Shown: positions 1-43,117 of the stretch, piece by piece
Position numbering within the stretch: the first letter of the stretch is position 1
How the letters are laid out: the number at the start of each line of letters is the position of its first letter
Assembly: GCA_964549515.1 (NCBI GenBank)
Contig: CAZJVC010000001.1
Location: 10,011-53,127 of the forward strand
Source: an uncultured Pseudomonadota bacterium
GTDB lineage: Bacteria; Babelota; Babeliae; Babelales; UBA12409
Length of the DNA: 43,117 nucleotides
Direction: 5' to 3'
Notes under the pieces: generated by a model
The model's database searches: none
The model's input: only the letters and a program-made list of their open reading frames with translations
What the model was told of the DNA's origin: nothing
Position numbers and translations under genes: made by a program

Positions 1-294
1 GCCATGCCCGTTCATCCTGCCATGCCCGTTCATCCTGCCATGCCCGTTCATCCTGAGCGGGAGTCGAAGGATACCCGTCAGATAAATCTAAAAAAGTTCC
101 TCGCACTTGATCTTCCACTACAAAAACGAGTTTTACTCGAATATCTCTACGAAGCTCACGTATCATTCACTATCAGTTCCGGCCTTATTGATGAAATCAT
201 TCGCTTCCTAAATAATAAAAAAAGTACCACGCATCATATCGACACGTGGTACATAATCAAAAAACAAGGAAGTTTTTTAATTAGACCAACCTGA
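1..294 (+). CDS. 3' part of an unknown CDS that continues upstream of the window. Its N-terminal visible part is encoded by the 3 x 18-bp tandem repeat (MPVHPA x3).
   Basis: The frame is open from base 1. The only Met codons lie inside the tandem repeat, so the real start is probably upstream. The C-terminal 60 aa are non-repetitive. Confidence 0.35.
   Translation, partial: AMPVHPAMPVHPAMPVHPERESKDTRQINLKKFLALDLPLQKRVLLEYLYEAHVSFTISSGLIDEIIRFLNNKKSTTHHIDTWYIIKKQGSFLIRPT
2..55. repeat. Three tandem copies of an 18-bp unit, ccatgcccgttcatcctg. The array is cut by the window edge and belongs to the GC-rich tcatcctgcc repeat family.
   Basis: Three perfect 18-bp copies can be read directly. The gttcatcctgcc core recurs at 37066-37080, 37150-37160 and 37196-37206. 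Confidence 0.9.
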
Positions 295-501
295 ACAACT
301 ATAAAAACAACCTCTAAGACAGTCCATATCAGTTGGCGGCCCTACAACAGGCTTTGGACACGACGAACATACAGCATCATAAGATGTGTCTGAACATGTT
401 ACTGGCGTTCCCCATAACCACGAAGTACAACATTCTTTTCCATCTGCTCGCAATGAACCTGCCATACCAAGTAAACTCAAAAATAATAATACTTTCTTCA
501 T
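277..501 (-). CDS. Small secreted cysteine-rich protein of about 74 aa with an N-terminal signal peptide and 9 Cys.
   Basis: An ATG at 499-501 sits 5 nt downstream of an AGGAGA ribosome-binding site on the minus strand. The sequence MKKVLLFLSLLGMAGSLRA is signal-peptide-like, and the mature part is Cys-rich. The ORF-track start at 519 is a GTG. Confidence 0.45.
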   Translation of the reverse strand: MKKVLLFLSLLGMAGSLRADGKECCTSWLWGTPVTCSDTSYDAVCSSCPKPVVGPPTDMDCLRGCFYSCSGWSN

Positions 502-718
502 TTTTCTCTCCTTTTTCACGAATCCAACCTTACACTTTAAGTTTACAGAAGAACTGCCTCAAAAATCAATGTTTTTTTGTTAAACAACGACCAATTAAAT
601 ACCGCGTGCGGGTCACTGTCAAACGCCAATAAAAAGGATCATTCGATATTATTCGTAGACTTAATCACCATAAAGTAACTATTATATAGTTGCGCTACAT
701 TAAAGACGGAGTTTTACA

Positions 719-1798
719 ATGATAGCAGAGATACGATCCAGCCGAAAATTACAGCTCGTTCTTGCGTGCATTATTTTTTCACTGTTCCTGCACGTCGTTA
801 TGGTATATTTCAATATCGTTTTTAATAAAGTTCAGGATTATCCTGCGCCTGAACTAAAAAAAATACCTCCACGAATACAAACCAAACAAAAACCAATGAC
901 CATGATGAAACAGCCACCGCAACCTACACGACGCATTCATCGTGCTGGTACAAGCAAGCAAGCACCAAAAACAGAAAAGGCTTTGGCACCACAAAAACCA
1001 AAGCAAGCGCTCCCTCTCCCTTCCGCTGCACAACCAACACCACAACCTCCTCAACAAAAACCTCCTGAGCCCAAACAAGAACCAAAACAGGCACCGCCTA
1101 AACAGGTCTCACCTGAACAGGTCTCACCTAAACAGGTCTCACCTGAACGAATCAAGCCCAAACAGACCCAACAGGCCCATCCTAAACAAAGAATAAAAAA
1201 GACAACACAAAAAAAAGAACCTAAACCGCCGCGACAAAAACCAGTCTCTGGACGACCAGCTATGAAAAAGTTCTTTGAAGATTCTCTCAAAGAAGAACAA
1301 ACCTCGTCTGAGCGAGCTACACAAACCGATGATGAAAGAAAAACGCTAAGCTTCCTTTCACCAAACAACTTATATCATTCAATGCGCGAGCGAGCACTTA
1401 CGCAACCACAGCCAGGCATTGCGGAACAGTATGGCGACATGAAATATCTACATTACAATCAAAAAATATATCAAGCATTGCAACAGGCTATGAATATTGT
1501 CGTACGCAATCTACCTCGAGCACAGTATCAATCAGCCCTTGAATCTATTCAACACCCCGCTCGCATACGATTTGCAGTTGATAAAAATGGAAAACTAAAA
1601 GGACTTAGCCTTGTAACATCATCGGGCAATCCATATTATGATATGATTGCACAACAAGTAATCCGCGAAGCATCCTATCCACCAATACCAAAGTCCTTTA
1701 ACATGAATACGACGTATCATACATACGGCATAATACTGTATAATGATGGCAGTCCACAAAACAATCTCGGCGTCTCACCATACCTTGAAGGAGAATAA
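719..1798 (+). CDS. TonB-family energy transducer with an N-terminal TM anchor, a Pro/Lys-rich linker and a TonB C-terminal domain.
   Basis: There is a TM helix (LQLVLACIIFSLFLHVVMVYF), a long P/K/Q-rich low-complexity spacer, and a C-terminus (ARIRFAVDKNGKLKGLSLVTSSGNPYYDMIAQQVIREASYPPIP) that matches the TonB_C pattern. It contains an in-frame 15-bp x3 repeat at 1097-1148. Confidence 0.7.
   Translation: MIAEIRSSRKLQLVLACIIFSLFLHVVMVYFNIVFNKVQDYPAPELKKIPPRIQTKQKPMTMMKQPPQPTRRIHRAGTSKQAPKTEKALAPQKPKQALPLPSAAQPTPQPPQQKPPEPKQEPKQAPPKQVSPEQVSPKQVSPERIKPKQTQQAHPKQRIKKTTQKKEPKPPRQKPVSGRPAMKKFFEDSLKEEQTSSERATQTDDERKTLSFLSPNNLYHSMRERALTQPQPGIAEQYGDMKYLHYNQKIYQALQQAMNIVVRNLPRAQYQSALESIQHPARIRFAVDKNGKLKGLSLVTSSGNPYYDMIAQQVIREASYPPIPKSFNMNTTYHTYGIILYNDGSPQNNLGVSPYLEGE
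1097..1148. repeat. Three tandem copies of a 15-bp aacaggtctcacctg unit of the CAGG/CCTG family, lying in frame inside the TonB-like CDS and encoding VSPEQVSPKQVSPE.
   Basis: The tandem copies can be read directly and are the same unit as the intergenic array at 7210-7299. Confidence 0.9.
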
Positions 1799-1807
1799 TA
1801 AAACAAC

Positions 1808-3241
1808 ATGGCACACATTACTATTTTAGGCGCAGGATTAACTGGCCTTTCAACAGCATATCATCTTGAACAAATTGGTTTTTTTGATTACGAAATTTTT
1901 GAAAAAGAAAAAACAGTCGGCGGCCTATGCCGTTCGGTAGAAAAAGATGGATTCACATTTGATTATACCGGACATCTACTTCATATAAATAAAGCACCAC
2001 TTTTAGACGATTACATGTACACATTTATAAAAAAAGTTGCCGGATTTGATACATTCAATCAGCTCAATCGCAAAGCCCGCATCTACTCAGGCGGGACCCG
2101 TTCAGGTGGGACCTGTTCAGGCGAGGGCTGTTCAGGTGGGACCTGTTCAGGTGGTGTTTTAACACATTATCCATTTCAAACAAATCTGTACGGACTTCCC
2201 TCTGATATCATTGTAGAATGCATAAAGGAATATGTTACAAGAAAAAAAACAGCACACCCACGTTCATTTTACAGCTGGGTATGCACACATTTTGGCAAAG
2301 GATTTGGAAAACACTTCTTCTTTCCCTATCAAGAAAAGATTTTTTGTTACGATGTAAAAAAACTTATGTCATCATGGACTGGTCGCTTCGTGCCACAAAC
2401 ATCACTTGAAGAAATGATTGAAGGTGCACTTAAACCGAAAGATGAAAACATTGGCTATAATGCATCTTTCTATTATCCAAAATATGGTGGAATTCAAACC
2501 CTTATTAACAAGTTACAAAATCAACTTATACAACCAATACAAAGCGAATACGAAGTTACAGAACTTGACCTTGCTAAGAAAGTTATCACATTCAAAAATG
2601 GACACAAAAAGCCGTACAACATTCTTATTAATACAATTCCACTTGACACGCTACTACAAAGTATAAACGATAAAAGCACAACATCATTCAATAAAGCGAG
2701 TGGCAAACTAGAAACAACATCTGTACTTAATGTTAACTTCGGCATTAACAAACAAAATATCTCTGATAATCACTGGATATATGTACCAGAAAAATCCTAC
2801 CCTTTTTATCGCATAGGGTTTCCACACCACTTCGCCAACTACAACGCGCCAAAGAATTGCAGCTCTGTATATACCGAGTGTGCTTATATCGGACAAAAAC
2901 CAAAAAATTTAGAAAAACAGGTCATCCAAAAATCTAAAAATTTCTTAAATATCAATGATCATGAAATCATAACAACAACTACGTTAAACCTTACCCACGC
3001 GTACGTTATCTACAATAGTTGGCGCGAAAAACAATTACCACTGCTACTTGCAAGATTACAAAAAAACGGTATATACTCAATTGGTCGGTATGGTGCATGG
3101 AAATATGCAAGTATGCAGGAATCGATTTTAGATGGAAAAACAATCATCGATACATTATTCAGGCACAACCAAACCATAAAAGAAGTAATGATAGAAAATG
3201 ATGCGGTTAAATATAATAATTCTATGGTTAACAGTAAGTAA
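1808..3241 (+). CDS. FAD/NAD(P)-binding oxidoreductase with an amine-oxidase or Glf-like Rossmann N-terminus.
   Basis: The N-terminus ITILGAGLTGLSTAYHL is a GxGxxG dinucleotide-binding motif. The ORF is 477 aa and carries an in-frame repeat insertion at 2088-2150 that encodes SGGTRSGGTCSGEGCSGGTCSGG. Confidence 0.8.
   Translation: MAHITILGAGLTGLSTAYHLEQIGFFDYEIFEKEKTVGGLCRSVEKDGFTFDYTGHLLHINKAPLLDDYMYTFIKKVAGFDTFNQLNRKARIYSGGTRSGGTCSGEGCSGGTCSGGVLTHYPFQTNLYGLPSDIIVECIKEYVTRKKTAHPRSFYSWVCTHFGKGFGKHFFFPYQEKIFCYDVKKLMSSWTGRFVPQTSLEEMIEGALKPKDENIGYNASFYYPKYGGIQTLINKLQNQLIQPIQSEYEVTELDLAKKVITFKNGHKKPYNILINTIPLDTLLQSINDKSTTSFNKASGKLETTSVLNVNFGINKQNISDNHWIYVPEKSYPFYRIGFPHHFANYNAPKNCSSVYTECAYIGQKPKNLEKQVIQKSKNFLNINDHEIITTTTLNLTHAYVIYNSWREKQLPLLLARLQKNGIYSIGRYGAWKYASMQESILDGKTIIDTLFRHNQTIKEVMIENDAVKYNNSMVNSK
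2088..2150. repeat. Four tandem copies of a 15-bp unit, caggtgggacctgtt (the reverse complement of aacaggtcccacctg), in frame within the oxidoreductase CDS.
   Basis: The copies can be read directly and are the reverse complement of the 7210-7299 array unit. Confidence 0.9.
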
Positions 3242-3242
3242 T

Positions 3243-4160
3243 ATGATGAATACGTATAACTTTTACCAGCAAAAATCTGTACTTGTTACTGGGGGCGCAG
3301 GCTTCATCGGCTCCCATCTTGTCGAAGCCCTCGTACATGCAGGAGCCAACGTATCGGTTCTTGATAATTTATCAACAGGAACTCTAGACAATCTTAACGC
3401 CGTCCTCAACCACGTCACATTTATACAAGGCGACATTACCAGCTTTAGCTCTTGCTTAGCAGCAACACAAAACCAACAGATTGTTTTTCATTGTGCTGCA
3501 ATGATTAGCGTTTCTGAATCGATGAACCGCCCACGCAATTGCATGAAAACAAACGTACAAGGAACAGCAAACTTACTCGAAGCCGCACGAATCAATCGCA
3601 TAGAACGTGTTGTTTTTTCATCATCCGCCGCAATTTACGGTCCCGTTGATGGAGCATGCTCTGAAACATTGCCTCAAAAACCACAATCTATGTACGGTTT
3701 TTCTAAACAACTAGGTGAACAACTCTGCAAGCAATACTGTGAATACTTTAATCTACGTAGCATTTGTCTTCGGTATTTTAATGTATACGGCAATCGACAA
3801 AATCCAACAAGTCCATATGCTGGCGTCCGAGCAATTTTCGATCATGCTTTTAAAAATAACTTGCCAATCACTATTTACGGCGATGGCAATCAAACACGCG
3901 ACTTTATCTCCGTTAAAGATGTCGTTAAGGCAAACCTTTCACTGGCACAGCTATCAAGTAATGAGCTCAATGGTCAAGCTGTCAACATTGCAACCGGCAC
4001 AAGCAACTCACTAAATAACTTGCTTGTTGAATTCAAAAAAAATCATCCCGATTACTCACAAACAATTACGTATCAACCAGCCAGAGCCGGCGACATCAAA
4101 TATTCCAAAGCCTTGATTGAAAAATATAGAAAGCTACGTGAGTTTATTGAGGAAAGCTAA
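3243..4160 (+). CDS. NAD-dependent epimerase/dehydratase of the extended SDR family (GalE/WcaG-like).
   Basis: It has the VLVTGGAGFIGSHL Rossmann motif and a YGFSK (YxxxK) catalytic motif. The likely start ATG at 3243 lies directly after the stop of the upstream gene, and the longer ORF-track start at 3198 overlaps that gene. Confidence 0.8.
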   Translation: MMNTYNFYQQKSVLVTGGAGFIGSHLVEALVHAGANVSVLDNLSTGTLDNLNAVLNHVTFIQGDITSFSSCLAATQNQQIVFHCAAMISVSESMNRPRNCMKTNVQGTANLLEAARINRIERVVFSSSAAIYGPVDGACSETLPQKPQSMYGFSKQLGEQLCKQYCEYFNLRSICLRYFNVYGNRQNPTSPYAGVRAIFDHAFKNNLPITIYGDGNQTRDFISVKDVVKANLSLAQLSSNELNGQAVNIATGTSNSLNNLLVEFKKNHPDYSQTITYQPARAGDIKYSKALIEKYRKLREFIEES

Positions 4161-4236
4161 ATCCAATCGCTATACGTATCCAGGCATACATGATACACTA
4201 TACCTAAATATGTATCACTCTTAATTATGTAGATTT

Positions 4237-5361
4237 ATGGCAAAAAAAGATTATTACGAAATTCTTGGCGTCTCACGTGATGCATCTGCAGCTGACATTA
4301 AAGCGGCATACCGAAAATTAGCACTAAAACATCATCCCGATCGCAATCCTGGAAACAAGGAATCTGAAGAAAACTTCAAAAAAGCAGCTGAAGCATACGA
4401 AACCTTGTCCAACAAAAAAAAGCGCGACCACTTCGACCAATTTGGTGATACCGACCCTGGAGCAGGATTTGGTCAAGGCAGCAACATGAATATGGATGAC
4501 ATCTTCAACAATTTTGGTGACATTTTTGAAGGTTTTGGAGATATTTTTGGTTTCGGTTCTCAGCAAAAACAAGAAGGACCGTCACCTCGCGAAGGCCACG
4601 ACAGAACGCTTGATCTCACAATTAGCCTCAAAGAAGCATATGAGGGTGCAAAAAAAGATGTTCGCTATTACCGTCTTGAAAATTGCACTACCTGTAAAGG
4701 TAAAGGCACCAAAGAAGGAACTTCAATAGAGGGATGCAAAAAATGTGGCGGCAGAGGGCAAATACAACGCCAACAAGGCTTTTTTATCTACAGTCAAACA
4801 TGCCCAGAATGTGGGGGCCAGGGATACACAATCCCACACCCGTGCCCTACATGTAAAGGCAATTCACGCATTCAGTTCTATGAAAAATTTTCAGTAAAAA
4901 TCCCTTCCGGCATCTATGATGGCGCCGAACTCCGCATTGCTCAAAAAGGTGATGCTGGTATATATGGTGGCCCTCATGGCAACCTCTATATCCACGTTCA
5001 TGTACTACCAGACAAAAGGTTTAGACGTGAAGGTGATGACCTGGTTAGCAATCTTATCCTAACCTACCCACAACTAGTCTTTGGCTCTCAGGTAGAAATC
5101 GAAAATATCGATGGAGCAAAAAAAACGATCAAAATACCAAAAGGATGTCCTGCAGGTAATAAGATCATCATAGCGAAAAATGGATTCCCTCAAATACGTG
5201 GCCGCGGTCGAGGAAATCTTATCATAATTACGCAATGTCATATTCCTAAAAAACTTTCGCCTGAAGCACAAGAAGCTTTGAAAAAATACTCAGAATTAAT
5301 TGGTACAAACGTCAACGATGACGAAGGAACCATCTCAGGCTTCTTTAAAAAGTTTCTATAA
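4237..5361 (+). CDS. dnaJ: Molecular chaperone DnaJ.
   Basis: It has a J domain (YYEILGV...HPDRNP), a G/F-rich region and four CxxCxGxG zinc-finger repeats. Confidence 0.95.
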
Positions 5362-5460
5362 CCAACGTAAACTCGCCGTAAGAAAACTAAAAAATTGATA
5401 CGATTTTCCTTAAATCACCACATGAGTTACTACCCCTGGATGAGGAAAAAATCAAAAACT

Positions 5461-5590
5461 CCGCTCATCCTACCGTGCCAGCCGTCGCTAAAGCTATGGC
5501 TGGGAGTGCCCTTCGTAGCTCGTCAGAGCGAAGTAGGGTGTATCACTTCGACTCGATACATTCTGAGCAAAAACGAATGGTCCGAACGCT
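5461..5590. repeat. GC-rich dispersed repeat element (copy 2), related to 1-80 and 37066-37305.
   Basis: It shares cgctcatcctRcc, ggctgggagtg and a cagccgtcgctaaagctatggc segment with 37185-37240, where that segment is inverted. Its GC content is well above the surrounding sequence, and it contains CTTCG/CGAAG hairpins. Confidence 0.7.
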
Positions 5591-5774
5591 AATTTCTAAT
5601 TTTCGGATAAGCACTAACACTAACTCAAATCTAACAGCCTTTCATTTGGCACAGTAAAATAAGCACAATTCTTGAATATGTAAACTAACAGCAGATATAC
5701 AAATAATACCCACACTTTTCATTAATTTCTATTTGAAAATACCGAATCAGAGCGCTTATTAGTTAATGTAAAGC

Positions 5775-5818
5775 TTGACATTTTTTTGCAATAATCTATT
5801 ATTATATATATGTATAAT
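5775..5818 (+). promoter_or_regulatory. Candidate sigma70-like promoter upstream of the secreted-protein gene.
   Basis: A TTGACA at 5775-5780 is followed by a 17-nt spacer and ATTATT at 5798-5803. There is also a TATAAT at 5813-5818. The context is AT-rich and lies about 60 nt upstream of the ATG at 5879. Confidence 0.3.
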
Positions 5819-5878
5819 CTAACATTTTATTAAAACATCTATGATGGTTTATTGTTAATACTAATGGAGGTATTTCTT

Positions 5879-6703
5879 ATGAATAAGAAAGTAACAATTA
5901 CTTTACTCTCAGCATTTCTTTGTGCTGGTTCAATTACAAACGGCATGGAAAGTGCTTTAGTTCCTGTTGCAAAAGTTGCAACAAAAAGCATAGCTTCTGT
6001 TGTAGGGCAAATCGCTCAACATAAAGATGCTATTACAGTTGGCGGTACTTTAGGAACAGGAGCTGTTCTTGCTACAAAAAGTATCCTAAAACAAAAGGCT
6101 ACTGAAAAAGCTGCTAAAATTGCCGCTGAAAAAGCTGCTAAAATTGCCGCTAACGGTTTTGTTAAAAAAACAGCTAAAAGTGCTTTAGAAGCTGTAAAAA
6201 ATGTAAACCCTTACATCGGTTGTGTCGTTGGCGCTACTCTTGTTGGTGACGCTGTTTATCAAGGTTGGGGACGCTGGAGAAAAGAAGAAGCTAAACCAGA
6301 AGTAAAACCTGAAGAAGTAAAGCGTAGCCGCTTAGGTTCAGTTGGTCATTACCTTGGCTCAGCTGCAAAAGGTACCTATAATTGGGTATCACCATCAAAT
6401 TGGTTCTACTACTTAGCTGGTAAAACGTGCAGAGGAACTGTAGCTGGTACAAAAAAAGGTTACTCAGTTATAAAATCTACTCCTAGTGCAATAGTCGCTG
6501 GTACAAAAGCAACTTGCACAACAATAAGAAAGAAAGTTGTCGGCAGAACTGTTGATGAACTAAAAGAAGACATCGCAACAGCTGAAAGCCAAATAAGTGA
6601 GTACGCAAAAAGAATCATCGAAGCTGAACGAAGAACTGCTGCTGCAAAAGCAACGCAAGTTAAACTTCAAGCAACTATTGATGCTTCTAAAAAACAGAAA
6701 TAA
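5879..6703 (+). CDS. Secreted alanine/lysine-rich protein with a C-terminal coiled coil.
   Basis: A GGAGG ribosome-binding site at 5866-5870 precedes the ATG at 5879. The signal peptide is MNKKVTITLLSAFLCAGSITNG. There is a tandem 27-bp repeat encoding (EKAAKIAA)x2. Confidence 0.6.
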   Translation: MNKKVTITLLSAFLCAGSITNGMESALVPVAKVATKSIASVVGQIAQHKDAITVGGTLGTGAVLATKSILKQKATEKAAKIAAEKAAKIAANGFVKKTAKSALEAVKNVNPYIGCVVGATLVGDAVYQGWGRWRKEEAKPEVKPEEVKRSRLGSVGHYLGSAAKGTYNWVSPSNWFYYLAGKTCRGTVAGTKKGYSVIKSTPSAIVAGTKATCTTIRKKVVGRTVDELKEDIATAESQISEYAKRIIEAERRTAAAKATQVKLQATIDASKKQK

Positions 6704-6752
6704 ATCTTAATCTGACAGTCGCTTGCGATTGTAAAATTAAGTAATAAACATT

Positions 6753-6780
6753 GGGAGGCTTCGGCCTCCCGTTTTTTTTT
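6753..6780 (+). terminator. Rho-independent terminator.
   Basis: A perfect 7-bp stem with a 4-nt loop (gggaggc-ttcg-gcctccc) is followed by T9. Confidence 0.8.
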
Positions 6781-6866
6781 ACCCTTTTGACAAAAGTCTT
6801 TTTTATACTATAATTTTACTAATTATCTACAATATTTATTCAATTCTTTAATCACGAGGTTCGATT

Positions 6867-7211
6867 ATGAGTAAAAAAGTAACAGCCCTAGCTATTGCAC
6901 TGCTTCTAAGCACATCAATTTGCGCAGATACTGGCGCAGGAATTGCGGCAGCTAAAACTGTCACGGATGGCATCAAAAACCCCGCCGACAATATTGATCC
7001 AAAAATTGCCCAAAATACCTGGTCTTCATTCAGAAAGCTTGGCAAAGATATAAGTACTGGCGCTATAAAAGGCTTTAAAACAACCAGAGAATTCAGCAAA
7101 GAACACAGAAATGAGATACTTATTGCAGCAGGAACTATTGCAGCTGCATATGTTAGTTACCGTCTTATTAAGTGGGCAGTCGCTAAAAAAAAGCAAAGCA
7201 AGAATAAATAA
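6867..7211 (+). CDS. Small exported or membrane protein with a signal peptide and a C-terminal TM helix.
   Basis: The start MSKKVTALAIALLLSTSICA resembles the N-terminus of the upstream gene (MNKKVTITLLSA). There is a C-terminal hydrophobic segment and a K-rich tail. The stop codon abuts the repeat array. Confidence 0.5.
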   Translation: MSKKVTALAIALLLSTSICADTGAGIAAAKTVTDGIKNPADNIDPKIAQNTWSSFRKLGKDISTGAIKGFKTTREFSKEHRNEILIAAGTIAAAYVSYRLIKWAVAKKKQSKNK

Positions 7212-7299
7212 CAGGTCCCACCTGAACAGGTCCCACCTGAACAGGTCCCACCTGAACAGGTCTCACCTGAACAGGTCTCACCTGAACAGGCCCCACCTG
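7210..7299. repeat. Intergenic tandem array of six copies of a 15-bp unit, aacaggtcccacctg, of the CAGG/CCTG family.
   Basis: The copies can be read directly. Units 4-5 carry a c-to-t variant and unit 6 a t-to-c variant. Confidence 0.95.
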
Positions 7300-7328
7300 A
7301 AAACGAGTAATCGTTAAAAAATTAACCG

Positions 7329-7365
7329 GGCCTGGAGCGACTTTTGTAGCTCCAGGCCTCTTTTC
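7329..7365. terminator. Bidirectional rho-independent terminator between the convergent 6867-7211 gene and sbcC.
   Basis: The stem gcctggagc/gctccaggc encloses a 10-nt loop and is flanked by T-rich tracts on both strands. Confidence 0.6.
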
Positions 7366-7370
7366 TATTC

Positions 7371-9710
7371 TTATCCCTGCTCAATCACGCGCACCAAACT
7401 GCCAAGCGCCGTTTTTTCAATAAAGAAATGAACCGGAAACTGATCCTTCATCGTAGATAAATGTGAAACAACAATAATCTTCGCAAAATCATCCTGAATC
7501 TTATACAAAGCATCCATGATAAGGGAAAGCCCATCTTCATCTTGTGAACCAAACCCCTCATCAATGATCAACGTTTGCAATGATGCCCCCGCACGACGTG
7601 CTAAAAGCTTCGAGATTGCAATGCGCAGTGCAAAGTCGATGCGAAACGCCTCTCCACCAGAAAAAAGCTCATACGGGCGAATTCCTGCGTTATCTGATAT
7701 TTTAATATCAAGCGTCTCTCGTGTGCCGCCTTTTTTTAAATCACGTACAGATTCAATCATAATTTGAGCATTCTGATCACTTAGCTGTGCAAGAAGCTTA
7801 TTAGCCTCTTCCTCTATCTCCGGAATGACCGACTCAATAAGTAATGCTTGAATACCATCCTTACCTAACGCCTCGCTGATTACTTTATATTCTGCAATTT
7901 CACTCTCAAGGGACTTTTTTGTCACTTCGTACTTTTTTCGTTCTATAGATAACTTTTGGATACGAAGCTGCTCATGCTCCAAGCGCGTTTTTTGCTGCAA
8001 TAACTGATTTCCTTTTTCAGTATGTTGAAGCATAAGTTGCTGAATCTCTATCTCGCGCTCTTTAAACTCTGTCTCTTTTTGATCAAATGAAACGTTCTTT
8101 TTGAATTGCGCTAAGTCTTGTTCGGCAATCTGTCGTTGCGTTAACAATTTTTTATATTGTATATCCTGCTCAAGCTCATTTTGTTGCTTGTTTTTCAATT
8201 CTTGCAATTTTTGCTGCACAACATACGCCTGTTCTTTTAATCTTTTTTTTGTCTCTTCAGATTGGGTCAAAACTTTAACATGCTTTTCAAACTCTGTGTG
8301 TATGATAAAAGAACGCACAGAAATATCTTTATACTGAGATTCAACAGTAATAATATGCTGCACTTCTTTTTCCAGCTCTTTTATGCGGCCATGCTCAAGC
8401 ATCAACAAATCTTTAGATTCCTGAACAAATAACTTAATACGCCTAAGACGATGCTGATAAAAAGATACTTTTTTTTTCAATGTATATTTAAGTTGTTCTC
8501 TGGTTTTACCAGAAAGTGACTGCTCACATAATGGACATACACTATCTTTGCATGAACTCGCTTGCTTCTCATGATCAAGCACAATACGCAATTCACGATC
8601 AACTAAATTACCATTCCCAATCATACGTTGATACACATCTTTGCGTCTTTCAAAAAGTTCTCGCGCTGCAACATGCGACTTTGTTATTTGATCTTTTCTT
8701 GCAAGCTCTTTTTCATAATTCGTTAAAACCTTACGAATACTCTTAAATTCATCATCTAATGTTTTTTTCTGTTTCTCGATATATGAATGCCGTTCTTCTG
8801 CTGCCTGACATTGTGAAAGTAATCTTGCCCCCAAAACCTCTTGCTCTTTATGTACCTGTGTACATTTTAACTCATAGGCATGATTATACACTTGAAGCTT
8901 TTCACCATTTTGAGCACACACACGCTCTAACAAATAAATTTTCTCTTTGTGTGAATATAACTCATCACGGTCCTTTTGCACTTCTTTTTGTTTAACGACT
9001 AATGCAGCAGCCTCTTCTTTAAGAACCACCTCTTCATGCTCCAAGCTCCCTAACGTTTCTTCTAATGTTTTGAGCTCATCAACCTCTTCATTCAATAGCT
9101 CAAGCAATTGCTTAAGGCCATCACGCTTGCTGGCGCGCTCTCGTATTTTTTCTAGCACCACTTTACGAATGCGCTCATAATAATCTAATCCTAAAATCAG
9201 CGCTAAAATCTCTTTTCTTTCTCGCGCTGATTTTTTAGAAAACTCATTTGCTTGCCCCTGACGTAAAAATACAGAATTCGCAAAAGTCTCGAAATTAAGC
9301 CCTACAATCTCTTCAATTTTTTGTTGCGTTGCGCGAATTGTCTTCTCTGTTAGCGGCTTAAGTTTTTTTTCACTTTGATCATACAGACCAAATTCCAGCG
9401 TAGATCGTGCTTTTGAGCCACATAAAACAAGCTCCCGGTAAACACTGTATCGTTCGCCTTGGCACAAAAAATCAAATTGAACCGACATTTTATCATTGCC
9501 AAGCCGAATAAGAGCTTCATCAGCACGCGAAACACCACTTACCTTGCGCGCATGCCCCCATACTGACCACGTTATTGCATCAAGAAGTGCTGATTTCCCG
9601 TGCCCATTTTTTCCAGATAGGCACATAAGCGTATACGGTTCAAAATTTATCAACTGTTCTGTGTCGCCATAACTTAAAAAATTTCGTATCTTGAGTTGAA
9701 TTGGAATCAT
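7371..9710 (-). CDS. sbcC: SbcC-family DNA repair exonuclease ATPase subunit of the SMC/Rad50 type (779 aa).
   Basis: The N-terminus has a Walker A motif (LSGKNGHGKSALLDAITWSVWG), followed by a long coiled coil. There is a central CPLC zinc hook, and the C-terminus has a Walker B/D-loop (LIIDEGFGSQDEDG). Confidence 0.85.
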   Translation of the reverse strand: MIPIQLKIRNFLSYGDTEQLINFEPYTLMCLSGKNGHGKSALLDAITWSVWGHARKVSGVSRADEALIRLGNDKMSVQFDFLCQGERYSVYRELVLCGSKARSTLEFGLYDQSEKKLKPLTEKTIRATQQKIEEIVGLNFETFANSVFLRQGQANEFSKKSARERKEILALILGLDYYERIRKVVLEKIRERASKRDGLKQLLELLNEEVDELKTLEETLGSLEHEEVVLKEEAAALVVKQKEVQKDRDELYSHKEKIYLLERVCAQNGEKLQVYNHAYELKCTQVHKEQEVLGARLLSQCQAAEERHSYIEKQKKTLDDEFKSIRKVLTNYEKELARKDQITKSHVAARELFERRKDVYQRMIGNGNLVDRELRIVLDHEKQASSCKDSVCPLCEQSLSGKTREQLKYTLKKKVSFYQHRLRRIKLFVQESKDLLMLEHGRIKELEKEVQHIITVESQYKDISVRSFIIHTEFEKHVKVLTQSEETKKRLKEQAYVVQQKLQELKNKQQNELEQDIQYKKLLTQRQIAEQDLAQFKKNVSFDQKETEFKEREIEIQQLMLQHTEKGNQLLQQKTRLEHEQLRIQKLSIERKKYEVTKKSLESEIAEYKVISEALGKDGIQALLIESVIPEIEEEANKLLAQLSDQNAQIMIESVRDLKKGGTRETLDIKISDNAGIRPYELFSGGEAFRIDFALRIAISKLLARRAGASLQTLIIDEGFGSQDEDGLSLIMDALYKIQDDFAKIIVVSHLSTMKDQFPVHFFIEKTALGSLVRVIEQG

Positions 9711-9790
9711 ATGTTTTACTGGCCTCTTTATTGATAGCTTTATTTAGTTTAAAATAAACTACAAAAAAGTGAATAATTTAGGAATTATCA

Positions 9791-11194
9791 ATGCAAGCAG
9801 AAACGTTCAAAAAATACGACATCCGAGGCATCGTCAACAAAGATCTCATTATCGAAGATACTTATAAAGTTGCCCAAGCCATTGCTCACCATTTTAAACA
9901 AAAAAATCCAAATGTCACCGATCTTGTAGTTGGCATGGATGGACGAATACATTCACCCGCAATCAAAGAACAAATCTGCAACGGATTACGTGACAGCGGA
10001 ATTAATGTTACATTCATCGGCGTATGTTCAACACCAATTTTTTACTTTGCCAATGAAACACTCGATGCAGACGGAGGCATCATGATTACAGCCTCACACA
10101 ACCCTAAAATATATAATGGTCTAAAAATTACTTTTAATAAAAAAAGTGTATTTGATGCAGAAATTCAAGCAATTAAAGATCTCTTTTTTAATGGTACTTT
10201 TTCAAAAACATTAATGCGTGGCTCATATAACGAAAAATCGGTAACCGATGCATACATTCAAATGCTCGTTAATAATTTTAGTCATTTAAAAAACAAACCA
10301 ATAAATGCCATAATCGATTGCGCGCATGGAGCAACTGCAGTTGTCATTCCTGAGCTAGTTAAACAAATGAACTGGGAAAATGTTAAGCTCATGTACGCAA
10401 CAATAGATGGCGCATTCCCTGCACATGAAGCAGATCCAACAAAACCAGAAAACACTAAAGAATTACGACAAAGAATCAAAGAACACAATATCAACATCGG
10501 TATCAGCTTTGATGGCGATGGTGATCGAATGTGCGCATTAACAGAAAATGGCACCATGATGAGCGGTGACGAACTCACAACAATTTTTTGTGAAGCTATT
10601 AAAAAAGAAGTCGGGCCATTCAATCTCGTTTCTGACATTAAATGCGCAAGCGCCTTACTCAAAAAATTAAAAGAATTAGATCTTACTTGTACACTTACCC
10701 CATGTGGCATTGGCTTTGTTCGTGAAGCTATGCGCAAAACACATGCACTTTTTGGCGGAGAGCTCAGCTGTCATTTCTGTTTTAATGATCGATACTTTGG
10801 ATATGATGATGGCGTATATGCCATGATGCGACTCTTTGAATTGCTTGATAAGCAACAAACAAAATTAAGCACTCTGTATAACCAATTACCACAACGTTTT
10901 TGTTCTCCTGAATTACGTTTAGAAAGTTCACACGACAAAAAATGGACTATTGTCAAAGAAATTAAAAATAAACTCGCGCAACGAGATGACATAAAACTTA
11001 CAACCATTGACGGCATACGCGCAGAAACATCATACGGATGCGCAACATTGCGCGCTTCAAATACTGAGCCGGTTATTTCTACAAGATTTGAAGGTTCAAA
11101 TCCAAGCAATCTCAATAAAATTATTTCTGAATTTTATGACTTATTAGTACCGTATTTCGACGAATCATATATAACGAATAAATTAAGTGAATAA
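9791..11194 (+). CDS. Phosphomannomutase/phosphoglucomutase.
   Basis: It carries the active-site motif TASHNPKIYNGLK, the metal-binding motif FDGDGDR, and an N-terminus (KKYDIRGIV) typical of ManB/AlgC. Confidence 0.9.
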   Translation: MQAETFKKYDIRGIVNKDLIIEDTYKVAQAIAHHFKQKNPNVTDLVVGMDGRIHSPAIKEQICNGLRDSGINVTFIGVCSTPIFYFANETLDADGGIMITASHNPKIYNGLKITFNKKSVFDAEIQAIKDLFFNGTFSKTLMRGSYNEKSVTDAYIQMLVNNFSHLKNKPINAIIDCAHGATAVVIPELVKQMNWENVKLMYATIDGAFPAHEADPTKPENTKELRQRIKEHNINIGISFDGDGDRMCALTENGTMMSGDELTTIFCEAIKKEVGPFNLVSDIKCASALLKKLKELDLTCTLTPCGIGFVREAMRKTHALFGGELSCHFCFNDRYFGYDDGVYAMMRLFELLDKQQTKLSTLYNQLPQRFCSPELRLESSHDKKWTIVKEIKNKLAQRDDIKLTTIDGIRAETSYGCATLRASNTEPVISTRFEGSNPSNLNKIISEFYDLLVPYFDESYITNKLSE

Positions 11195-12005
11195 ACAAGT
11201 TGGCATTCATATAATATTGCATAAAACAATAACACAGGTTGCGCAAAAAGCTCTCGAGCTTGAAATTCCTATATTCCAAACATTTGCTATTACCAACGCT
11301 AAGCAACCATTTGTTCTAACAGAGCAAGATAAAAAGTCCTTTTTACAAATACGGCACAATTTTGACGCCATCTTTTTGCATGCTTCATATTGGATCAATT
11401 GTGCAAACAATAAGTCCAAGGCTGAACGACTGCTTTCACGCGAAATTATTATTGCACAAAATCTTGAAATTCCTTTTATTGTTCTTCACCCTGGCGCAAT
11501 TGCGCCAGATCAATCAAGAAAAGAAGGAATCGATTTAATCGCACAGCGCATCAATACAATTCTGTCTAAATTTCCAAACATCGTGATATTGCTAGAAAAC
11601 ATCGCTCACGATAAACGTTCAATTGGCGGTAACATCAAGGACCTTTCCCTAATCATGAACAATATCGACAAACCAGAACGTGTAGGCTTTTGCATTGATA
11701 CAGCTCATGCATACGTGTATGGATACAACATTGCCGACGAAGATGAACAAAAAAACTTTATAGATGAGCTTAAAGCAATCAATATTCTTGATCGAATCAA
11801 ATTAATACACCTTAACGACACCATGGAACACTGTGGCTCTAAAATTGATATACACGCAGCTCCTGGCGACGGATTAATTGGAAAGAAAGCGCTTCAAGCA
11901 TTTATTTCTCATCCTGCGTTCCAAACAACACCGCTCATTCTTGAAATACCAAAACTTGAAGATTCTCAAGAAGCTCATATAGTAAAAACAATAACGAAAT
12001 GGTAA
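11187..12005 (+). CDS. nfo: Endonuclease IV, an apurinic/apyrimidinic endonuclease with a xylose-isomerase-like TIM barrel.
   Basis: The motifs CIDTAHAYVYGYN, HLNDTMEHCGSKIDIH and PLILEIP match conserved Nfo metal-ligand motifs. The apparent GTG start overlaps the stop of the upstream gene. Confidence 0.8.
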   Translation: MNKQVGIHIILHKTITQVAQKALELEIPIFQTFAITNAKQPFVLTEQDKKSFLQIRHNFDAIFLHASYWINCANNKSKAERLLSREIIIAQNLEIPFIVLHPGAIAPDQSRKEGIDLIAQRINTILSKFPNIVILLENIAHDKRSIGGNIKDLSLIMNNIDKPERVGFCIDTAHAYVYGYNIADEDEQKNFIDELKAINILDRIKLIHLNDTMEHCGSKIDIHAAPGDGLIGKKALQAFISHPAFQTTPLILEIPKLEDSQEAHIVKTITKW

Positions 12006-12018
12006 GGAAAAAACTGTT

Positions 12019-13080
12019 ATGATCAATATAGCATTGAATGGATTTGGTAGGATTGGAAGAAACTTTTTACGATCACTAATCACCGACAAAACCGCTCAAA
12101 AAACACTCAATTTAGTCGCCCTTAATATCGGGCCAGCAAATCTCAATGATCTTGTCTATTCGGTTAAATATGATTCGCTAATGGGAACATTTGACGGAAA
12201 TGTTTCATATAGCAATGACATACTAACTATCAATAATCTTGAAATCAAAGTTTTAACTGAATGTAATCCAGAAAATCTTCCATGGAAAGATCTTCAAATC
12301 GACTGGGTTGTGGAGGCAACCGGACGCTTCACCAATCGACCTGACGCAAAAAAACATTTAGAGGCAGGCGCCAAAAAAGTTCTTATTTCGGCACCAGCGA
12401 CAGATGAAGATTGCTCAATCGTTCCTGGGGTTAATGATGAAGTATATAAAAATAGTGACACTATCATTTCACTTGGAAGTTGTACAACCAACGCACTTGC
12501 ACCAACATTATATGTCATCAACAACGAATTTGGAATTGAAAGTGGAGCACTCACAACAATCCATTCATACACCAACTCACAAGTATTACTCGATGTCGAT
12601 GATACAAAAACCCGCCTCACACGAGCAGCTGCAATCAACATGATTCCATCTTCAACTGGTGCCACCAAGGTAATCGGCAAAGTAATACCTGAGTTAAAAG
12701 GAAAAATCATCGGAAATTCCGTTCGTATTCCGATACCAAAAATTTCATTAATTGATGTTGTCGTTAAACTAAAAAAAGAAGCTTCAAAAGAAGCTATCAA
12801 TAAAGCCTTTGAACAAGCAAAACAAAATTATCCTGTTCAGGATAATCCTGAACAGGATAATCCTGAACAGGATAATCCTGAAAAAAATCGCCTAAAAGGT
12901 ATCTTAGATATTACGTATGAGCCGTTGGTATCAATAGATTATTATGGAAACCCGCACTCTGTCATTATTGATGCCCAGCTAACCGAAACACACGGCAACT
13001 TGGCAAAAATATTTGGCTGGTATGACAATGAATGGGCATACAGCGTGCGCATGAAAGAGTTTCTAATTAAGCACAGATAA
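12019..13080 (+). CDS. gap: Glyceraldehyde-3-phosphate dehydrogenase with an in-frame repeat insertion near its C-terminus.
   Basis: It has the NGFGRIGR Rossmann motif, the SCTTN catalytic Cys region and a WYDNEWAYS C-terminus. A QDNPEQDNPEQDNPE insertion is encoded at 12832-12882. Confidence 0.9.
   Translation: MINIALNGFGRIGRNFLRSLITDKTAQKTLNLVALNIGPANLNDLVYSVKYDSLMGTFDGNVSYSNDILTINNLEIKVLTECNPENLPWKDLQIDWVVEATGRFTNRPDAKKHLEAGAKKVLISAPATDEDCSIVPGVNDEVYKNSDTIISLGSCTTNALAPTLYVINNEFGIESGALTTIHSYTNSQVLLDVDDTKTRLTRAAAINMIPSSTGATKVIGKVIPELKGKIIGNSVRIPIPKISLIDVVVKLKKEASKEAINKAFEQAKQNYPVQDNPEQDNPEQDNPEKNRLKGILDITYEPLVSIDYYGNPHSVIIDAQLTETHGNLAKIFGWYDNEWAYSVRMKEFLIKHR
12832..12882. repeat. Three tandem copies of caggataatcctgaa of the CAGG/CCTG palindromic family, lying in frame within gap.
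   Basis: The sequence cctgttcagg(ataatcctgaacagg)x2ataatcctgaa can be read directly. Each CAGG-ATAAT-CCTG is a hairpin-capable palindrome. Confidence 0.9.
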
Positions 13081-13136
13081 ACTGAAATAGCGCTTTACTA
13101 AAAAACCAAAGTACTTTAAGATTATAAGTGTATGGA

Positions 13137-13212
13137 GGGCCCATAGCTCAGTGGTTAGAGCAGTCGGCTCATAACCGAAAGGTCCCAGGTTCAAATCCTG
13201 GTGGGCCCACCA
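13137..13212 (+). tRNA. tRNA with anticodon CAU (Met; the lysidine-Ile alternative cannot be excluded), with an encoded CCA end.
   Basis: The acceptor stem is gggccca/tgggccc, the D-arm is tagctcagtggttagagc, the anticodon loop is ctCATaa, the T-arm is ggttcaaatcc, and a 3' CCA follows a discriminator A. The gene is 76 nt. Confidence 0.85.
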
Positions 13213-13322
13213 GGCAAAAACCGTTCATCTGGCATAAACATCAAAGCTCAGCACCTGCCATCGATATTTTATTGACGCGGATAATGGTAAAAAAGAAATC
13301 CACAACAGCTTAAACTTAAAGA

Positions 13323-14090
13323 GTGATCATGGAACATCATCCACTAGAATCATTCATAAATCTCATAGAATTTGATCGTCAAATTGCAAAAGAAGCAACG
13401 GCTATTGCACTGCTAAAACATGAATCGCAACAAATAGAAGAACAGCAAAAAAAACTTGCGGCTGGACTAAAAAATGCAGCTGATCATGTTAATAAAGCTC
13501 AAAAAAGCGTTCATGAATACGAACTTACTATGAAGGAACTTGACGCCTCCGAAAAAGAAAAAAAGAAGCTTTTAGAAAAATCAGAATCTCAAACAGTTTA
13601 CGAGTCACTAAAAAAAGAGATTAATTTCCTTAAAAAATCTCAGTATGACCATGAAAAACAACTCGTACAATGTTGGAAAGAATTAGAAGCAGCACAAAAA
13701 GTTTTTGATGATAATAAATCAAAATTTGATAAAAAAAATGAAGCACTACAAAAACAACTTCAGGAAAAAAGCGACACAATCAGCACACTACAAAAAGGCA
13801 TAGATACCTTTAATAATGAGCGCCTAGAGAAAGAACAAAGTGTTCCTGGCGAATGGCTCGAAAAATACAATGTCATGCGCAAACAAACAGCTGATCCAAT
13901 TGTGCCCGTAGAATTTGGTGGATGCAGCGGCTGTTTTGCACAATTACCACCACAGGATTTAATAGATTTAAAACGAAAAAAACTTATTCAGTGTAGCTCT
14001 TGTTACCGTTTTTTATATCTCCCCGAAGAACCCACCTCGCATGATAAAAAAGTAGAAACAACAGGCAAAGACAAAGAGTCACGTGAATAA
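13323..14090 (+). CDS. Zinc-ribbon-domain coiled-coil protein of the COG1579/DUF164 family.
   Basis: It is about 230 aa of coiled coil rich in E, K and Q, followed by a C-terminal CSGC...17 aa...CSSC Cys4 ribbon. Confidence 0.6.
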   Translation: MIMEHHPLESFINLIEFDRQIAKEATAIALLKHESQQIEEQQKKLAAGLKNAADHVNKAQKSVHEYELTMKELDASEKEKKKLLEKSESQTVYESLKKEINFLKKSQYDHEKQLVQCWKELEAAQKVFDDNKSKFDKKNEALQKQLQEKSDTISTLQKGIDTFNNERLEKEQSVPGEWLEKYNVMRKQTADPIVPVEFGGCSGCFAQLPPQDLIDLKRKKLIQCSSCYRFLYLPEEPTSHDKKVETTGKDKESRE

Positions 14091-14586
14091 CCAGTTGTCA
14101 TTTTTTGGCAAAAAAAGCCCTTCAACACAGACGCCAGGGTTTGTTCTGTACGTCGACGGTGCGGCACGAAATAATCCGGGCCCTTCAGGTGTTGGTATCT
14201 ATCTTCGCCGAAATAACACAGTTCTTTTCGAGGATGGCTTTTATATTGGCTCAAAAACAAATAATCAAGCAGAGTACCTTGCCCTCATCCTTGGCATTTT
14301 AGCCGCTAATCAATACAAAAAATCTGACGAATTATTAACAATTTATAGTGATTCAGAACTTCTTATCAAACAAATGAAGGGTCTATATCGCGTTAAAAAT
14401 CCAAAACTGCAACAACTTCATCATGTTGCATATATCTTGAGCCAATTGTCAGACTGTTCTTTTAATCATGTCGTTCGATCAAAAAATACAAAAGCTGACG
14501 CCTTAGCAAATCGAGGAATAGAAACTAAAAAAGAGATCCCTGTAGCATACAAACAGGTGTTAGATGAATATCATATTCAAATTTAG
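14083..14586 (+). CDS. rnhA: Ribonuclease HI.
   Basis: It shows the RNase H fold pattern: YVDGAARNNPGPSGVGIYL, TNNQAEYLALI, YSDSELLIKQM and KADALAN. Confidence 0.8.
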   Translation: MNNQLSFFGKKSPSTQTPGFVLYVDGAARNNPGPSGVGIYLRRNNTVLFEDGFYIGSKTNNQAEYLALILGILAANQYKKSDELLTIYSDSELLIKQMKGLYRVKNPKLQQLHHVAYILSQLSDCSFNHVVRSKNTKADALANRGIETKKEIPVAYKQVLDEYHIQI

Positions 14587-15712
14587 CATTATTGTATTTC
14601 TAGTTACACTGTATTCACAACAAGAAATGCCATTTCTCAACATCAAAGTCCTTCTTAATGCTGTGCCAAGAACAGAGCGTCAGATTATCACTATAAAAAG
14701 TTCAAATGGCCTTATGCTTGCCGGTTCATCCTGCCCAACAAAAAAATATTTTTTTAAAGATCAGTTAGTGCTGACAATTAAAGATATAAATTTTTATATC
14801 AATTCACAAAAAAAATCTGACAAAATCTTTCGAATAACACCTCTCGATGGCACAATTACACTCAACAACATTACCTACGCAGGCTCGATTTATATCTACA
14901 TCAATGACAAAAACATTGAAATTATCAATAAATTGCCCTTAGAAGATTATATTGATTCCGTTCTACGCACTGAAGGTTGGCCTGGATGGCCCCTTGAAAC
15001 ATATAAAATTTTTGCCATTACATGTCGAAGCTATGTCATTTATCAAGTACAACATACACGCAAACAAAAAAAACATTTTCACATTGGTTCAACAAATGCC
15101 CATCAAACATATCGTGGTATGCATACATGTCAAACAATCAAAGATGCCGTTAATGAAACGACAGGAGTCGTCATCTCATATAAAAAACAGCCAATATTGG
15201 CAATGTTTGACTCATGTTGCGGTGGCATAACGCCAGCACACACAACTGGCATTGTTAATCTTAAAGAAGCCCCTTATTTAGCTCGACCATATCCATGCAC
15301 CTATTGCAAAGGATTAAAAATTTATTCGTGGAAAAAAAATGTATCACTCAATTCTTTCAAGCAAACATTACAAGAACTTTATCCTAAGATCGGAAAAATA
15401 CAAAACATTGAAACAATCCACGACAAAGCTGGCATAGTCCAAAACTTACGTGTAAAAGATACAAAAAAAACTTACACCGTAAATGGAAAAAAACTTTATT
15501 CTCTCTTCCCCGATATAAATAGTTTTGCATTTACAGTAACAAAAAAACGTAACAATGTTCTTATCGCAGGAACAGGATATGGTCATCACATCGGCTTATG
15601 CCAATGGGGCGCCAATGAACTCGTAAAAAAGAAATGGAACTATAAAAAAGTTCTTAACTTTTATTATCCAGGAACCACTTTGTTGAGATTAAAAAAAAAG
15701 AATAGTGAATGA
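14564..15712 (+). CDS. SpoIID/LytB-domain protein, a putative amidase activator or cell-wall remodelling protein.
   Basis: It has an N-terminal signal/TM segment. The motif LEDYIDSVLRTEGWPGWPLETYKIFAITCRSYVI matches the SpoIID core, and there is a later CCGG motif. Confidence 0.65.
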   Translation: MNIIFKFSIIVFLVTLYSQQEMPFLNIKVLLNAVPRTERQIITIKSSNGLMLAGSSCPTKKYFFKDQLVLTIKDINFYINSQKKSDKIFRITPLDGTITLNNITYAGSIYIYINDKNIEIINKLPLEDYIDSVLRTEGWPGWPLETYKIFAITCRSYVIYQVQHTRKQKKHFHIGSTNAHQTYRGMHTCQTIKDAVNETTGVVISYKKQPILAMFDSCCGGITPAHTTGIVNLKEAPYLARPYPCTYCKGLKIYSWKKNVSLNSFKQTLQELYPKIGKIQNIETIHDKAGIVQNLRVKDTKKTYTVNGKKLYSLFPDINSFAFTVTKKRNNVLIAGTGYGHHIGLCQWGANELVKKKWNYKKVLNFYYPGTTLLRLKKKNSE

Positions 15713-16155
15713 ATTATAGAAGCCATCTCATCGGCGGAGCAGTTGTCTATACAATTTTGTTATATCTATTAAATCTTTTTAATGTAACATTAACACTTGA
15801 ACAAAAATGTATCGCTCTCATTATCTGCCTATTCGGCGCCCTCTTTCCTGACGTTGATACAAAAAGCAAAATACAAATTTGGCTATATCGTGTTGCCTTT
15901 ATCTCGCTACTTATTTTGGCAATCTTGTTTCCTTACAATCCCTATATCTGGGTAGGGGCACTAATTTTACTCACACCACTCATCGTCAACCATCGCGGAA
16001 TTTTTCACAATATCTGGTTTCTCACATTATTCCCTATCGGAGTAGCTCTTGTACTTAGTAACTTTTATCCACAAAATCAACTTTTCTTTTTTATCATGAC
16101 AAGTTTTTTTATCGGTGGAACATTATCACATCTTATTCTCGACCGATGGAAATAA
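15709..16155 (+). CDS. Membrane-bound metal-dependent hydrolase of the DUF457/YdjM-like family.
   Basis: It has four predicted TM segments with an HxxxG...PDVD...HxxxD-like motif arrangement. Confidence 0.5.
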   Translation: MNYRSHLIGGAVVYTILLYLLNLFNVTLTLEQKCIALIICLFGALFPDVDTKSKIQIWLYRVAFISLLILAILFPYNPYIWVGALILLTPLIVNHRGIFHNIWFLTLFPIGVALVLSNFYPQNQLFFFIMTSFFIGGTLSHLILDRWK

Positions 16156-16205
16156 AATAAAAGTAATCTATCACCGACCTTGTCAGTGGTTCTGTCTTAA
16201 AAAAT

Positions 16206-16236
16206 AAGGGCGCTTTAAAAAGCGCCCTTATTTTTA
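16206..16236. terminator. Bidirectional rho-independent terminator between the convergent DUF457 gene and rplQ.
   Basis: The stem aagggcgc/gcgccctt has A/T runs on both sides. Confidence 0.75.
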
Positions 16237-16249
16237 GAATACCAAACTT

Positions 16250-16645
16250 TTATTTGGTTGATTCAGTTGTCTCTTCAATTGCTACACCTTCAACCCATGT
16301 TAAACGACCCATCGGTGCAGTATCACTCACGCGACGTCCCATTGGGATAATACGTGTGTAACCGCCTGGTCTATCTTTATAGGCTGGTGCAATTTCTTTA
16401 AACAATTTAACTAATGCACTGTCTTTGTATGGCAACAATTGTCTTGCACGACGACGAACATTAAAATCGTTACCTTTACGTGCTAATGTAACCAACTTCT
16501 CTGCAAGCTGCTGTACTGCTTTAAGATGCGGCTTTGTTGTTTGCAAAGAACCATACTCAATAAGATGAATCACCTGATTGCGCAAGAGTGCGCGACGATG
16601 TGGTTCTCTTAAATTTAATTTACTTCTAGCTTTACGATGTCTCAT
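16250..16645 (-). CDS. rplQ: 50S ribosomal protein L17.
   Basis: Sequence conservation and its operon position after rpoA. Confidence 0.9.
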   Translation of the reverse strand: MRHRKARSKLNLREPHRRALLRNQVIHLIEYGSLQTTKPHLKAVQQLAEKLVTLARKGNDFNVRRRARQLLPYKDSALVKLFKEIAPAYKDRPGGYTRIIPMGRRVSDTAPMGRLTWVEGVAIEETTESTK

Positions 16646-16656
16646 GATTTAGCTCT

Positions 16657-17721
16657 TCACTTTTCGGATTCACTTGCCCCACGTTGCTTTAGGGCTTTAA
16701 TAACATCTTCTTCTTTTATATTCATGCCAAATGAAAGATCTAATCCTTTCATTGCATCCTTAACTTCATTAAGCGATTTGCGCCCAAAATTCTTAATTTT
16801 TAGACCCTCATCTTCTGAAATATTCACAAGATCCAAAATTCGCTTAATGCCATGATTTTCCAAACAATTATGGGAACGTGCAGTTAATTCTAACTCATCA
16901 ATTGATTTAAGCAATAATTCAACTGGAACACCCTTCAAAACAGATTCTTCAACTTCTGTTTCTACCTCTTCTTTAATATGCGGAACTTCAGAAATTTCAT
17001 TAAATGGAATCTCTGATGCTACCAAAAAGAGTTCTAACTGTGTACGTAAAACAGAAACTGCATAGTTCAACGCATCATTCGGATTAATCGCACCATTGGT
17101 ATGAATACGCAATATCAATTTATCATAATCAATGCTTTTACCAACACGCGTCTTTTCTACATCAAAATACACACGTGAAACCGGAGAAAACATTGCATCA
17201 AGATAGATACGATTGTCTGCTTGTAACGCTGAACCCAACGGCCACTTAGCAGGCTTGTACCCACGACCTGGCTCAACAAAAAAGGTAATGTCAAAAATAC
17301 CATCTTCAGACAAATGGCCAATCACATGATCCTTGTTAACAAGCTCAAGGTGATCATCTGACTGAATATCAGCAACCGTTACCTTTTCATGCTTATCACC
17401 AGAAACCTTGAGATGCATTTTCCCAGCTTCTCCTGTTTTATTAAAAATAACGATCTGTTTAATATTCAGTAGAATCTGCATAACATCTTCAATGACACCT
17501 GGCAACGATGAAAATTCATTGTTAACGCCTTTAATAATGACTGACGTAACAGCTGAACCTTCAATAGCAGCTAGCAACGCACGACGCAAGGCATTACCAA
17601 GCGTTATGCCAAAGCCTTGCTCCATAGGTTGAGCAACTAACTCCCCATAAGTCTTACTCAAGTTTTTTTTATCCCATTGTAAGCGCGGAAGTATTAATGG
17701 TTGATACTCTTTTTTACTCAT
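16657..17721 (-). CDS. rpoA: DNA-directed RNA polymerase alpha subunit.
   Basis: An N-terminal dimerisation domain and a C-terminal domain (ELTARSHNCLENHGIKRILDLV) are both present, and it sits at the expected operon position. Confidence 0.95.
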   Translation of the reverse strand: MSKKEYQPLILPRLQWDKKNLSKTYGELVAQPMEQGFGITLGNALRRALLAAIEGSAVTSVIIKGVNNEFSSLPGVIEDVMQILLNIKQIVIFNKTGEAGKMHLKVSGDKHEKVTVADIQSDDHLELVNKDHVIGHLSEDGIFDITFFVEPGRGYKPAKWPLGSALQADNRIYLDAMFSPVSRVYFDVEKTRVGKSIDYDKLILRIHTNGAINPNDALNYAVSVLRTQLELFLVASEIPFNEISEVPHIKEEVETEVEESVLKGVPVELLLKSIDELELTARSHNCLENHGIKRILDLVNISEDEGLKIKNFGRKSLNEVKDAMKGLDLSFGMNIKEEDVIKALKQRGASESEK

Positions 17722-17784
17722 CTAAAATTCCCCTAACCCTCATTAAAATGATCATTGTCTCCTCCTCCACAAGACAGACATTCA

Positions 17785-18363
17785 TTATTTAGAATAAAGC
17801 TCTACAATAAGATGCTCTTCAATTGGAGTTTGAACATCGGAACGCACAGGAGTACGTAAAATACAGCCCTTACGATCCTTTTTACTTAACTCCAACCACT
17901 CTGGAACTTTAACGCCAATATTCAAACGCTTATCAATAACTTGTTCCAAAAATTTCTTTTTTTCTAAAACTTGTGGCTTCAAAGATATTTCTTCACCTAT
18001 TGAAACTAAGTACGATGGAGAATATACTTTTCTACCATTCACAAGTACGTGACCATGTACAATAACCTGTCGCGACTGAGTTCGTGTCGTAGCAAGTTTT
18101 AATCGGTACAACACATTGTCAAGTCTACGCTCAAGCAAACTTAAAAGATTATCACCCGGTGAACCCTCTTGACGTACAGCCTCTTTGAAAAACTTTCTGA
18201 ACTGTTTTTCACGCATGCCGTATATTCCTTTAACTTTCTGTTTTTCTAGCAACTGCTTGCCATATTCAGAAACTTTCTTAGGGCGCTTTGTGTTTTTTTT
18301 ACTTTTATCGCTTTTATCCGAAACTGCTTTACGCTTATCTACATTTACCATTGAGCCATCCAT
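17785..18363 (-). CDS. rpsD: 30S ribosomal protein S4, carrying a K-rich N-terminal extension.
   Basis: It has the S4 domain RLDNVLYRLKLATTRTQSRQVIVHGHVLVNGRKV. Confidence 0.85.
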   Translation of the reverse strand: MDGSMVNVDKRKAVSDKSDKSKKNTKRPKKVSEYGKQLLEKQKVKGIYGMREKQFRKFFKEAVRQEGSPGDNLLSLLERRLDNVLYRLKLATTRTQSRQVIVHGHVLVNGRKVYSPSYLVSIGEEISLKPQVLEKKKFLEQVIDKRLNIGVKVPEWLELSKKDRKGCILRTPVRSDVQTPIEEHLIVELYSK

Positions 18364-18372
18364 CTTATTCTG

Positions 18373-18756
18373 TTAAACACGTCTTTTCTTAGGTGGACGA
18401 GGACCATTATGAGGCAAAGGTGTAACATCACGTAATATCGTTACATTATAACCTGCTGCCTGAAAAGCACGAACAACTGATTCACGACCAGAACCAGGAC
18501 CCCGCATATTAACTTCCATCGTCTTTACCCCCATTGACTCCATATCCTTTGATAAACTGGATGCAATTTGCCCTGCTGCGTAAGGGGTACCTTTTCTTGA
18601 ACCTTTAAACCCAAGAGCTCCAGAACTCTTAGACAATAAAACATCACCACTTTCTGTGGTAATTGTTACAATCGTATTATTAAATGTTGATTGAATATGT
18701 GCTATAACAGAATCAACGCGCCTTTTTACCTTCTTTGACTTCTTCTTATATGCCAT
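18373..18756 (-). CDS. rpsK: 30S ribosomal protein S11.
   Basis: Sequence conservation and operon position. Confidence 0.9.
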   Translation of the reverse strand: MAYKKKSKKVKRRVDSVIAHIQSTFNNTIVTITTESGDVLLSKSSGALGFKGSRKGTPYAAGQIASSLSKDMESMGVKTMEVNMRGPGSGRESVVRAFQAAGYNVTILRDVTPLPHNGPRPPKKRRV

Positions 18757-18784
18757 AATGCCTCAAACCTTACTTATGATTTAC

Positions 18785-19171
18785 TTATTTTTTAGCTGGT
18801 GGTTTTTTCTTAAGCGAAACTGCAGCCTTACGTGGTCCTTTACGTGTACGAGCATTGGTTTTTGTACGTTGACCACGAACAGGAAGACCTCTTTTGTGGC
18901 GCAATCCACGATAACTACCAATTTCTTGTAAACGCTTAATATCGAGCATTACCTCTTTGCGCAACTCCCCTTCAATAGTATAGTTTGAAGAAAGTTCTTT
19001 TTGTATGGCGGAAATCTCTTTATCTGTTAAATCTTTGACACGTTTGTTAAAATCAATGCTCAACTTTGATAAAACTTGACGTGAAGAATTTAACCCAACT
19101 CCATAAAGATAAGTTAACCCATATTCCAAACGCTTGTTGTGAGGTAATAAAACTCCCTCAATTCTTGCCAT
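18785..19171 (-). CDS. rpsM: 30S ribosomal protein S13.
   Basis: Sequence conservation and operon position. Confidence 0.9.
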
Positions 19172-19203
19172 AAAATTCCTCTATATCAATTATGATCAAT
19201 CTT

Positions 19204-19320
19204 TTAACCTTGGCGCTGCTTATGTCGAGGGTTCTTTGAACAAATAATGCGTACAATTCCCTTACGGCGAATAACACGACACCCATCACATATTCTTTTT
19301 ACTGATGTTCTTACTTTCAT
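19204..19320 (-). CDS. rpmJ: 50S ribosomal protein L36 (38 aa). It is absent from the supplied ORF track because it is shorter than 60 aa.
   Basis: Manual minus-strand translation gives [38 protein letters not shown], with the canonical C..C...C...H zinc ribbon. It lies between infA and rpsM. Confidence 0.85.
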
Positions 19321-19325
19321 TGCGA

Positions 19326-19547
19326 TTATCCTTTAAATCTTCTAGTTATTCTACCACGCTTCAAATCATACGGTGACAACTCTAAAATAACCTTATCACC
19401 TGGCAAAATCCTGATATAATGCATACGCATCTTTCCAGAAACATGCCCTAACACTTCATGACCACCTTCAATTTCAACCTTAAACATCGCATTTGGTAAC
19501 GTATCTGTTACAACACCTTCAACGCGAATAACTTCTTCTTTTTTCAT
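19326..19547 (-). CDS. infA: Translation initiation factor IF-1.
   Basis: A 73-aa S1-like OB fold that is highly conserved. Confidence 0.95.
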
Positions 19548-19548
19548 C

Positions 19549-20310
19549 CTAACTCCCCTCCAACCTCGTTAAAACCTCCGGCTCACCTTGCGTAATCAAC
19601 ACCGTATCCTCCACATGGGCTGCCAAACTTCTATCTCTTGTCTTTACTGTCCACCCATCATGAGCAATATAAACGTGATAACCACCCTCGGTAATCATCG
19701 GCTCAATAGCCAATGTCATTCCAGCCTTCAAAATAGGGCCTTTTCCGGCCTTACCAAAATTAGGAACTTCCGGCTCTTCGTGCATCTTTTTTCCAATACC
19801 ATGACCTGCAAAATCCCTCACAACACCAAACCCATTCCGCTCAACTTCACGCTGAACAGCGGCTGAAATATCAGAAAGTCGCCTTCCTTCACGCGCCTCA
19901 GCAATACCGGCGTCAAGCGCGTTGTATGCAATATTCACAAGTTTTTGAGCTTTTTTGCTTGGCGTACCTATGAAAAAAACACGTGTCATATCAGCACAAT
20001 AGCCATTAAAAGAGGAACAAACGTCGACCTTAATAAGATCTCCTAACTTAAAAACCTTATCTGAACTTGGCACACCATGCACAACTTCATCACTAAAAGA
20101 AATACAACTTACATGCTTATACCCCATGAAGCCCTTGACCTCGCTCTTCATTTCTTTATGCAAAAAGGCCTCCTCAATAGCCGCATCAACAGCCGCACTT
20201 GTAATGCCATCCTTCATCATAGGCGCCACAACACTATCAAAAATATTTGCCAAAAGTTTACCACTCTGACGCATCACATCAATTGCCACTTTATCTTTGA
20301 TAACTATCAT
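19549..20310 (-). CDS. map: Type I methionine aminopeptidase.
   Basis: Metal-ligand motifs are present (D...D...H...E...E pattern, FAGHGIG). Confidence 0.9.
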
Positions 20311-20996
20311 GAAAAACCGCCTACCTTGCTCTTAAATTCTTCAAAAATCACATCTATTGGCTGAAAAGCATCAAGCGTAATCACGCGATAGCCCTTTTTA
20401 TCATAAAAGTCGAGTAAGACCGATTCATGACGACTATACACATGCAAACGCTTCTTTATTGCATCAACCTCATCATCACTACGACGTATCAGCGGAGCTG
20501 AACAGATATCACATATCGCTTCAAATTGAGGACGACATTGTGAACCTGAAGCCAAAGAATATACCGCTTGACACTCTTCTTTTGAGCAAATCAGTCTCAT
20601 GCTTAAACGGTCAATCACCGATTGTTCATCAATCTTCAACTTAACAACCAATGGTCCACCACCCTCTTGTTGCTGAACGAACTGATTAAAGGCTTCTGCT
20701 TGAATCACGGTACGAGGATAACCATCTAAAATAATATGGTCACGCTTAGAACCAGCCTTCCCAAGCCAATCAATAACCATCGTTGTAATAAGGCTATCAT
20801 CTATTAGTTTACCAGATTTCAAGGCTAAATCTATCTTTTTCCCTACCTCAGATCCATGTGCCACATGCTCACGTAATAGGTTTCCCGTAGACAATTGTTC
20901 AAACCTTAAGCGCTCAGTACATTGCTTCGACAATGTACCCTTGCCTGACCCTGGAGCACCAAAAAAAAGATATAAACTTCTTGGATCCATACTCAC
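20307..20996 (-). CDS. adk: Adenylate kinase with a Cys4 zinc lid.
   Basis: It has a GAPGSGKGT P-loop and a lid with CSKEEC...CDIC. Confidence 0.9.
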   Translation of the reverse strand: MSMDPRSLYLFFGAPGSGKGTLSKQCTERLRFEQLSTGNLLREHVAHGSEVGKKIDLALKSGKLIDDSLITTMVIDWLGKAGSKRDHIILDGYPRTVIQAEAFNQFVQQQEGGGPLVVKLKIDEQSVIDRLSMRLICSKEECQAVYSLASGSQCRPQFEAICDICSAPLIRRSDDEVDAIKKRLHVYSRHESVLLDFYDKKGYRVITLDAFQPIDVIFEEFKSKVGGFS

Positions 20997-22306
20997 CTGA
21001 ACGTCCCACTCTTCATTTTGCCTGAAGATAAAAATCCTTCATAGCGATGTTCAATTAAATATGATTCCATTTGAGCTAAAATTTCCAATGAAACACCAAC
21101 AGCAATTAATATCGAAATACCATTATCCAAAAATGGCACATCAAACATACTGCGAACAATATTTGGCAAAATAGCCAGAACACCCAAGTAAAGTGCACCA
21201 ACTAAACCTATACGATTTAAAATATAGTCGAAAAATTGTGCCGTTTTCTTTCCCGGACGAATACCAGGAATAAATCCACCATTCTTTTTAATATTTTCCG
21301 CCAATTCATCAGGATTAAACACCAAGGCCGTATACAAAAACGTAAAGAAAATAATCAAAAGAAATTGAACGGAGTTAATTAAAACCATATTTGTGTTAAG
21401 CGCATCACGCAAAAATTGCATTGACTCAAAGCGAGATGCCAAAAAATTAGAAATAAGCAATGGCCACTGAAGTGCTGCTCCGGCAAAAATTACTGGCATG
21501 ACGCCAACCGGATTAATCTTGAACGGAATGTACGAACTCTGACCACCATATACGCGATTGCCAACAACGCGACGCGCATATTGTACAGGAATCTTCCGCT
21601 CGCCCTTTTCCAGATATACAATACAACCAACAAGAATAATAAAAAATGCCACAACTAATGCAACACTAATAATATCCGTTGTACCAAGTCTCACATATTG
21701 TATAGTCTGATTTGTTAACTCAGGCATACGGGCAACAATACCTGCAAAAATAATTATCGAAGCACCATTTCCAATACCAAACAATGATATCTGCTCACCC
21801 ATCCACATAACAAACATTGCACCAGCTGTCATCGAAATAACAAACATGAACTTAAAGGCAAGACCTGGTGTCAACACAAGCCCTTGTGCCTCAAGTGCAG
21901 CAATGTATCCCACACTAGTAACAATTGCCAATCCAAGCGTTAAATAACGCGTATATTGATTGATAACCTGCCGTCCATATTCACCCTCTTTTTGCAGCTG
22001 TTCAAGAGCTGGAATCGCCATCGTCAACATCTGCATAGCAATAGAAGCGGTAATATAAGGTTGGATACCTAATGTAAAAATCGAGCAACGACCAAACGCT
22101 GATCCAGAGACCGTATCAAGAAAGTTAAATAAATAGCCAAGACCCGCTGCCTGTTTCAACTGCTCGGAAAGCAACGCAATGTTAACACCAACAATCGGTA
22201 TAATGTACCCCAAACGATAAACAACAAGTGTTCCAAGGGTAAAAAATAACCGTTTTCTGAGCTCCGAAACCCGAAAAATATTGGTGAAACTTTTAAGCAA
22301 TACCAC
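20993..22306 (-). CDS. secY: Preprotein translocase SecY.
   Basis: It has ten TM helices and conserved SecY motifs, and sits at the expected operon position. Confidence 0.95.
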   Translation of the reverse strand: MVLLKSFTNIFRVSELRKRLFFTLGTLVVYRLGYIIPIVGVNIALLSEQLKQAAGLGYLFNFLDTVSGSAFGRCSIFTLGIQPYITASIAMQMLTMAIPALEQLQKEGEYGRQVINQYTRYLTLGLAIVTSVGYIAALEAQGLVLTPGLAFKFMFVISMTAGAMFVMWMGEQISLFGIGNGASIIIFAGIVARMPELTNQTIQYVRLGTTDIISVALVVAFFIILVGCIVYLEKGERKIPVQYARRVVGNRVYGGQSSYIPFKINPVGVMPVIFAGAALQWPLLISNFLASRFESMQFLRDALNTNMVLINSVQFLLIIFFTFLYTALVFNPDELAENIKKNGGFIPGIRPGKKTAQFFDYILNRIGLVGALYLGVLAILPNIVRSMFDVPFLDNGISILIAVGVSLEILAQMESYLIEHRYEGFLSSGKMKSGTFR

Positions 22307-22310
22307 AATC

Positions 22311-22751
22311 TTATCCTTCTATTACGAGCGCCTCACCACCAACTTTTTCCAAAGCTTCTTGCGCTGACTTACTAAAAGCATGTGCTTCAATAACAAATTT
22401 CTTTTTTAATTCATAACCACCAAGAACTTTAAGACGACGAGTTTTCTTTCTAACAAGCCCCTGCTCAATTAAAGCATCTTTGGTTATTTTTGCACCTTCA
22501 TCAAAGCGCTGGTCTAATGTTTCAAGTGAAATCACGCTTGTTTCGACTGCAAAACGAGTATTATTAAAGCCTCGACGCGGTAAACGACGTGACAAAGGCA
22601 TCTGTCCGCCTTCAAAGCCACGTCTCACGCCACCACCTGATCTAGCGTTTTGACCTTTATGTCCACGACCAGATGTTCCGCCACGCTCGCCGCCTCTTCC
22701 TACGCGTTTGCGCCTTTTACTAACTTTAGATAAATCACTGAGCTTGAACAT
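22311..22751 (-). CDS. rplO: 50S ribosomal protein L15.
   Basis: Sequence conservation. Confidence 0.9.
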   Translation of the reverse strand: MFKLSDLSKVSKRRKRVGRGGERGGTSGRGHKGQNARSGGGVRRGFEGGQMPLSRRLPRRGFNNTRFAVETSVISLETLDQRFDEGAKITKDALIEQGLVRKKTRRLKVLGGYELKKKFVIEAHAFSKSAQEALEKVGGEALVIEG

Positions 22752-23238
22752 GTGCGCCCTTTACAATTTCTTCAATTGTTTTACCACGAAGCCGTGCAAA
22801 ATCTTCGATTCTGCGCAATTTTGCTAGCGCATTCATCGTTGCTTTTACCACGTTACGTTGATTTGCCGATCCTAATGATTTTGCCAATACATCTTGCACG
22901 CCAAGAACGTCCATAACTGCACGAACAGCACCACCAGCAATAACACCGGTACCTTTATATGCTGAACGAAGAATTACATGCGCAGATCCATGGCGACCCT
23001 CTACTGGATAAGGAAGTGTTCGACCACGCAATGAAATATTGACAAGATCTTTGCGTGCACGCGCGGTAGCTTTAGCAATAGCAGAAGAAACATCCTTACT
23101 CTTACCTAAAGCAAACCCAACTTTACCTTCCTTGTTACCAGAGACTACAAATGCTGAAAATGAGAACCGCTTGCCACCTTTTGTTACCTTGGTAACGCGA
23201 TTTACATTCACGACAACGTCTAAAAAATTTCCTTCCAT
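22735..23238 (-). CDS. rpsE: 30S ribosomal protein S5.
   Basis: Sequence conservation. Confidence 0.9.
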   Translation of the reverse strand: MEGNFLDVVVNVNRVTKVTKGGKRFSFSAFVVSGNKEGKVGFALGKSKDVSSAIAKATARARKDLVNISLRGRTLPYPVEGRHGSAHVILRSAYKGTGVIAGGAVRAVMDVLGVQDVLAKSLGSANQRNVVKATMNALAKLRRIEDFARLRGKTIEEIVKGAHVQAQ

Positions 23239-23259
23239 AACTTCACAATCCCAATGTTA

Positions 23260-23616
23260 TTAAAACTTTAAGCCGCCTTCACGAACACCATCAGCAAATT
23301 CTTTAAGTCGCCCATGATATAAAAATCTTCCACGATCGAAAACAATTTTATCAATCTTGTTTTCTTGTGCACGCTTAGCAAGCTCTAAACCTACTAACCT
23401 TGCTTGCGCTTTTTTGTCACCCGCTAAATCTTTAAGCTCAACGGTTGAACATGCACACAATGTTTTCCCACTTTTATCTTCAATAACCTGTGCATAAAAA
23501 TGCTTCAAGCTACGAAAAACTGATAAACGTGGACGTGTGGCATTCTTGCGAATCTTTGCATGCACACGTAACGCACGACGTGTTTTTTGTTTTTCTTTTT
23601 TTCGTATTAAACTCAT
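23260..23616 (-). CDS. rplR: 50S ribosomal protein L18.
   Basis: Sequence conservation. Confidence 0.9.
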   Translation of the reverse strand: MSLIRKKEKQKTRRALRVHAKIRKNATRPRLSVFRSLKHFYAQVIEDKSGKTLCACSTVELKDLAGDKKAQARLVGLELAKRAQENKIDKIVFDRGRFLYHGRLKEFADGVREGGLKF

Positions 23617-23628
23617 TTTACGCCCTTA

Positions 23629-24171
23629 TTATTCAGATCCCTTTGTTTTACCAGCTTTCCTTCTAACAACCTCTTGCGCCAATCTAATACCAGTTCCCTT
23701 GTATGGCTCTGGTGGTCGAAATGATCGAACCAACGCGCAAACATGACCTAACTTTTCTTTGTCATATGAGGAAAATGCTAGTTTTTGGCCAGTCTTATCA
23801 ATTGTTAATTTAATATCTTTTGGTAAATCCAAGGTAATCTTATGGCTATACCCTAATGAAAAGGTAATTTTGTTACCACTCAACTGCCCTTTATAACCCA
23901 AGCCTTTAATTTCAACCAGTTGCTCAAAATCCTTTTGTGCTCCAAGCAACGCGTTCGCAATAAGCGCACGATGCATACCCCACATATTATTCTGATTTTT
24001 TTCGCCCTCTTTTGGCAAGATGGACAAATTATCATCTTCAACTTTTGCCATTAAAAAGGCAGGCAAGACATATACACCAGATTGATTTTTTCCTTTATAA
24101 TGAACATCTTGACCCTTAATATCAATCTGAACGCCATCTAGCTTTATAGGTCTTCTTCCAATCTTTGACAT
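23629..24171 (-). CDS. rplF: 50S ribosomal protein L6.
   Basis: Sequence conservation. Confidence 0.9.
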   Translation of the reverse strand: MSKIGRRPIKLDGVQIDIKGQDVHYKGKNQSGVYVLPAFLMAKVEDDNLSILPKEGEKNQNNMWGMHRALIANALLGAQKDFEQLVEIKGLGYKGQLSGNKITFSLGYSHKITLDLPKDIKLTIDKTGQKLAFSSYDKEKLGHVCALVRSFRPPEPYKGTGIRLAQEVVRRKAGKTKGSE

Positions 24172-24186
24172 GCTGTATTCCCCTTT

Positions 24187-24579
24187 CTACCAGACGGTAC
24201 AAACTACTTCGCCACCAACAGCCAGCTGTTTTGCTTGTTTGTCGGTCATGAAACCTTTACTTGTGGTCAAAATTGAAACACCCAAACCACCAATAACAGG
24301 CTTCAACTCAGTAAAACTCTTGTATTGACGAAGTCCAGGTTTACTTATACGCTTCAACGCATGAATAACCGATTCCCCATCAACATACTTAAGGTCAACC
24401 CTAAGCTTTTTCTTATTGTCCTCTTCAACTACCTGTATTCCTTTGACGAAACCTTCTTGTTCTAAGATTTTAGCTACATCAAATTTTACACTAGAAAATG
24501 GCGCAAGCACAAATGGCTTGGAACGCATAATACCATTTCTAATTATAGTCAAAAAATCGCCTATAGAATCTTGTGACAT
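24187..24579 (-). CDS. rpsH: 30S ribosomal protein S8.
   Basis: The start is placed at the MSQDSIGDFLTIIRNG Met, which is the canonical S8 N-terminus. The longer ORF-track start would overlap rpsN. Confidence 0.9.
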   Translation of the reverse strand: MSQDSIGDFLTIIRNGIMRSKPFVLAPFSSVKFDVAKILEQEGFVKGIQVVEEDNKKKLRVDLKYVDGESVIHALKRISKPGLRQYKSFTELKPVIGGLGVSILTTSKGFMTDKQAKQLAVGGEVVCTVW

Positions 24580-24587
24580 ATATTTTC

Positions 24588-24770
24588 CTACCAAACCGCT
24601 TTCTTTACACCGGGCAGTTTCCCTTCAGAGGCAAGCTTTCTAAAACAAATTCTGCAAAGTTTGAAAAAGCCCATATATCCTCGGGAACGACCACACAACT
24701 GACACCTGTTACGATAACGAACAGGATATTTTACATCTTTTAATTTTTCTATTAATGCTTTTCTTGCCAT
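24588..24770 (-). CDS. rpsN: 30S ribosomal protein S14 type Z (zinc-binding, 60 aa).
   Basis: It has the C..C...C..C motif. Confidence 0.9.
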
Positions 24771-24777
24771 AAATTCC

Positions 24778-25332
24778 TCAATCTATGTTATTTCGCTTAA
24801 ATGGCATACCAAAGGCTTTCAACAATGCACGCGCATGTTCATCACTTGATGTAGATGTGTGCATAGTAATATTCAAACCCTGGGAACGATCAGTTACATT
24901 GTAATCAACTTCAGGAAAAATAACCCAATCTTTTACGCCAAGATTGTAGTTTCCACGACTATCAAGCTTGTCACTAACCCCCCGAAAGTCTCTTACTACT
25001 GGCAATGCCAAGTTAATAAGACGATCAAGAAATTCGTACATCAACTGCTTACGCAATGTAACCTTGATGCCAATAGGCATACCTTCACGAATCTTAAATC
25101 CCGCGAGAGACTTGCGCGCCTTGGTTTGAACCGGCCTTTGACCAACTACTATAGCAAGAACATCAACAATTGCTTGTATTTTCTTACTCTCACCAACGAC
25201 ATCTTTCAATCCAATGTTAAGCACGATTTTTTCCAAACGTGGCACTTCCATTGGATTACTTAAAGCCAAGTCTTTTTGCAATTCAGGTTTTATGTTTGCT
25301 TCGTAAAACTCTTGCAAACGGGCCTTACTCAT
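24778..25332 (-). CDS. rplE: 50S ribosomal protein L5.
   Basis: Sequence conservation. Confidence 0.9.
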
Positions 25333-25601
25333 TCTTGATCCTTACTCTTTTTACTCGTTGTGCGCTCTTTTTTACTCTTATCCACAAGCGATATATTTGA
25401 AATATCAATAAATGCCTCTTGTTGAATACGACCACTTTTTTGGCCCTGTGCACGCGCCTTCACATGGCGGGTAACAATGTGTACCCCCTCTACCTTTACT
25501 TTACCTTTTTTTGGTAAAATTTCAATAACTTTACCTTTTTTCCCTTTGTCAGATCCTGTGATAACTTTAACGTTATCACCTTTTTTTATTCTAAATTTCA
25601 T
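25329..25601 (-). CDS. rplX: 50S ribosomal protein L24.
   Basis: It has the KOW motif IKKGDNVKVITGSDKGKKGKV, and the start is placed at MKFRIKKGD. Confidence 0.9.
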   Translation of the reverse strand: MKFRIKKGDNVKVITGSDKGKKGKVIEILPKKGKVKVEGVHIVTRHVKARAQGQKSGRIQQEAFIDISNISLVDKSKKERTTSKKSKDQE

Positions 25602-25614
25602 ATTCAACAACCCC

Positions 25615-25977
25615 TTAGAGTACCTCTGGTGCTAATGAAATAATCTTTGGAAACTTAGCGCGTATTTCACGTGCTATTGGACCAAAGATTCGAGTCGCAA
25701 TGGGATTCTTATCTTTGATAATAACCGCTGCGTTATCACCAAAACGAATATAAGAACCATCGTCCCGACGTATTTCTTTTCTAGTCCGTACGATAACCGC
25801 GTCAACAACGTCACCCTTTTTAACCTGTGCACCAGGAATCGCTTCCTTAACTGCACATTTCACCAAGTCCCCAATATAGGCAAACCTGTGACGCGTACCC
25901 CCTTTTACTTCAATAACCTGCATCAATTTTGCACCTGAGTTATCAGCAACTTCTAAATACGTCTGCTTTTGTACCAT
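25615..25977 (-). CDS. rplN: 50S ribosomal protein L14.
   Basis: It has [17 protein letters not shown]. Confidence 0.95.
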
Positions 25978-26297
25978 CAGACTTTCCCGCCATCTTGAGA
26001 AGCTGAAACAACACGGTGCAAGCTCATGTACTTTGTTTTTGACAATGGACGAACTTGATAAAATTCTACAACATCACCCATCGCTGCAACACCTTCTTCA
26101 TCATGAACTTTGTATTTCTTCGAACGCTTCATGACCTTTTGTAACTTTGGATGAACATATGTTTGTTCAAAAAGAACTACAACAGTCTTATCCATCTTAT
26201 CTGAAACAACCTGTCCTTTATAAATCTTTTTCTTTTTATTCTCTTTTGACGACACCATTTTCAACCTCTTACTTCGCCTGTTCTTGTTGTTTTTCAT
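25977..26297 (-). CDS. rpsQ: 30S ribosomal protein S17, with a K/R-rich N-terminal extension or an internal start.
   Basis: It has [14 protein letters not shown], and an OB fold is conserved at the C-terminus. Confidence 0.85.
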
Positions 26298-26481
26298 GCA
26301 AGAACGTCAATGCTGCGGCGATATTTTTACGCAATTTTCTAAACTGCGAGTTATCTTTTGGAGGAGACGAAATAACAGCCAACCTTAGGCTAAAGAGCTC
26401 TCGTCTCAACTTTTCTACTTCTTCAATTAACTCTTTTGCATCAAGCTGTCTAAGCTTATCCCTTACCTTATCCATTGTCAT
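26269..26481 (-). CDS. rpmC: 50S ribosomal protein L29.
   Basis: It has [20 protein letters not shown]. An internal Met was chosen as the start because the longer ORF overlaps rplP. Confidence 0.8.
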
Positions 26482-26893
26482 TATTCTCAGTTTTCTTAAC
26501 AAATCTTGTCTTCATAGGTAAACGATACCCTGCCATCTTAAGAGTTTCTTTGGCTTCACTTTCCGTCAAACCTTTAACCTCTACAATCACACGTTCACGC
26601 TTGACAACAAAAACCCAAAACTCTGGATTTCCCTTACCTTTACCCATACGTGTTTCAGCAGGCTTTTTGGAGATTGGCTTATCAGGAAAGACGCGCAAAA
26701 ATTGTTTGCCAACTTTCTTTAATCTTCTGCTGATGGTAACACGCATCGCTTCAATCTGTTGCGCCGTTAACCATCCTGGCTCTACTGCCTGCAAGCCATA
26801 TTCACCAAAAGCAACTGTACGGGCCCCTTTTGAACGACCTTTCATCGTACCGCGCTGAACTTTTCTAAATTTTACTTTTTTTGGCATCAACAT
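26468..26893 (-). CDS. rplP: 50S ribosomal protein L16.
   Basis: It has [15 protein letters not shown]. Confidence 0.95.
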
Positions 26894-26902
26894 AGCTTGT
26901 TC

Positions 26903-27544
26903 CTAATTATTTTTCTGAAGCTTGTAATCACCCTTACAAATCCACACCTTCACGCCAATTTTTCCGTATGTGGTTTGTGATTCTGCCAAATCATAATCAA
27001 TGTCTGAACGCAGAGTATGCAAGGGAACCGATCCCATGCGAACCCATTCTGTTCTCGCAATTTCTGCACCCATAAGACGTCCCGCACAACATATCTTGAT
27101 ACCGCGAGCGCCACTTTTCATTGCTGTCATAGCAGCACGCTTCATAGCACGCTTATAACTAACACGCCTTGAAAGTTGATCGGCAATATTACGAGCAACT
27201 AAAGCCGCATCAAGCTCTGGTTGACGAATTTCCTGAACTGAAATTTCAACACTTGTCACACCAATCAAAGATGCTAGATTTTTTCTCAGCGAATCAATCT
27301 CCTGGCCCCTTTTCCCAATGACCATTCCTGGCCTACCAGAATGAATAATAATTTTTACATTTTCACCGGCACGCTCAACTTCAACACGAGAAACTTCCGC
27401 TCTCTCTAAGTTATCATCAACAAACTTACGGATCTTTACATCCTGAAGAAGCGTATCGCCATAATCTTTTTCCTTAAACCATCGAGAACTCCACCCTCGA
27501 TAGATACCAAGTCGAAATGAAATAGGATTGACTTTCTGTCCCAC
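26903..27544 (-). CDS. rpsC: 30S ribosomal protein S3.
   Basis: It has a KH domain and the S3 C-terminal domain. Confidence 0.95.
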   Translation of the reverse strand: MGQKVNPISFRLGIYRGWSSRWFKEKDYGDTLLQDVKIRKFVDDNLERAEVSRVEVERAGENVKIIIHSGRPGMVIGKRGQEIDSLRKNLASLIGVTSVEISVQEIRQPELDAALVARNIADQLSRRVSYKRAMKRAAMTAMKSGARGIKICCAGRLMGAEIARTEWVRMGSVPLHTLRSDIDYDLAESQTTYGKIGVKVWICKGDYKLQKNN

Positions 27545-27559
27545 ACTAAACCTCTTAAT

Positions 27560-27904
27560 TTATGATGCAGTTTTCGCATTTTCTAAAATTACTCGTATAT
27601 GACTCGTGCGTCTGCGTTGTACTTGCGCTCTACCCATTGCACCCGGCTTAAAGTATTTAAAAACGGGACCAGCATCTACGCAAATCTCACGAATAACCAA
27701 ATCTTCTACTTGCTGATTCTCAAGTTGTTTTGCATTCGCCACAGCAGACTCGATAACCTTTGTTATAGGCAAAACACGCTTAAAAGCTTGTGTAGAAAGC
27801 CAATTCAATGCTGACTGAACCGATTCACCACGAACTTCGTCAACCAATGGTCGCAACTTATACGGTGAAAATTTAATGTACTTTGCAGTTGATTTATATT
27901 CCAT
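27560..27904 (-). CDS. rplV: 50S ribosomal protein L22.
   Basis: The start is placed at MEYKSTAKYIKFSPYKLRPL. The longer ORF-track start overlaps rpsS. Confidence 0.85.
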   Translation of the reverse strand: MEYKSTAKYIKFSPYKLRPLVDEVRGESVQSALNWLSTQAFKRVLPITKVIESAVANAKQLENQQVEDLVIREICVDAGPVFKYFKPGAMGRAQVQRRRTSHIRVILENAKTAS

Positions 27905-27908
27905 CGTC

Positions 27909-28184
27909 TTATGCACCCGCTTTACGTTGACCACTATGCATCCTAAATGTTCTTGTTGGAGCAAATTCACCCAAATAATGGCCAACCATGTTTTCTGTTA
28001 TGTAAATCGGCTGAAATTTTCTTCCGTCATGCACAGCTATAGTTAATCCGACAAACTCAGGTAAAACCATACTTCTACGAGACCATGTTTTGACGGCATC
28101 TTTCTTGCCACCTGATTTATATTTTTCAATCTTTTTCATCAACGAAGGGTCAACGAATGGCCCTTTCTTTGCAGATCTTGCCAT
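27909..28184 (-). CDS. rpsS: 30S ribosomal protein S19.
   Basis: It has [13 protein letters not shown]. Confidence 0.95.
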
Positions 28185-28224
28185 GTTTTATTTTATCCTT
28201 TTCTTCAAATTTTTCAACTATAGC

Positions 28225-29043
28225 TTATTTACGTCTCTTCAAAATCAACGGATCTTTTCTTTTACGCGTTCTCGTACCCTTAGCTCCTTTAGCCCAAGGC
28301 GAAACAGGGTGAGAACCAGACTTCGAACGCCCTTCACCACCACCATGAGGGTGATCAATAGGGTTCATTGCCATACCACGCACAGTTGGTCTAAATCCAC
28401 GATGACGTGTACGCCCAGCTTTACCCCAAACAATGTTTTTATATTCAGCGTTACCAAGCACCCCAATAGTTGCCCAGCAGCCCAATAAAACAAGTCGCAC
28501 TTCCCCAGAAGGCATCTTCAATGTTGCGTGCTCTTCTGCCTTAGCTACAACTTGTGCTGATGTACCAGCTGAACGTGCAAATTTTCCACCAGAACCCGGA
28601 CGCAATTCAATGTTATGCACAAAAAAACCAACCGGAACACTTCTTAATGGCATTGCGTAACCTGGTTTTGGTTCAGCTCCTTCAGCAGCAGCAAAAACAA
28701 CACTTCCTACACTAATACCTTCAGGTAGTAAGATATAACGCTTTACACCGCTTTTATATACAACCAAACCAATTCGTACATTTCTGTTTGGATCATACTC
28801 AACAGAAACAACAGTTCCTTCAATGTCTCTTACACTGCGCTTAAAATCAATCACGCGATATTTACGCGCAGCACCACCACCACGATGACGCACCGTAATA
28901 CGACCATAGGCATTACGTCCAGCCTTCTTTCTGAGACCTATTACCAAAGAACGCTCAGGTTTCTTCGTTGTAATATCGTCACTTGAAAGAAATGTTTGAA
29001 ATCTAAGTGATGCACTTCTAGGTTTTCTTTTAACTATCGCCAT
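28225..29043 (-). CDS. rplB: 50S ribosomal protein L2.
   Basis: Sequence conservation. Confidence 0.95.
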   Translation of the reverse strand: MAIVKRKPRSASLRFQTFLSSDDITTKKPERSLVIGLRKKAGRNAYGRITVRHRGGGAARKYRVIDFKRSVRDIEGTVVSVEYDPNRNVRIGLVVYKSGVKRYILLPEGISVGSVVFAAAEGAEPKPGYAMPLRSVPVGFFVHNIELRPGSGGKFARSAGTSAQVVAKAEEHATLKMPSGEVRLVLLGCWATIGVLGNAEYKNIVWGKAGRTRHRGFRPTVRGMAMNPIDHPHGGGEGRSKSGSHPVSPWAKGAKGTRTRKRKDPLILKRRK

Positions 29044-29065
29044 TCTTTATCTCTAATTTTATACG

Positions 29066-29410
29066 CTACTTTTTCTCTTTAGGCCCACTATTCTGAGAAA
29101 GTTCTTGCCCTCCTCCATGACCAAAAAGATCTAACGTATGTCCCTCTTTGAGGGTTATGTATGCAATCTTTCTATCGCTGCCTTTAGTCGTAAGTTTACC
29201 ACGCGAAAGACGACGCGTTTTCCCTTTGCGCACCTGAATGTTGACCTTGTCCACCTCCACATTAAACAACGCCTTAAGCGCTGATTTAATCATAGGTTTA
29301 TTTGCATGAGCATGAACCTCAACAACCAGTTTGCCAAGACCTTGATTCAATTCCTGCGCTTTTTCACTCAATAGGGGCTTCTTTACTATATCATATATGC
29401 TTAAATTCAT
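29066..29410 (-). CDS. rplW: 50S ribosomal protein L23, with a short C-terminal extension.
   Basis: Sequence conservation. Confidence 0.9.
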
Positions 29411-30078
29411 CGCGCCACCATCTTCTTAAATGCCTCAACATCTTTTTTAAGCACTATCACAGGACGATTTTGAGCCAAATTGAATGCATTCAATTGATCC
29501 AAAAACAGTATCTGTACATTTGGCAAATTGGCAAAACTTGCTTGCGTCAATGTATCATGCACATCGACAACAACGGTCGCCTTGTCAAAGCCCGCACTTT
29601 TCAACATTTTCAATGCTTGCGCTGTTCTCGGTTTTTCACCCTCAAGAACAAAGTCCATCACAAAAAGTTTTTTCTCTTCAGCAAGTTGCCACAACAGCTC
29701 CTCGAGCACTCGTCGCCTAAGCTTCTTAGTAACTCTGAGTGAACGTGTGCGAGGCTGTGGACCAAAAGTGACACCGCCGCCTCTCCAAAGAGGTGAACGT
29801 GCAGAGCCTGCCCGCGCACGACCAGTACCCTTTTGTTTCCACGGCTTTTTAGTGCTAAAGGAAACATCAGACCTACCTTTACATGCAACCGTCCCCTGGC
29901 GCCAATTTTGTAACAATGCGTGTATCCACAACGTTACGGCTCCTGGTTTGACAGCTCGCTCGCGCTTAATCTTTAAATCTTTATCTGCAGACAACGTCTG
30001 AATAAAGCTCTTTTCTGTCTTTTTCAACTCAACATCTTTTGCAGTTACTTTTTTTGTTGTATCTTTTTCTTCAGTCAT
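29407..30078 (-). CDS. rplD: 50S ribosomal protein L4.
   Basis: Sequence conservation. Confidence 0.9.
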
Positions 30079-30084
30079 TGCACA

Positions 30085-30705
30085 TTACCTGCTTTTTCGA
30101 ACAAAAACAGGCGCGCCAGCATGTCCTGGAACCGCACCCTTTACCAGTACTATATTTCTTTCTGGATCAATAGAAACTACCTTTAAGTTCTTCACCGTAC
30201 AGCGATCAACTCCCATATGGCCAGGCATTTTTTTACCTTTAGGCACACGACCTTGTGTTGCCATAAAACCAATGGAACCCGTGCGACGATGCAAGTTTGA
30301 TCCGTGCGTAGCTGGACCACCACTAAAGCCGTGACGCTTCATAACACCAGCAAAGCCACGTCCCTTGGTCACTCCCGCTACATCAATAATATCACCTTCC
30401 GCAATAATTCTTGCAAAAGGAACTGGTTGTCCTATTTTTATATCTTCTGACACACCACCTCGAATCTCATAGATATGCTCAAAATAATTTTTGAGCTTCT
30501 TGAGCCACTGTAAATCAAATGTTTGTCCGTGATATTTAGGACGTGCATAACCTACTTGTACGGCACTGTAGCCATCACGTTCGTCGGTTTTTACATTTGT
30601 TACAAACCAGTGTGCTGTATCAATCACCGTTACTGAGGTACACTCTCTGTTCTCAGCGAATACCTGAGCCATTCCAATCTTTCGTCCCCACAGACCGTTG
30701 ACCAT
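30085..30705 (-). CDS. rplC: 50S ribosomal protein L3.
   Basis: Sequence conservation. Confidence 0.95.
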   Translation of the reverse strand: MVNGLWGRKIGMAQVFAENRECTSVTVIDTAHWFVTNVKTDERDGYSAVQVGYARPKYHGQTFDLQWLKKLKNYFEHIYEIRGGVSEDIKIGQPVPFARIIAEGDIIDVAGVTKGRGFAGVMKRHGFSGGPATHGSNLHRRTGSIGFMATQGRVPKGKKMPGHMGVDRCTVKNLKVVSIDPERNIVLVKGAVPGHAGAPVFVRKSR

Positions 30706-30726
30706 GAATAAACCTTTCTAACCTTT

Positions 30727-31032
30727 TTAGCGTATCTCTACATCAACGCCTGATGCTATGTTAATCTTCATAAGCGCATCCATCGTTTGATCCGAAGGCG
30801 CAATAATATCGAGAATCCGCTGATGTGTAACCAACTCAAACTGCTCACGCGACTTTTTGTCGACGTGTGGCGAACGCAAAACAGTAAAACGTCTAGTACG
30901 ATTTGGGAGAGGAACTGGTCCCATAAGCTGGGAGCCTGTTCTCTTCACCGTCATAACAAGTTGCTTTACAGCCGCGTCTAAGAGTTGATGATCAAATGAT
31001 TTTAATGTTAAGCGTATCTTTTGTCTTTTCAT
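30727..31032 (-). CDS. rpsJ: 30S ribosomal protein S10.
   Basis: Sequence conservation. Confidence 0.95.
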
Positions 31033-31045
31033 CCAGCAAATCCGC

Positions 31046-32236
31046 CTAATCTATAATTTCAATAACAACACCAGACCCAACAGTTCGTCCACCTTCACGA
31101 ATCGCAAAACGTAGATCTTTTTCCATAGCAATTGGAGCAACAAGATCTACTACTAATTCAACATTATCACCAGGCATAACCATTTCACGACCCTCAGGTA
31201 AAAACACGTTACCGGTTACATCCGTTGTTCTAAAATAAAACTGTGGACGATATCCGGAGAAAAATGGACTGTGACGGCCACCTTCATCTTTTCTCAAAAT
31301 ATAAACTTGGCACTTGAATTTTCCGTGAGGTGTAATTGAACCTGGAGCGGCAACAACCATACCACGCTCAATATCTTCTTTTTTTACACCACGAAGGAGC
31401 AAGCCAACATTGTCACCAGCCAGGCCTTCGCCAAGTTCCTTGCGGAACATTTCAACGCCTGTTACCGTTGTTTTGATAGTTTTACCAAAACCAATAACTG
31501 CAACTTCTCCGCCAACTTTAACTTTACCACGATCAACTCTACCAGTTGCTACCGTACCACGACCAGAAATTGAGAAAACACTTTCTATAGGCATCAAAAA
31601 TGGCTTGTCAATTTCACGTTCTGGAACTGGAATGTAGTTATCAACTGCATCAAGTAATTTTTTAATAGATACTGAACCGATCTCGCTGGTATCACCTTCA
31701 AGAGCCTTCAATGCTGAGCCACGAATGATAGGAATCTCATCTCCAGGAAAATCGTACTTCTTAAGAAGATCCCTGAGCTCTTCTTCAACCATATCAATCA
31801 TTTCTGGATCATCAACCATATCAACTTTATTAAGATATACAACGATTGATGGAACGTTAACATTCTTTGCCAACAAAATATGTTCACGCGTTTGAGGCAT
31901 TGCGCCATCAGCCGCAGAAACAACCAAAATGGCACCATCCATCTGAGCTGCGCCTGTAATCATATTTTTAATGTAGTCAGCATGGCCAGGACAGTCAACG
32001 TGCGCATAGTGGCGCTTATCTGTATCATATTCTACGTGAGACGTTGCAATAGTAATACCACGTTCTTTTTCTTCTGGTGCATTATCAATTTCATCAAATG
32101 CGCGCTTTTCAGCTTTGCCTTCACCAGCCAAAACACTGGTAATGGCGGCTGTTAGCGTTGTCTTACCATGATCAACGTGACCGATGGTACCTATATTAAC
32201 GTGCTCTTTATCACGTTTGAATTGCTCTTTGGCCAT
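31046..32236 (-). CDS. tuf: Elongation factor Tu.
   Basis: It has [18 protein letters not shown] and NKVD GTPase motifs over 396 aa. Confidence 0.98.
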
Positions 32237-32257
32237 AATATCTCCAAACCTACCTTA

Positions 32258-34321
32258 TTATTTGTTCGCTACAATTTCTTCTTGAACACTTTGCGGAACC
32301 TCACGATAGCACTCTGGAGCCATCGAATAACTTGCTCGTCCCTTTGTCATCGAACGAAGATCAGTTGCATAACCAACCATCGCTTCAAGAGGAGCTTCCG
32401 CAATAATGTGCGTACTTCCATCCTGTGTTTCCATGCCCATGATACGACCACGACGAGAATTCAAGTCCCCCATCACGTCGCCCATATGTTCTTCCGGCGT
32501 ATCCACTTCAACCTTAACAATAGGCTCAAGAAGAACGGGAGCTGTCTCTTTCATAGAATTCTTAAATGCCATAATCGCGGCAATCTTAAAGGCCATTTCA
32601 GATGAATCAACATCGTGATACGACCCATCATACAGCGTTGCCTTAAGATCAACAACGGGATAACCAGCAAGCACACCAGAATGTATAGCCTCTTCTAATC
32701 CCTTTTGAACAGCTGGTATGTATTCTCTTGGAATAGAACCACCAACAACCTTGTTTTCAAACACAAAGCCTTTGCCTCGCTCAAGCGGCTCAAACTTAAT
32801 CCATACGTGCCCATATTGACCGCGCCCACCAGACTGCTTAACATACTTACCTTCAGCTTTTGCTGACTTTCTGATAGTTTCTTTATAGGAAACTTGAAGC
32901 CTACCCTGATCGACATCAACCTTATGCTCACGCCTTAAACGATCGACAATAATCTCAAGGTGCAACTCACCCATACCGGAAATAACCGTTTGCGCTGTCT
33001 CATGATTATAGGACATTTTAAATGATGGATCTTCCTGCATAATTTTTCTTAACGCAAGAACCATTCTCTCATGATCAGCCTTGTTCTTAGGCTCAACCGA
33101 AGTAGAAATAACTGGTTCTGGAATTTCAATTGATTCTAAAACAATTGGTTTTTTTTCGTCACACAACGTATCACCGGTGCTAACATCCTTGAGACCCACA
33201 ACGGCCCCAATATCACCAGCCTGCAACTCTTTAAGCTCTTGGCGCTTATTTGAGTGCATCTGCAACAATCGGCTGATACGCTCTCTTTTGCCAGTCCGCA
33301 CATTGTATACATATGAACCAGCAGGCAAAACACCGGAGTAAACACGCACAAATGTCAAAACACCAACAAATGGATCAGTCATAATTTTAAATGCGAGCGC
33401 GCTAAATGGCTCATCAACAGACGCCTTGCGCACAACAACCTCATCAGTCCCAGGAATCACACCTTCAACTGGTGGCACATCAACTGGTGAAGGTAAATAA
33501 TCAACAACAGCATCCAAGAGTAACTGAACGCCCTTATTCTTAAAGGCTGTTCCGCAAAATGCTGGCGCAATTTTAAGCTCAAGCACACCCTTACGGATCG
33601 CTTTTTTAACTTCATCAATCAAAAGCTCTTCGCCAGCCAAATATTTTTCTGCTAGATCATCATTAAAATCGCACGCACGCTCTACCAACTCAATACGAAG
33701 TTTTTTAGCTTCTTCCTTATATTCTTCAGGAATGTCCAACATTTCAACTTCAGCATTAAGCCCCTCGTCATACTTGGCCATTTTCATAGTGAGAAGATCT
33801 ATAATGCCATGCAACTTTTCCGAATAGCCAACCTGCATCTGCATTACAAGCGCTTTTCCCCTAAGTTTTTCATTAATAGACTTGACCGCCTTCATATAAT
33901 CCGCACCAACACGATCCAGCTTATTAACAAAAATGATACGGGGAACGCGATAACGATTTGCTTGATGCCATACCGTTTCAGATTGAGGTTGCACACCAGC
34001 AACACCGCAAAACACACCTACCATACCGTCAAGCACACGCAACGAACGACCAACCTCAATAGTAAAATCAACGTGACCAGGTGTGTCAATAATATTAACA
34101 CGGTAATCTTTCCAGTAACAGGTTGTTGCAGCAGAAGTAATCGTAATACCGCGCTCACGCTCCTGCTCCATCCAATCCATGACAGCTTCACCCTCATGCA
34201 CCTCACCAATCTTGTGAGAAACACCGGTATAAAGCAAGATACGCTCTGTTACGGTCGTCTTACCTGCGTCAATATGCGCTACAATACCAATATTACGATA
34301 ATTATCTAAATTAATACTCAT
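32258..34321 (-). CDS. fusA: Elongation factor G.
   Basis: It has [17 protein letters not shown] and NKLD motifs over 687 aa. Confidence 0.98.
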
Positions 34322-34338
34322 TTATTCTTTACCTGCCA

Positions 34339-34821
34339 TTACCATGCATAATGCGAAAATGCACGATTTGCATCCGCCATTTTATGAACATCTGTTCTTT
34401 TCTTCATTGCTCCGCCACGACCTTCTGCTGCATCGAGTAATTCAAACGCTAACCGCTGACCCATTGTTTTTCCAGAGCGAGCAGATGTAGATTTGATTAA
34501 CCAACGCAAAGCTAATGAACGTGAACGTTGAGGACTCACTGGCATAGGAACTTGGTATACACTACCACCTACGCGACGAGCTCGAACCTCAACAACCGGA
34601 ACAATATTTTGAAATGCTTTATTAAAAAGCTGCAACGCCTTTTCACGACTGCCGCCACATTTCTTCTCTAGCAGCTCTAGAGCTTCATATACAACTGAAC
34701 GAGCAACGTTTTTCTTGCCACGTTCCATAATTACATTAATTAATTTTTGAAGCAACTCAGAATTATAACGAATGTCCGTACCAATCGTTCGAACAAAACT
34801 TGTAGTTTTCCTTCTAGGCAT
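34339..34821 (-). CDS. rpsG: 30S ribosomal protein S7.
   Basis: The start is placed at the MPRRK Met. Confidence 0.9.
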   Translation of the reverse strand: MPRRKTTSFVRTIGTDIRYNSELLQKLINVIMERGKKNVARSVVYEALELLEKKCGGSREKALQLFNKAFQNIVPVVEVRARRVGGSVYQVPMPVSPQRSRSLALRWLIKSTSARSGKTMGQRLAFELLDAAEGRGGAMKKRTDVHKMADANRAFSHYAW

Positions 34822-34842
34822 AGTAATCAATCCTTACTTCAA

Positions 34843-35217
34843 TTAAGATTTTGGTCGTTTAGCGCCATAAAGTGATCGACTTTGACGCCTACCCTCTACA
34901 CCTGAGGTATCGAGCGTACCACGAACAACGTGATATTTTACACCCGGCAAATCTTTAACCTTGCCACCGCGAATTAATACAACAGAGTGTTCTTGCAAAT
35001 TATGCCCCTCACCTGGTATATACGCCGTCACTTCTATTCCACTTGAAAGCTTAACACGGCATACTTTTCGCAACGCAGAATTAGGTTTCTTTGGTGTAGT
35101 GGTAAACACACGCTTACATACACCGCGCAATTGCGGGCTCTGATTAAGAGCAGGGCTCTTTGTTTTTTCCTTAACTTTTTTTCGCTTTTTACGAATAAGC
35201 TGGCTTACAGTAGGCAT
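34843..35217 (-). CDS. rpsL: 30S ribosomal protein S12.
   Basis: It has [14 protein letters not shown] and PNSALRKV. Confidence 0.98.
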
Positions 35218-35489
35218 AGCTCTAAAAACCTTATAGTTTTAGTGATACTTATATTAATATTTTCTTAATTAAAATCAGGATTATCCTAAAATAGAATCCT
35301 AAAATACGCTATTGATGTGCTCATTGAACAAAAACAGCGAGCATTTCTTATTAATTCTACTCTTTTTCTTAAATTTTTCAAGTGGAATAAACAAATCATT
35401 CCTGACTTTAAAGGAATTGCATAAAAAAACAAAACTGTTAGTCTCATTACAAATTATATTTTACCATTAAATTCAAGGGAGCGTCTATA

Positions 35490-36599
35490 ATGACAAGTGC
35501 ATTACTTTACCAACTAAAGGGCCTCATATTCATCGCTATCGGCCTTTTTGGAATAGGTTTCCTGGTTGGATTTCACGAGTTCGGTCATTTCATTTTTGCC
35601 AAAGTTTTTGGCGTGCGTGTACCATCATTTTCAATCGGCATGGGTCCTAAAATTTTTTCGAAAAAAATTGGTGAAACTGAATTCAAACTTTCAGCCATTC
35701 CGATTGGTGGTTATGTCGAAATTGCTGGCCTAGCCGAAATTGGCCAGGGAGAACAAAAAGAAGCACAGATAACCAATTCAGGAAGCTTTCAAACCAAGCC
35801 ATACTGGCAAAAATTCTTGATCATGAGCGGAGGCATTATCTTTAACTTTGTTTTAGCTCTAGTCATCTTCTTCGGACTCTTTGCTACTGGCATGCCAAAA
35901 TCTCTACTCTCATACCCAGAAGAAGTTAAACCAATCATAGTCAAAACACAAAAAGACAGTCTTGCAGAAAAAATCGGCTTACAATCAGGCGACACAATCC
36001 TCGCCATCGATAATCAAAAAACTGAAAATGTTCTTCAAGTTATTGCTCAGATACAGGAAAATAAAAATAAAACGGTTAGCATTACCATAAATCGCGCTGG
36101 CAGAGAACTATCCTTGAAGGCTCTTCTCGATTTTTCAGGCCGTTTCGGCCTTGATTATAGAATTGATTATCTTACTCCATTCTCTTTTACTGCAAGCGTT
36201 AAAAATGCATGGAATATGACCTTAAATGTCACAAAAAAAACATTTGATGTCTTCATTAACCTTTTCAAAAAACGCACCACCGATGGCGTTGCAGGCCCAC
36301 TTCTCATCATCTCTCAGATGGTACAAAACGCAAAACAGGGAGCGTCTATCTTCCTGCTTTTACTCGCATTCATCAGCATTAATCTGGCAATTATCAACCT
36401 GATTCCACTCCCAGTCACCGATGGTGGACAAATTGTCTTTATAACAATCGAAGCCATCATTAAACGCCAGATTCCAGAAAACATACGGCTCATCATCCAC
36501 AATATTAGCTGGGTACTTATTTTGGCCCTTGCAACCTATCTTACAATTAAGGACTCAATCGCGCTCTTCTGGCCAACAATAAAAAATTTCTTCATGTAA
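35490..36599 (+). CDS. rseP: RIP metalloprotease RseP (site-2 protease of the M50 family) with one PDZ domain.
   Basis: It has the HEFGHFIFAK HExxH motif, a PDZ (GLQSGDTILAIDNQ) and a C-terminal LDGG motif. Confidence 0.9.
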   Translation: MTSALLYQLKGLIFIAIGLFGIGFLVGFHEFGHFIFAKVFGVRVPSFSIGMGPKIFSKKIGETEFKLSAIPIGGYVEIAGLAEIGQGEQKEAQITNSGSFQTKPYWQKFLIMSGGIIFNFVLALVIFFGLFATGMPKSLLSYPEEVKPIIVKTQKDSLAEKIGLQSGDTILAIDNQKTENVLQVIAQIQENKNKTVSITINRAGRELSLKALLDFSGRFGLDYRIDYLTPFSFTASVKNAWNMTLNVTKKTFDVFINLFKKRTTDGVAGPLLIISQMVQNAKQGASIFLLLLAFISINLAIINLIPLPVTDGGQIVFITIEAIIKRQIPENIRLIIHNISWVLILALATYLTIKDSIALFWPTIKNFFM

Positions 36600-36605
36600 A
36601 AACAG

Positions 36606-36642
36606 GCTAAGACTGTTCAGGATTATCCTGAACAGTCTTAGC
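36606..36642. repeat. Perfect 16-bp-arm palindrome built around a CAGG-ATTAT-CCTG module, lying immediately 3' of rseP.
   Basis: The sequence is gctaagactgttcagg attat cctgaacagtcttagc. It is probably a stem-loop that acts as a transcript-end or stabiliser element for rseP, but no T-run follows it. Confidence 0.8.
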
Positions 36643-36654
36643 ATAAACAGATCC

Positions 36655-36689
36655 AAAAAAAGACCGGCATATTCTTTGATATGCCGGTC
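36655..36689 (-). terminator. Rho-independent terminator serving the minus strand.
   Basis: On the minus strand an 11-bp stem (gaccggcatat/atatgccggtc) is followed by T7. It lies downstream of the flavoprotein remnant. Confidence 0.6.
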
Positions 36690-36844
36690 GAGTAGTAATT
36701 TTACCATATCTAATTATCTATAATCCGAAGATGATAAATAACTAAAACGCTAACCACCACTACTCAATAATCAGTATACAGAAATTTACAAATAGAAAAC
36801 AAGCTTTTGTACAAAAAAGTTTAAACTTTTTTCAATCCAAGCAT

Positions 36845-37030
<186 letters not shown>

Positions 37031-37065
37031 TTATTCAATTCTATAACTTGCGGTTTTTTTTCTTC

Positions 37066-37305
37066 GTTCATCCTGCCGTGCCCGCCCCTTCGTCAAGCTC
37101 AGGGTAAACTACATCCTGAGTAGCACAAAGTGCGTATCGAAGGGTCCGCTCATCCTGCCCTTCGACAGGCTCAGGATAAAATTGTATCGAAGGACGCTCA
37201 TCCTGCCTATCCGCCATAGCTTTAGCGACGGCTGGGAGTGATTTGCGAAGCAAATTGTATCGAAGGACGAAAATACTCAGGATAAACTCTGGGTGCGAGC
37301 GAATT
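37066..37305. repeat. GC-rich dispersed repeat element (copy 3) with an internal, degenerate tandem structure.
   Basis: It contains gtatcgaagg x3, ctcaggataaa x3 and cgctcatcctgcc x3, and shares segments with 1-80 and 5461-5590. Its GC content is far above the surrounding sequence. Confidence 0.75.
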
Positions 37306-37592
37306 TGAATATTCTTCACGGAATTTTTAAACTGTGATGTCTATATTTGTGTGAAACTTAAAAAGCTTGCTATAAATATTATAATTTTAGTATAAAAAAC
37401 GTGTAGAAAATTACAAGACGAGTTTGCAACCTCGTCTCAAAGGAGAACGCATGTAATGGAAGTAGCCAGATTTAAAACGTTTATTAATCTTTTCAAAAAA
37501 AAGGAAATTATGAAAATTCAATCTGCTCAGAAAATAACTAGTGAAACAGAAAAAAGCATAACGGACATAGATAAAAAATAGAACAACTTAAA

Positions 37593-37937
37593 ATGCAGCT
37601 AGCGCAACTCGAAAAAGAAAAAGATCTTAAACAACTTAAAGAACAACATGTACTTGAAAAACAAAATATAGTACAAACCCAAGAACTAATTAAAAAGCAG
37701 GTAGCAAATCTAACCGAACATAATCACCAAATAGAACAATTATACAAAGAACTGCAAAAGCTAGAAGGACAAAAACAAGAGCTAGAAAAAGATCTTAAAA
37801 AAACAAAGGATGGCCTTGAACAACAATATAGACAAATCAAAAAACTAGGGGAACAAATCGAAAAAGCGGAAATGGACCTAAGCTCCGAATTAGCAAAGGT
37901 CGAATCTAAAACAGTTAGCCACCAAAAAACACCCTAA
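37593..37937 (+). CDS. Coiled-coil protein rich in Q, E and K. The 5' part is probably out of frame (see the frameshift finding), and the true start is possibly 37510.
   Basis: The ORF has no strong ribosome-binding site at 37593. An AAGGA site precedes an ATG at 37510 that encodes the same coiled-coil style until an A6 run. Confidence 0.5.
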   Translation: MQLAQLEKEKDLKQLKEQHVLEKQNIVQTQELIKKQVANLTEHNHQIEQLYKELQKLEGQKQELEKDLKKTKDGLEQQYRQIKKLGEQIEKAEMDLSSELAKVESKTVSHQKTP

Positions 37938-38266
37938 ACCAATCCTTTTTAAATAAAAAAAGCTCCATTTTCACTATGAAAATGGAGCTTTTTTATAATA
38001 AACCTTTATATTTACCAAATTGGATCTATACGTTGTTTCGCCATTGCGTGAAGCCCTTGTACGGCCCGCATACTGACATGATCAATAGCTTTATTTTTCT
38101 CAACAACCCCTTCAATTCAACTCCAAAAAAGAATTTAAGAAAAACTATTGCAATTTATATTTAAACCAGCTTAAAATATAAGTATATATTCTAAAAAGTC
38201 ATTTTCAAGGGGGGGGCGATTAAATACAGATACATTACCGAACGTATTAAATAAAATGGAGAAGAG

Positions 38267-38626
38267 ATGGTTAAAATAACAAAAAATAATTATGTTGCCG
38301 AAATTATTAAGAGCAACGTACCCGTCATCGTTAATGCAGGCGCTTACTGGTGTAAGGCATGCAAAAAAATGAAACCAATTTTAGGTGATCTTGAAAAAAA
38401 ATATAAGGGTGAGATCAAATTTGTTTACCTCGATACCGTAAACACAACTATCAAGTTTTGTAAGAAATTTGGCCTCAGATTTGGCGGACCCCCACCTAAT
38501 TGCTCTGGAAGCAAAATTCCACAAGCAATTTTTGTTAAAAAAGGCATGATGTTAAAAAGAGTAATCGGTTTTAAAAATACAAAAGACCTTTCAGTTGAAA
38601 TTGACAACTTTATAGCAAAAGCATAA
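38267..38626 (+). CDS. Thioredoxin with a WCKAC active site.
   Basis: It has the thioredoxin-fold pattern: a CxxC motif at the expected position and a downstream GGPP (cis-Pro region). Confidence 0.7.
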   Translation: MVKITKNNYVAEIIKSNVPVIVNAGAYWCKACKKMKPILGDLEKKYKGEIKFVYLDTVNTTIKFCKKFGLRFGGPPPNCSGSKIPQAIFVKKGMMLKRVIGFKNTKDLSVEIDNFIAKA

Positions 38627-38656
38627 AAACCAAGGCTAAGAACTGGATTTCGGATC

Positions 38657-38923
38657 TTACTCTACCAGTTTCTTAGCCTTTATAATTAGCTCAGCCGTTT
38701 TTTTACGCAATCTTGCAATTAGACGGAAACTTTGGCATTCCAAGTTTTCTTCGTCATAATCTTCACAAGAAAGAAGCTCATCTACCTCTTTCTTCAACAT
38801 CTCAGCATATTTTACTTTTTCCCGAATATCTTTCGCCTTATTAATCTTATCGGTCAAATCCTTTATTATTGGTTCTTTTTCTCGAAACTTTAAGCAACAC
38901 TTTTCTGTTTTCTTTTCTTCCAT
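38657..38923 (-). CDS. Hypothetical small charged protein (88 aa).
   Basis: This is an ORF only. It is K/E-rich with CC and C..C residues, and lies convergent to the thioredoxin gene. Confidence 0.35.
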   Translation of the reverse strand: MEEKKTEKCCLKFREKEPIIKDLTDKINKAKDIREKVKYAEMLKKEVDELLSCEDYDEENLECQSFRLIARLRKKTAELIIKAKKLVE

Positions 38924-39036
38924 TATTTAACCCTTAATCTCAATCTGATAATTTCTTTTCGTTAGGTTAATAGACATAATTGCCCCTCATCACATAAAAT
39001 ATTTAACGAGACCTATCACATAATTTAAGTATATTT

Positions 39037-39456
39037 TTAAATCCCTAAAGTCGTTAGCTTAAATTCTGAAGAATATTTTGTATCAGTTATCCCGTCCCCG
39101 GGTTTCTGTGACACAAATTGAGCCATCTTCATTGAAAGATCGTCTTTCGTTATCGACTTATACACTCTTTCTACCATGATGCCATCTTTAATAAAAATCA
39201 GAGCTGGAACACGAACTTTAAAACCGCGCCTGACGCCCCATCTTTCAGCAATTTTATATTCCCGATCAACATTAAGTATAGCAAATTTGACTTCTTGATT
39301 TCGCTTTTTGATATATTCTTCCTCGATCCTCTCCAAAATCCCTTTCATTTTACGACATGATTTACTCCAGCTAGCCTCAGCTAGAACAACAATCGGAATC
39401 TCCGTAGCAATTTCTTGCTTAAGGTTCCTACTTGTTAATCCAACAAACATAACCAT
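39037..39456 (-). CDS. Thioredoxin-fold protein with a degenerate active site (WSKSC, i.e. SxxC), a monothiol type.
   Basis: The pattern ...VVLAEASWSKSCRKM...VPALIFIKDG... matches the thioredoxin fold, but the first Cys is replaced by Ser. Confidence 0.55.
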   Translation of the reverse strand: MVMFVGLTSRNLKQEIATEIPIVVLAEASWSKSCRKMKGILERIEEEYIKKRNQEVKFAILNVDREYKIAERWGVRRGFKVRVPALIFIKDGIMVERVYKSITKDDLSMKMAQFVSQKPGDGITDTKYSSEFKLTTLGI

Positions 39457-39486
39457 CTCCTTTACATAGAAAAAATAAACGAATAT

Positions 39487-40116
39487 CTACTTTGGGATTC
39501 TTAACGCCAGTATCTGGTTCTGAAATTTCTGGCTAAATTTAGAACCACAAACTTCAACTGGCAAACGTATTTCTTCACTTTGTTCATGGCCTTTTGAATC
39601 CTTAAACACAATACTTACTCTTTTCTCTTGCGCATAAACTTTAATATTTTCTTCTCGCACACCTAGAAGTTCCATGATTATTACCATTTCATGATCTTCA
39701 TCAAAAATATCTATAGGCAGCGCCTTTTTTTTCAATGTCTCAATTGATTGTTTCCACTTCTCAGGATTTCGCACTGCGATAAAAAGCCGCTTGAGGATAA
39801 TCCTGTTGTGCAAATTATTAGTCCAATTATTAGTCCAAAAAAGATTAAGTTGAGGCACCTTCTTACCAAAAATCCATTTTCTTTTTACTATCTCCATCGC
39901 CTGAATATCGCGCAGAAAAAATGCAAATTTAACTTTTTTCACTTGCACAAAAAGAAGCCTCTTATTGGTAAGATACAAAAGACCAGGCCTCCAGACAGAA
40001 AAGAGTGAACCTACATCGTAAGAAGCAGTATAATAAAATATAACCCTCTCCCCTCTCATCAAAGGGAACGGGATTGGTCTTTCTATAAGATCTAATGTAT
40101 ATTTCCTATATCTCAT
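39487..40116 (-). CDS. Two-domain protein with an N-terminal bacterial PH-like (bPH_2-type) domain and a C-terminal truncated alpha-crystallin/Hsp20-like domain (GvpH-like).
   Basis: The N-terminal region has RPGLLYLTNKRLLFVQ (G.L.LTN.RL.F). The C-terminal region, LGVREENIKVYAQEKRVSIVFKD...IRLPVEVCGSKFSQKFQNQILALRIPK, matches the ACD pattern (LPGV..EDI.V......L.I...LP....F...F.NG.L.I..PK). It is paralogous to 40106-40648. Confidence 0.5.
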   Translation of the reverse strand: MRYRKYTLDLIERPIPFPLMRGERVIFYYTASYDVGSLFSVWRPGLLYLTNKRLLFVQVKKVKFAFFLRDIQAMEIVKRKWIFGKKVPQLNLFWTNNWTNNLHNRIILKRLFIAVRNPEKWKQSIETLKKKALPIDIFDEDHEMVIIMELLGVREENIKVYAQEKRVSIVFKDSKGHEQSEEIRLPVEVCGSKFSQKFQNQILALRIPK

Positions 40117-40648
40117 TTTTTGGTATCTTTATTGTAAGCATTTGATTTTGAAACTTCCGACTAAATTCTGAAGTGCAAACCCGTCTAGGCAAATTTATTT
40201 CTTCACCTTGCTCAATGCCTTCTCTATCTTTAAATAAAATATTTAGCGTTTTCTCTTGAACGTCAATCTTGATATCTTCTTCTTGCACACCTGGAAGCCC
40301 TACAATTATTACTGTCTCTTTGGCTTCCTCAAAAACATCTACCAGTAATCCTACAGATATCTTTGCTTCTTCACTTCTTTTTTCGGTTAACCACCAACTA
40401 AACAAAACTTTTTCGCCAGTTTGAACATCAATATGCAACTTTTCAAATACTAGTATCGGCTTTCTTAGAATTTTTAAGGCTCGCGCGTTTATAACATCCT
40501 TAATTCTCATCAAGCTATTCATATCGCTGGATTCACCAAAAATCTCTGTTAGCTCATCAAGCCTTGCATGCCTATGTTCCAGGAGATGTGAAATTGCATT
40601 ACGGCTCCTTAAATCTAATTCATTGAGAAGTCGCTCAAGGTTGGCCAT
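40106..40648 (-). CDS. Hsp20/alpha-crystallin-like (GvpH-like) protein with an N-terminal helical domain of unknown function.
   Basis: The C-terminus, IIVGLPGVQEEDIKIDVQEKTLNILFKD...INLPRRVCTSEFSRKFQNQMLTIKIPK, has the ACD pattern and is paralogous to the preceding gene. Confidence 0.5.
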   Translation of the reverse strand: MANLERLLNELDLRSRNAISHLLEHRHARLDELTEIFGESSDMNSLMRIKDVINARALKILRKPILVFEKLHIDVQTGEKVLFSWWLTEKRSEEAKISVGLLVDVFEEAKETVIIVGLPGVQEEDIKIDVQEKTLNILFKDREGIEQGEEINLPRRVCTSEFSRKFQNQMLTIKIPKNEI

Positions 40649-40947
40649 TATACTAACTCAGGAGAAATTTTTTTCTTCCGATGCTCTGTTTCCCAAGCCC
40701 TGGTTTCCTCATCCCAAGCCTGCATTACCCCATATTTAAGCATAGTCTCCATCCCAGCCAATGCTGCACGCAAGTTAATACCAATTAAAGGAACTCCGGC
40801 AACCGAGATAATAATATCAGCATTAATTACCAAGCCCTTATCTAAAGCCCGATCTAATAAGTCTACCAAGGTTGCTTGTGTGGTTCTCTCAAATTCACCA
40901 TCGAGCGGCTCTGTGACAACAGATTTCATTTTTACACCTTTATACAA
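40648..40947 (-). CDS. Gas vesicle structural protein family member (GvpA/J/M-like).
   Basis: LVDLLDRALDKGLVINADIIISVAGVPLIGINLRAALAGMETMLKYG matches the GvpA-family core (L.D..DR.LDKG.V...D...S..G.EL..I..R...AS.ET...Y). An alternative start lies at 40929. Confidence 0.75.
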   Translation of the reverse strand: MYKGVKMKSVVTEPLDGEFERTTQATLVDLLDRALDKGLVINADIIISVAGVPLIGINLRAALAGMETMLKYGVMQAWDEETRAWETEHRKKKISPELV

Positions 40948-41710
40948 AACTATACGGCGCCCAAGGGCCAGTAAAACGAACAGAAAACTCTTCTAAATGG
41001 TCAATTTTTATGAGCTCTCTGCTCAATATCTTAATATTCTCTTTAGGAAGCAAGCAAGAAAAATTTAGCAACATCTGCTTATCAACCACAGGCTTTTTTG
41101 TTCTTTCAACTTTAATTTCATCTACACATTTTTTAATTCTGTCATAAAAATCTTTGAAACAGCTCGTTGCTTTCTCTTCTATTTTCTTTCGCAAAAGTTT
41201 CTCAAGTTTTTGCTTATACATATAAGCTAAGCCGCGAGATTTAGACTTTATCTCTTCATTTAACTTATTAATCTCAGAATCATTTTCTATCAAGCGCTCC
41301 CCAACCAACTTAGGAAACCAAAAAATCTGAATGCCATACTCAGCTTTGCCTTTAACTTTAGTCAATTTCTGTTTCAAATTTTCATAATCATCATGTATCC
41401 AGCGCTTCAAATTTTCCTTAGCTTCAATCCCTTCTTCACCTTTAATTATTGTACTAAAACCTAAAGGTAAAATTGTGCCAAATCTTTGCCAGGCGGCATC
41501 GATAGTTTTTTGATGAGCTATTATCCACTTTGTTACTATCTTGTCATTTTCAGATTTATAGAAAGTTATGGGAGAATCATGAACTATAGCACATAGGTCT
41601 TGATAAGCAATAGTATAAACTTTATTTTCATCAACCCCCATATTGCCAAAATTTATTTTTTCATTTCCTTCCGCTAGACAGTAAAGATATAAGCCATTTG
41701 CCATTTTCAA
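40940..41710 (-). CDS. Gas vesicle protein of the GvpF/GvpL family.
   Basis: The N-terminus GLYLYCLAEG...VYTIAYQDLCAIVHD and the C-terminus FTGPWAPYSFV are both characteristic of GvpF/L. It is translationally coupled to its neighbours by 4-8 nt overlaps. Confidence 0.8.
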   Translation of the reverse strand: MKMANGLYLYCLAEGNEKINFGNMGVDENKVYTIAYQDLCAIVHDSPITFYKSENDKIVTKWIIAHQKTIDAAWQRFGTILPLGFSTIIKGEEGIEAKENLKRWIHDDYENLKQKLTKVKGKAEYGIQIFWFPKLVGERLIENDSEINKLNEEIKSKSRGLAYMYKQKLEKLLRKKIEEKATSCFKDFYDRIKKCVDEIKVERTKKPVVDKQMLLNFSCLLPKENIKILSRELIKIDHLEEFSVRFTGPWAPYSFV

Positions 41711-42030
41711 ATTTCCTTTTGCTTAGCTTTTCTTTCCCGTTCAGTAGGATTTATCATTTTATTTAAGACATCATCCACAATACTATCAAGCCCATCTCTT
41801 ACCGATTTGACCGACTCAGTAACACCTTGCTCTTTTTTTATCTCCTCAACAGCCAAATCTAAATCCATAAGAGCTTCACCCAACCTGTCTATCTCCTCTT
41901 CAGTTAGATTTCCACTTTCCATCCGCTTCATTGCTTGAATATTAAGTGTCTCTTTAATAATTTCTACCAAGGATATAACAAGGCCCAAGACGCCGTGTTT
42001 CAGATTCTTTTCGTCAATATCTATAGGCAT
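41707..42030 (-). CDS. Gas vesicle protein GvpK.
   Basis: GVLGLVISLVEIIKETLNIQAMKRMESGNLTEEEIDRLGEALMDLDLAVEEIK matches the GvpK consensus (LVLTLVELLRQL.E.QAIRR.E.G.LT.EE.ERLG..LM.LE). Confidence 0.75.
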   Translation of the reverse strand: MPIDIDEKNLKHGVLGLVISLVEIIKETLNIQAMKRMESGNLTEEEIDRLGEALMDLDLAVEEIKKEQGVTESVKSVRDGLDSIVDDVLNKMINPTERERKAKQKEI

Positions 42031-42041
42031 TGCTAGCTCTC

Positions 42042-42491
42042 TTAGATTTTAAGATTTGTTATCTTAAACCCTGTATATTCTTGCCCTACAGAACCTTTAT
42101 CAATTGAAAGATCTTCCTCTCTTTCAGCTGACAGTTTTCGAGCAGGTACAACACGCACCGGATCCTCGTAAACGTTTCTAAAAATATCCGCTTTGTTTAT
42201 CTCATCCCTTATCTGCTGCATCACTTTTGTTTTGGCTTTCTGATTAAGCGCCTTGAATCTGCACGTATTTAGTTTTAAATTTCGTTTTGCCACTTTCTGC
42301 GTTTCTCTCTCGGCAAATTCACGCAGTTCTTCTTTATCTCTTTCATTCAGAATTGGGCCGCCAAATAGCTTCTGAAGGCCACTTTCCAGCTCCGTCGCCG
42401 ACGATACAACAAGGCCCATTGGGCTCTTACGTTTTCTTACAACATCCAAACCACTTCTTAGATCATTAACTGTACTAAATTTTTTCTTCAT
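42042..42491 (-). CDS. Hypothetical protein within the gvp-like operon. It could be an accessory Gvp such as GvpG or GvpO, but this is unresolved.
   Basis: It sits between the GvpA-like and GvpK genes on the same strand with short spacers. It is charged with a helical E/K/R-rich centre, and there is no confident motif match. Confidence 0.4.
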   Translation of the reverse strand: MKKKFSTVNDLRSGLDVVRKRKSPMGLVVSSATELESGLQKLFGGPILNERDKEELREFAERETQKVAKRNLKLNTCRFKALNQKAKTKVMQQIRDEINKADIFRNVYEDPVRVVPARKLSAEREEDLSIDKGSVGQEYTGFKITNLKI

Positions 42492-42510
42492 ACTCGTTCT
42501 CTAGGTTATC

Positions 42511-42864
42511 CTAAATTACCTGTTTTTGCTCTATTTTTACCTTAGCACTTTGCCAGCCACACCATTTACAACCTTCATTTAGCAGCTCGTCAACCACCGC
42601 CCTTTTACCACATTGGGGGCATTCCTCTTTATTTTTTGTTGCCTCCTTCCATGCATCAGTTTGTGTATTAACACTCGATGGAAATTCTAACCCATACCGC
42701 GCCGCTGTTTCAAAAGAAGCAAGAGCCGCCCTAATTTTAATTCCCAAAAGCTCGACTCCGGCAACGGACACCGTGATATCAGCATTGATTACCAATCCCT
42801 TATCTAGAACTCTATCGATAAGGTCAGCCAAACCACCCGCCTCTTTCTTCTCGTCTAATTCCAT
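42511..42864 (-). CDS. GvpA/GvpJ-family gas vesicle structural protein with a C-terminal Cys4 extension that looks like a zinc ribbon.
   Basis: LADLIDRVLDKGLVINADITVSVAGVELLGIKIRAALASFETAARYG aligns almost position for position with the GvpA core. The extra C-terminal roughly 55 aa contain CPQC...CKWC. Confidence 0.8.
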   Translation of the reverse strand: MELDEKKEAGGLADLIDRVLDKGLVINADITVSVAGVELLGIKIRAALASFETAARYGLEFPSSVNTQTDAWKEATKNKEECPQCGKRAVVDELLNEGCKWCGWQSAKVKIEQKQVI

Positions 42865-43117
42865 GTTTCCTCAAATCTCTCGTGCCAAATTTTAACGAAC
42901 CAATGAATCTCATACTACAAAGATTCTTGGTCCATAACTCCTATCTGAGAAAAGTATATATCAAATTCCATCATTTGGAAACGCTTCTAGCTTGATTCAA
43001 TAGCTGCACGTCCTCACAAGTTTTCCAGTTTTTTATCCTTGCTCTTTTTCTTCGCTAAAAAGTAAATATTAGTGCAGTATCCGTATTCTGTTAAATCCAA
43101 GTACACCATTGCAATTC

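What the first reader, a model, noticed from the sequence alone, without database searches (positions are those of the whole stretch)
1097..12882. A family of CAGG/CCTG-module palindromic short repeats that inserts as frame-neutral tandem arrays, inside genes as well as between them.
The same modules recur in every repeat of this type: CCTG-aa-CAGG, and CAGG-(ATAAT/ATTAT/TCCCA/TCTCA)-CCTG. The unit length is always 15 bp, or 18 bp for the related array at 2-55, so each is a multiple of 3. Arrays lie in frame inside the TonB-like gene (1097-1148, VSPEQVSPKQVSPE) and inside the FAD oxidoreductase in the opposite orientation (2088-2150, SGGTCSGEGCSGGTCSGG). Another lies inside gap (12832-12882, QDNPEQDNPEQDNPE). 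A single module is at 836-848 in the TonB-like gene and at 39789-39803 in a gvp-cluster gene. Intergenic copies are at 7210-7299 (six units, starting on a stop codon), 35276-35310 and 36606-36642 (a 16-bp-arm perfect palindrome). Every core can fold as a hairpin. This resembles the in-frame palindromic elements of Rickettsia, but with a different sequence and much shorter units. It looks like a selfish, coding-tolerant repeat that is actively reshaping proteins.
Basis: seen in the sequence. Interest (0 to 1): 0.72.

Follow-up and report, generated by a model that had tools for sequence, protein, structure and literature searches.

The report
Fifteen-base hairpin repeats colonising essential genes
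An uncultured bacterium of the phylum Dependentiae carries a family of 15-base hairpin-forming DNA repeats. They have spread as in-frame tandem arrays of variable length into dozens of essential genes, much like the 'selfish' palindromic elements of Rickettsia but about ten times smaller.

Summary
The window comes from a Dependentiae (TM6/Babeliales) population. Its unit is AA + CAGG-N-nnn-N'-CCTG, a 13-nt palindrome with 5-bp arms plus a 2-nt spacer.

- **In the window:** four tandem arrays (TonB-like, FAD amine-oxidase-like, GAPDH, one intergenic) plus solo and relic units. The motif gives 31 hits against 0 expected.
- **Lineage-specific insertions:** all three intragenic arrays are absent from every orthologue. 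Syntenic DNA of three relatives holds none.
- **Genome-wide spread:** a metagenome scan found 61 distinct array sites and 37 solo units in about 370 kb of the same population. Hosts include PolA, PriA, DnaX, ArgRS, GluRS, PGK, PGI, MurA and BamA.
- **DNA-level origin:** all five stop-free reading frames on both strands are used. The fifth arm pair covaries (86% Watson-Crick against 34% expected).
- **Instability:** 12 of 34 sites seen in two or more contigs differ in length, and 10 of those differ by multiples of 15 bp.

This is a DNA-level dispersed palindromic minisatellite, not a protein motif. Local growth by slippage is well supported. How it reaches new sites is only inferred. It is functionally closest to Rickettsia RPEs but fails their membership criteria. 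I found no description in the searchable literature. I rate it a new variant of a known kind.

The parts
833..845 (+). Solo unit CAGGATTATCCTG inside the TonB-like ORF (719-1798), read as Q-D-Y-P.
   Evidence: Exact match. It falls in a 4-column gap in 7 of the 8 aligned orthologues, the eighth lacking this N-terminal region.
1088..1148 (+). Array of four units (CAGGCACCGCCTA, then CAGGTCTCACCTG/A variants) in the TonB-like ORF, in frame Q-x-x-P-E/K.
   Evidence: It is an insertion relative to 8 orthologues. A sister contig, L141, has one unit more.
2087..2154 (-). Array of about 4.5 units in reverse orientation inside the amine-oxidase/FAD ORF (1808-3241). It is read on the + strand as S-G-x-x-C.
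   Evidence: 88-90% complementary to the 7210 array. It is an exact 20-aa insertion relative to 12 homologues.
7210..7301 (+). Intergenic array of six units that begins on the TAA stop of ORF 6867-7211 and continues in the Q-V-P-P-E frame for 32 codons. It lies between convergent genes, about 70 bp from the end of sbcC.
   Evidence: It has 4, 6 or 7 units in different samples.
12827..12882 (+). GAPDH array: one inverted unit (ATTATCCTGTT) followed by three direct units (CAGGATAATCCTGAA). It encodes NYPV-QDNPE-QDNPE-QDNPE.
   Evidence: (I17). There are 2 or 3 direct units in different samples. The AlphaFold2 model puts it in a loop with pLDDT below 50 after helix 257-268.
35276..35288 (+). Intergenic relic unit CAGGATTATCCTA, with one mismatch.
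36603..36642 (.). Three units arranged as an inverted triplet downstream of the M50 peptidase ORF, containing a 37-nt perfect palindrome (36606-36642) centred on CAGGATTATCCTG.
   Evidence: Folded as DNA it gives -19 kcal/mol, z = -9.9.
39793..39805 (+). Relic unit GAGGATAATCCTG (one mismatch) inside ORF 39487-40116(-), next to the gas-vesicle genes.
   Evidence: That ORF has no Pfam hit.

Best explanation
This is a lineage-specific, dispersed palindromic minisatellite. The unit is 15 bp: a 13-nt hairpin (CAGG-N / nnn / N'-CCTG, with 5-bp arms and a 3-nt loop) plus an AA spacer.

**Shown:**
- The family arose or invaded after this Dependentiae lineage split from relatives at about 65% GAPDH identity.
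- It now sits at roughly a hundred sites in the sampled ~370 kb, about two thirds of the arrays inside genes.
- Arrays grow and shrink in whole units.
- Palindromy is maintained at the DNA level.

**Inferred:**
- Arrays change length by replication slippage on the hairpin-prone repeat.
- Units reach new sites, and mix between arrays, by template switching or short-homology recombination on the invariant 10-bp core CCTGAACAGG. Strand switching at perfectly palindromic units produces the inverted junctions.
- Intramolecular hairpin-templated correction, or selection for the hairpin, keeps the fifth arm pair complementary.
- Purifying selection then filters what persists in genes. Only 15-bp (5-codon) units survive, only in the five stop-free frames, mostly the hydrophilic Q-x-x-P-E/V frames, and mostly in loops, linkers and termini.

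The repeat has no demonstrated benefit. It behaves as tolerated or selfish DNA that lengthens and diversifies proteins.
For: **Enrichment.**
- The motif gives 31 hits against 0 expected in the window.
- The metagenome scan returned 59 loci, nearly all from one set of samples. They have 35-40% G+C and overlapping contigs are about 99.8% identical, so they represent one population.
- These loci hold 61 distinct array sites and 37 solo units against 1.7 expected.

**Insertions.** GAPDH, FAD oxidoreductase and TonB-like arrays are absent from all orthologues. The PGK array is an insertion relative to PDB entry 7zy7. Syntenic regions of relatives hold no motif.

**A DNA-level family, not a protein motif.**
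- Frames used are Q-x-x-P-E 24, Q-x-x-P-V 8, N-R-x-x-L 5, S-G-x-x-C 2 and F-R-x-x-L 1, and 20 sites have no long ORF.
- Hosts include PolA, PriA, DnaX, ArgRS, GluRS, a class II aminoacyl-tRNA synthetase, PGK, PGI, MurA, BamA, secretin, RadA, HtrA, CorA and PRPP synthetase.

**Palindromic constraint.**
- Positions 5 and 9 are Watson-Crick in 176 of 205 units (86% against 34% expected), with three pair types: T-A, A-T and C-G.
- Control arrays with the same CAGG-N5-CCTG frame from unrelated genomes show only 39%.
- A single unit folds as a hairpin with a 5-bp stem and 3-nt loop, -3.6 kcal/mol.

**Slippage.**
- 12 of 34 sites seen in two or more contigs are length-polymorphic, 10 of them by multiples of 15 bp.
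- 53% of adjacent units are identical.
- Loop distance rises from 1.10 between adjacent units, to 1.56 within an array, to 3.08 between arrays.

**Exchange between sites.** 27 of 61 arrays mix loops that differ at 3 or more of 5 positions, and the same loop occurs at up to 17 sites.

**Strand switching.** Three sites show orientation flips inside the array.

**Selection filter.** The 14-bp and 16-bp variants occur only at a non-coding or C-terminal site. The GAPDH insertion is a loop with pLDDT below 50.
Against: - I observed no empty site, no new insertion and no target-site signature. The only hint is that 16 of 37 solo units carry the same dinucleotide (AA..AA or TT..TT) on both sides, against 2 discordant. 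That fits a 2-bp duplication, microhomology or a collapsed array equally well.
- The way units reach new loci is therefore entirely inferred.
- Array orientation is non-random relative to local strand composition, 47 to 14. That could point to a strand-specific enzyme or a replication-linked process instead. It is confounded with gene orientation.
- The strong excess of the Q-x-x-P frames (32 of 40) shows that protein-level selection shapes the distribution heavily.
- The loci were ascertained by containing arrays, so densities are biased upwards.
- I could not search the rest of the genome for a transposase or for missing repair genes.
Confidence: 0.6

Rival explanations
1. The unit is an enzyme-mobilised mini-element. 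Its hairpin would be the substrate of a trans-acting single-strand DNA transposase (IS200/IS605 TnpA or RAYT-like) or another recombinase. That enzyme would insert 15-bp units, or whole arrays, into new sites, and slippage would only modulate copy number afterwards.
For: - The hairpin is conserved with compensatory changes at the fifth pair.
- There are many solo units with directional AA..AA or TT..TT flanks.
- Orientation is biased relative to local strand composition, 47 to 14.
- The same unit types appear at many loci and mixed within arrays.
- The family is sharply restricted to one lineage.
Against: - A 5-bp stem with a 3-nt loop and a 15-bp total length is far below known REP (20-40 bp, PMC3733652) or IS200/IS605 end structures.
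- There is no GTAG or CGTC tag.
- No transposase domain was seen among the 58 ORFs I scanned. That is a small, non-random sample, and the 10 ORFs come from other organisms.
- Array edges fade into degenerate units rather than sharp ends.
Confidence: 0.2
2. The 10-bp core or the hairpin is a functional genomic motif kept at high copy by selection. It might be a protein-binding, uptake, methylation-linked or chromosome-organisation signal, analogous to HIP1 or DNA uptake sequences. The arrays would then be a by-product.
For: - The core CCTGAACAGG is invariant at about 100 sites in genes and between them.
- Orientation is biased with respect to strand.
- An intergenic perfect palindrome lies just after a gene end.
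Against: - Functional motifs are not normally held as hypervariable tandem arrays inside catalytic domains of GAPDH, PGK, ArgRS or MurA.
- Copy number differs between co-existing strains.
- Relatives with the same gene order lack the motif completely.
- There is no Rfam match.
Confidence: 0.08
3. These are ordinary, independently arisen low-complexity coding repeats. They would be P-E-Q-rich linkers selected at the protein level, and the CCTG/CAGG modules would simply be the Pro-Glu-Gln codons.
For: - CCT-GAA-CAG = P-E-Q.
- Period-15 CCTGAACAGGNNNNN arrays encoding PEQxx occur sporadically in many unrelated phyla.
- 24 of 40 genic sites use the Q-x-x-P-E frame.
- The TonB-like array lies in a natively Pro-rich linker.
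Against: - Sixteen genic sites use other frames, including the opposite strand (S-G-x-x-C, F-R-x-x-L, Q-x-x-P-V) and the hydrophobic N-R-I-I-L frame inside PGK.
- Twenty array sites and many solo units are non-coding.
- Covariation links the second base of codon 2 with the third base of codon 3. It is absent from the control arrays.
- The sheer density of sites in one genome also argues against independent origins.
Confidence: 0.04
4. The arrays are an assembly or sequencing artefact of short-read metagenomes.
For: Repeats can be collapsed or mis-joined by assemblers. The window itself starts inside a repeat.
Against: - The same arrays with the same flanks recur in independent JGI, ENA and Logan assemblies.
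- Arrays are 30-135 bp, within read length.
- Host reading frames stay open across every genic array.
- Length variants differ by whole units.
Confidence: 0.01

Closest known systems
Rickettsia palindromic elements (RPEs; Ogata et al. 2000, 2002, as summarised in PMC10969869)
   Same: Both are palindromic repeats of an obligate host-associated bacterium. Both are inserted in frame into many unrelated metabolic and housekeeping genes. Both are tolerated because they add a surface peptide, and both are also present between genes.
   Different: - RPEs are about 100-150 bp, single-copy at each site, and each encodes one conserved peptide in a fixed frame.
- Here the unit is 15 bp, usually in tandem arrays of 2-9 units, read in five frames on both strands.
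- Copy number is hypervariable between co-existing strains.
- The phylum is different and there is no sequence similarity.
REP / REPIN elements mobilised by RAYT transposases (PMC3733652, PMC3116915)
   Same: Both are short hairpin-forming dispersed repeats with compensatory changes in the stem. Both are sometimes clustered in alternating orientation.
   Different: REPs are 20-40 bp, carry a GTAG or CGTC tag, are extragenic, and co-occur with a RAYT gene. Here the hairpin is 13 nt and has no tag, two thirds of the arrays are intragenic, and no RAYT was seen (though not exhaustively searched).
Coding VNTRs / bacterial minisatellites
   Same: Both are head-to-tail units whose length is a multiple of three. 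Both vary between strains in whole-unit steps and behave as expected for slippage.
   Different: Ordinary VNTRs are locus-specific and usually sit in surface or contingency genes. Here one unit family with an invariant 10-bp core occupies about 100 sites, including core replication, translation and glycolysis enzymes. It also occurs in both orientations and between genes.
[quoted passage not shown]
   Same: Both are tandem coding repeats whose DNA shows dyad symmetry. Both vary in number and appear to be spread within genomes.
   Different: PARCEL units are 25 residues (75 bp). They define a protein domain in ORFs of unknown function, often membrane proteins. They are not insertions into conserved enzymes.
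Cyanobacterial small dispersed repeats (21-27 nt; Elhai et al. 2008, cited in PMC3116915 and PMC4390886; details from my own knowledge) and HIP1
   Same: Both are very small dispersed repeats with a conserved predicted hairpin and compensatory changes. Both are embedded in tandem short repeats and are candidates for the smallest mobile elements.
   Different: SDRs are mostly non-coding and are not 5-codon units forming in-frame arrays in housekeeping genes. HIP1 is an 8-bp motif, not an insertion.
Quasipalindrome-templated mutation and template switching (Ripley model; from my own knowledge)
   Same: It would explain how a change in one arm is copied to the other, giving the position 5/9 covariation. 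It would also explain how arrays flip orientation at perfect palindromes.
   Different: It is a mutational mechanism, not an element family. It has not been shown to seed the same unit at many loci.

Membership tests
Rickettsia palindromic elements (RPE) | Element length about 100-150 bp, one copy per insertion site | tested here: not met
   The unit is 15 bp, in arrays of 2-9 units or as solo 15-bp units. RPE size is from PMC10969869.
Rickettsia palindromic elements (RPE) | In-frame insertion into unrelated protein-coding genes, absent from orthologues | tested here: met
Rickettsia palindromic elements (RPE) | Each family encodes one conserved peptide in a fixed frame | tested here: not met
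   Five frames on both strands are used.
REP / REPIN (RAYT-associated) | 20-40 bp imperfect palindrome with a GTAG or CGTC tag at one end | tested here: not met
   The palindrome is 13 nt, CAGG-N-nnn-N'-CCTG, with an AA spacer and no GTAG or CGTC. The definition is from PMC3733652.
REP / REPIN (RAYT-associated) | Extragenic location | tested here: not met
   41 of 61 array sites lie inside ORFs of 180 aa or more, and about 27 host ORFs (31 array sites) have Pfam identities.
REP / REPIN (RAYT-associated) | A RAYT (Y1 transposase) gene in the same genome | not tested
   I held only about 370 kb of array-containing contigs. No such domain appeared among the 58 ORFs scanned.
MITE | Terminal inverted repeats flanking a 50-500 bp body, with target-site duplication | tested here: not met
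   There is no body, the total length is 15 bp, and array edges decay into degenerate units. The only hint of a duplication is a shared AA/TT dinucleotide at 16 of 37 solo units.
Coding VNTR / minisatellite | Head-to-tail units, with copy number differing between strains by whole units | tested here: met
   Twelve of 34 sites are polymorphic, ten by multiples of 15 bp.
Coding VNTR / minisatellite | Repeat is specific to its locus | tested here: not met
   The same 10-bp core and shared loop types occur at 61 array sites and 37 solo sites.
PARCEL | 25-residue amphipathic repeat domain in ORFs without assigned function | tested here: not met
   The units are 5 residues, inserted into annotated enzymes. 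The definition is from PMC2996958.
CRISPR array | Repeats of 23-50 bp separated by unique spacers of similar length | tested here: not met
   The units abut with a 2-nt spacer.
Known RNA families (Rfam 15) | Match at gathering score | tested here: not met
   The only hit in the window is a tRNA at 13137-13209.

The most novel reading that the evidence does not exclude
The 15-bp unit may be a genuinely mobile element, the smallest known. On this reading a 13-nt hairpin is copied into new single-stranded DNA sites by a dedicated enzyme or a hairpin-primed replication reaction. It would home into existing arrays. It would be pre-adapted to coding DNA, being 5 codons long with 5 of 6 frames open. 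That would make it a continuing generator of new loops and linkers in essential proteins of a reduced genome.
Probability: 0.2. Interest if true: 0.9.

Novelty: new variant of a known kind. Interest (0 to 1): 0.75.

Why it matters
In-frame colonisation of essential genes by selfish palindromes has essentially one textbook case, the Rickettsia RPEs. This finding gives a second, independent case in an unrelated phylum with a similar host-dependent lifestyle. The unit is ten times smaller, and its copy number still differs between co-existing strains, so the process can be watched rather than only reconstructed.

It offers a natural experiment on three questions:
- How much random peptide insertion can conserved enzymes tolerate (GAPDH, PGK, ArgRS, PolA, MurA)?
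- How are new protein loops and linkers born?
- How small can a dispersing DNA element be?

There is a practical consequence too. Such arrays inflate apparent divergence, break short-read assemblies and can mislead orthologue alignments in Dependentiae genomes assembled from metagenomes.

Tried and rejected
- **Genome-contig scan.** The palindromic pattern CCTGWWCAGGNNNNNCCTGWWCAGG was too loose. It still gave a control set: PEQxx-coding period-15 arrays exist sporadically elsewhere, but without the position 5/9 covariation.
- **Protein search with a synthetic reverse-frame peptide.** I queried (SGGTC/SGETC...)n to map taxonomic spread. No candidates came back, although the window's own FAD oxidoreductase contains several of the query's 5-residue words. 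I count this search as uninformative.
- **Viral-contig scans.** Two patterns gave 0 hits, so there is no sign of a viral source.
- **Rfam.** No family matches the arrays.
- **Restriction-site link.** From memory I considered EcoNI CCTN5AGG, AlwNI and BslI. The spacing does not fit, so I dropped the idea.
- **Link to the 18-bp array at 1-55.** Rejected, because that array belongs to a different G+C-rich family.
- **Replication-strand polarity from local GC skew.** The signal is significant (47 to 14) but confounded with gene orientation, so I do not use it as evidence for a mechanism.
- **Literature.** Searches for Dependentiae or TM6 with repeats or palindromes found no description of this family.

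Full report
**1. What is in the window**

The window is 38.9% G+C. Tandem Repeats Finder reports four period-15 arrays at 1097-1148, 2087-2154, 7210-7301 and 12830-12882. I read each of them directly.

The host ORFs are these (ORF coordinates, Pfam):
- a TonB-C-domain protein (719-1798);
- an amine-oxidase/FAD enzyme (1808-3241);
- GAPDH (12019-13080).

The fourth array starts on the TAA stop of a 114-aa ORF (6867-7211). It stays open in the same frame for 32 more codons.

The composite motif CAGGNNNNNCCTGWWCAGG, with up to one mismatch, occurs 31 times against 0.00 expected from shuffles. The array in the FAD gene is the reverse complement of the intergenic one, 88-90% over 68 nt.

Outside the arrays there are several further copies:
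- an exact solo unit at 833-845;
- a 37-nt perfect palindrome built from three units at 36606-36642;
- one-mismatch relics at 35276-35288 and 39793-39805.

The 18-bp array at 1-55 does not contain the modules. It belongs to a different G+C-rich repeat family.

**2. Organism, and whether the arrays are insertions**

Sources name GAPDH homologues 'Candidatus Dependentiae' or 'Babeliales'. A TonB-like homologue is named 'candidate division TM6'.

The three intragenic arrays are all lineage-specific.
- **GAPDH.** The stretch QNYPVQDNPEQDNPEQDNPE is a 20-column gap in all 15 orthologues at 55-70% identity. A 98%-identical protein from sister samples has exactly one QDNPE fewer.
- **FAD enzyme.** TRSGGTCSGEGCSGGTCSGG is an exact 20-column gap in 12 homologues.
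- **TonB-like protein.** The array and the solo unit are both gaps in 8 orthologues.

Three relatives with conserved gene order (L172-L174, 19-21 kb each) contain no CAGGN5CCTG and no CCTGWWCAGG at all.

**3. The family is genome-wide**

I scanned the metagenome collection for two adjacent units with the window's loop types. It returned 59 loci.
- Almost all come from one small set of JGI samples.
- They have 35-40% G+C.
- Overlapping contigs have a median identity of 99.8%, so they represent one population.

Together with the window they hold 116 arrays, which collapse to 65 distinct sites. Sixty-one of these are in this population. There are also 37 distinct solo units against 1.7 expected.

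Pfam identifies many of the host ORFs:
- **Replication and repair:** DNA polymerase I (aa 375-404), PriA, DnaX (two arrays), RadA.
- **Translation:** ArgRS (nine units, 45 aa, inside the catalytic domain), GluRS (two arrays), a class II aminoacyl-tRNA synthetase.
- **Metabolism:** PGK, PGI, PRPP synthetase (two arrays), MurA, a Mur ligase, a 2-hydroxyacid dehydrogenase.
- **Envelope and transport:** BamA, a secretin, HtrA, CorA, an ABC ATPase.
- **Other:** VWA, ankyrin and TPR proteins.

About half of the arrays lie in termini or inter-domain linkers. The other half split a catalytic domain.

In PGK the array reads NRIILNRIILNRIILSRIIL and is an insertion relative to PDB entry 7zy7. In the AlphaFold2 model of GAPDH the insertion is a loop with pLDDT below 50, directly after helix 257-268.

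**4. It is a DNA element, not a protein motif**

The 41 sites inside ORFs of 180 aa or more use the frames as follows; one of them has ambiguous orientation and is left unclassified.

| Frame | Sites |
|---|---|
| Q-x-x-P-E | 24 |
| Q-x-x-P-V (opposite strand) | 8 |
| N-R-x-x-L | 5 |
| S-G-x-x-C (opposite strand) | 2 |
| F-R-x-x-L (opposite strand) | 1 |

The sixth frame contains TGA. Twenty further sites have no long ORF.

The 5-nt 'loop' has complementary ends. Positions 5 and 9 are Watson-Crick in 176 of 205 exact-arm units, 86% against 34% expected from the marginals. Three pair types occur: T-A, A-T and C-G.

In the commonest frame these are the second base of codon 2 and the third base of codon 3, so protein selection cannot explain the coupling.

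As a control I used arrays from unrelated genomes that share the CAGG-N5-CCTG frame, mostly PEQxx linkers picked up by the over-loose scan. They show only 39%.

A single unit folds as a hairpin with a 5-bp stem and 3-nt loop, at -3.6 kcal/mol as DNA. Whole arrays fold as long interrupted hairpins, with z scores of -4.4 to -9.9 for three of the four longer stretches folded; the FAD array gives only -1.4.

**5. Dynamics**

Of 34 sites seen in two or more contigs, 12 differ in length. Ten of those differ by multiples of 15 bp. For example, the intergenic array of the window has 4, 6 or 7 units, GAPDH has 2 or 3 direct units, and the TonB-like array has 4 or 5.

The two exceptions are a 16-bp variant (spacer GAG, +32 bp) in a C-terminal tail and a 14-bp variant in an ORF-poor stretch. 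This is what one expects if selection, not the mechanism, enforces multiples of three inside genes.

The internal structure of the arrays points to local duplication:
- 53% of adjacent units are identical.
- Loop distance is 1.10 between adjacent units, 1.56 within an array, and 3.08 between arrays.

Yet 27 of 61 arrays mix loop types that differ at 3 or more of 5 positions, and single loop types occur at up to 17 sites. Units, or blocks of units, have therefore moved between sites.

Three sites, two of them in the window, switch orientation inside the array, at or next to a palindromic unit. That is the signature of strand switching.

Array edges fade into degenerate units, and no terminal signature is visible. 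Sixteen of 37 solo units have AA..AA or TT..TT on both sides, against 2 discordant. This fits a 2-bp duplication, AA microhomology or collapsed arrays equally well.

**6. Mechanism**

*Shown:*
- The family is lineage-specific, dispersed, palindromic and unstable in copy number.
- It is tolerated in frame within essential genes.

*Inferred:*
- Arrays change length by slippage.
- Units disperse and mix by template switching or short-homology recombination on the invariant 10-bp core.
- Palindromy is maintained by hairpin-templated correction or by selection for the hairpin.
- Purifying selection then leaves 5-codon units in open, mostly hydrophilic frames at permissive positions.

The main rival is a dedicated enzyme acting on the hairpin (HUH/Y1-type), at about 0.2. 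I could not test it without the rest of the genome.

Array orientation correlates with local strand composition, 47 to 14, P = 3e-5. This is confounded with gene strand.

**7. Comparison with known systems**

- **RPEs.** The family works most like these elements, which are in-frame selfish palindromes in unrelated genes of an obligate intracellular bacterium (PMC10969869). It fails their criteria of size (about 150 bp), single copy per site and fixed frame.
- **REP/REPIN.** These elements are 20-40 bp, carry a GTAG or CGTC tag and are extragenic (PMC3733652), so they do not fit.
- **MITEs, PARCELs and CRISPR.** MITEs fail on structure, PARCELs are 75-bp domain repeats (PMC2996958), and CRISPR arrays need spacers.
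- **Coding VNTR.** Each array qualifies locally. A single unit family at about 100 sites in core enzymes is not ordinary VNTR behaviour.
- **Cyanobacterial small dispersed repeats.** These 21-27 nt repeats are the closest precedent for very small dispersing hairpins. That comparison rests on my own knowledge of Elhai et al. 2008.

Literature searches on Dependentiae or TM6 found only ankyrin and other protein repeats, and nothing like this family.

**8. Verdict**

The dispersal mechanism is unknown.

Novelty: a new variant of a known kind. It is the RPE-like phenomenon, realised by a 15-bp tandem unit in a new phylum.

Interest is 0.75. A specialist in bacterial genome evolution would be surprised by the density and by the host genes. 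Because co-existing strains still differ in copy number, the dynamics can be tested with existing metagenome series.

Noticed in passing
window 40106-42864 (- strand): There is a gas-vesicle gene cluster: two Gas_vesicle (GvpA/J-type) ORFs at 40648-40947 and 42511-42864, GvpL/GvpF at 40940-41710, GvpK at 41707-42030, and an Hsp20-like ORF at 40106-40648. Gas vesicles are unexpected in a phylum known as intracellular parasites of protists.
   Followed up: partly
window 1-90, 5440-5560, 37060-37290: A second, G+C-rich dispersed repeat family is present. Its modules are CGYTCATCCTGCC, CTTCGACAGGCTCAGG and TTGTATCGAAGGA, and it includes the 18-bp x3 array at 1-55 and an inverted 23-mer at 5478-5500 / 37213-37235. 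The first module has 46 hits in 21 loci (the window and population contigs). It is unrelated in sequence to the CAGG/CCTG units.
   Followed up: partly
L113 8262-8289 vs L128 11488-; L136 5346- vs L157: Unit variants of 16 bp (spacer GAG) and 14 bp also expand in tandem (+32 bp and +14 bp between samples). They do so only in a C-terminal tail or an ORF-poor stretch.
   Followed up: partly
L072 3368-3438 and L101 4860-4931 (MAG 'Spirochaetes bacterium RSWP19'): An unrelated MAG carries two intergenic arrays with the same architecture: CAGG-T..A-CCTG plus AA or TT, with periods of 15 and 14. The contigs encode flagellin, glycogen synthase and histidine-biosynthesis genes. Analogous palindromic minisatellites may therefore exist outside Dependentiae.
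   Followed up: partly
window 6867-7310: The 114-aa membrane-anchored ORF ends at a TAA whose AA is the spacer of the first repeat unit. Beyond it the array reads QVPPE.. in frame for 32 codons. Orthologues in relatives are 149-161 aa. The repeat may have truncated or replaced the C-terminal tail.
   Followed up: partly
window 7371-9710 (- strand): An SbcC-like ORF (AAA_23, SbcC_Walker_B), a subunit of the nuclease that attacks DNA hairpins, ends about 70 bp from the six-unit intergenic array. This is probably coincidence, but it is relevant to how such a genome tolerates hairpin repeats.
   Followed up: no
L172 4244-4469, L174 2819-3102, L173 1416-1666: The relatives lack the CAGG/CCTG family. 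They carry their own long coding tandem repeats (period 15, GAAGCTGAACGTGTA-like; period 27) in hypothetical proteins at the position syntenic to window ORF 5852-6703.
   Followed up: no
L142 3819-3861 (Ga0181520) and L151 378-435 (Ga0308411): Two contigs from other environments, at 35-38% G+C, carry arrays of the same type. One lies inside a heparinase-like ORF, read on the opposite strand as CSGETC x3. The organisms were not identified.
   Followed up: partly

Follow-up and report, generated by a model that had tools for sequence, protein, structure and literature searches.

The gap gene of an uncultured bacterium, which encodes glyceraldehyde-3-phosphate dehydrogenase (GAPDH), carries an in-frame insert that contains exact 15-bp tandem units, and the number of these units differs between closely related strains. 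The insert is probably a slippage-prone, hairpin-forming, lineage-specific coding minisatellite, tolerated in a permissive loop of the enzyme as passenger DNA. Related units occur elsewhere in the window, by which we mean the whole 43,117-nucleotide stretch of DNA that was analyzed, with positions counted from its first letter. The gene and the components of its insert are as follows.

12019..13080, plus strand: gap, encoding type I glyceraldehyde-3-phosphate dehydrogenase, an intact open reading frame (ORF) of 353 aa
12823..12882, plus strand: in-frame 60-bp insert encoding QNYPVQDNPEQDNPEQDNPE, residues 269-288 (Q269-E288), 20 residues
12838..12882, plus strand: three exact tandem units of CAGGATAATCCTGAA (QDNPE three times); two units in the alternative allele
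12827..12861, unstranded: 35-bp perfect palindrome (inverted repeat I4) with 17-nt arms, 100% complementary, and a 1-nt loop

The gap product matches Gp_dh_N (1.1e-28) and Gp_dh_C (2.6e-47) in Pfam, and both GAPDH domains are therefore present. A search of 5.8 billion proteins returned 8000 homologues, the named ones being GAPDHs of Candidatus Dependentiae/Babeliales; judged from these names, the host is an uncultured Dependentiae (TM6/Babeliales-like) species. The closest solved relatives found in a PDB search were bacterial and chloroplast GAPDHs, with E values down to 5.6e-90. An AlphaFold2 (AF2) model of the monomer, built from the alignment, had a mean pLDDT of 85 and a pTM of 0.83 and superimposed on solved GAPDHs with TM scores of 0.87 to 0.91. 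The Pfam domains, the PDB matches, and the model fold thus agree with the assignment made in an earlier note on this DNA. The catalytic residues C155 (in the SCTTN motif) and H182 are invariant in a 22-sequence alignment (A1), and for this reason the gene looks functional.

The earlier note had described an in-frame insert of exact tandem 15-bp palindromic units in this gene. The insert proved to be real, with exact copies of CAGGATAATCCTGAA at 12838-12852, 12853-12867, and 12868-12882; its length, given as approximately 16 residues, was revised to 20 (Q269-E288) by alignment with 20 Dependentiae orthologues. TRF called the array at 12830-12882 with a period of 15, 3.5 copies, and 94% matches. 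Every unit contains a 13-bp perfect palindrome, CAGGAT-A-ATCCTG. Immediately 5′ of the three direct units lies one inverted or degenerate unit, ATTATCCTGTTCAGG, and the insert accordingly reads QNYPV followed by three QDNPE pentapeptides. Because the inverted unit abuts the direct ones, the junction forms the 35-bp perfect palindrome, whose arms are exceeded in length by just three inverted repeats in the window, two of them perfect hairpins. Folded as single-stranded DNA, this region reached −20.8 kcal/mol, compared to −3.7 ± 1.6 for shuffled sequences (z = −10.6). On the minus strand, the palindrome and an adjacent T-run score as terminator-like (a 20-pair stem and a T-rich tail), which is a consensus match only. 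An Rfam scan over the window gave a tRNA-Met (13137-13209) as its sole match at the gathering threshold and none in or near the array, and the reading of the array as a described structured RNA was rejected on this result.

The insert is absent from 20/20 Dependentiae orthologues in the 22-sequence alignment. One homologue (P0001; 348 aa, 98% identity to the window GAPDH) carries the same insert minus one QDNPE; the next best homologues are at most 66% identical and 331 to 340 aa long. No relative in the comparison set falls between 66% and 98% identity, and no recent empty site is found among the relatives compared. The segment from KAFEQA to DITY, measured in a MAFFT alignment, spans 15 to 20 residues in 118/120 of the best homologues, 34 in P0001, and 39 in the window protein; orthologues therefore lack a comparable insert. 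The longer homologues in the 22-sequence alignment owe their extra length to N-terminal extensions, elsewhere than the insert site. The claim that orthologues lack the insert was thus borne out in the 20 aligned orthologues and in 118/120 of the best homologues, and a comparable acidic insert is not universal among them.

The AF2 model places the insert between a catalytic-domain helix (residues 257-268) and a strand (296-299). Residues 271-286 have a pLDDT below 50 and are predicted to be disordered, and the rest of the modeled fold is intact. The S-loop equivalent lies at approximately 184-207 in the model, and the insert starts approximately 65 residues further on; a HMMER alignment to the Bacillus stearothermophilus enzyme (1gd1) breaks after chain residue ∼264. 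The sequence neighborhood given previously (...AAxxGxLKGILGY...) was right, but its assignment to the S-loop/helix junction was not, since residues 269-288 lie well beyond the S-loop of the model (∼184-207; ∼178-201 in B. stearothermophilus). The GAPDH of Aquifex aeolicus (PDB 2ep7), solved and folded, is longer by 7 residues at exactly this helix-to-strand loop, although its extension is nonrepetitive, whereas the window insert comprises 20 residues derived from repeat DNA. In the GAPDH fold, the catalytic domain carries this loop on its outer side. From the monomer model and the known fold of the enzyme, we infer that the insert would be exposed to solvent in the oligomer.

Units related to those in gap occur in the window as tandem arrays and as single cores, in genes and between them.

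831..847, unstranded: single core TTCAGGATTATCCTG in the TonB-like ORF (VQDYP), a 16-nt match to the GAPDH insert
1097..1148, plus strand: family array CCT[A/G]AACAGGTCTCA, 3.5 units, in the proline-rich linker of TonB-like ORF 719..1798 (PKQVSPEQVSPKQVSP); reads PKQVSPEQVSP
2087..2154, minus strand: family array TCAGGTGGGACCTGT, 4.5 units, in reverse orientation inside FAD-dependent oxidoreductase ORF 1808..3241; read SGGT[CR]
7210..7301, plus strand: six units of AACAGGTC[C/T]CACCTG directly after the TAA stop of ORF 6867..7211
35274..35290, unstranded: degenerate single core ATCAGGATTATCCTAAA, intergenic
36606..36642, unstranded: 37-bp perfect palindrome (inverted repeat I2), intergenic, after the M50 peptidase gene; single core at 36616
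39791..39805, unstranded: degenerate single core TTGAGGATAATCCTG inside ORF 39487..40116 (minus strand)

The pattern CAGG-N5-CCTG has 15 matches at 6 loci in the window against 0.16 expected, the CAGGATAATCCTGAA 15-mer with up to 2 mismatches has 10 matches against 0.11, and the AT-type core AGGATWATCCT has 7 matches at 5 loci against 0.01. With observed counts so far above expectation, chance is excluded. Units of the type CCTG-AA-CAGG plus five variable bases form variable arrays at three sites besides gap, within 13 kb. The claim that the repeat family also occurs in other genes thus held for the TonB-like and FAD oxidoreductase ORFs. The TonB-like array sits among degenerate similar repeats in the linker and is part of a 27-aa block that is absent from the syntenic orthologue at the locus L135. 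The FAD oxidoreductase array accounts for 19 to 20 extra residues absent from 15 orthologues, and one allele (L124/P0121), 96% identical, is 30 bp shorter, or exactly two units fewer. The array at 7210-7301 lies upstream of a terminator-like hairpin (∼7328-7360) and is in frame with the preceding ORF, from which it is separated by a stop codon kept in every recovered locus covering the site. An interpretation of this array as the truncated tail of ORF 6867..7211 was not supported, given that stop and the different, nonrepetitive tail of the orthologue at the locus L133.

Exact strings of 23 to 29 nt are common to different loci. The TonB-like array and the intergenic array at 7210-7301 have 29 nt in common; the FAD oxidoreductase array matches the latter over 27 nt as its reverse complement; and the palindrome at 36606-36642 (−19.3 kcal/mol, z = −9.9) has at its center 23 nt, CTGTTCAGGATWATCCTGAACAG, that match the core of the GAPDH insert exactly. 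In its reverse orientation, the FAD oxidoreductase array encodes SGGTC instead of PEQVP. Most frames through the units are open (5/6 for the CAGGATAATCCTGAA GAPDH unit, 5/6 for the TCCCA unit, and 4/6 for the TCTCA unit). The identity at third codon positions, the different peptide encoded by the reverse-oriented array, and the presence of an untranslated array together show that the unit of inheritance is the DNA and not a selected peptide. The 17-bp palindrome was also considered as a transcription-factor operator; this candidate was rejected because copies are found within ORFs and downstream of genes and show no consistent association with promoters.

GAPDH loci of the same organism were recovered from assemblies of different samples in JGI, ENA, and Logan. 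The exact three-unit protein was found on 10 contigs and the two-unit protein on 4, the two-unit allele at the loci L001 to L004 and the three-unit allele at L005 to L010 and in the window. Flank-anchored extraction yielded two alleles, one of 61 bp (seven sequences) and one of 46 bp (four sequences), which differ by exactly one unit. Over long alignments, the strains are approximately 99.6 to 99.99% identical in DNA sequence, and those with the two-unit allele approximately 99.6 to 99.75%; one of the latter (L001) has 99.75% identity to the window in an alignment of 13.3 kb that contains 18 mismatches and a single gap. Outside the array, the two-unit and three-unit GAPDHs differ by one amino acid. 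The FAD oxidoreductase array occurs in alleles of 2.5 and 4.5 units (51 versus 81 bp), and the array at 7210-7301 has 4, 6, or 7 units across assemblies, one of the differing assemblies showing only 7 mismatches to the window over 21 kb. The copy-number polymorphism that the earlier note predicted is therefore present, as two versus three units across assemblies.

Beyond the window, loci of three relatives (L133, L134, and L135) carry neither CAGG-N5-CCTG nor AGGATWATCCT in their syntenic regions; gene order is the same, and L133 and L135 overlap on one contig. A rightward extension by 9 kb (L136) contained no further family members, and viral contigs gave no matches to either array type. A protein search with translations of the five open frames of the unit yielded no candidate, a result that probably reflects a lack of repeat words in the index. 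The 19-mer GTTCAGGATWATCCTGAAC matched 24 loci in metagenome contigs, of which L107 alone is from this organism, the others being chance matches; most of the samples that contain this genome are evidently missing from the collection, and the count is not genome-wide. In genome contigs, CCTGAACAGGNNNNNCCTGAACAGG matched at least 89 stretches in many unrelated phyla, which represent PEQxx pentapeptide repeats of a generic kind and a motif recurrent in Clostridia, and the matches listed include no Dependentiae; by this distribution, the linker motif CCTGAACAGGNNNNNCCTGAACAGG is not specific. A full-text literature search returned no title or abstract describing palindromic or tandem repeats of this kind in Dependentiae.

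The GAPDH array has the defining features of a coding VNTR. Coding minisatellites resemble it in that their units are arranged head to tail, have lengths that are multiples of three, and change in number by whole units; the GAPDH array is arranged in this way with a period of 15 and 3.5 copies, and close genomes differ by whole units in the GAPDH, FAD oxidoreductase, and intergenic arrays. Ordinary coding VNTRs, however, are usually confined to one gene, typically one for a surface protein, whereas the present unit departs from this pattern: it is a palindrome, it is found at several loci in both orientations, and one of its host genes encodes a core glycolytic enzyme. Repetitive extragenic elements offer a further comparison. 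REPs are ∼20 to 40 bp long, essentially intergenic, and linked to RAYT transposases, and MITEs have terminal inverted repeats and clear target-site duplications. REP/BIME (REPIN) sequences and MITEs are, like the window family, short, dispersed, and hairpin forming, and the AT-type core also occurs as terminator-like intergenic hairpins. They differ in that the window copies lie mostly in genes, no transposase accompanies them in ∼52 kb, and the putative target-site duplication is ambiguous, since the direct repeat at the flanks of the insert is A-rich and of low complexity and could be microhomology. The insert itself is palindromic along its whole length.

Rickettsia palindromic elements (RPE) are interspersed single copies of 100 to 150 bp that occur in intergenic regions and in frame inside conserved genes, have proliferated in a lineage-specific manner, and form inserts missing from orthologues (PMC1779305). 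In effect, RPE are the closest known system, which the window insert resembles at approximately a tenth of the size. Both are palindromic, are found between genes as well as in frame within conserved genes of a host-associated bacterium, and add a peptide that is tolerated; the window family has in-frame copies absent from orthologues in the GAPDH, FAD oxidoreductase, and TonB-like genes as well as intergenic copies at 7210-7301 and 36606-36642. It does not form interspersed repeats of 100 to 150 bp, the unit being 15 bp, the insert 60 bp, and the longest palindrome 35 to 37 bp. RPE are long single copies, whereas the window units are tandem, vary between strains, and belong to another phylum; the two are likened by their features, and sequence relatedness is not expected. 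PARCEL are tandem intragenic repeats with DNA dyad symmetry, variable number, and evidence of within-genome shuffling; each encodes an amphipathic domain of 25 residues, and the ORFs that contain them have no known function and are often membrane targeted (PMC2996958). The window arrays are alike in being tandem, intragenic, dyad symmetric, and variable in repeat number, but their repeat is 5 residues long (QDNPE), predicted to be disordered, and inside enzymes, not a 25-residue amphipathic domain. Overall, the in-frame, polymorphic repeat insert drawn from this family is a real curiosity of a broadly known kind and a possible miniature analogue of RPE.

Under the minisatellite interpretation, a seed would have been inserted into gap first and expanded thereafter, an order that we infer. 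The number of units could then change by replication slippage or hairpin-assisted misalignment. Because 15 bp amount to five codons, any copy number keeps the frame; the array could survive in an essential gene because the frame is kept, the units hold no stop in the frames read, and the loop tolerates changes in length. The insert is assumed to be passenger DNA, most probably neutral or slightly deleterious, and not an adaptation. Plain slippage fails to account for the identical units at separate loci or for the inverted unit in gap. Candidate routes by which units might reach new loci are template switching between hairpins, ectopic conversion, and a dedicated enzyme. The TonB-like gene may be the native source of the GC-type unit, because its array is embedded in degenerate similar repeats.

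A different account would make the units a mobile, ultra-short palindromic element like RPE, REPs, or MITEs, moved by a hairpin-recognizing enzyme (e.g., a RAYT/IS200-type Y1 transposase) or by self-priming hairpins and amplified by slippage afterward. We consider this account doubtful, although several observations agree with it. Separate loci have identical strings of 23 to 29 nt, in either orientation and in genic as well as intergenic DNA; the GAPDH insert and the intergenic hairpin have a common 23-nt core and different outer arms, and both are perfect palindromes; the family is lineage specific; and the inverted first unit of the GAPDH array suggests an insertion event. An 8-bp A-rich direct repeat, AACAAAAT/AAAAAAAT (7/8 identity, low complexity), borders the insert at a site where relatives show just one AAAAAAAAT or AAAAAA stretch, and could be a target-site duplication, but a repeat of such low complexity is equally consistent with microhomology. 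No transposase, including RAYT (Y1), was seen in the ∼52 kb of genome examined, and viral contigs carry neither array. Three of the four arrays are clustered within 6.2 kb, a spacing that suggests local template switching and not transposition, and the setting of the TonB-like array amid degenerate similar repeats is that of a native proline-rich repeat rather than an insertion. Similarly unlikely in our judgment is the proposal that the CCTG-AA-CAGG-N5 15-bp units constitute, in Dependentiae, a hitherto undescribed class of mobile DNA that is ultra-short and forms hairpins, is copied between loci in either orientation, and enters essential genes in frame before amplification by slippage. When the earlier note spoke of a repeat family invading the gene, the whole-unit expansion and contraction and the identical units at several loci stood up to analysis, but the active mobility implied by that word was not supported.

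Adaptation offers another explanation, in which the insert would be an acidic, proline-containing, length-variable surface loop, selected for a role of GAPDH in moonlighting, in interactions, or in the environment. In other systems, exposed loops of varying length can have a function, the frame is kept in 14/14 contigs on record, and the two alleles are otherwise strongly conserved, with a single amino-acid difference. This explanation is nonetheless quite improbable, because the same units also occur untranslated and in reverse frame within other genes, so that the sequence is not tied to the GAPDH peptide; moreover, no orthologue has a comparable loop, the segment is predicted to be disordered, and the identity of the units extends to synonymous positions, a sign of recent amplification at the DNA level. 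We give still less credence to the idea that there is no family at all and that the arrays arose from independent local duplications, their likeness stemming from P-E-Q-type pentapeptide coding (CCT GAA CAG G..). The occurrence of CCTGAACAGG-N5-CCTGAACAGG, encoding PEQxx repeats, in many unrelated phyla (at least 89 stretches) does mean that the CAGG...CCTG frame follows partly from the codons. Whole 15-mers are, however, identical between loci, including the five variable bases and the third codon positions, with exact matches of 27 to 29 nt; one array, being the reverse complement, specifies another peptide, the AT-type core occurs at five loci against an expectation of 0.01, and the relatives lack any copies. 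As for the tandem copies being an assembly artifact or the product of chimeric contigs, short tandem repeats are prone to misassembly, and many of this organism's contigs are broken at the 18-bp array at window positions 1-55. An artifact of this kind is, however, scarcely credible for gap, where the three-unit protein is found on 10 contigs and the two-unit protein on 4, the independent JGI, ENA, and Logan assemblies agree, the flanks are identical across assemblies, and the array, at 45 to 60 bp, is shorter than a sequencing read.

As a coding minisatellite, the gap insert illustrates that a highly conserved enzyme can carry a length-variable passenger segment of 10 to 20 residues in natural populations, and it pinpoints a permissive loop in GAPDH after a catalytic-domain helix. 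It also extends selfish palindromic DNA in coding genes, known from Rickettsia, to another host-associated phylum and a much smaller unit. If the units were mobile, the movement of such short palindromes would be mechanistically interesting, and they would represent a miniature, independently evolved counterpart of RPE, with hairpin-based transfer acting on elements of only 15 to 37 bp.

With at least four loci that vary within 13 kb, the arrays are ready strain markers for this uncultured organism. Other tandem repeats of the same genome vary as well. An 18-bp unit at window positions 1-55 is present in 2, at least 3, and at least 5 copies, in frame, and a protein with a 24-bp repeat occurs as a 303-aa variant compared to 279 aa. 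These variable in-frame repeats point to a genome that is generally prone to slippage.

The right-hand part of the window carries part of a complete gas-vesicle gene cluster, which continues into L136, a contig locus of the same genome that extends the window rightward. This cluster and the other elements considered here are as follows.

1-55: 18-bp in-frame tandem repeat GCCATGCCCGTTCATCCT (AMPVHP), extending beyond the window start
1991-2005: 5-residue (15-bp) insertion KAPLL in ORF 1808..3241, a second insertion in the oxidoreductase
6102-6151: perfect 24-bp in-frame repeat, 2.1 copies, in ORF 5852..6703
7371-9710, minus strand: SbcC-like ATPase gene (AAA_23, SbcC_Walker_B)
36656-36831, second copy at L136 1-177: non-coding segment of about 180 bp
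39813-39838: perfect 12-bp tandem repeat AATTATTAGTCC, 2.2 copies, in ORF 39487..40116
About 39400-43117, minus strand, then L136 1-9680: gas-vesicle gene cluster

The gas-vesicle cluster comprises several GvpA-type (PF00741) genes, GvpK, three GvpL/F genes, GvpG, and GvpO, together with a GvpN-like AAA_5 protein, a CDC48-like AAA ATPase, and HSP20. The cluster shares its contigs with the ribosomal-protein operon of this Dependentiae-like genome, as seen in at least three independent assemblies. Members of the phylum Dependentiae are regarded as intracellular symbionts, and the presence of a gas-vesicle cluster in such a phylum is unexpected; a full-text literature search found no paper mentioning "Dependentiae" and "gas vesicle" together.

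The KAPLL insertion in the oxidoreductase is extra relative to 15/15 orthologues, and its sequence has no obvious relation to the palindromic repeat family. The 18-bp array was reached by two of the eight contigs examined, one of which ends within it, and the remaining contigs start downstream; its copy number in other assemblies is either 2 or at least 5. The product of ORF 5852..6703 is 303 aa in one assembly (L127) versus 279 aa, which suggests extra copies of the 24-bp unit, and orthologues in relatives carry other repeats, of 15 to 48 bp, within the same gene. A degenerate core of the palindromic family, at 39791-39805, is 8 bp away from the 12-bp repeat, within the same ORF.

The SbcC-like ATPase gene is directly adjoined by the 6-unit palindromic array. 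Because SbcCD cleaves DNA hairpins, the presence of this gene may bear on the palindrome length that is achievable in this genome.

The genome contig scan also returned a recurrent, highly conserved motif (...CCTGAACAGGCGGAACCTGAACAGGAAAATCCCGCACAATTAAATACTAAT...) in Clostridia genomes (L018, L026, L028, L043, and many others among the matches listed). It appears to belong to a widespread mobile-element gene that has pentapeptide repeats of the NPxQ type, and it bears no relation to the window.

The non-coding segment has a terminator hairpin of classical type (GACCGGCATAT...ATATGCCGGTC) at its start, and its two copies are 88% identical and about 15 kb apart. The copy in L136 lies at the contig end, adjoining a DUF433 gene, and the region of the window from 36.6 to 37.6 kb contains only short ORFs and may include gene remnants.

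Follow-up and report, generated by a model that had tools for sequence, protein, structure and literature searches.

A GvpJ-type gas-vesicle protein with a conserved Cys4 zinc-ribbon-like tail in a Dependentiae gene cluster

For the gas vesicle as an organelle, the chief unsolved question is how it is nucleated (PMC9994262, PMC10903477), with GvpJ and GvpM as the leading candidates for the factors responsible. A gene near the end of a stretch of bacterial DNA (hereafter the window; 43,117 nt in full) encodes a gas-vesicle core followed by four cysteines arranged as CxxC-x13-CxxC, and so poses two questions: which gas-vesicle protein this is, and what a putative metal-binding tail would do on it. 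The initial annotation took the protein for the rib-forming shell protein GvpA and offered cross-linking, redox sensing and docking of partners as possible roles for the tail. Here we show, by family-model scores and gene order, that the open reading frame is best assigned as the GvpJ orthologue of a complete gas-vesicle cluster in a Dependentiae (TM6) bacterium. We propose that its tail is a metal-stabilized docking knob, an explanation that we regard, as a whole, as somewhat better than an even bet; the identity and the architecture of the protein, taken jointly, we hold to be very likely correct.

The gene occupies 42511..42864 on the minus strand (ATG, 42862-42864; TAG, 42511-42513), with the end of the window 253 nt upstream of it and a Shine–Dalgarno-like GAGGA, read from the sequence, at 42868..42872 on the same strand, 3 nt before the ATG. 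The product of 117 aa, MELDEKKEAGGLADLIDRVLDKGLVINADITVSVAGVELLGIKIRAALASFETAARYGLEFPSSVNTQTDAWKEATKNKEECPQCGKRAVVDELLNEGCKWCGWQSAKVKIEQKQVI, divides into four parts, all encoded on the minus strand. A GvpA-fold core (residues 10-59; 42688..42837) is delimited by AlphaFold2 (AF2) secondary structure, alignment to GvpA in the PDB and a mean identity of 88% across the best 80 of at least 493 related loci. It is followed by a conserved linker, EFPSxxNxxTxAWKEA (residues 60-79; 42628..42687; mean identity of 58%), that includes a short helix at residues 70-76, and by the Cys4 zinc-ribbon-like module (residues 80-106; 42547..42627; 67%), which is defined by motif conservation and AF2 and contains knuckle 1 (CPQC; 42610-42621) and knuckle 2 (CKWC; 42559-42570), the latter followed by the invariant G103 and W104. 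The protein ends in a basic segment, AKVKIEQKQVI (residues 107-117; 42514..42546), of which residues 107-116 are predicted to be helical. The cysteine pattern was correctly read at the outset: C82, C85, C99 and C102, arranged as CPQC-x13-CKWC, are the only four cysteines in the protein.

Membership of the GvpA superfamily was also rightly recognized, as residues 12-49 match Pfam PF00741 (Gas_vesicle) with 63 bits (cut-off, 25) and the Cys4 extension is kept in homologues. Within the superfamily, NCBIfam models score the protein at 93.4 bits for GvpJ, 55.4 for GvpM and 54.0 for GvpA, the last against a cut-off of 100 bits (NF006874). The GvpJ score is also below the curated cut-off of its model (NF046090; 125 bits), which weighs little as this is a haloarchaeon-specific 'exception' model that covers haloarchaeal GvpJ only. 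The core carries the J/M-type motifs 45-RAALA-49 and 56-RYGL-59, and RAAxA and YGL have been reported solely in GvpJ and GvpM (Jost and Pfeifer, PMC8716928). In a tblastn search of Halobacterium plasmids, the top match is the annotated gvpJ, with only residues 7-82 or 7-68 aligning, and the gene order G-O-J-(x)-K-L-M is shared by the cluster and the best 80 of at least 493 related loci.

A GvpA, by comparison, has about 70-90 aa, ends soon after helix 2 and is encoded by the principal Gas_vesicle gene ahead of gvpN. At 117 aa with a tail of 57 aa, the protein lies outside this description, and the place ahead of gvpN is held by a separate, canonical GvpA of 74 aa on the same contig, 8.2 kb upstream and outside the window (positions 861-1085 of L001, whose sequence from position 9055 on matches the window's reverse complement over 10,607 nt without a mismatch). 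For that protein, NF006874 gives 126 bits and Anabaena GvpA (PDB 8gbs) 99 bits; the 117-aa protein reaches 46 bits against 8gbs (E = 6e-11), its alignment with 8gbs and 7r1c covering residues 4-58. Given the low GvpA score and the separate GvpA on the contig, the description as the rib-forming shell protein is wrong and identity as GvpA is ruled out; on these comparisons, the protein is a minor, nucleation-associated GvpA-like paralogue and not the main shell protein. The yardstick of a canonical GvpA of about 70 aa was likewise misplaced, as GvpJ proteins as a rule have long, cluster-specific C termini (PMC8716928). What is odd about the tail is its putative metal-binding fold and its high conservation, not its length.

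The Pfam match, and a window that itself contains no 70-aa GvpA, could be reconciled with a main GvpA whose metal-binding tails cross-link the ribs, or with an assembly or frameshift fusion of GvpA to a neighbouring reading frame. Besides the GvpA score and the true GvpA upstream, the independent recurrence of the reading frame speaks against this: 35 blocks of a contig collection (24 contigs read) list the identical protein, an exact-protein look-up places the same locus in four independent assemblies, and the same architecture is found in all of the 120 best homologues and all of the best 80 loci. The doubt about a frameshift, raised when the gene was first described, is thereby removed and an artefact excluded; we consider this pair of alternatives, taken together, scarcely credible.

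The genes around gvpJ are those of a gas-vesicle cluster. Downstream of it, all on the minus strand, the window encodes a 149-aa protein with no Pfam or NCBIfam match (42042..42491), gvpK (41707..42030; Pfam GvpK, 66.8 bits), gvpL (40940..41710; Pfam GvpL_GvpF, 204 bits; NCBIfam GvpL, 185 bits) and a second Gas_vesicle paralogue that is gvpM-like, short and devoid of a zinc ribbon (40648..40947; NCBIfam GvpM, 92.8 bits), giving the order J, p149, K, L, M. Each of gvpK, gvpL and gvpM is found in 36 of 36 fully flanked related loci. The 149-aa protein has distant homologues at the same position in L010 and in L087, the locus of the close relative P0003, and another elsewhere in the cluster in L072. 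Two further minus-strand genes encode a GvpH-like protein with an Hsp20/α-crystallin domain, identified in Pfam and NCBIfam searches (40106..40648), and a PH/GRAM-like domain fused to an α-crystallin domain (39487..40116; NCBIfam Hsp20, 49 bits; faint bPH_3 and Vps36 matches). Upstream of gvpJ, L001 encodes in order GvpA (74 aa), two unknown proteins, GvpN, Hsp20, a CDC48-like AAA+ ATPase, a GvpF/L–DnaJ fusion, GvpF/L, GvpG and GvpO, followed by a gap of about 590 nt before the gvpJ-type gene, in which a promoter and terminator scan returned 5 promoter-like sites against 2.6 ± 1.8 expected, an uninformative excess. The CDC48-like ATPase was considered as a strict companion of the zinc-ribbon GvpJ and rejected, being present in 28 of the 36 fully flanked loci and missing from the cassettes of Streptomyces and Natronococcus.

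How widespread the tail is was assessed in two ways. A search of 5.8 billion proteins returned 3,519 matches, of which the best 120 (113-172 aa; 62-92% identical) all contain CxxC-x13-CxxC, and among genomes sampled at one per GTDB species at least 493 relatives were confirmed, the best 80 of which, used for the comparisons here, come from 64 bacterial and 16 archaeal species-level genomes. The spacing between knuckles is exactly 13 in all 80, and the extension, whose conservation in relatives had been named as a check, is kept throughout. Knuckle 1 is CPQC in 76 of these loci and CPEC in 4; knuckle 2 is CPWC in 79 and CHWC in 1, making the CKWC of the window a rare variant among related loci. 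In an alignment of 119 sequences, C82, P83, C85, C99, W101, C102, G103 and W104 are invariant, as are F61 and P62 of the linker; W72 (≥90%), S106, A107 and K108 are nearly so. Over the same 80 loci, the median identity of the whole GvpJ (72.5%, a value inflated by the selection of these loci for GvpJ similarity) is at least as high as that of GvpA (69.4%), with GvpK at 66.3%. As both homologue sets were ranked by likeness to the full-length query, they demonstrate a broad distribution of the architecture, not its presence in every GvpJ protein, and among 44 plasmid records with a Gas_vesicle-like match just 3 have the tail.

By these counts, the variant is present in at least 80 bacterial and archaeal species. 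The bacterial carriers among the best 80 loci include members of the Bacteroidota, Chloroflexota, Actinomycetota, Bacillota, Thermotogota, Desulfobacterota, Nitrospirota, Planctomycetota (Scalindua), Atribacterota, Ignavibacteria, Omnitrophota, Acidobacteria, Nitrospinae and Patescibacteria, and the archaeal ones members of Bathyarchaeia, ANME-1, Methanothrix, Thermoplasmata and Nitrosotalea. The cultured archaeon Methanothrix thermoacetophila PT encodes a 126-aa form with CPQC-x13-CPWC (A0B598/ABK13872.1, annotated 'GVPa'), and in this species the gvp clusters are expressed and gas vesicles are formed (PMC10470525). Natronococcus occultus SP4 and many Streptomyces of the rochei group are further cultured carriers. 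In both of the latter, the J(Zn)-K-L-M cassettes stand alone, with no gvpA or gvpN within 9 kb; that they assemble something different from a classical gas vesicle is conceivable, but we give it a low probability.

An AF2 prediction of the full-length protein from the 119-sequence alignment (mean pLDDT of 63.8) gives, with moderate confidence, an α-β-β-α core comprising helix 12-22, strands 24-35 and 38-49, and helix 51-57. In the tail, helix 70-76 and strand 79-81 lead into knuckle 1, and strand 88-90 and helix 91-96 into knuckle 2, followed by helix 107-116; a tail-only run yields the same topology, with a pLDDT of 75-77 for the ribbon (72-77 over both runs). Confidence in the AF2 models is moderate overall (mean pLDDT of 64 and 67). 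A structure prediction had been proposed as the check for a zinc-ribbon fold, and its outcome is divided: the predicted knuckle topology agrees with such a fold, whereas Foldseek searches of the PDB with the full-length and tail-only models gave no significant match, the top neighbours of the tail being zinc ribbons, namely the AccD N terminus, eL43 and the Nup153 zinc finger (best E = 0.3). None of 44 tails reaches the cut-off of a Pfam zinc-ribbon family, and 30-40 of the 44 give sub-threshold matches to each of many generic zinc-ribbon families, including DUF7560, Zn_ribbon_8, HypA and Zn_ribbon_3; NCBIfam, too, matched the tail to generic ribbons below threshold and to nothing else. By sequence, the core matches only GvpA structures in the PDB, and no GvpJ structure was found there. 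We consider the predicted zinc-ribbon fold of the tail to be well motivated.

Generic Cys4 ribbons (eL43/L37ae, RNA polymerase subunit P, the AccD N terminus, Zn_ribbon_8 and DUF7560) share with the tail CPxCG-type knuckles 13 residues apart and the predicted hairpin-knuckle topology; the window module differs from them in its invariant tryptophan within knuckle 2, the GW that follows and the LL in the inter-knuckle helix. Weak matches to the ribbons of eL43/L37ae, topoisomerase, TFIIE and RNA polymerase subunit P, together with the Lys-rich C terminus, could point to a ribosomal-protein-like zinc ribbon that, with its basic helix, binds RNA or DNA, for example in autoregulation through gvp mRNA. 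All of these matches, however, fall short of threshold and trace to the generic pattern of the knuckles, the core at the N terminus is of a kind that inserts into the shell, and an Rfam search over 36500-43117 found no RNA family. Moreover, the module is never fused to a nucleic-acid enzyme among the 69 matches of the tail search described below, occurring only with gas-vesicle proteins and PH/GRAM domains, and we consider nucleic-acid binding very improbable.

What is known of GvpJ elsewhere suggests a different use for the tail. Halobacterium cannot do without the C-terminal half of GvpJ (J47-114), which interacts with GvpG, GvpH and GvpL; a C-terminal deletion of 5 aa abolishes vesicles (PMC8716928). 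In Bacillus megaterium, GvpJ and GvpS are part of the bicones and withstand urea, with SpyTag on their ends accessible from outside (PMC10327013), and, more generally, GvpJ, GvpM and GvpS are missing from the cylinder wall and present in the bicones, their termini exposed to the outside (PMC10903477, PMC10327013). Because the C-terminal half of the Halobacterium protein binds GvpG, GvpH and GvpL, we propose a docking role for the tail, for and against which we see the chances as equal, and which is the most plausible of the three roles first suggested for it. In the model, the hydrophobic α-β-β-α core (residues 1-59) would insert GvpJ into the nascent vesicle cone, leaving the tail on the cytoplasmic face, a placement that we infer. 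The four cysteines would bind one structural metal ion, probably zinc, which would give a stretch of about 27 residues the form of a rigid knob whose invariant tryptophans are exposed, and this knob would serve as the docking site that holds early assembly factors encoded nearby. Candidate partners are GvpK, GvpL, GvpM, GvpG, Hsp20-type GvpH-like proteins and other copies of the module. As gvpK, gvpL and gvpM accompany every kind of GvpJ, co-occurrence picks out no partner of the ribbon among them.

The other copies of the module emerge from a tail-only phmmer search of 1.84 billion representatives, in which the 69 matches share ETCPxCG...ELLxxGCxxCGW followed by S-P/A and basic residues. The module is attached to GvpJ cores and to GvpM-like cores, the latter in short forms as well as in long ones that include PH/GRAM domains; it also occurs on proteins that have PH/GRAM alone and in small proteins made of two or three tandem copies; the motif WRPGLLYLTNKRL, common to the GRAM–zinc-ribbon proteins of this search, is present in the window protein encoded at 39487..40116. 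Among the best 80 loci, 32 of the 64 GvpM-like reading frames are long (240-394 aa) and end in a ribbon, a tandem-ribbon mini-protein is encoded directly after gvpJ in 17 loci, and four Bathyarchaeia loci have a second, divergent ribbon-bearing GvpJ paralogue. On this sampling, the ribbon is a distinct module restricted to gvp clusters.

Such multiplicity also suits a model that overlaps with docking, with self as the partner: the ribbons of GvpJ, and of GvpM, would bind each other and cluster at the apex, closing or stabilizing the point at which GvpA ribs cannot continue. Clusters hold up to four modules (in the best 80 loci, one in 38, two in 27, three in 6 and four in 9), tandem-ribbon proteins exist and the homologue P0031 has a duplicated tail; GvpJ and GvpS occur in bicones, and the zinc-finger-motif domain of Halobacterium GvpC interacts with itself. 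The cluster of the window has a single ribbon, and pairing between the ribbons of different proteins is therefore not a general mechanism. We regard a self-associating cap as unlikely. More speculatively, and with still less confidence, the ribbon could be a metal-dependent assembly code that marks GvpJ, GvpM, PH/GRAM and tandem-ribbon adaptors for one receptor, with nucleation gated by metal or redox state.

Redox control had been suggested for the tail at the outset, with attention to thioredoxin-fold genes near the cluster. In such a switch, a labile zinc (or iron) Cys4 site would be oxidized, unfolding the tail and blocking nucleation, and thioredoxins would reset it. Anaerobic lineages make up most of the carriers (Dehalococcoidia, Bathyarchaeia, methanogens, sulfate reducers, ANME-1 and Atribacterota), and one thioredoxin-fold gene follows the cluster on the same strand, with another nearby. 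Yet the module also occurs in aerobes, namely Streptomyces and the haloarchaeon Natronococcus, and CPxCG-type knuckles are typical of structural zinc ribbons. None of the 80 related loci encodes a homologue of either gene (Trx137 or Trx119), and the adjacent thioredoxin-like protein, of 139 aa, has the monothiol WSKSC (SxxC) in place of CxxC. The proposed thioredoxin link does not survive these results, and as a conserved feature it is ruled out; there is no thioredoxin gene in L087, the locus of the close relative P0003, and the proximity of these genes to the cluster looks lineage-specific. We judge a redox or oxygen switch improbable, and retain the docking knob as the preferred reading.

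Set against known systems, the protein resembles GvpJ of Halobacterium salinarum (p-vac; 114 aa), which has a Gas_vesicle core with RAAIA and EYGL-type motifs (core 48-55% identical), a hydrophilic C-terminal half after the core and a gene directly before gvpK-L-M; its tail, from a protein with no cysteine at any position, is unrelated in sequence, cluster-specific and poorly conserved, in contrast to the Cys4 tail of the window protein, with about 67% identity across phyla. B. megaterium GvpJ has a coiled segment, not known to contain cysteine, as its C terminus. Like the window protein, B. megaterium GvpJ and GvpS and Anabaena flos-aquae GvpJ are minor GvpA homologues, integral to the bicone and with exposed termini (PMC10903477, PMC10327013); unlike it, Anabaena GvpJ ends in six 21-aa repeats (PMC10903477), and neither the B. 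megaterium nor the Anabaena GvpJ has been described with a metal site. GvpA (PDB 8gbs and 7r1c) belongs to the same fold family over core residues 4-58, but has 70-88 aa and forms ribs, and the 126 bits of a true GvpA on the GvpA model contrast with 54 for the window protein. The only other zinc motif in a gas-vesicle protein that we found in the literature is that of the C-terminal domain of haloarchaeal GvpC, which is small, globular, self-interacting and located on the outer surface (PMC9372576); it is set beside the tail by description, and GvpC is a helical-repeat outer-surface protein that lacks the shell fold. When the plasmid collection was queried with the tail by tblastn, six records matched, none from Halobacterium; gvpC of the Halobacterium plasmids in that collection was thus not among the matches.

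The zinc-ribbon GvpJ variant is apparently previously undescribed. In literature searches, which left subscription journals mostly beyond reach, we found no paper joining 'gas vesicle' and 'zinc ribbon', nor, among papers on gas vesicles or GvpJ with zinc, zinc finger, cysteine or CXXC, a description of a Cys4 GvpJ tail, and such a tail is absent from the atypical GvpJ C termini listed in a 2024 structural review. Homologues are named 'gas vesicle protein', 'GVPa', 'ribosomal protein L37AE/L43A' or 'HypA' in databases, and a correct name would improve annotation. A small, rigid and probably metal-dependent tail would offer ligands to mutate, a bait for partners and an exposed fusion site for engineered vesicles; its value is that of an experimental handle on nucleation, not of a new principle. 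Besides its zinc-ribbon GvpJ, the cluster class to which it belongs usually encodes a CDC48-like AAA+ ATPase together with several Hsp20-type proteins, and often a GvpF–DnaJ fusion; it has had no experimental study. Its carriers include many anaerobes that are uncultured and, among cultured archaea, at least one that forms vesicles, M. thermoacetophila.

The host adds a further point, as we found no report of a full gas-vesicle cluster in the Dependentiae in the literature. This phylum is known only as intracellular symbionts of protists. The window's EF-Tu shares 91% identity with its counterpart from a candidate division TM6 bacterium, and all of its named top matches are Dependentiae or Babeliales. 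The G+C content of the cluster, 37.7%, is close to the 39.4% of the rest of the window.

The window host is, on sequence evidence, a Dependentiae (TM6) bacterium: its EF-Tu (31046-32236, minus strand) has 91% identity to that of TM6 GW2011_GWE2_36_25, and the top matches that carry names are all from Dependentiae or Babeliales. Adjoining the str/S10 ribosomal operons is a gas-vesicle cluster, complete and about 12 kb long (window 39487-43117 together with 861-12685 of L001, the longer contig that carries its remainder); this junction is present in four independent assemblies. G+C content is 37.7% in the cluster and 39.4% in the rest of the window. Buoyancy organelles are unexpected in this phylum because its members have, to our knowledge, been described solely as symbionts living inside protist cells; a literature search found no paper pairing 'Dependentiae' with 'gas vesicle'.

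Within the window, the cluster ends in two α-crystallin (Hsp20)-domain proteins, both on the minus strand (40106-40648 and 39487-40116). The latter, of 209 residues, carries an N-terminal PH/GRAM-like domain, WRPGLLYLTNKRL, with faint bPH_3 and Vps36 matches. A further Hsp20 lies upstream, off the window, bringing the small-heat-shock-type proteins of the cluster to three; it is followed by a CDC48/VAT-like double AAA+ ATPase of 718 residues and a fusion of a GvpF/L protein to a DnaJ J-domain (L001 3642-7337). The CDC48-like gene is found in 28 of the 36 fully flanked related loci, and we found no paper that treats this ATPase as a member of gvp clusters. The stretch between gvpO and gvpJ (window 42865-43117 and L001 8715-9307) is non-coding and unusually long, at about 590 nt, and therefore suggests that gvpJ-K-L-M forms its own transcription unit, as in Halobacterium. 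Promoter-like matches in this gap do not exceed the shuffled expectation, and a scan of its window part (42865-43117) matched no Rfam family.

Beyond the cluster end lie two thioredoxin-fold genes (38267-38626, plus strand; 39037-39456, minus strand), with WCKAC in one and WSKSC (monothiol) in the other, and between them an ORF encoding a Cys-containing protein of 88 residues (38657-38923). Among 80 related gvp loci (the best 80 of at least 493), none contains a homologue of either thioredoxin-fold gene, and four (L028, L030, L037 and L067) contain weak homologues (88-229 residues) of the intervening ORF.

The zinc-ribbon motif of the GvpJ tail recurs in other proteins of related loci. Half of the GvpM-like ORFs (32 of 64) are long, at 240-394 residues; in these, the Gas_vesicle core is followed by one or two PH/GRAM-like domains and, at the C terminus, by a GvpJ-type zinc ribbon (L010, L012, L014, L026 and others; also the proteins P0166 and P0188). 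The GvpM of the window is of the short form, and its cluster bears the PH/GRAM-like domain on an α-crystallin protein, whereas many clusters bear it on the long GvpM-like protein. Directly 3′ of gvpJ, 17 of the best 80 of at least 493 loci encode small proteins (94-165 residues) built from two tandem copies of the tail motif, CPxCGRxVVxxELxxKGCYxCGW (L008 2036-2401, L011 10675-11088, L016 10388-10729 and 14 more), which emerge as a separate family in the tail-only search (P0125, P0129, P0131 and others). Separately, a GvpJ homologue of 172 residues from an ENA metagenome (P0031) has its entire linker-plus-ribbon tail in tandem duplicate.

Minimal cassettes with a zinc-ribbon GvpJ occur in cultured Natronococcus and Streptomyces. 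Plasmid 2 of Natronococcus occultus SP4 (L089 8962-11529) encodes the ribbon-bearing GvpJ, a hypothetical protein, GvpK, GvpL and a GvpM-like protein; the order on the Streptomyces sp. SGAir0924 plasmid (L090 8977-11570) is ribbon-bearing GvpJ, GvpM-like, GvpK and GvpL/F, the GvpM-like protein having 303 residues and PH/GRAM-like domains. No gvpA, gvpN, gvpF or gvpG is annotated within 9 kb of either cassette. PGAP labels the GvpM-like gene 'gvpJ' and the genuine zinc-ribbon GvpJ only 'gas vesicle protein'.
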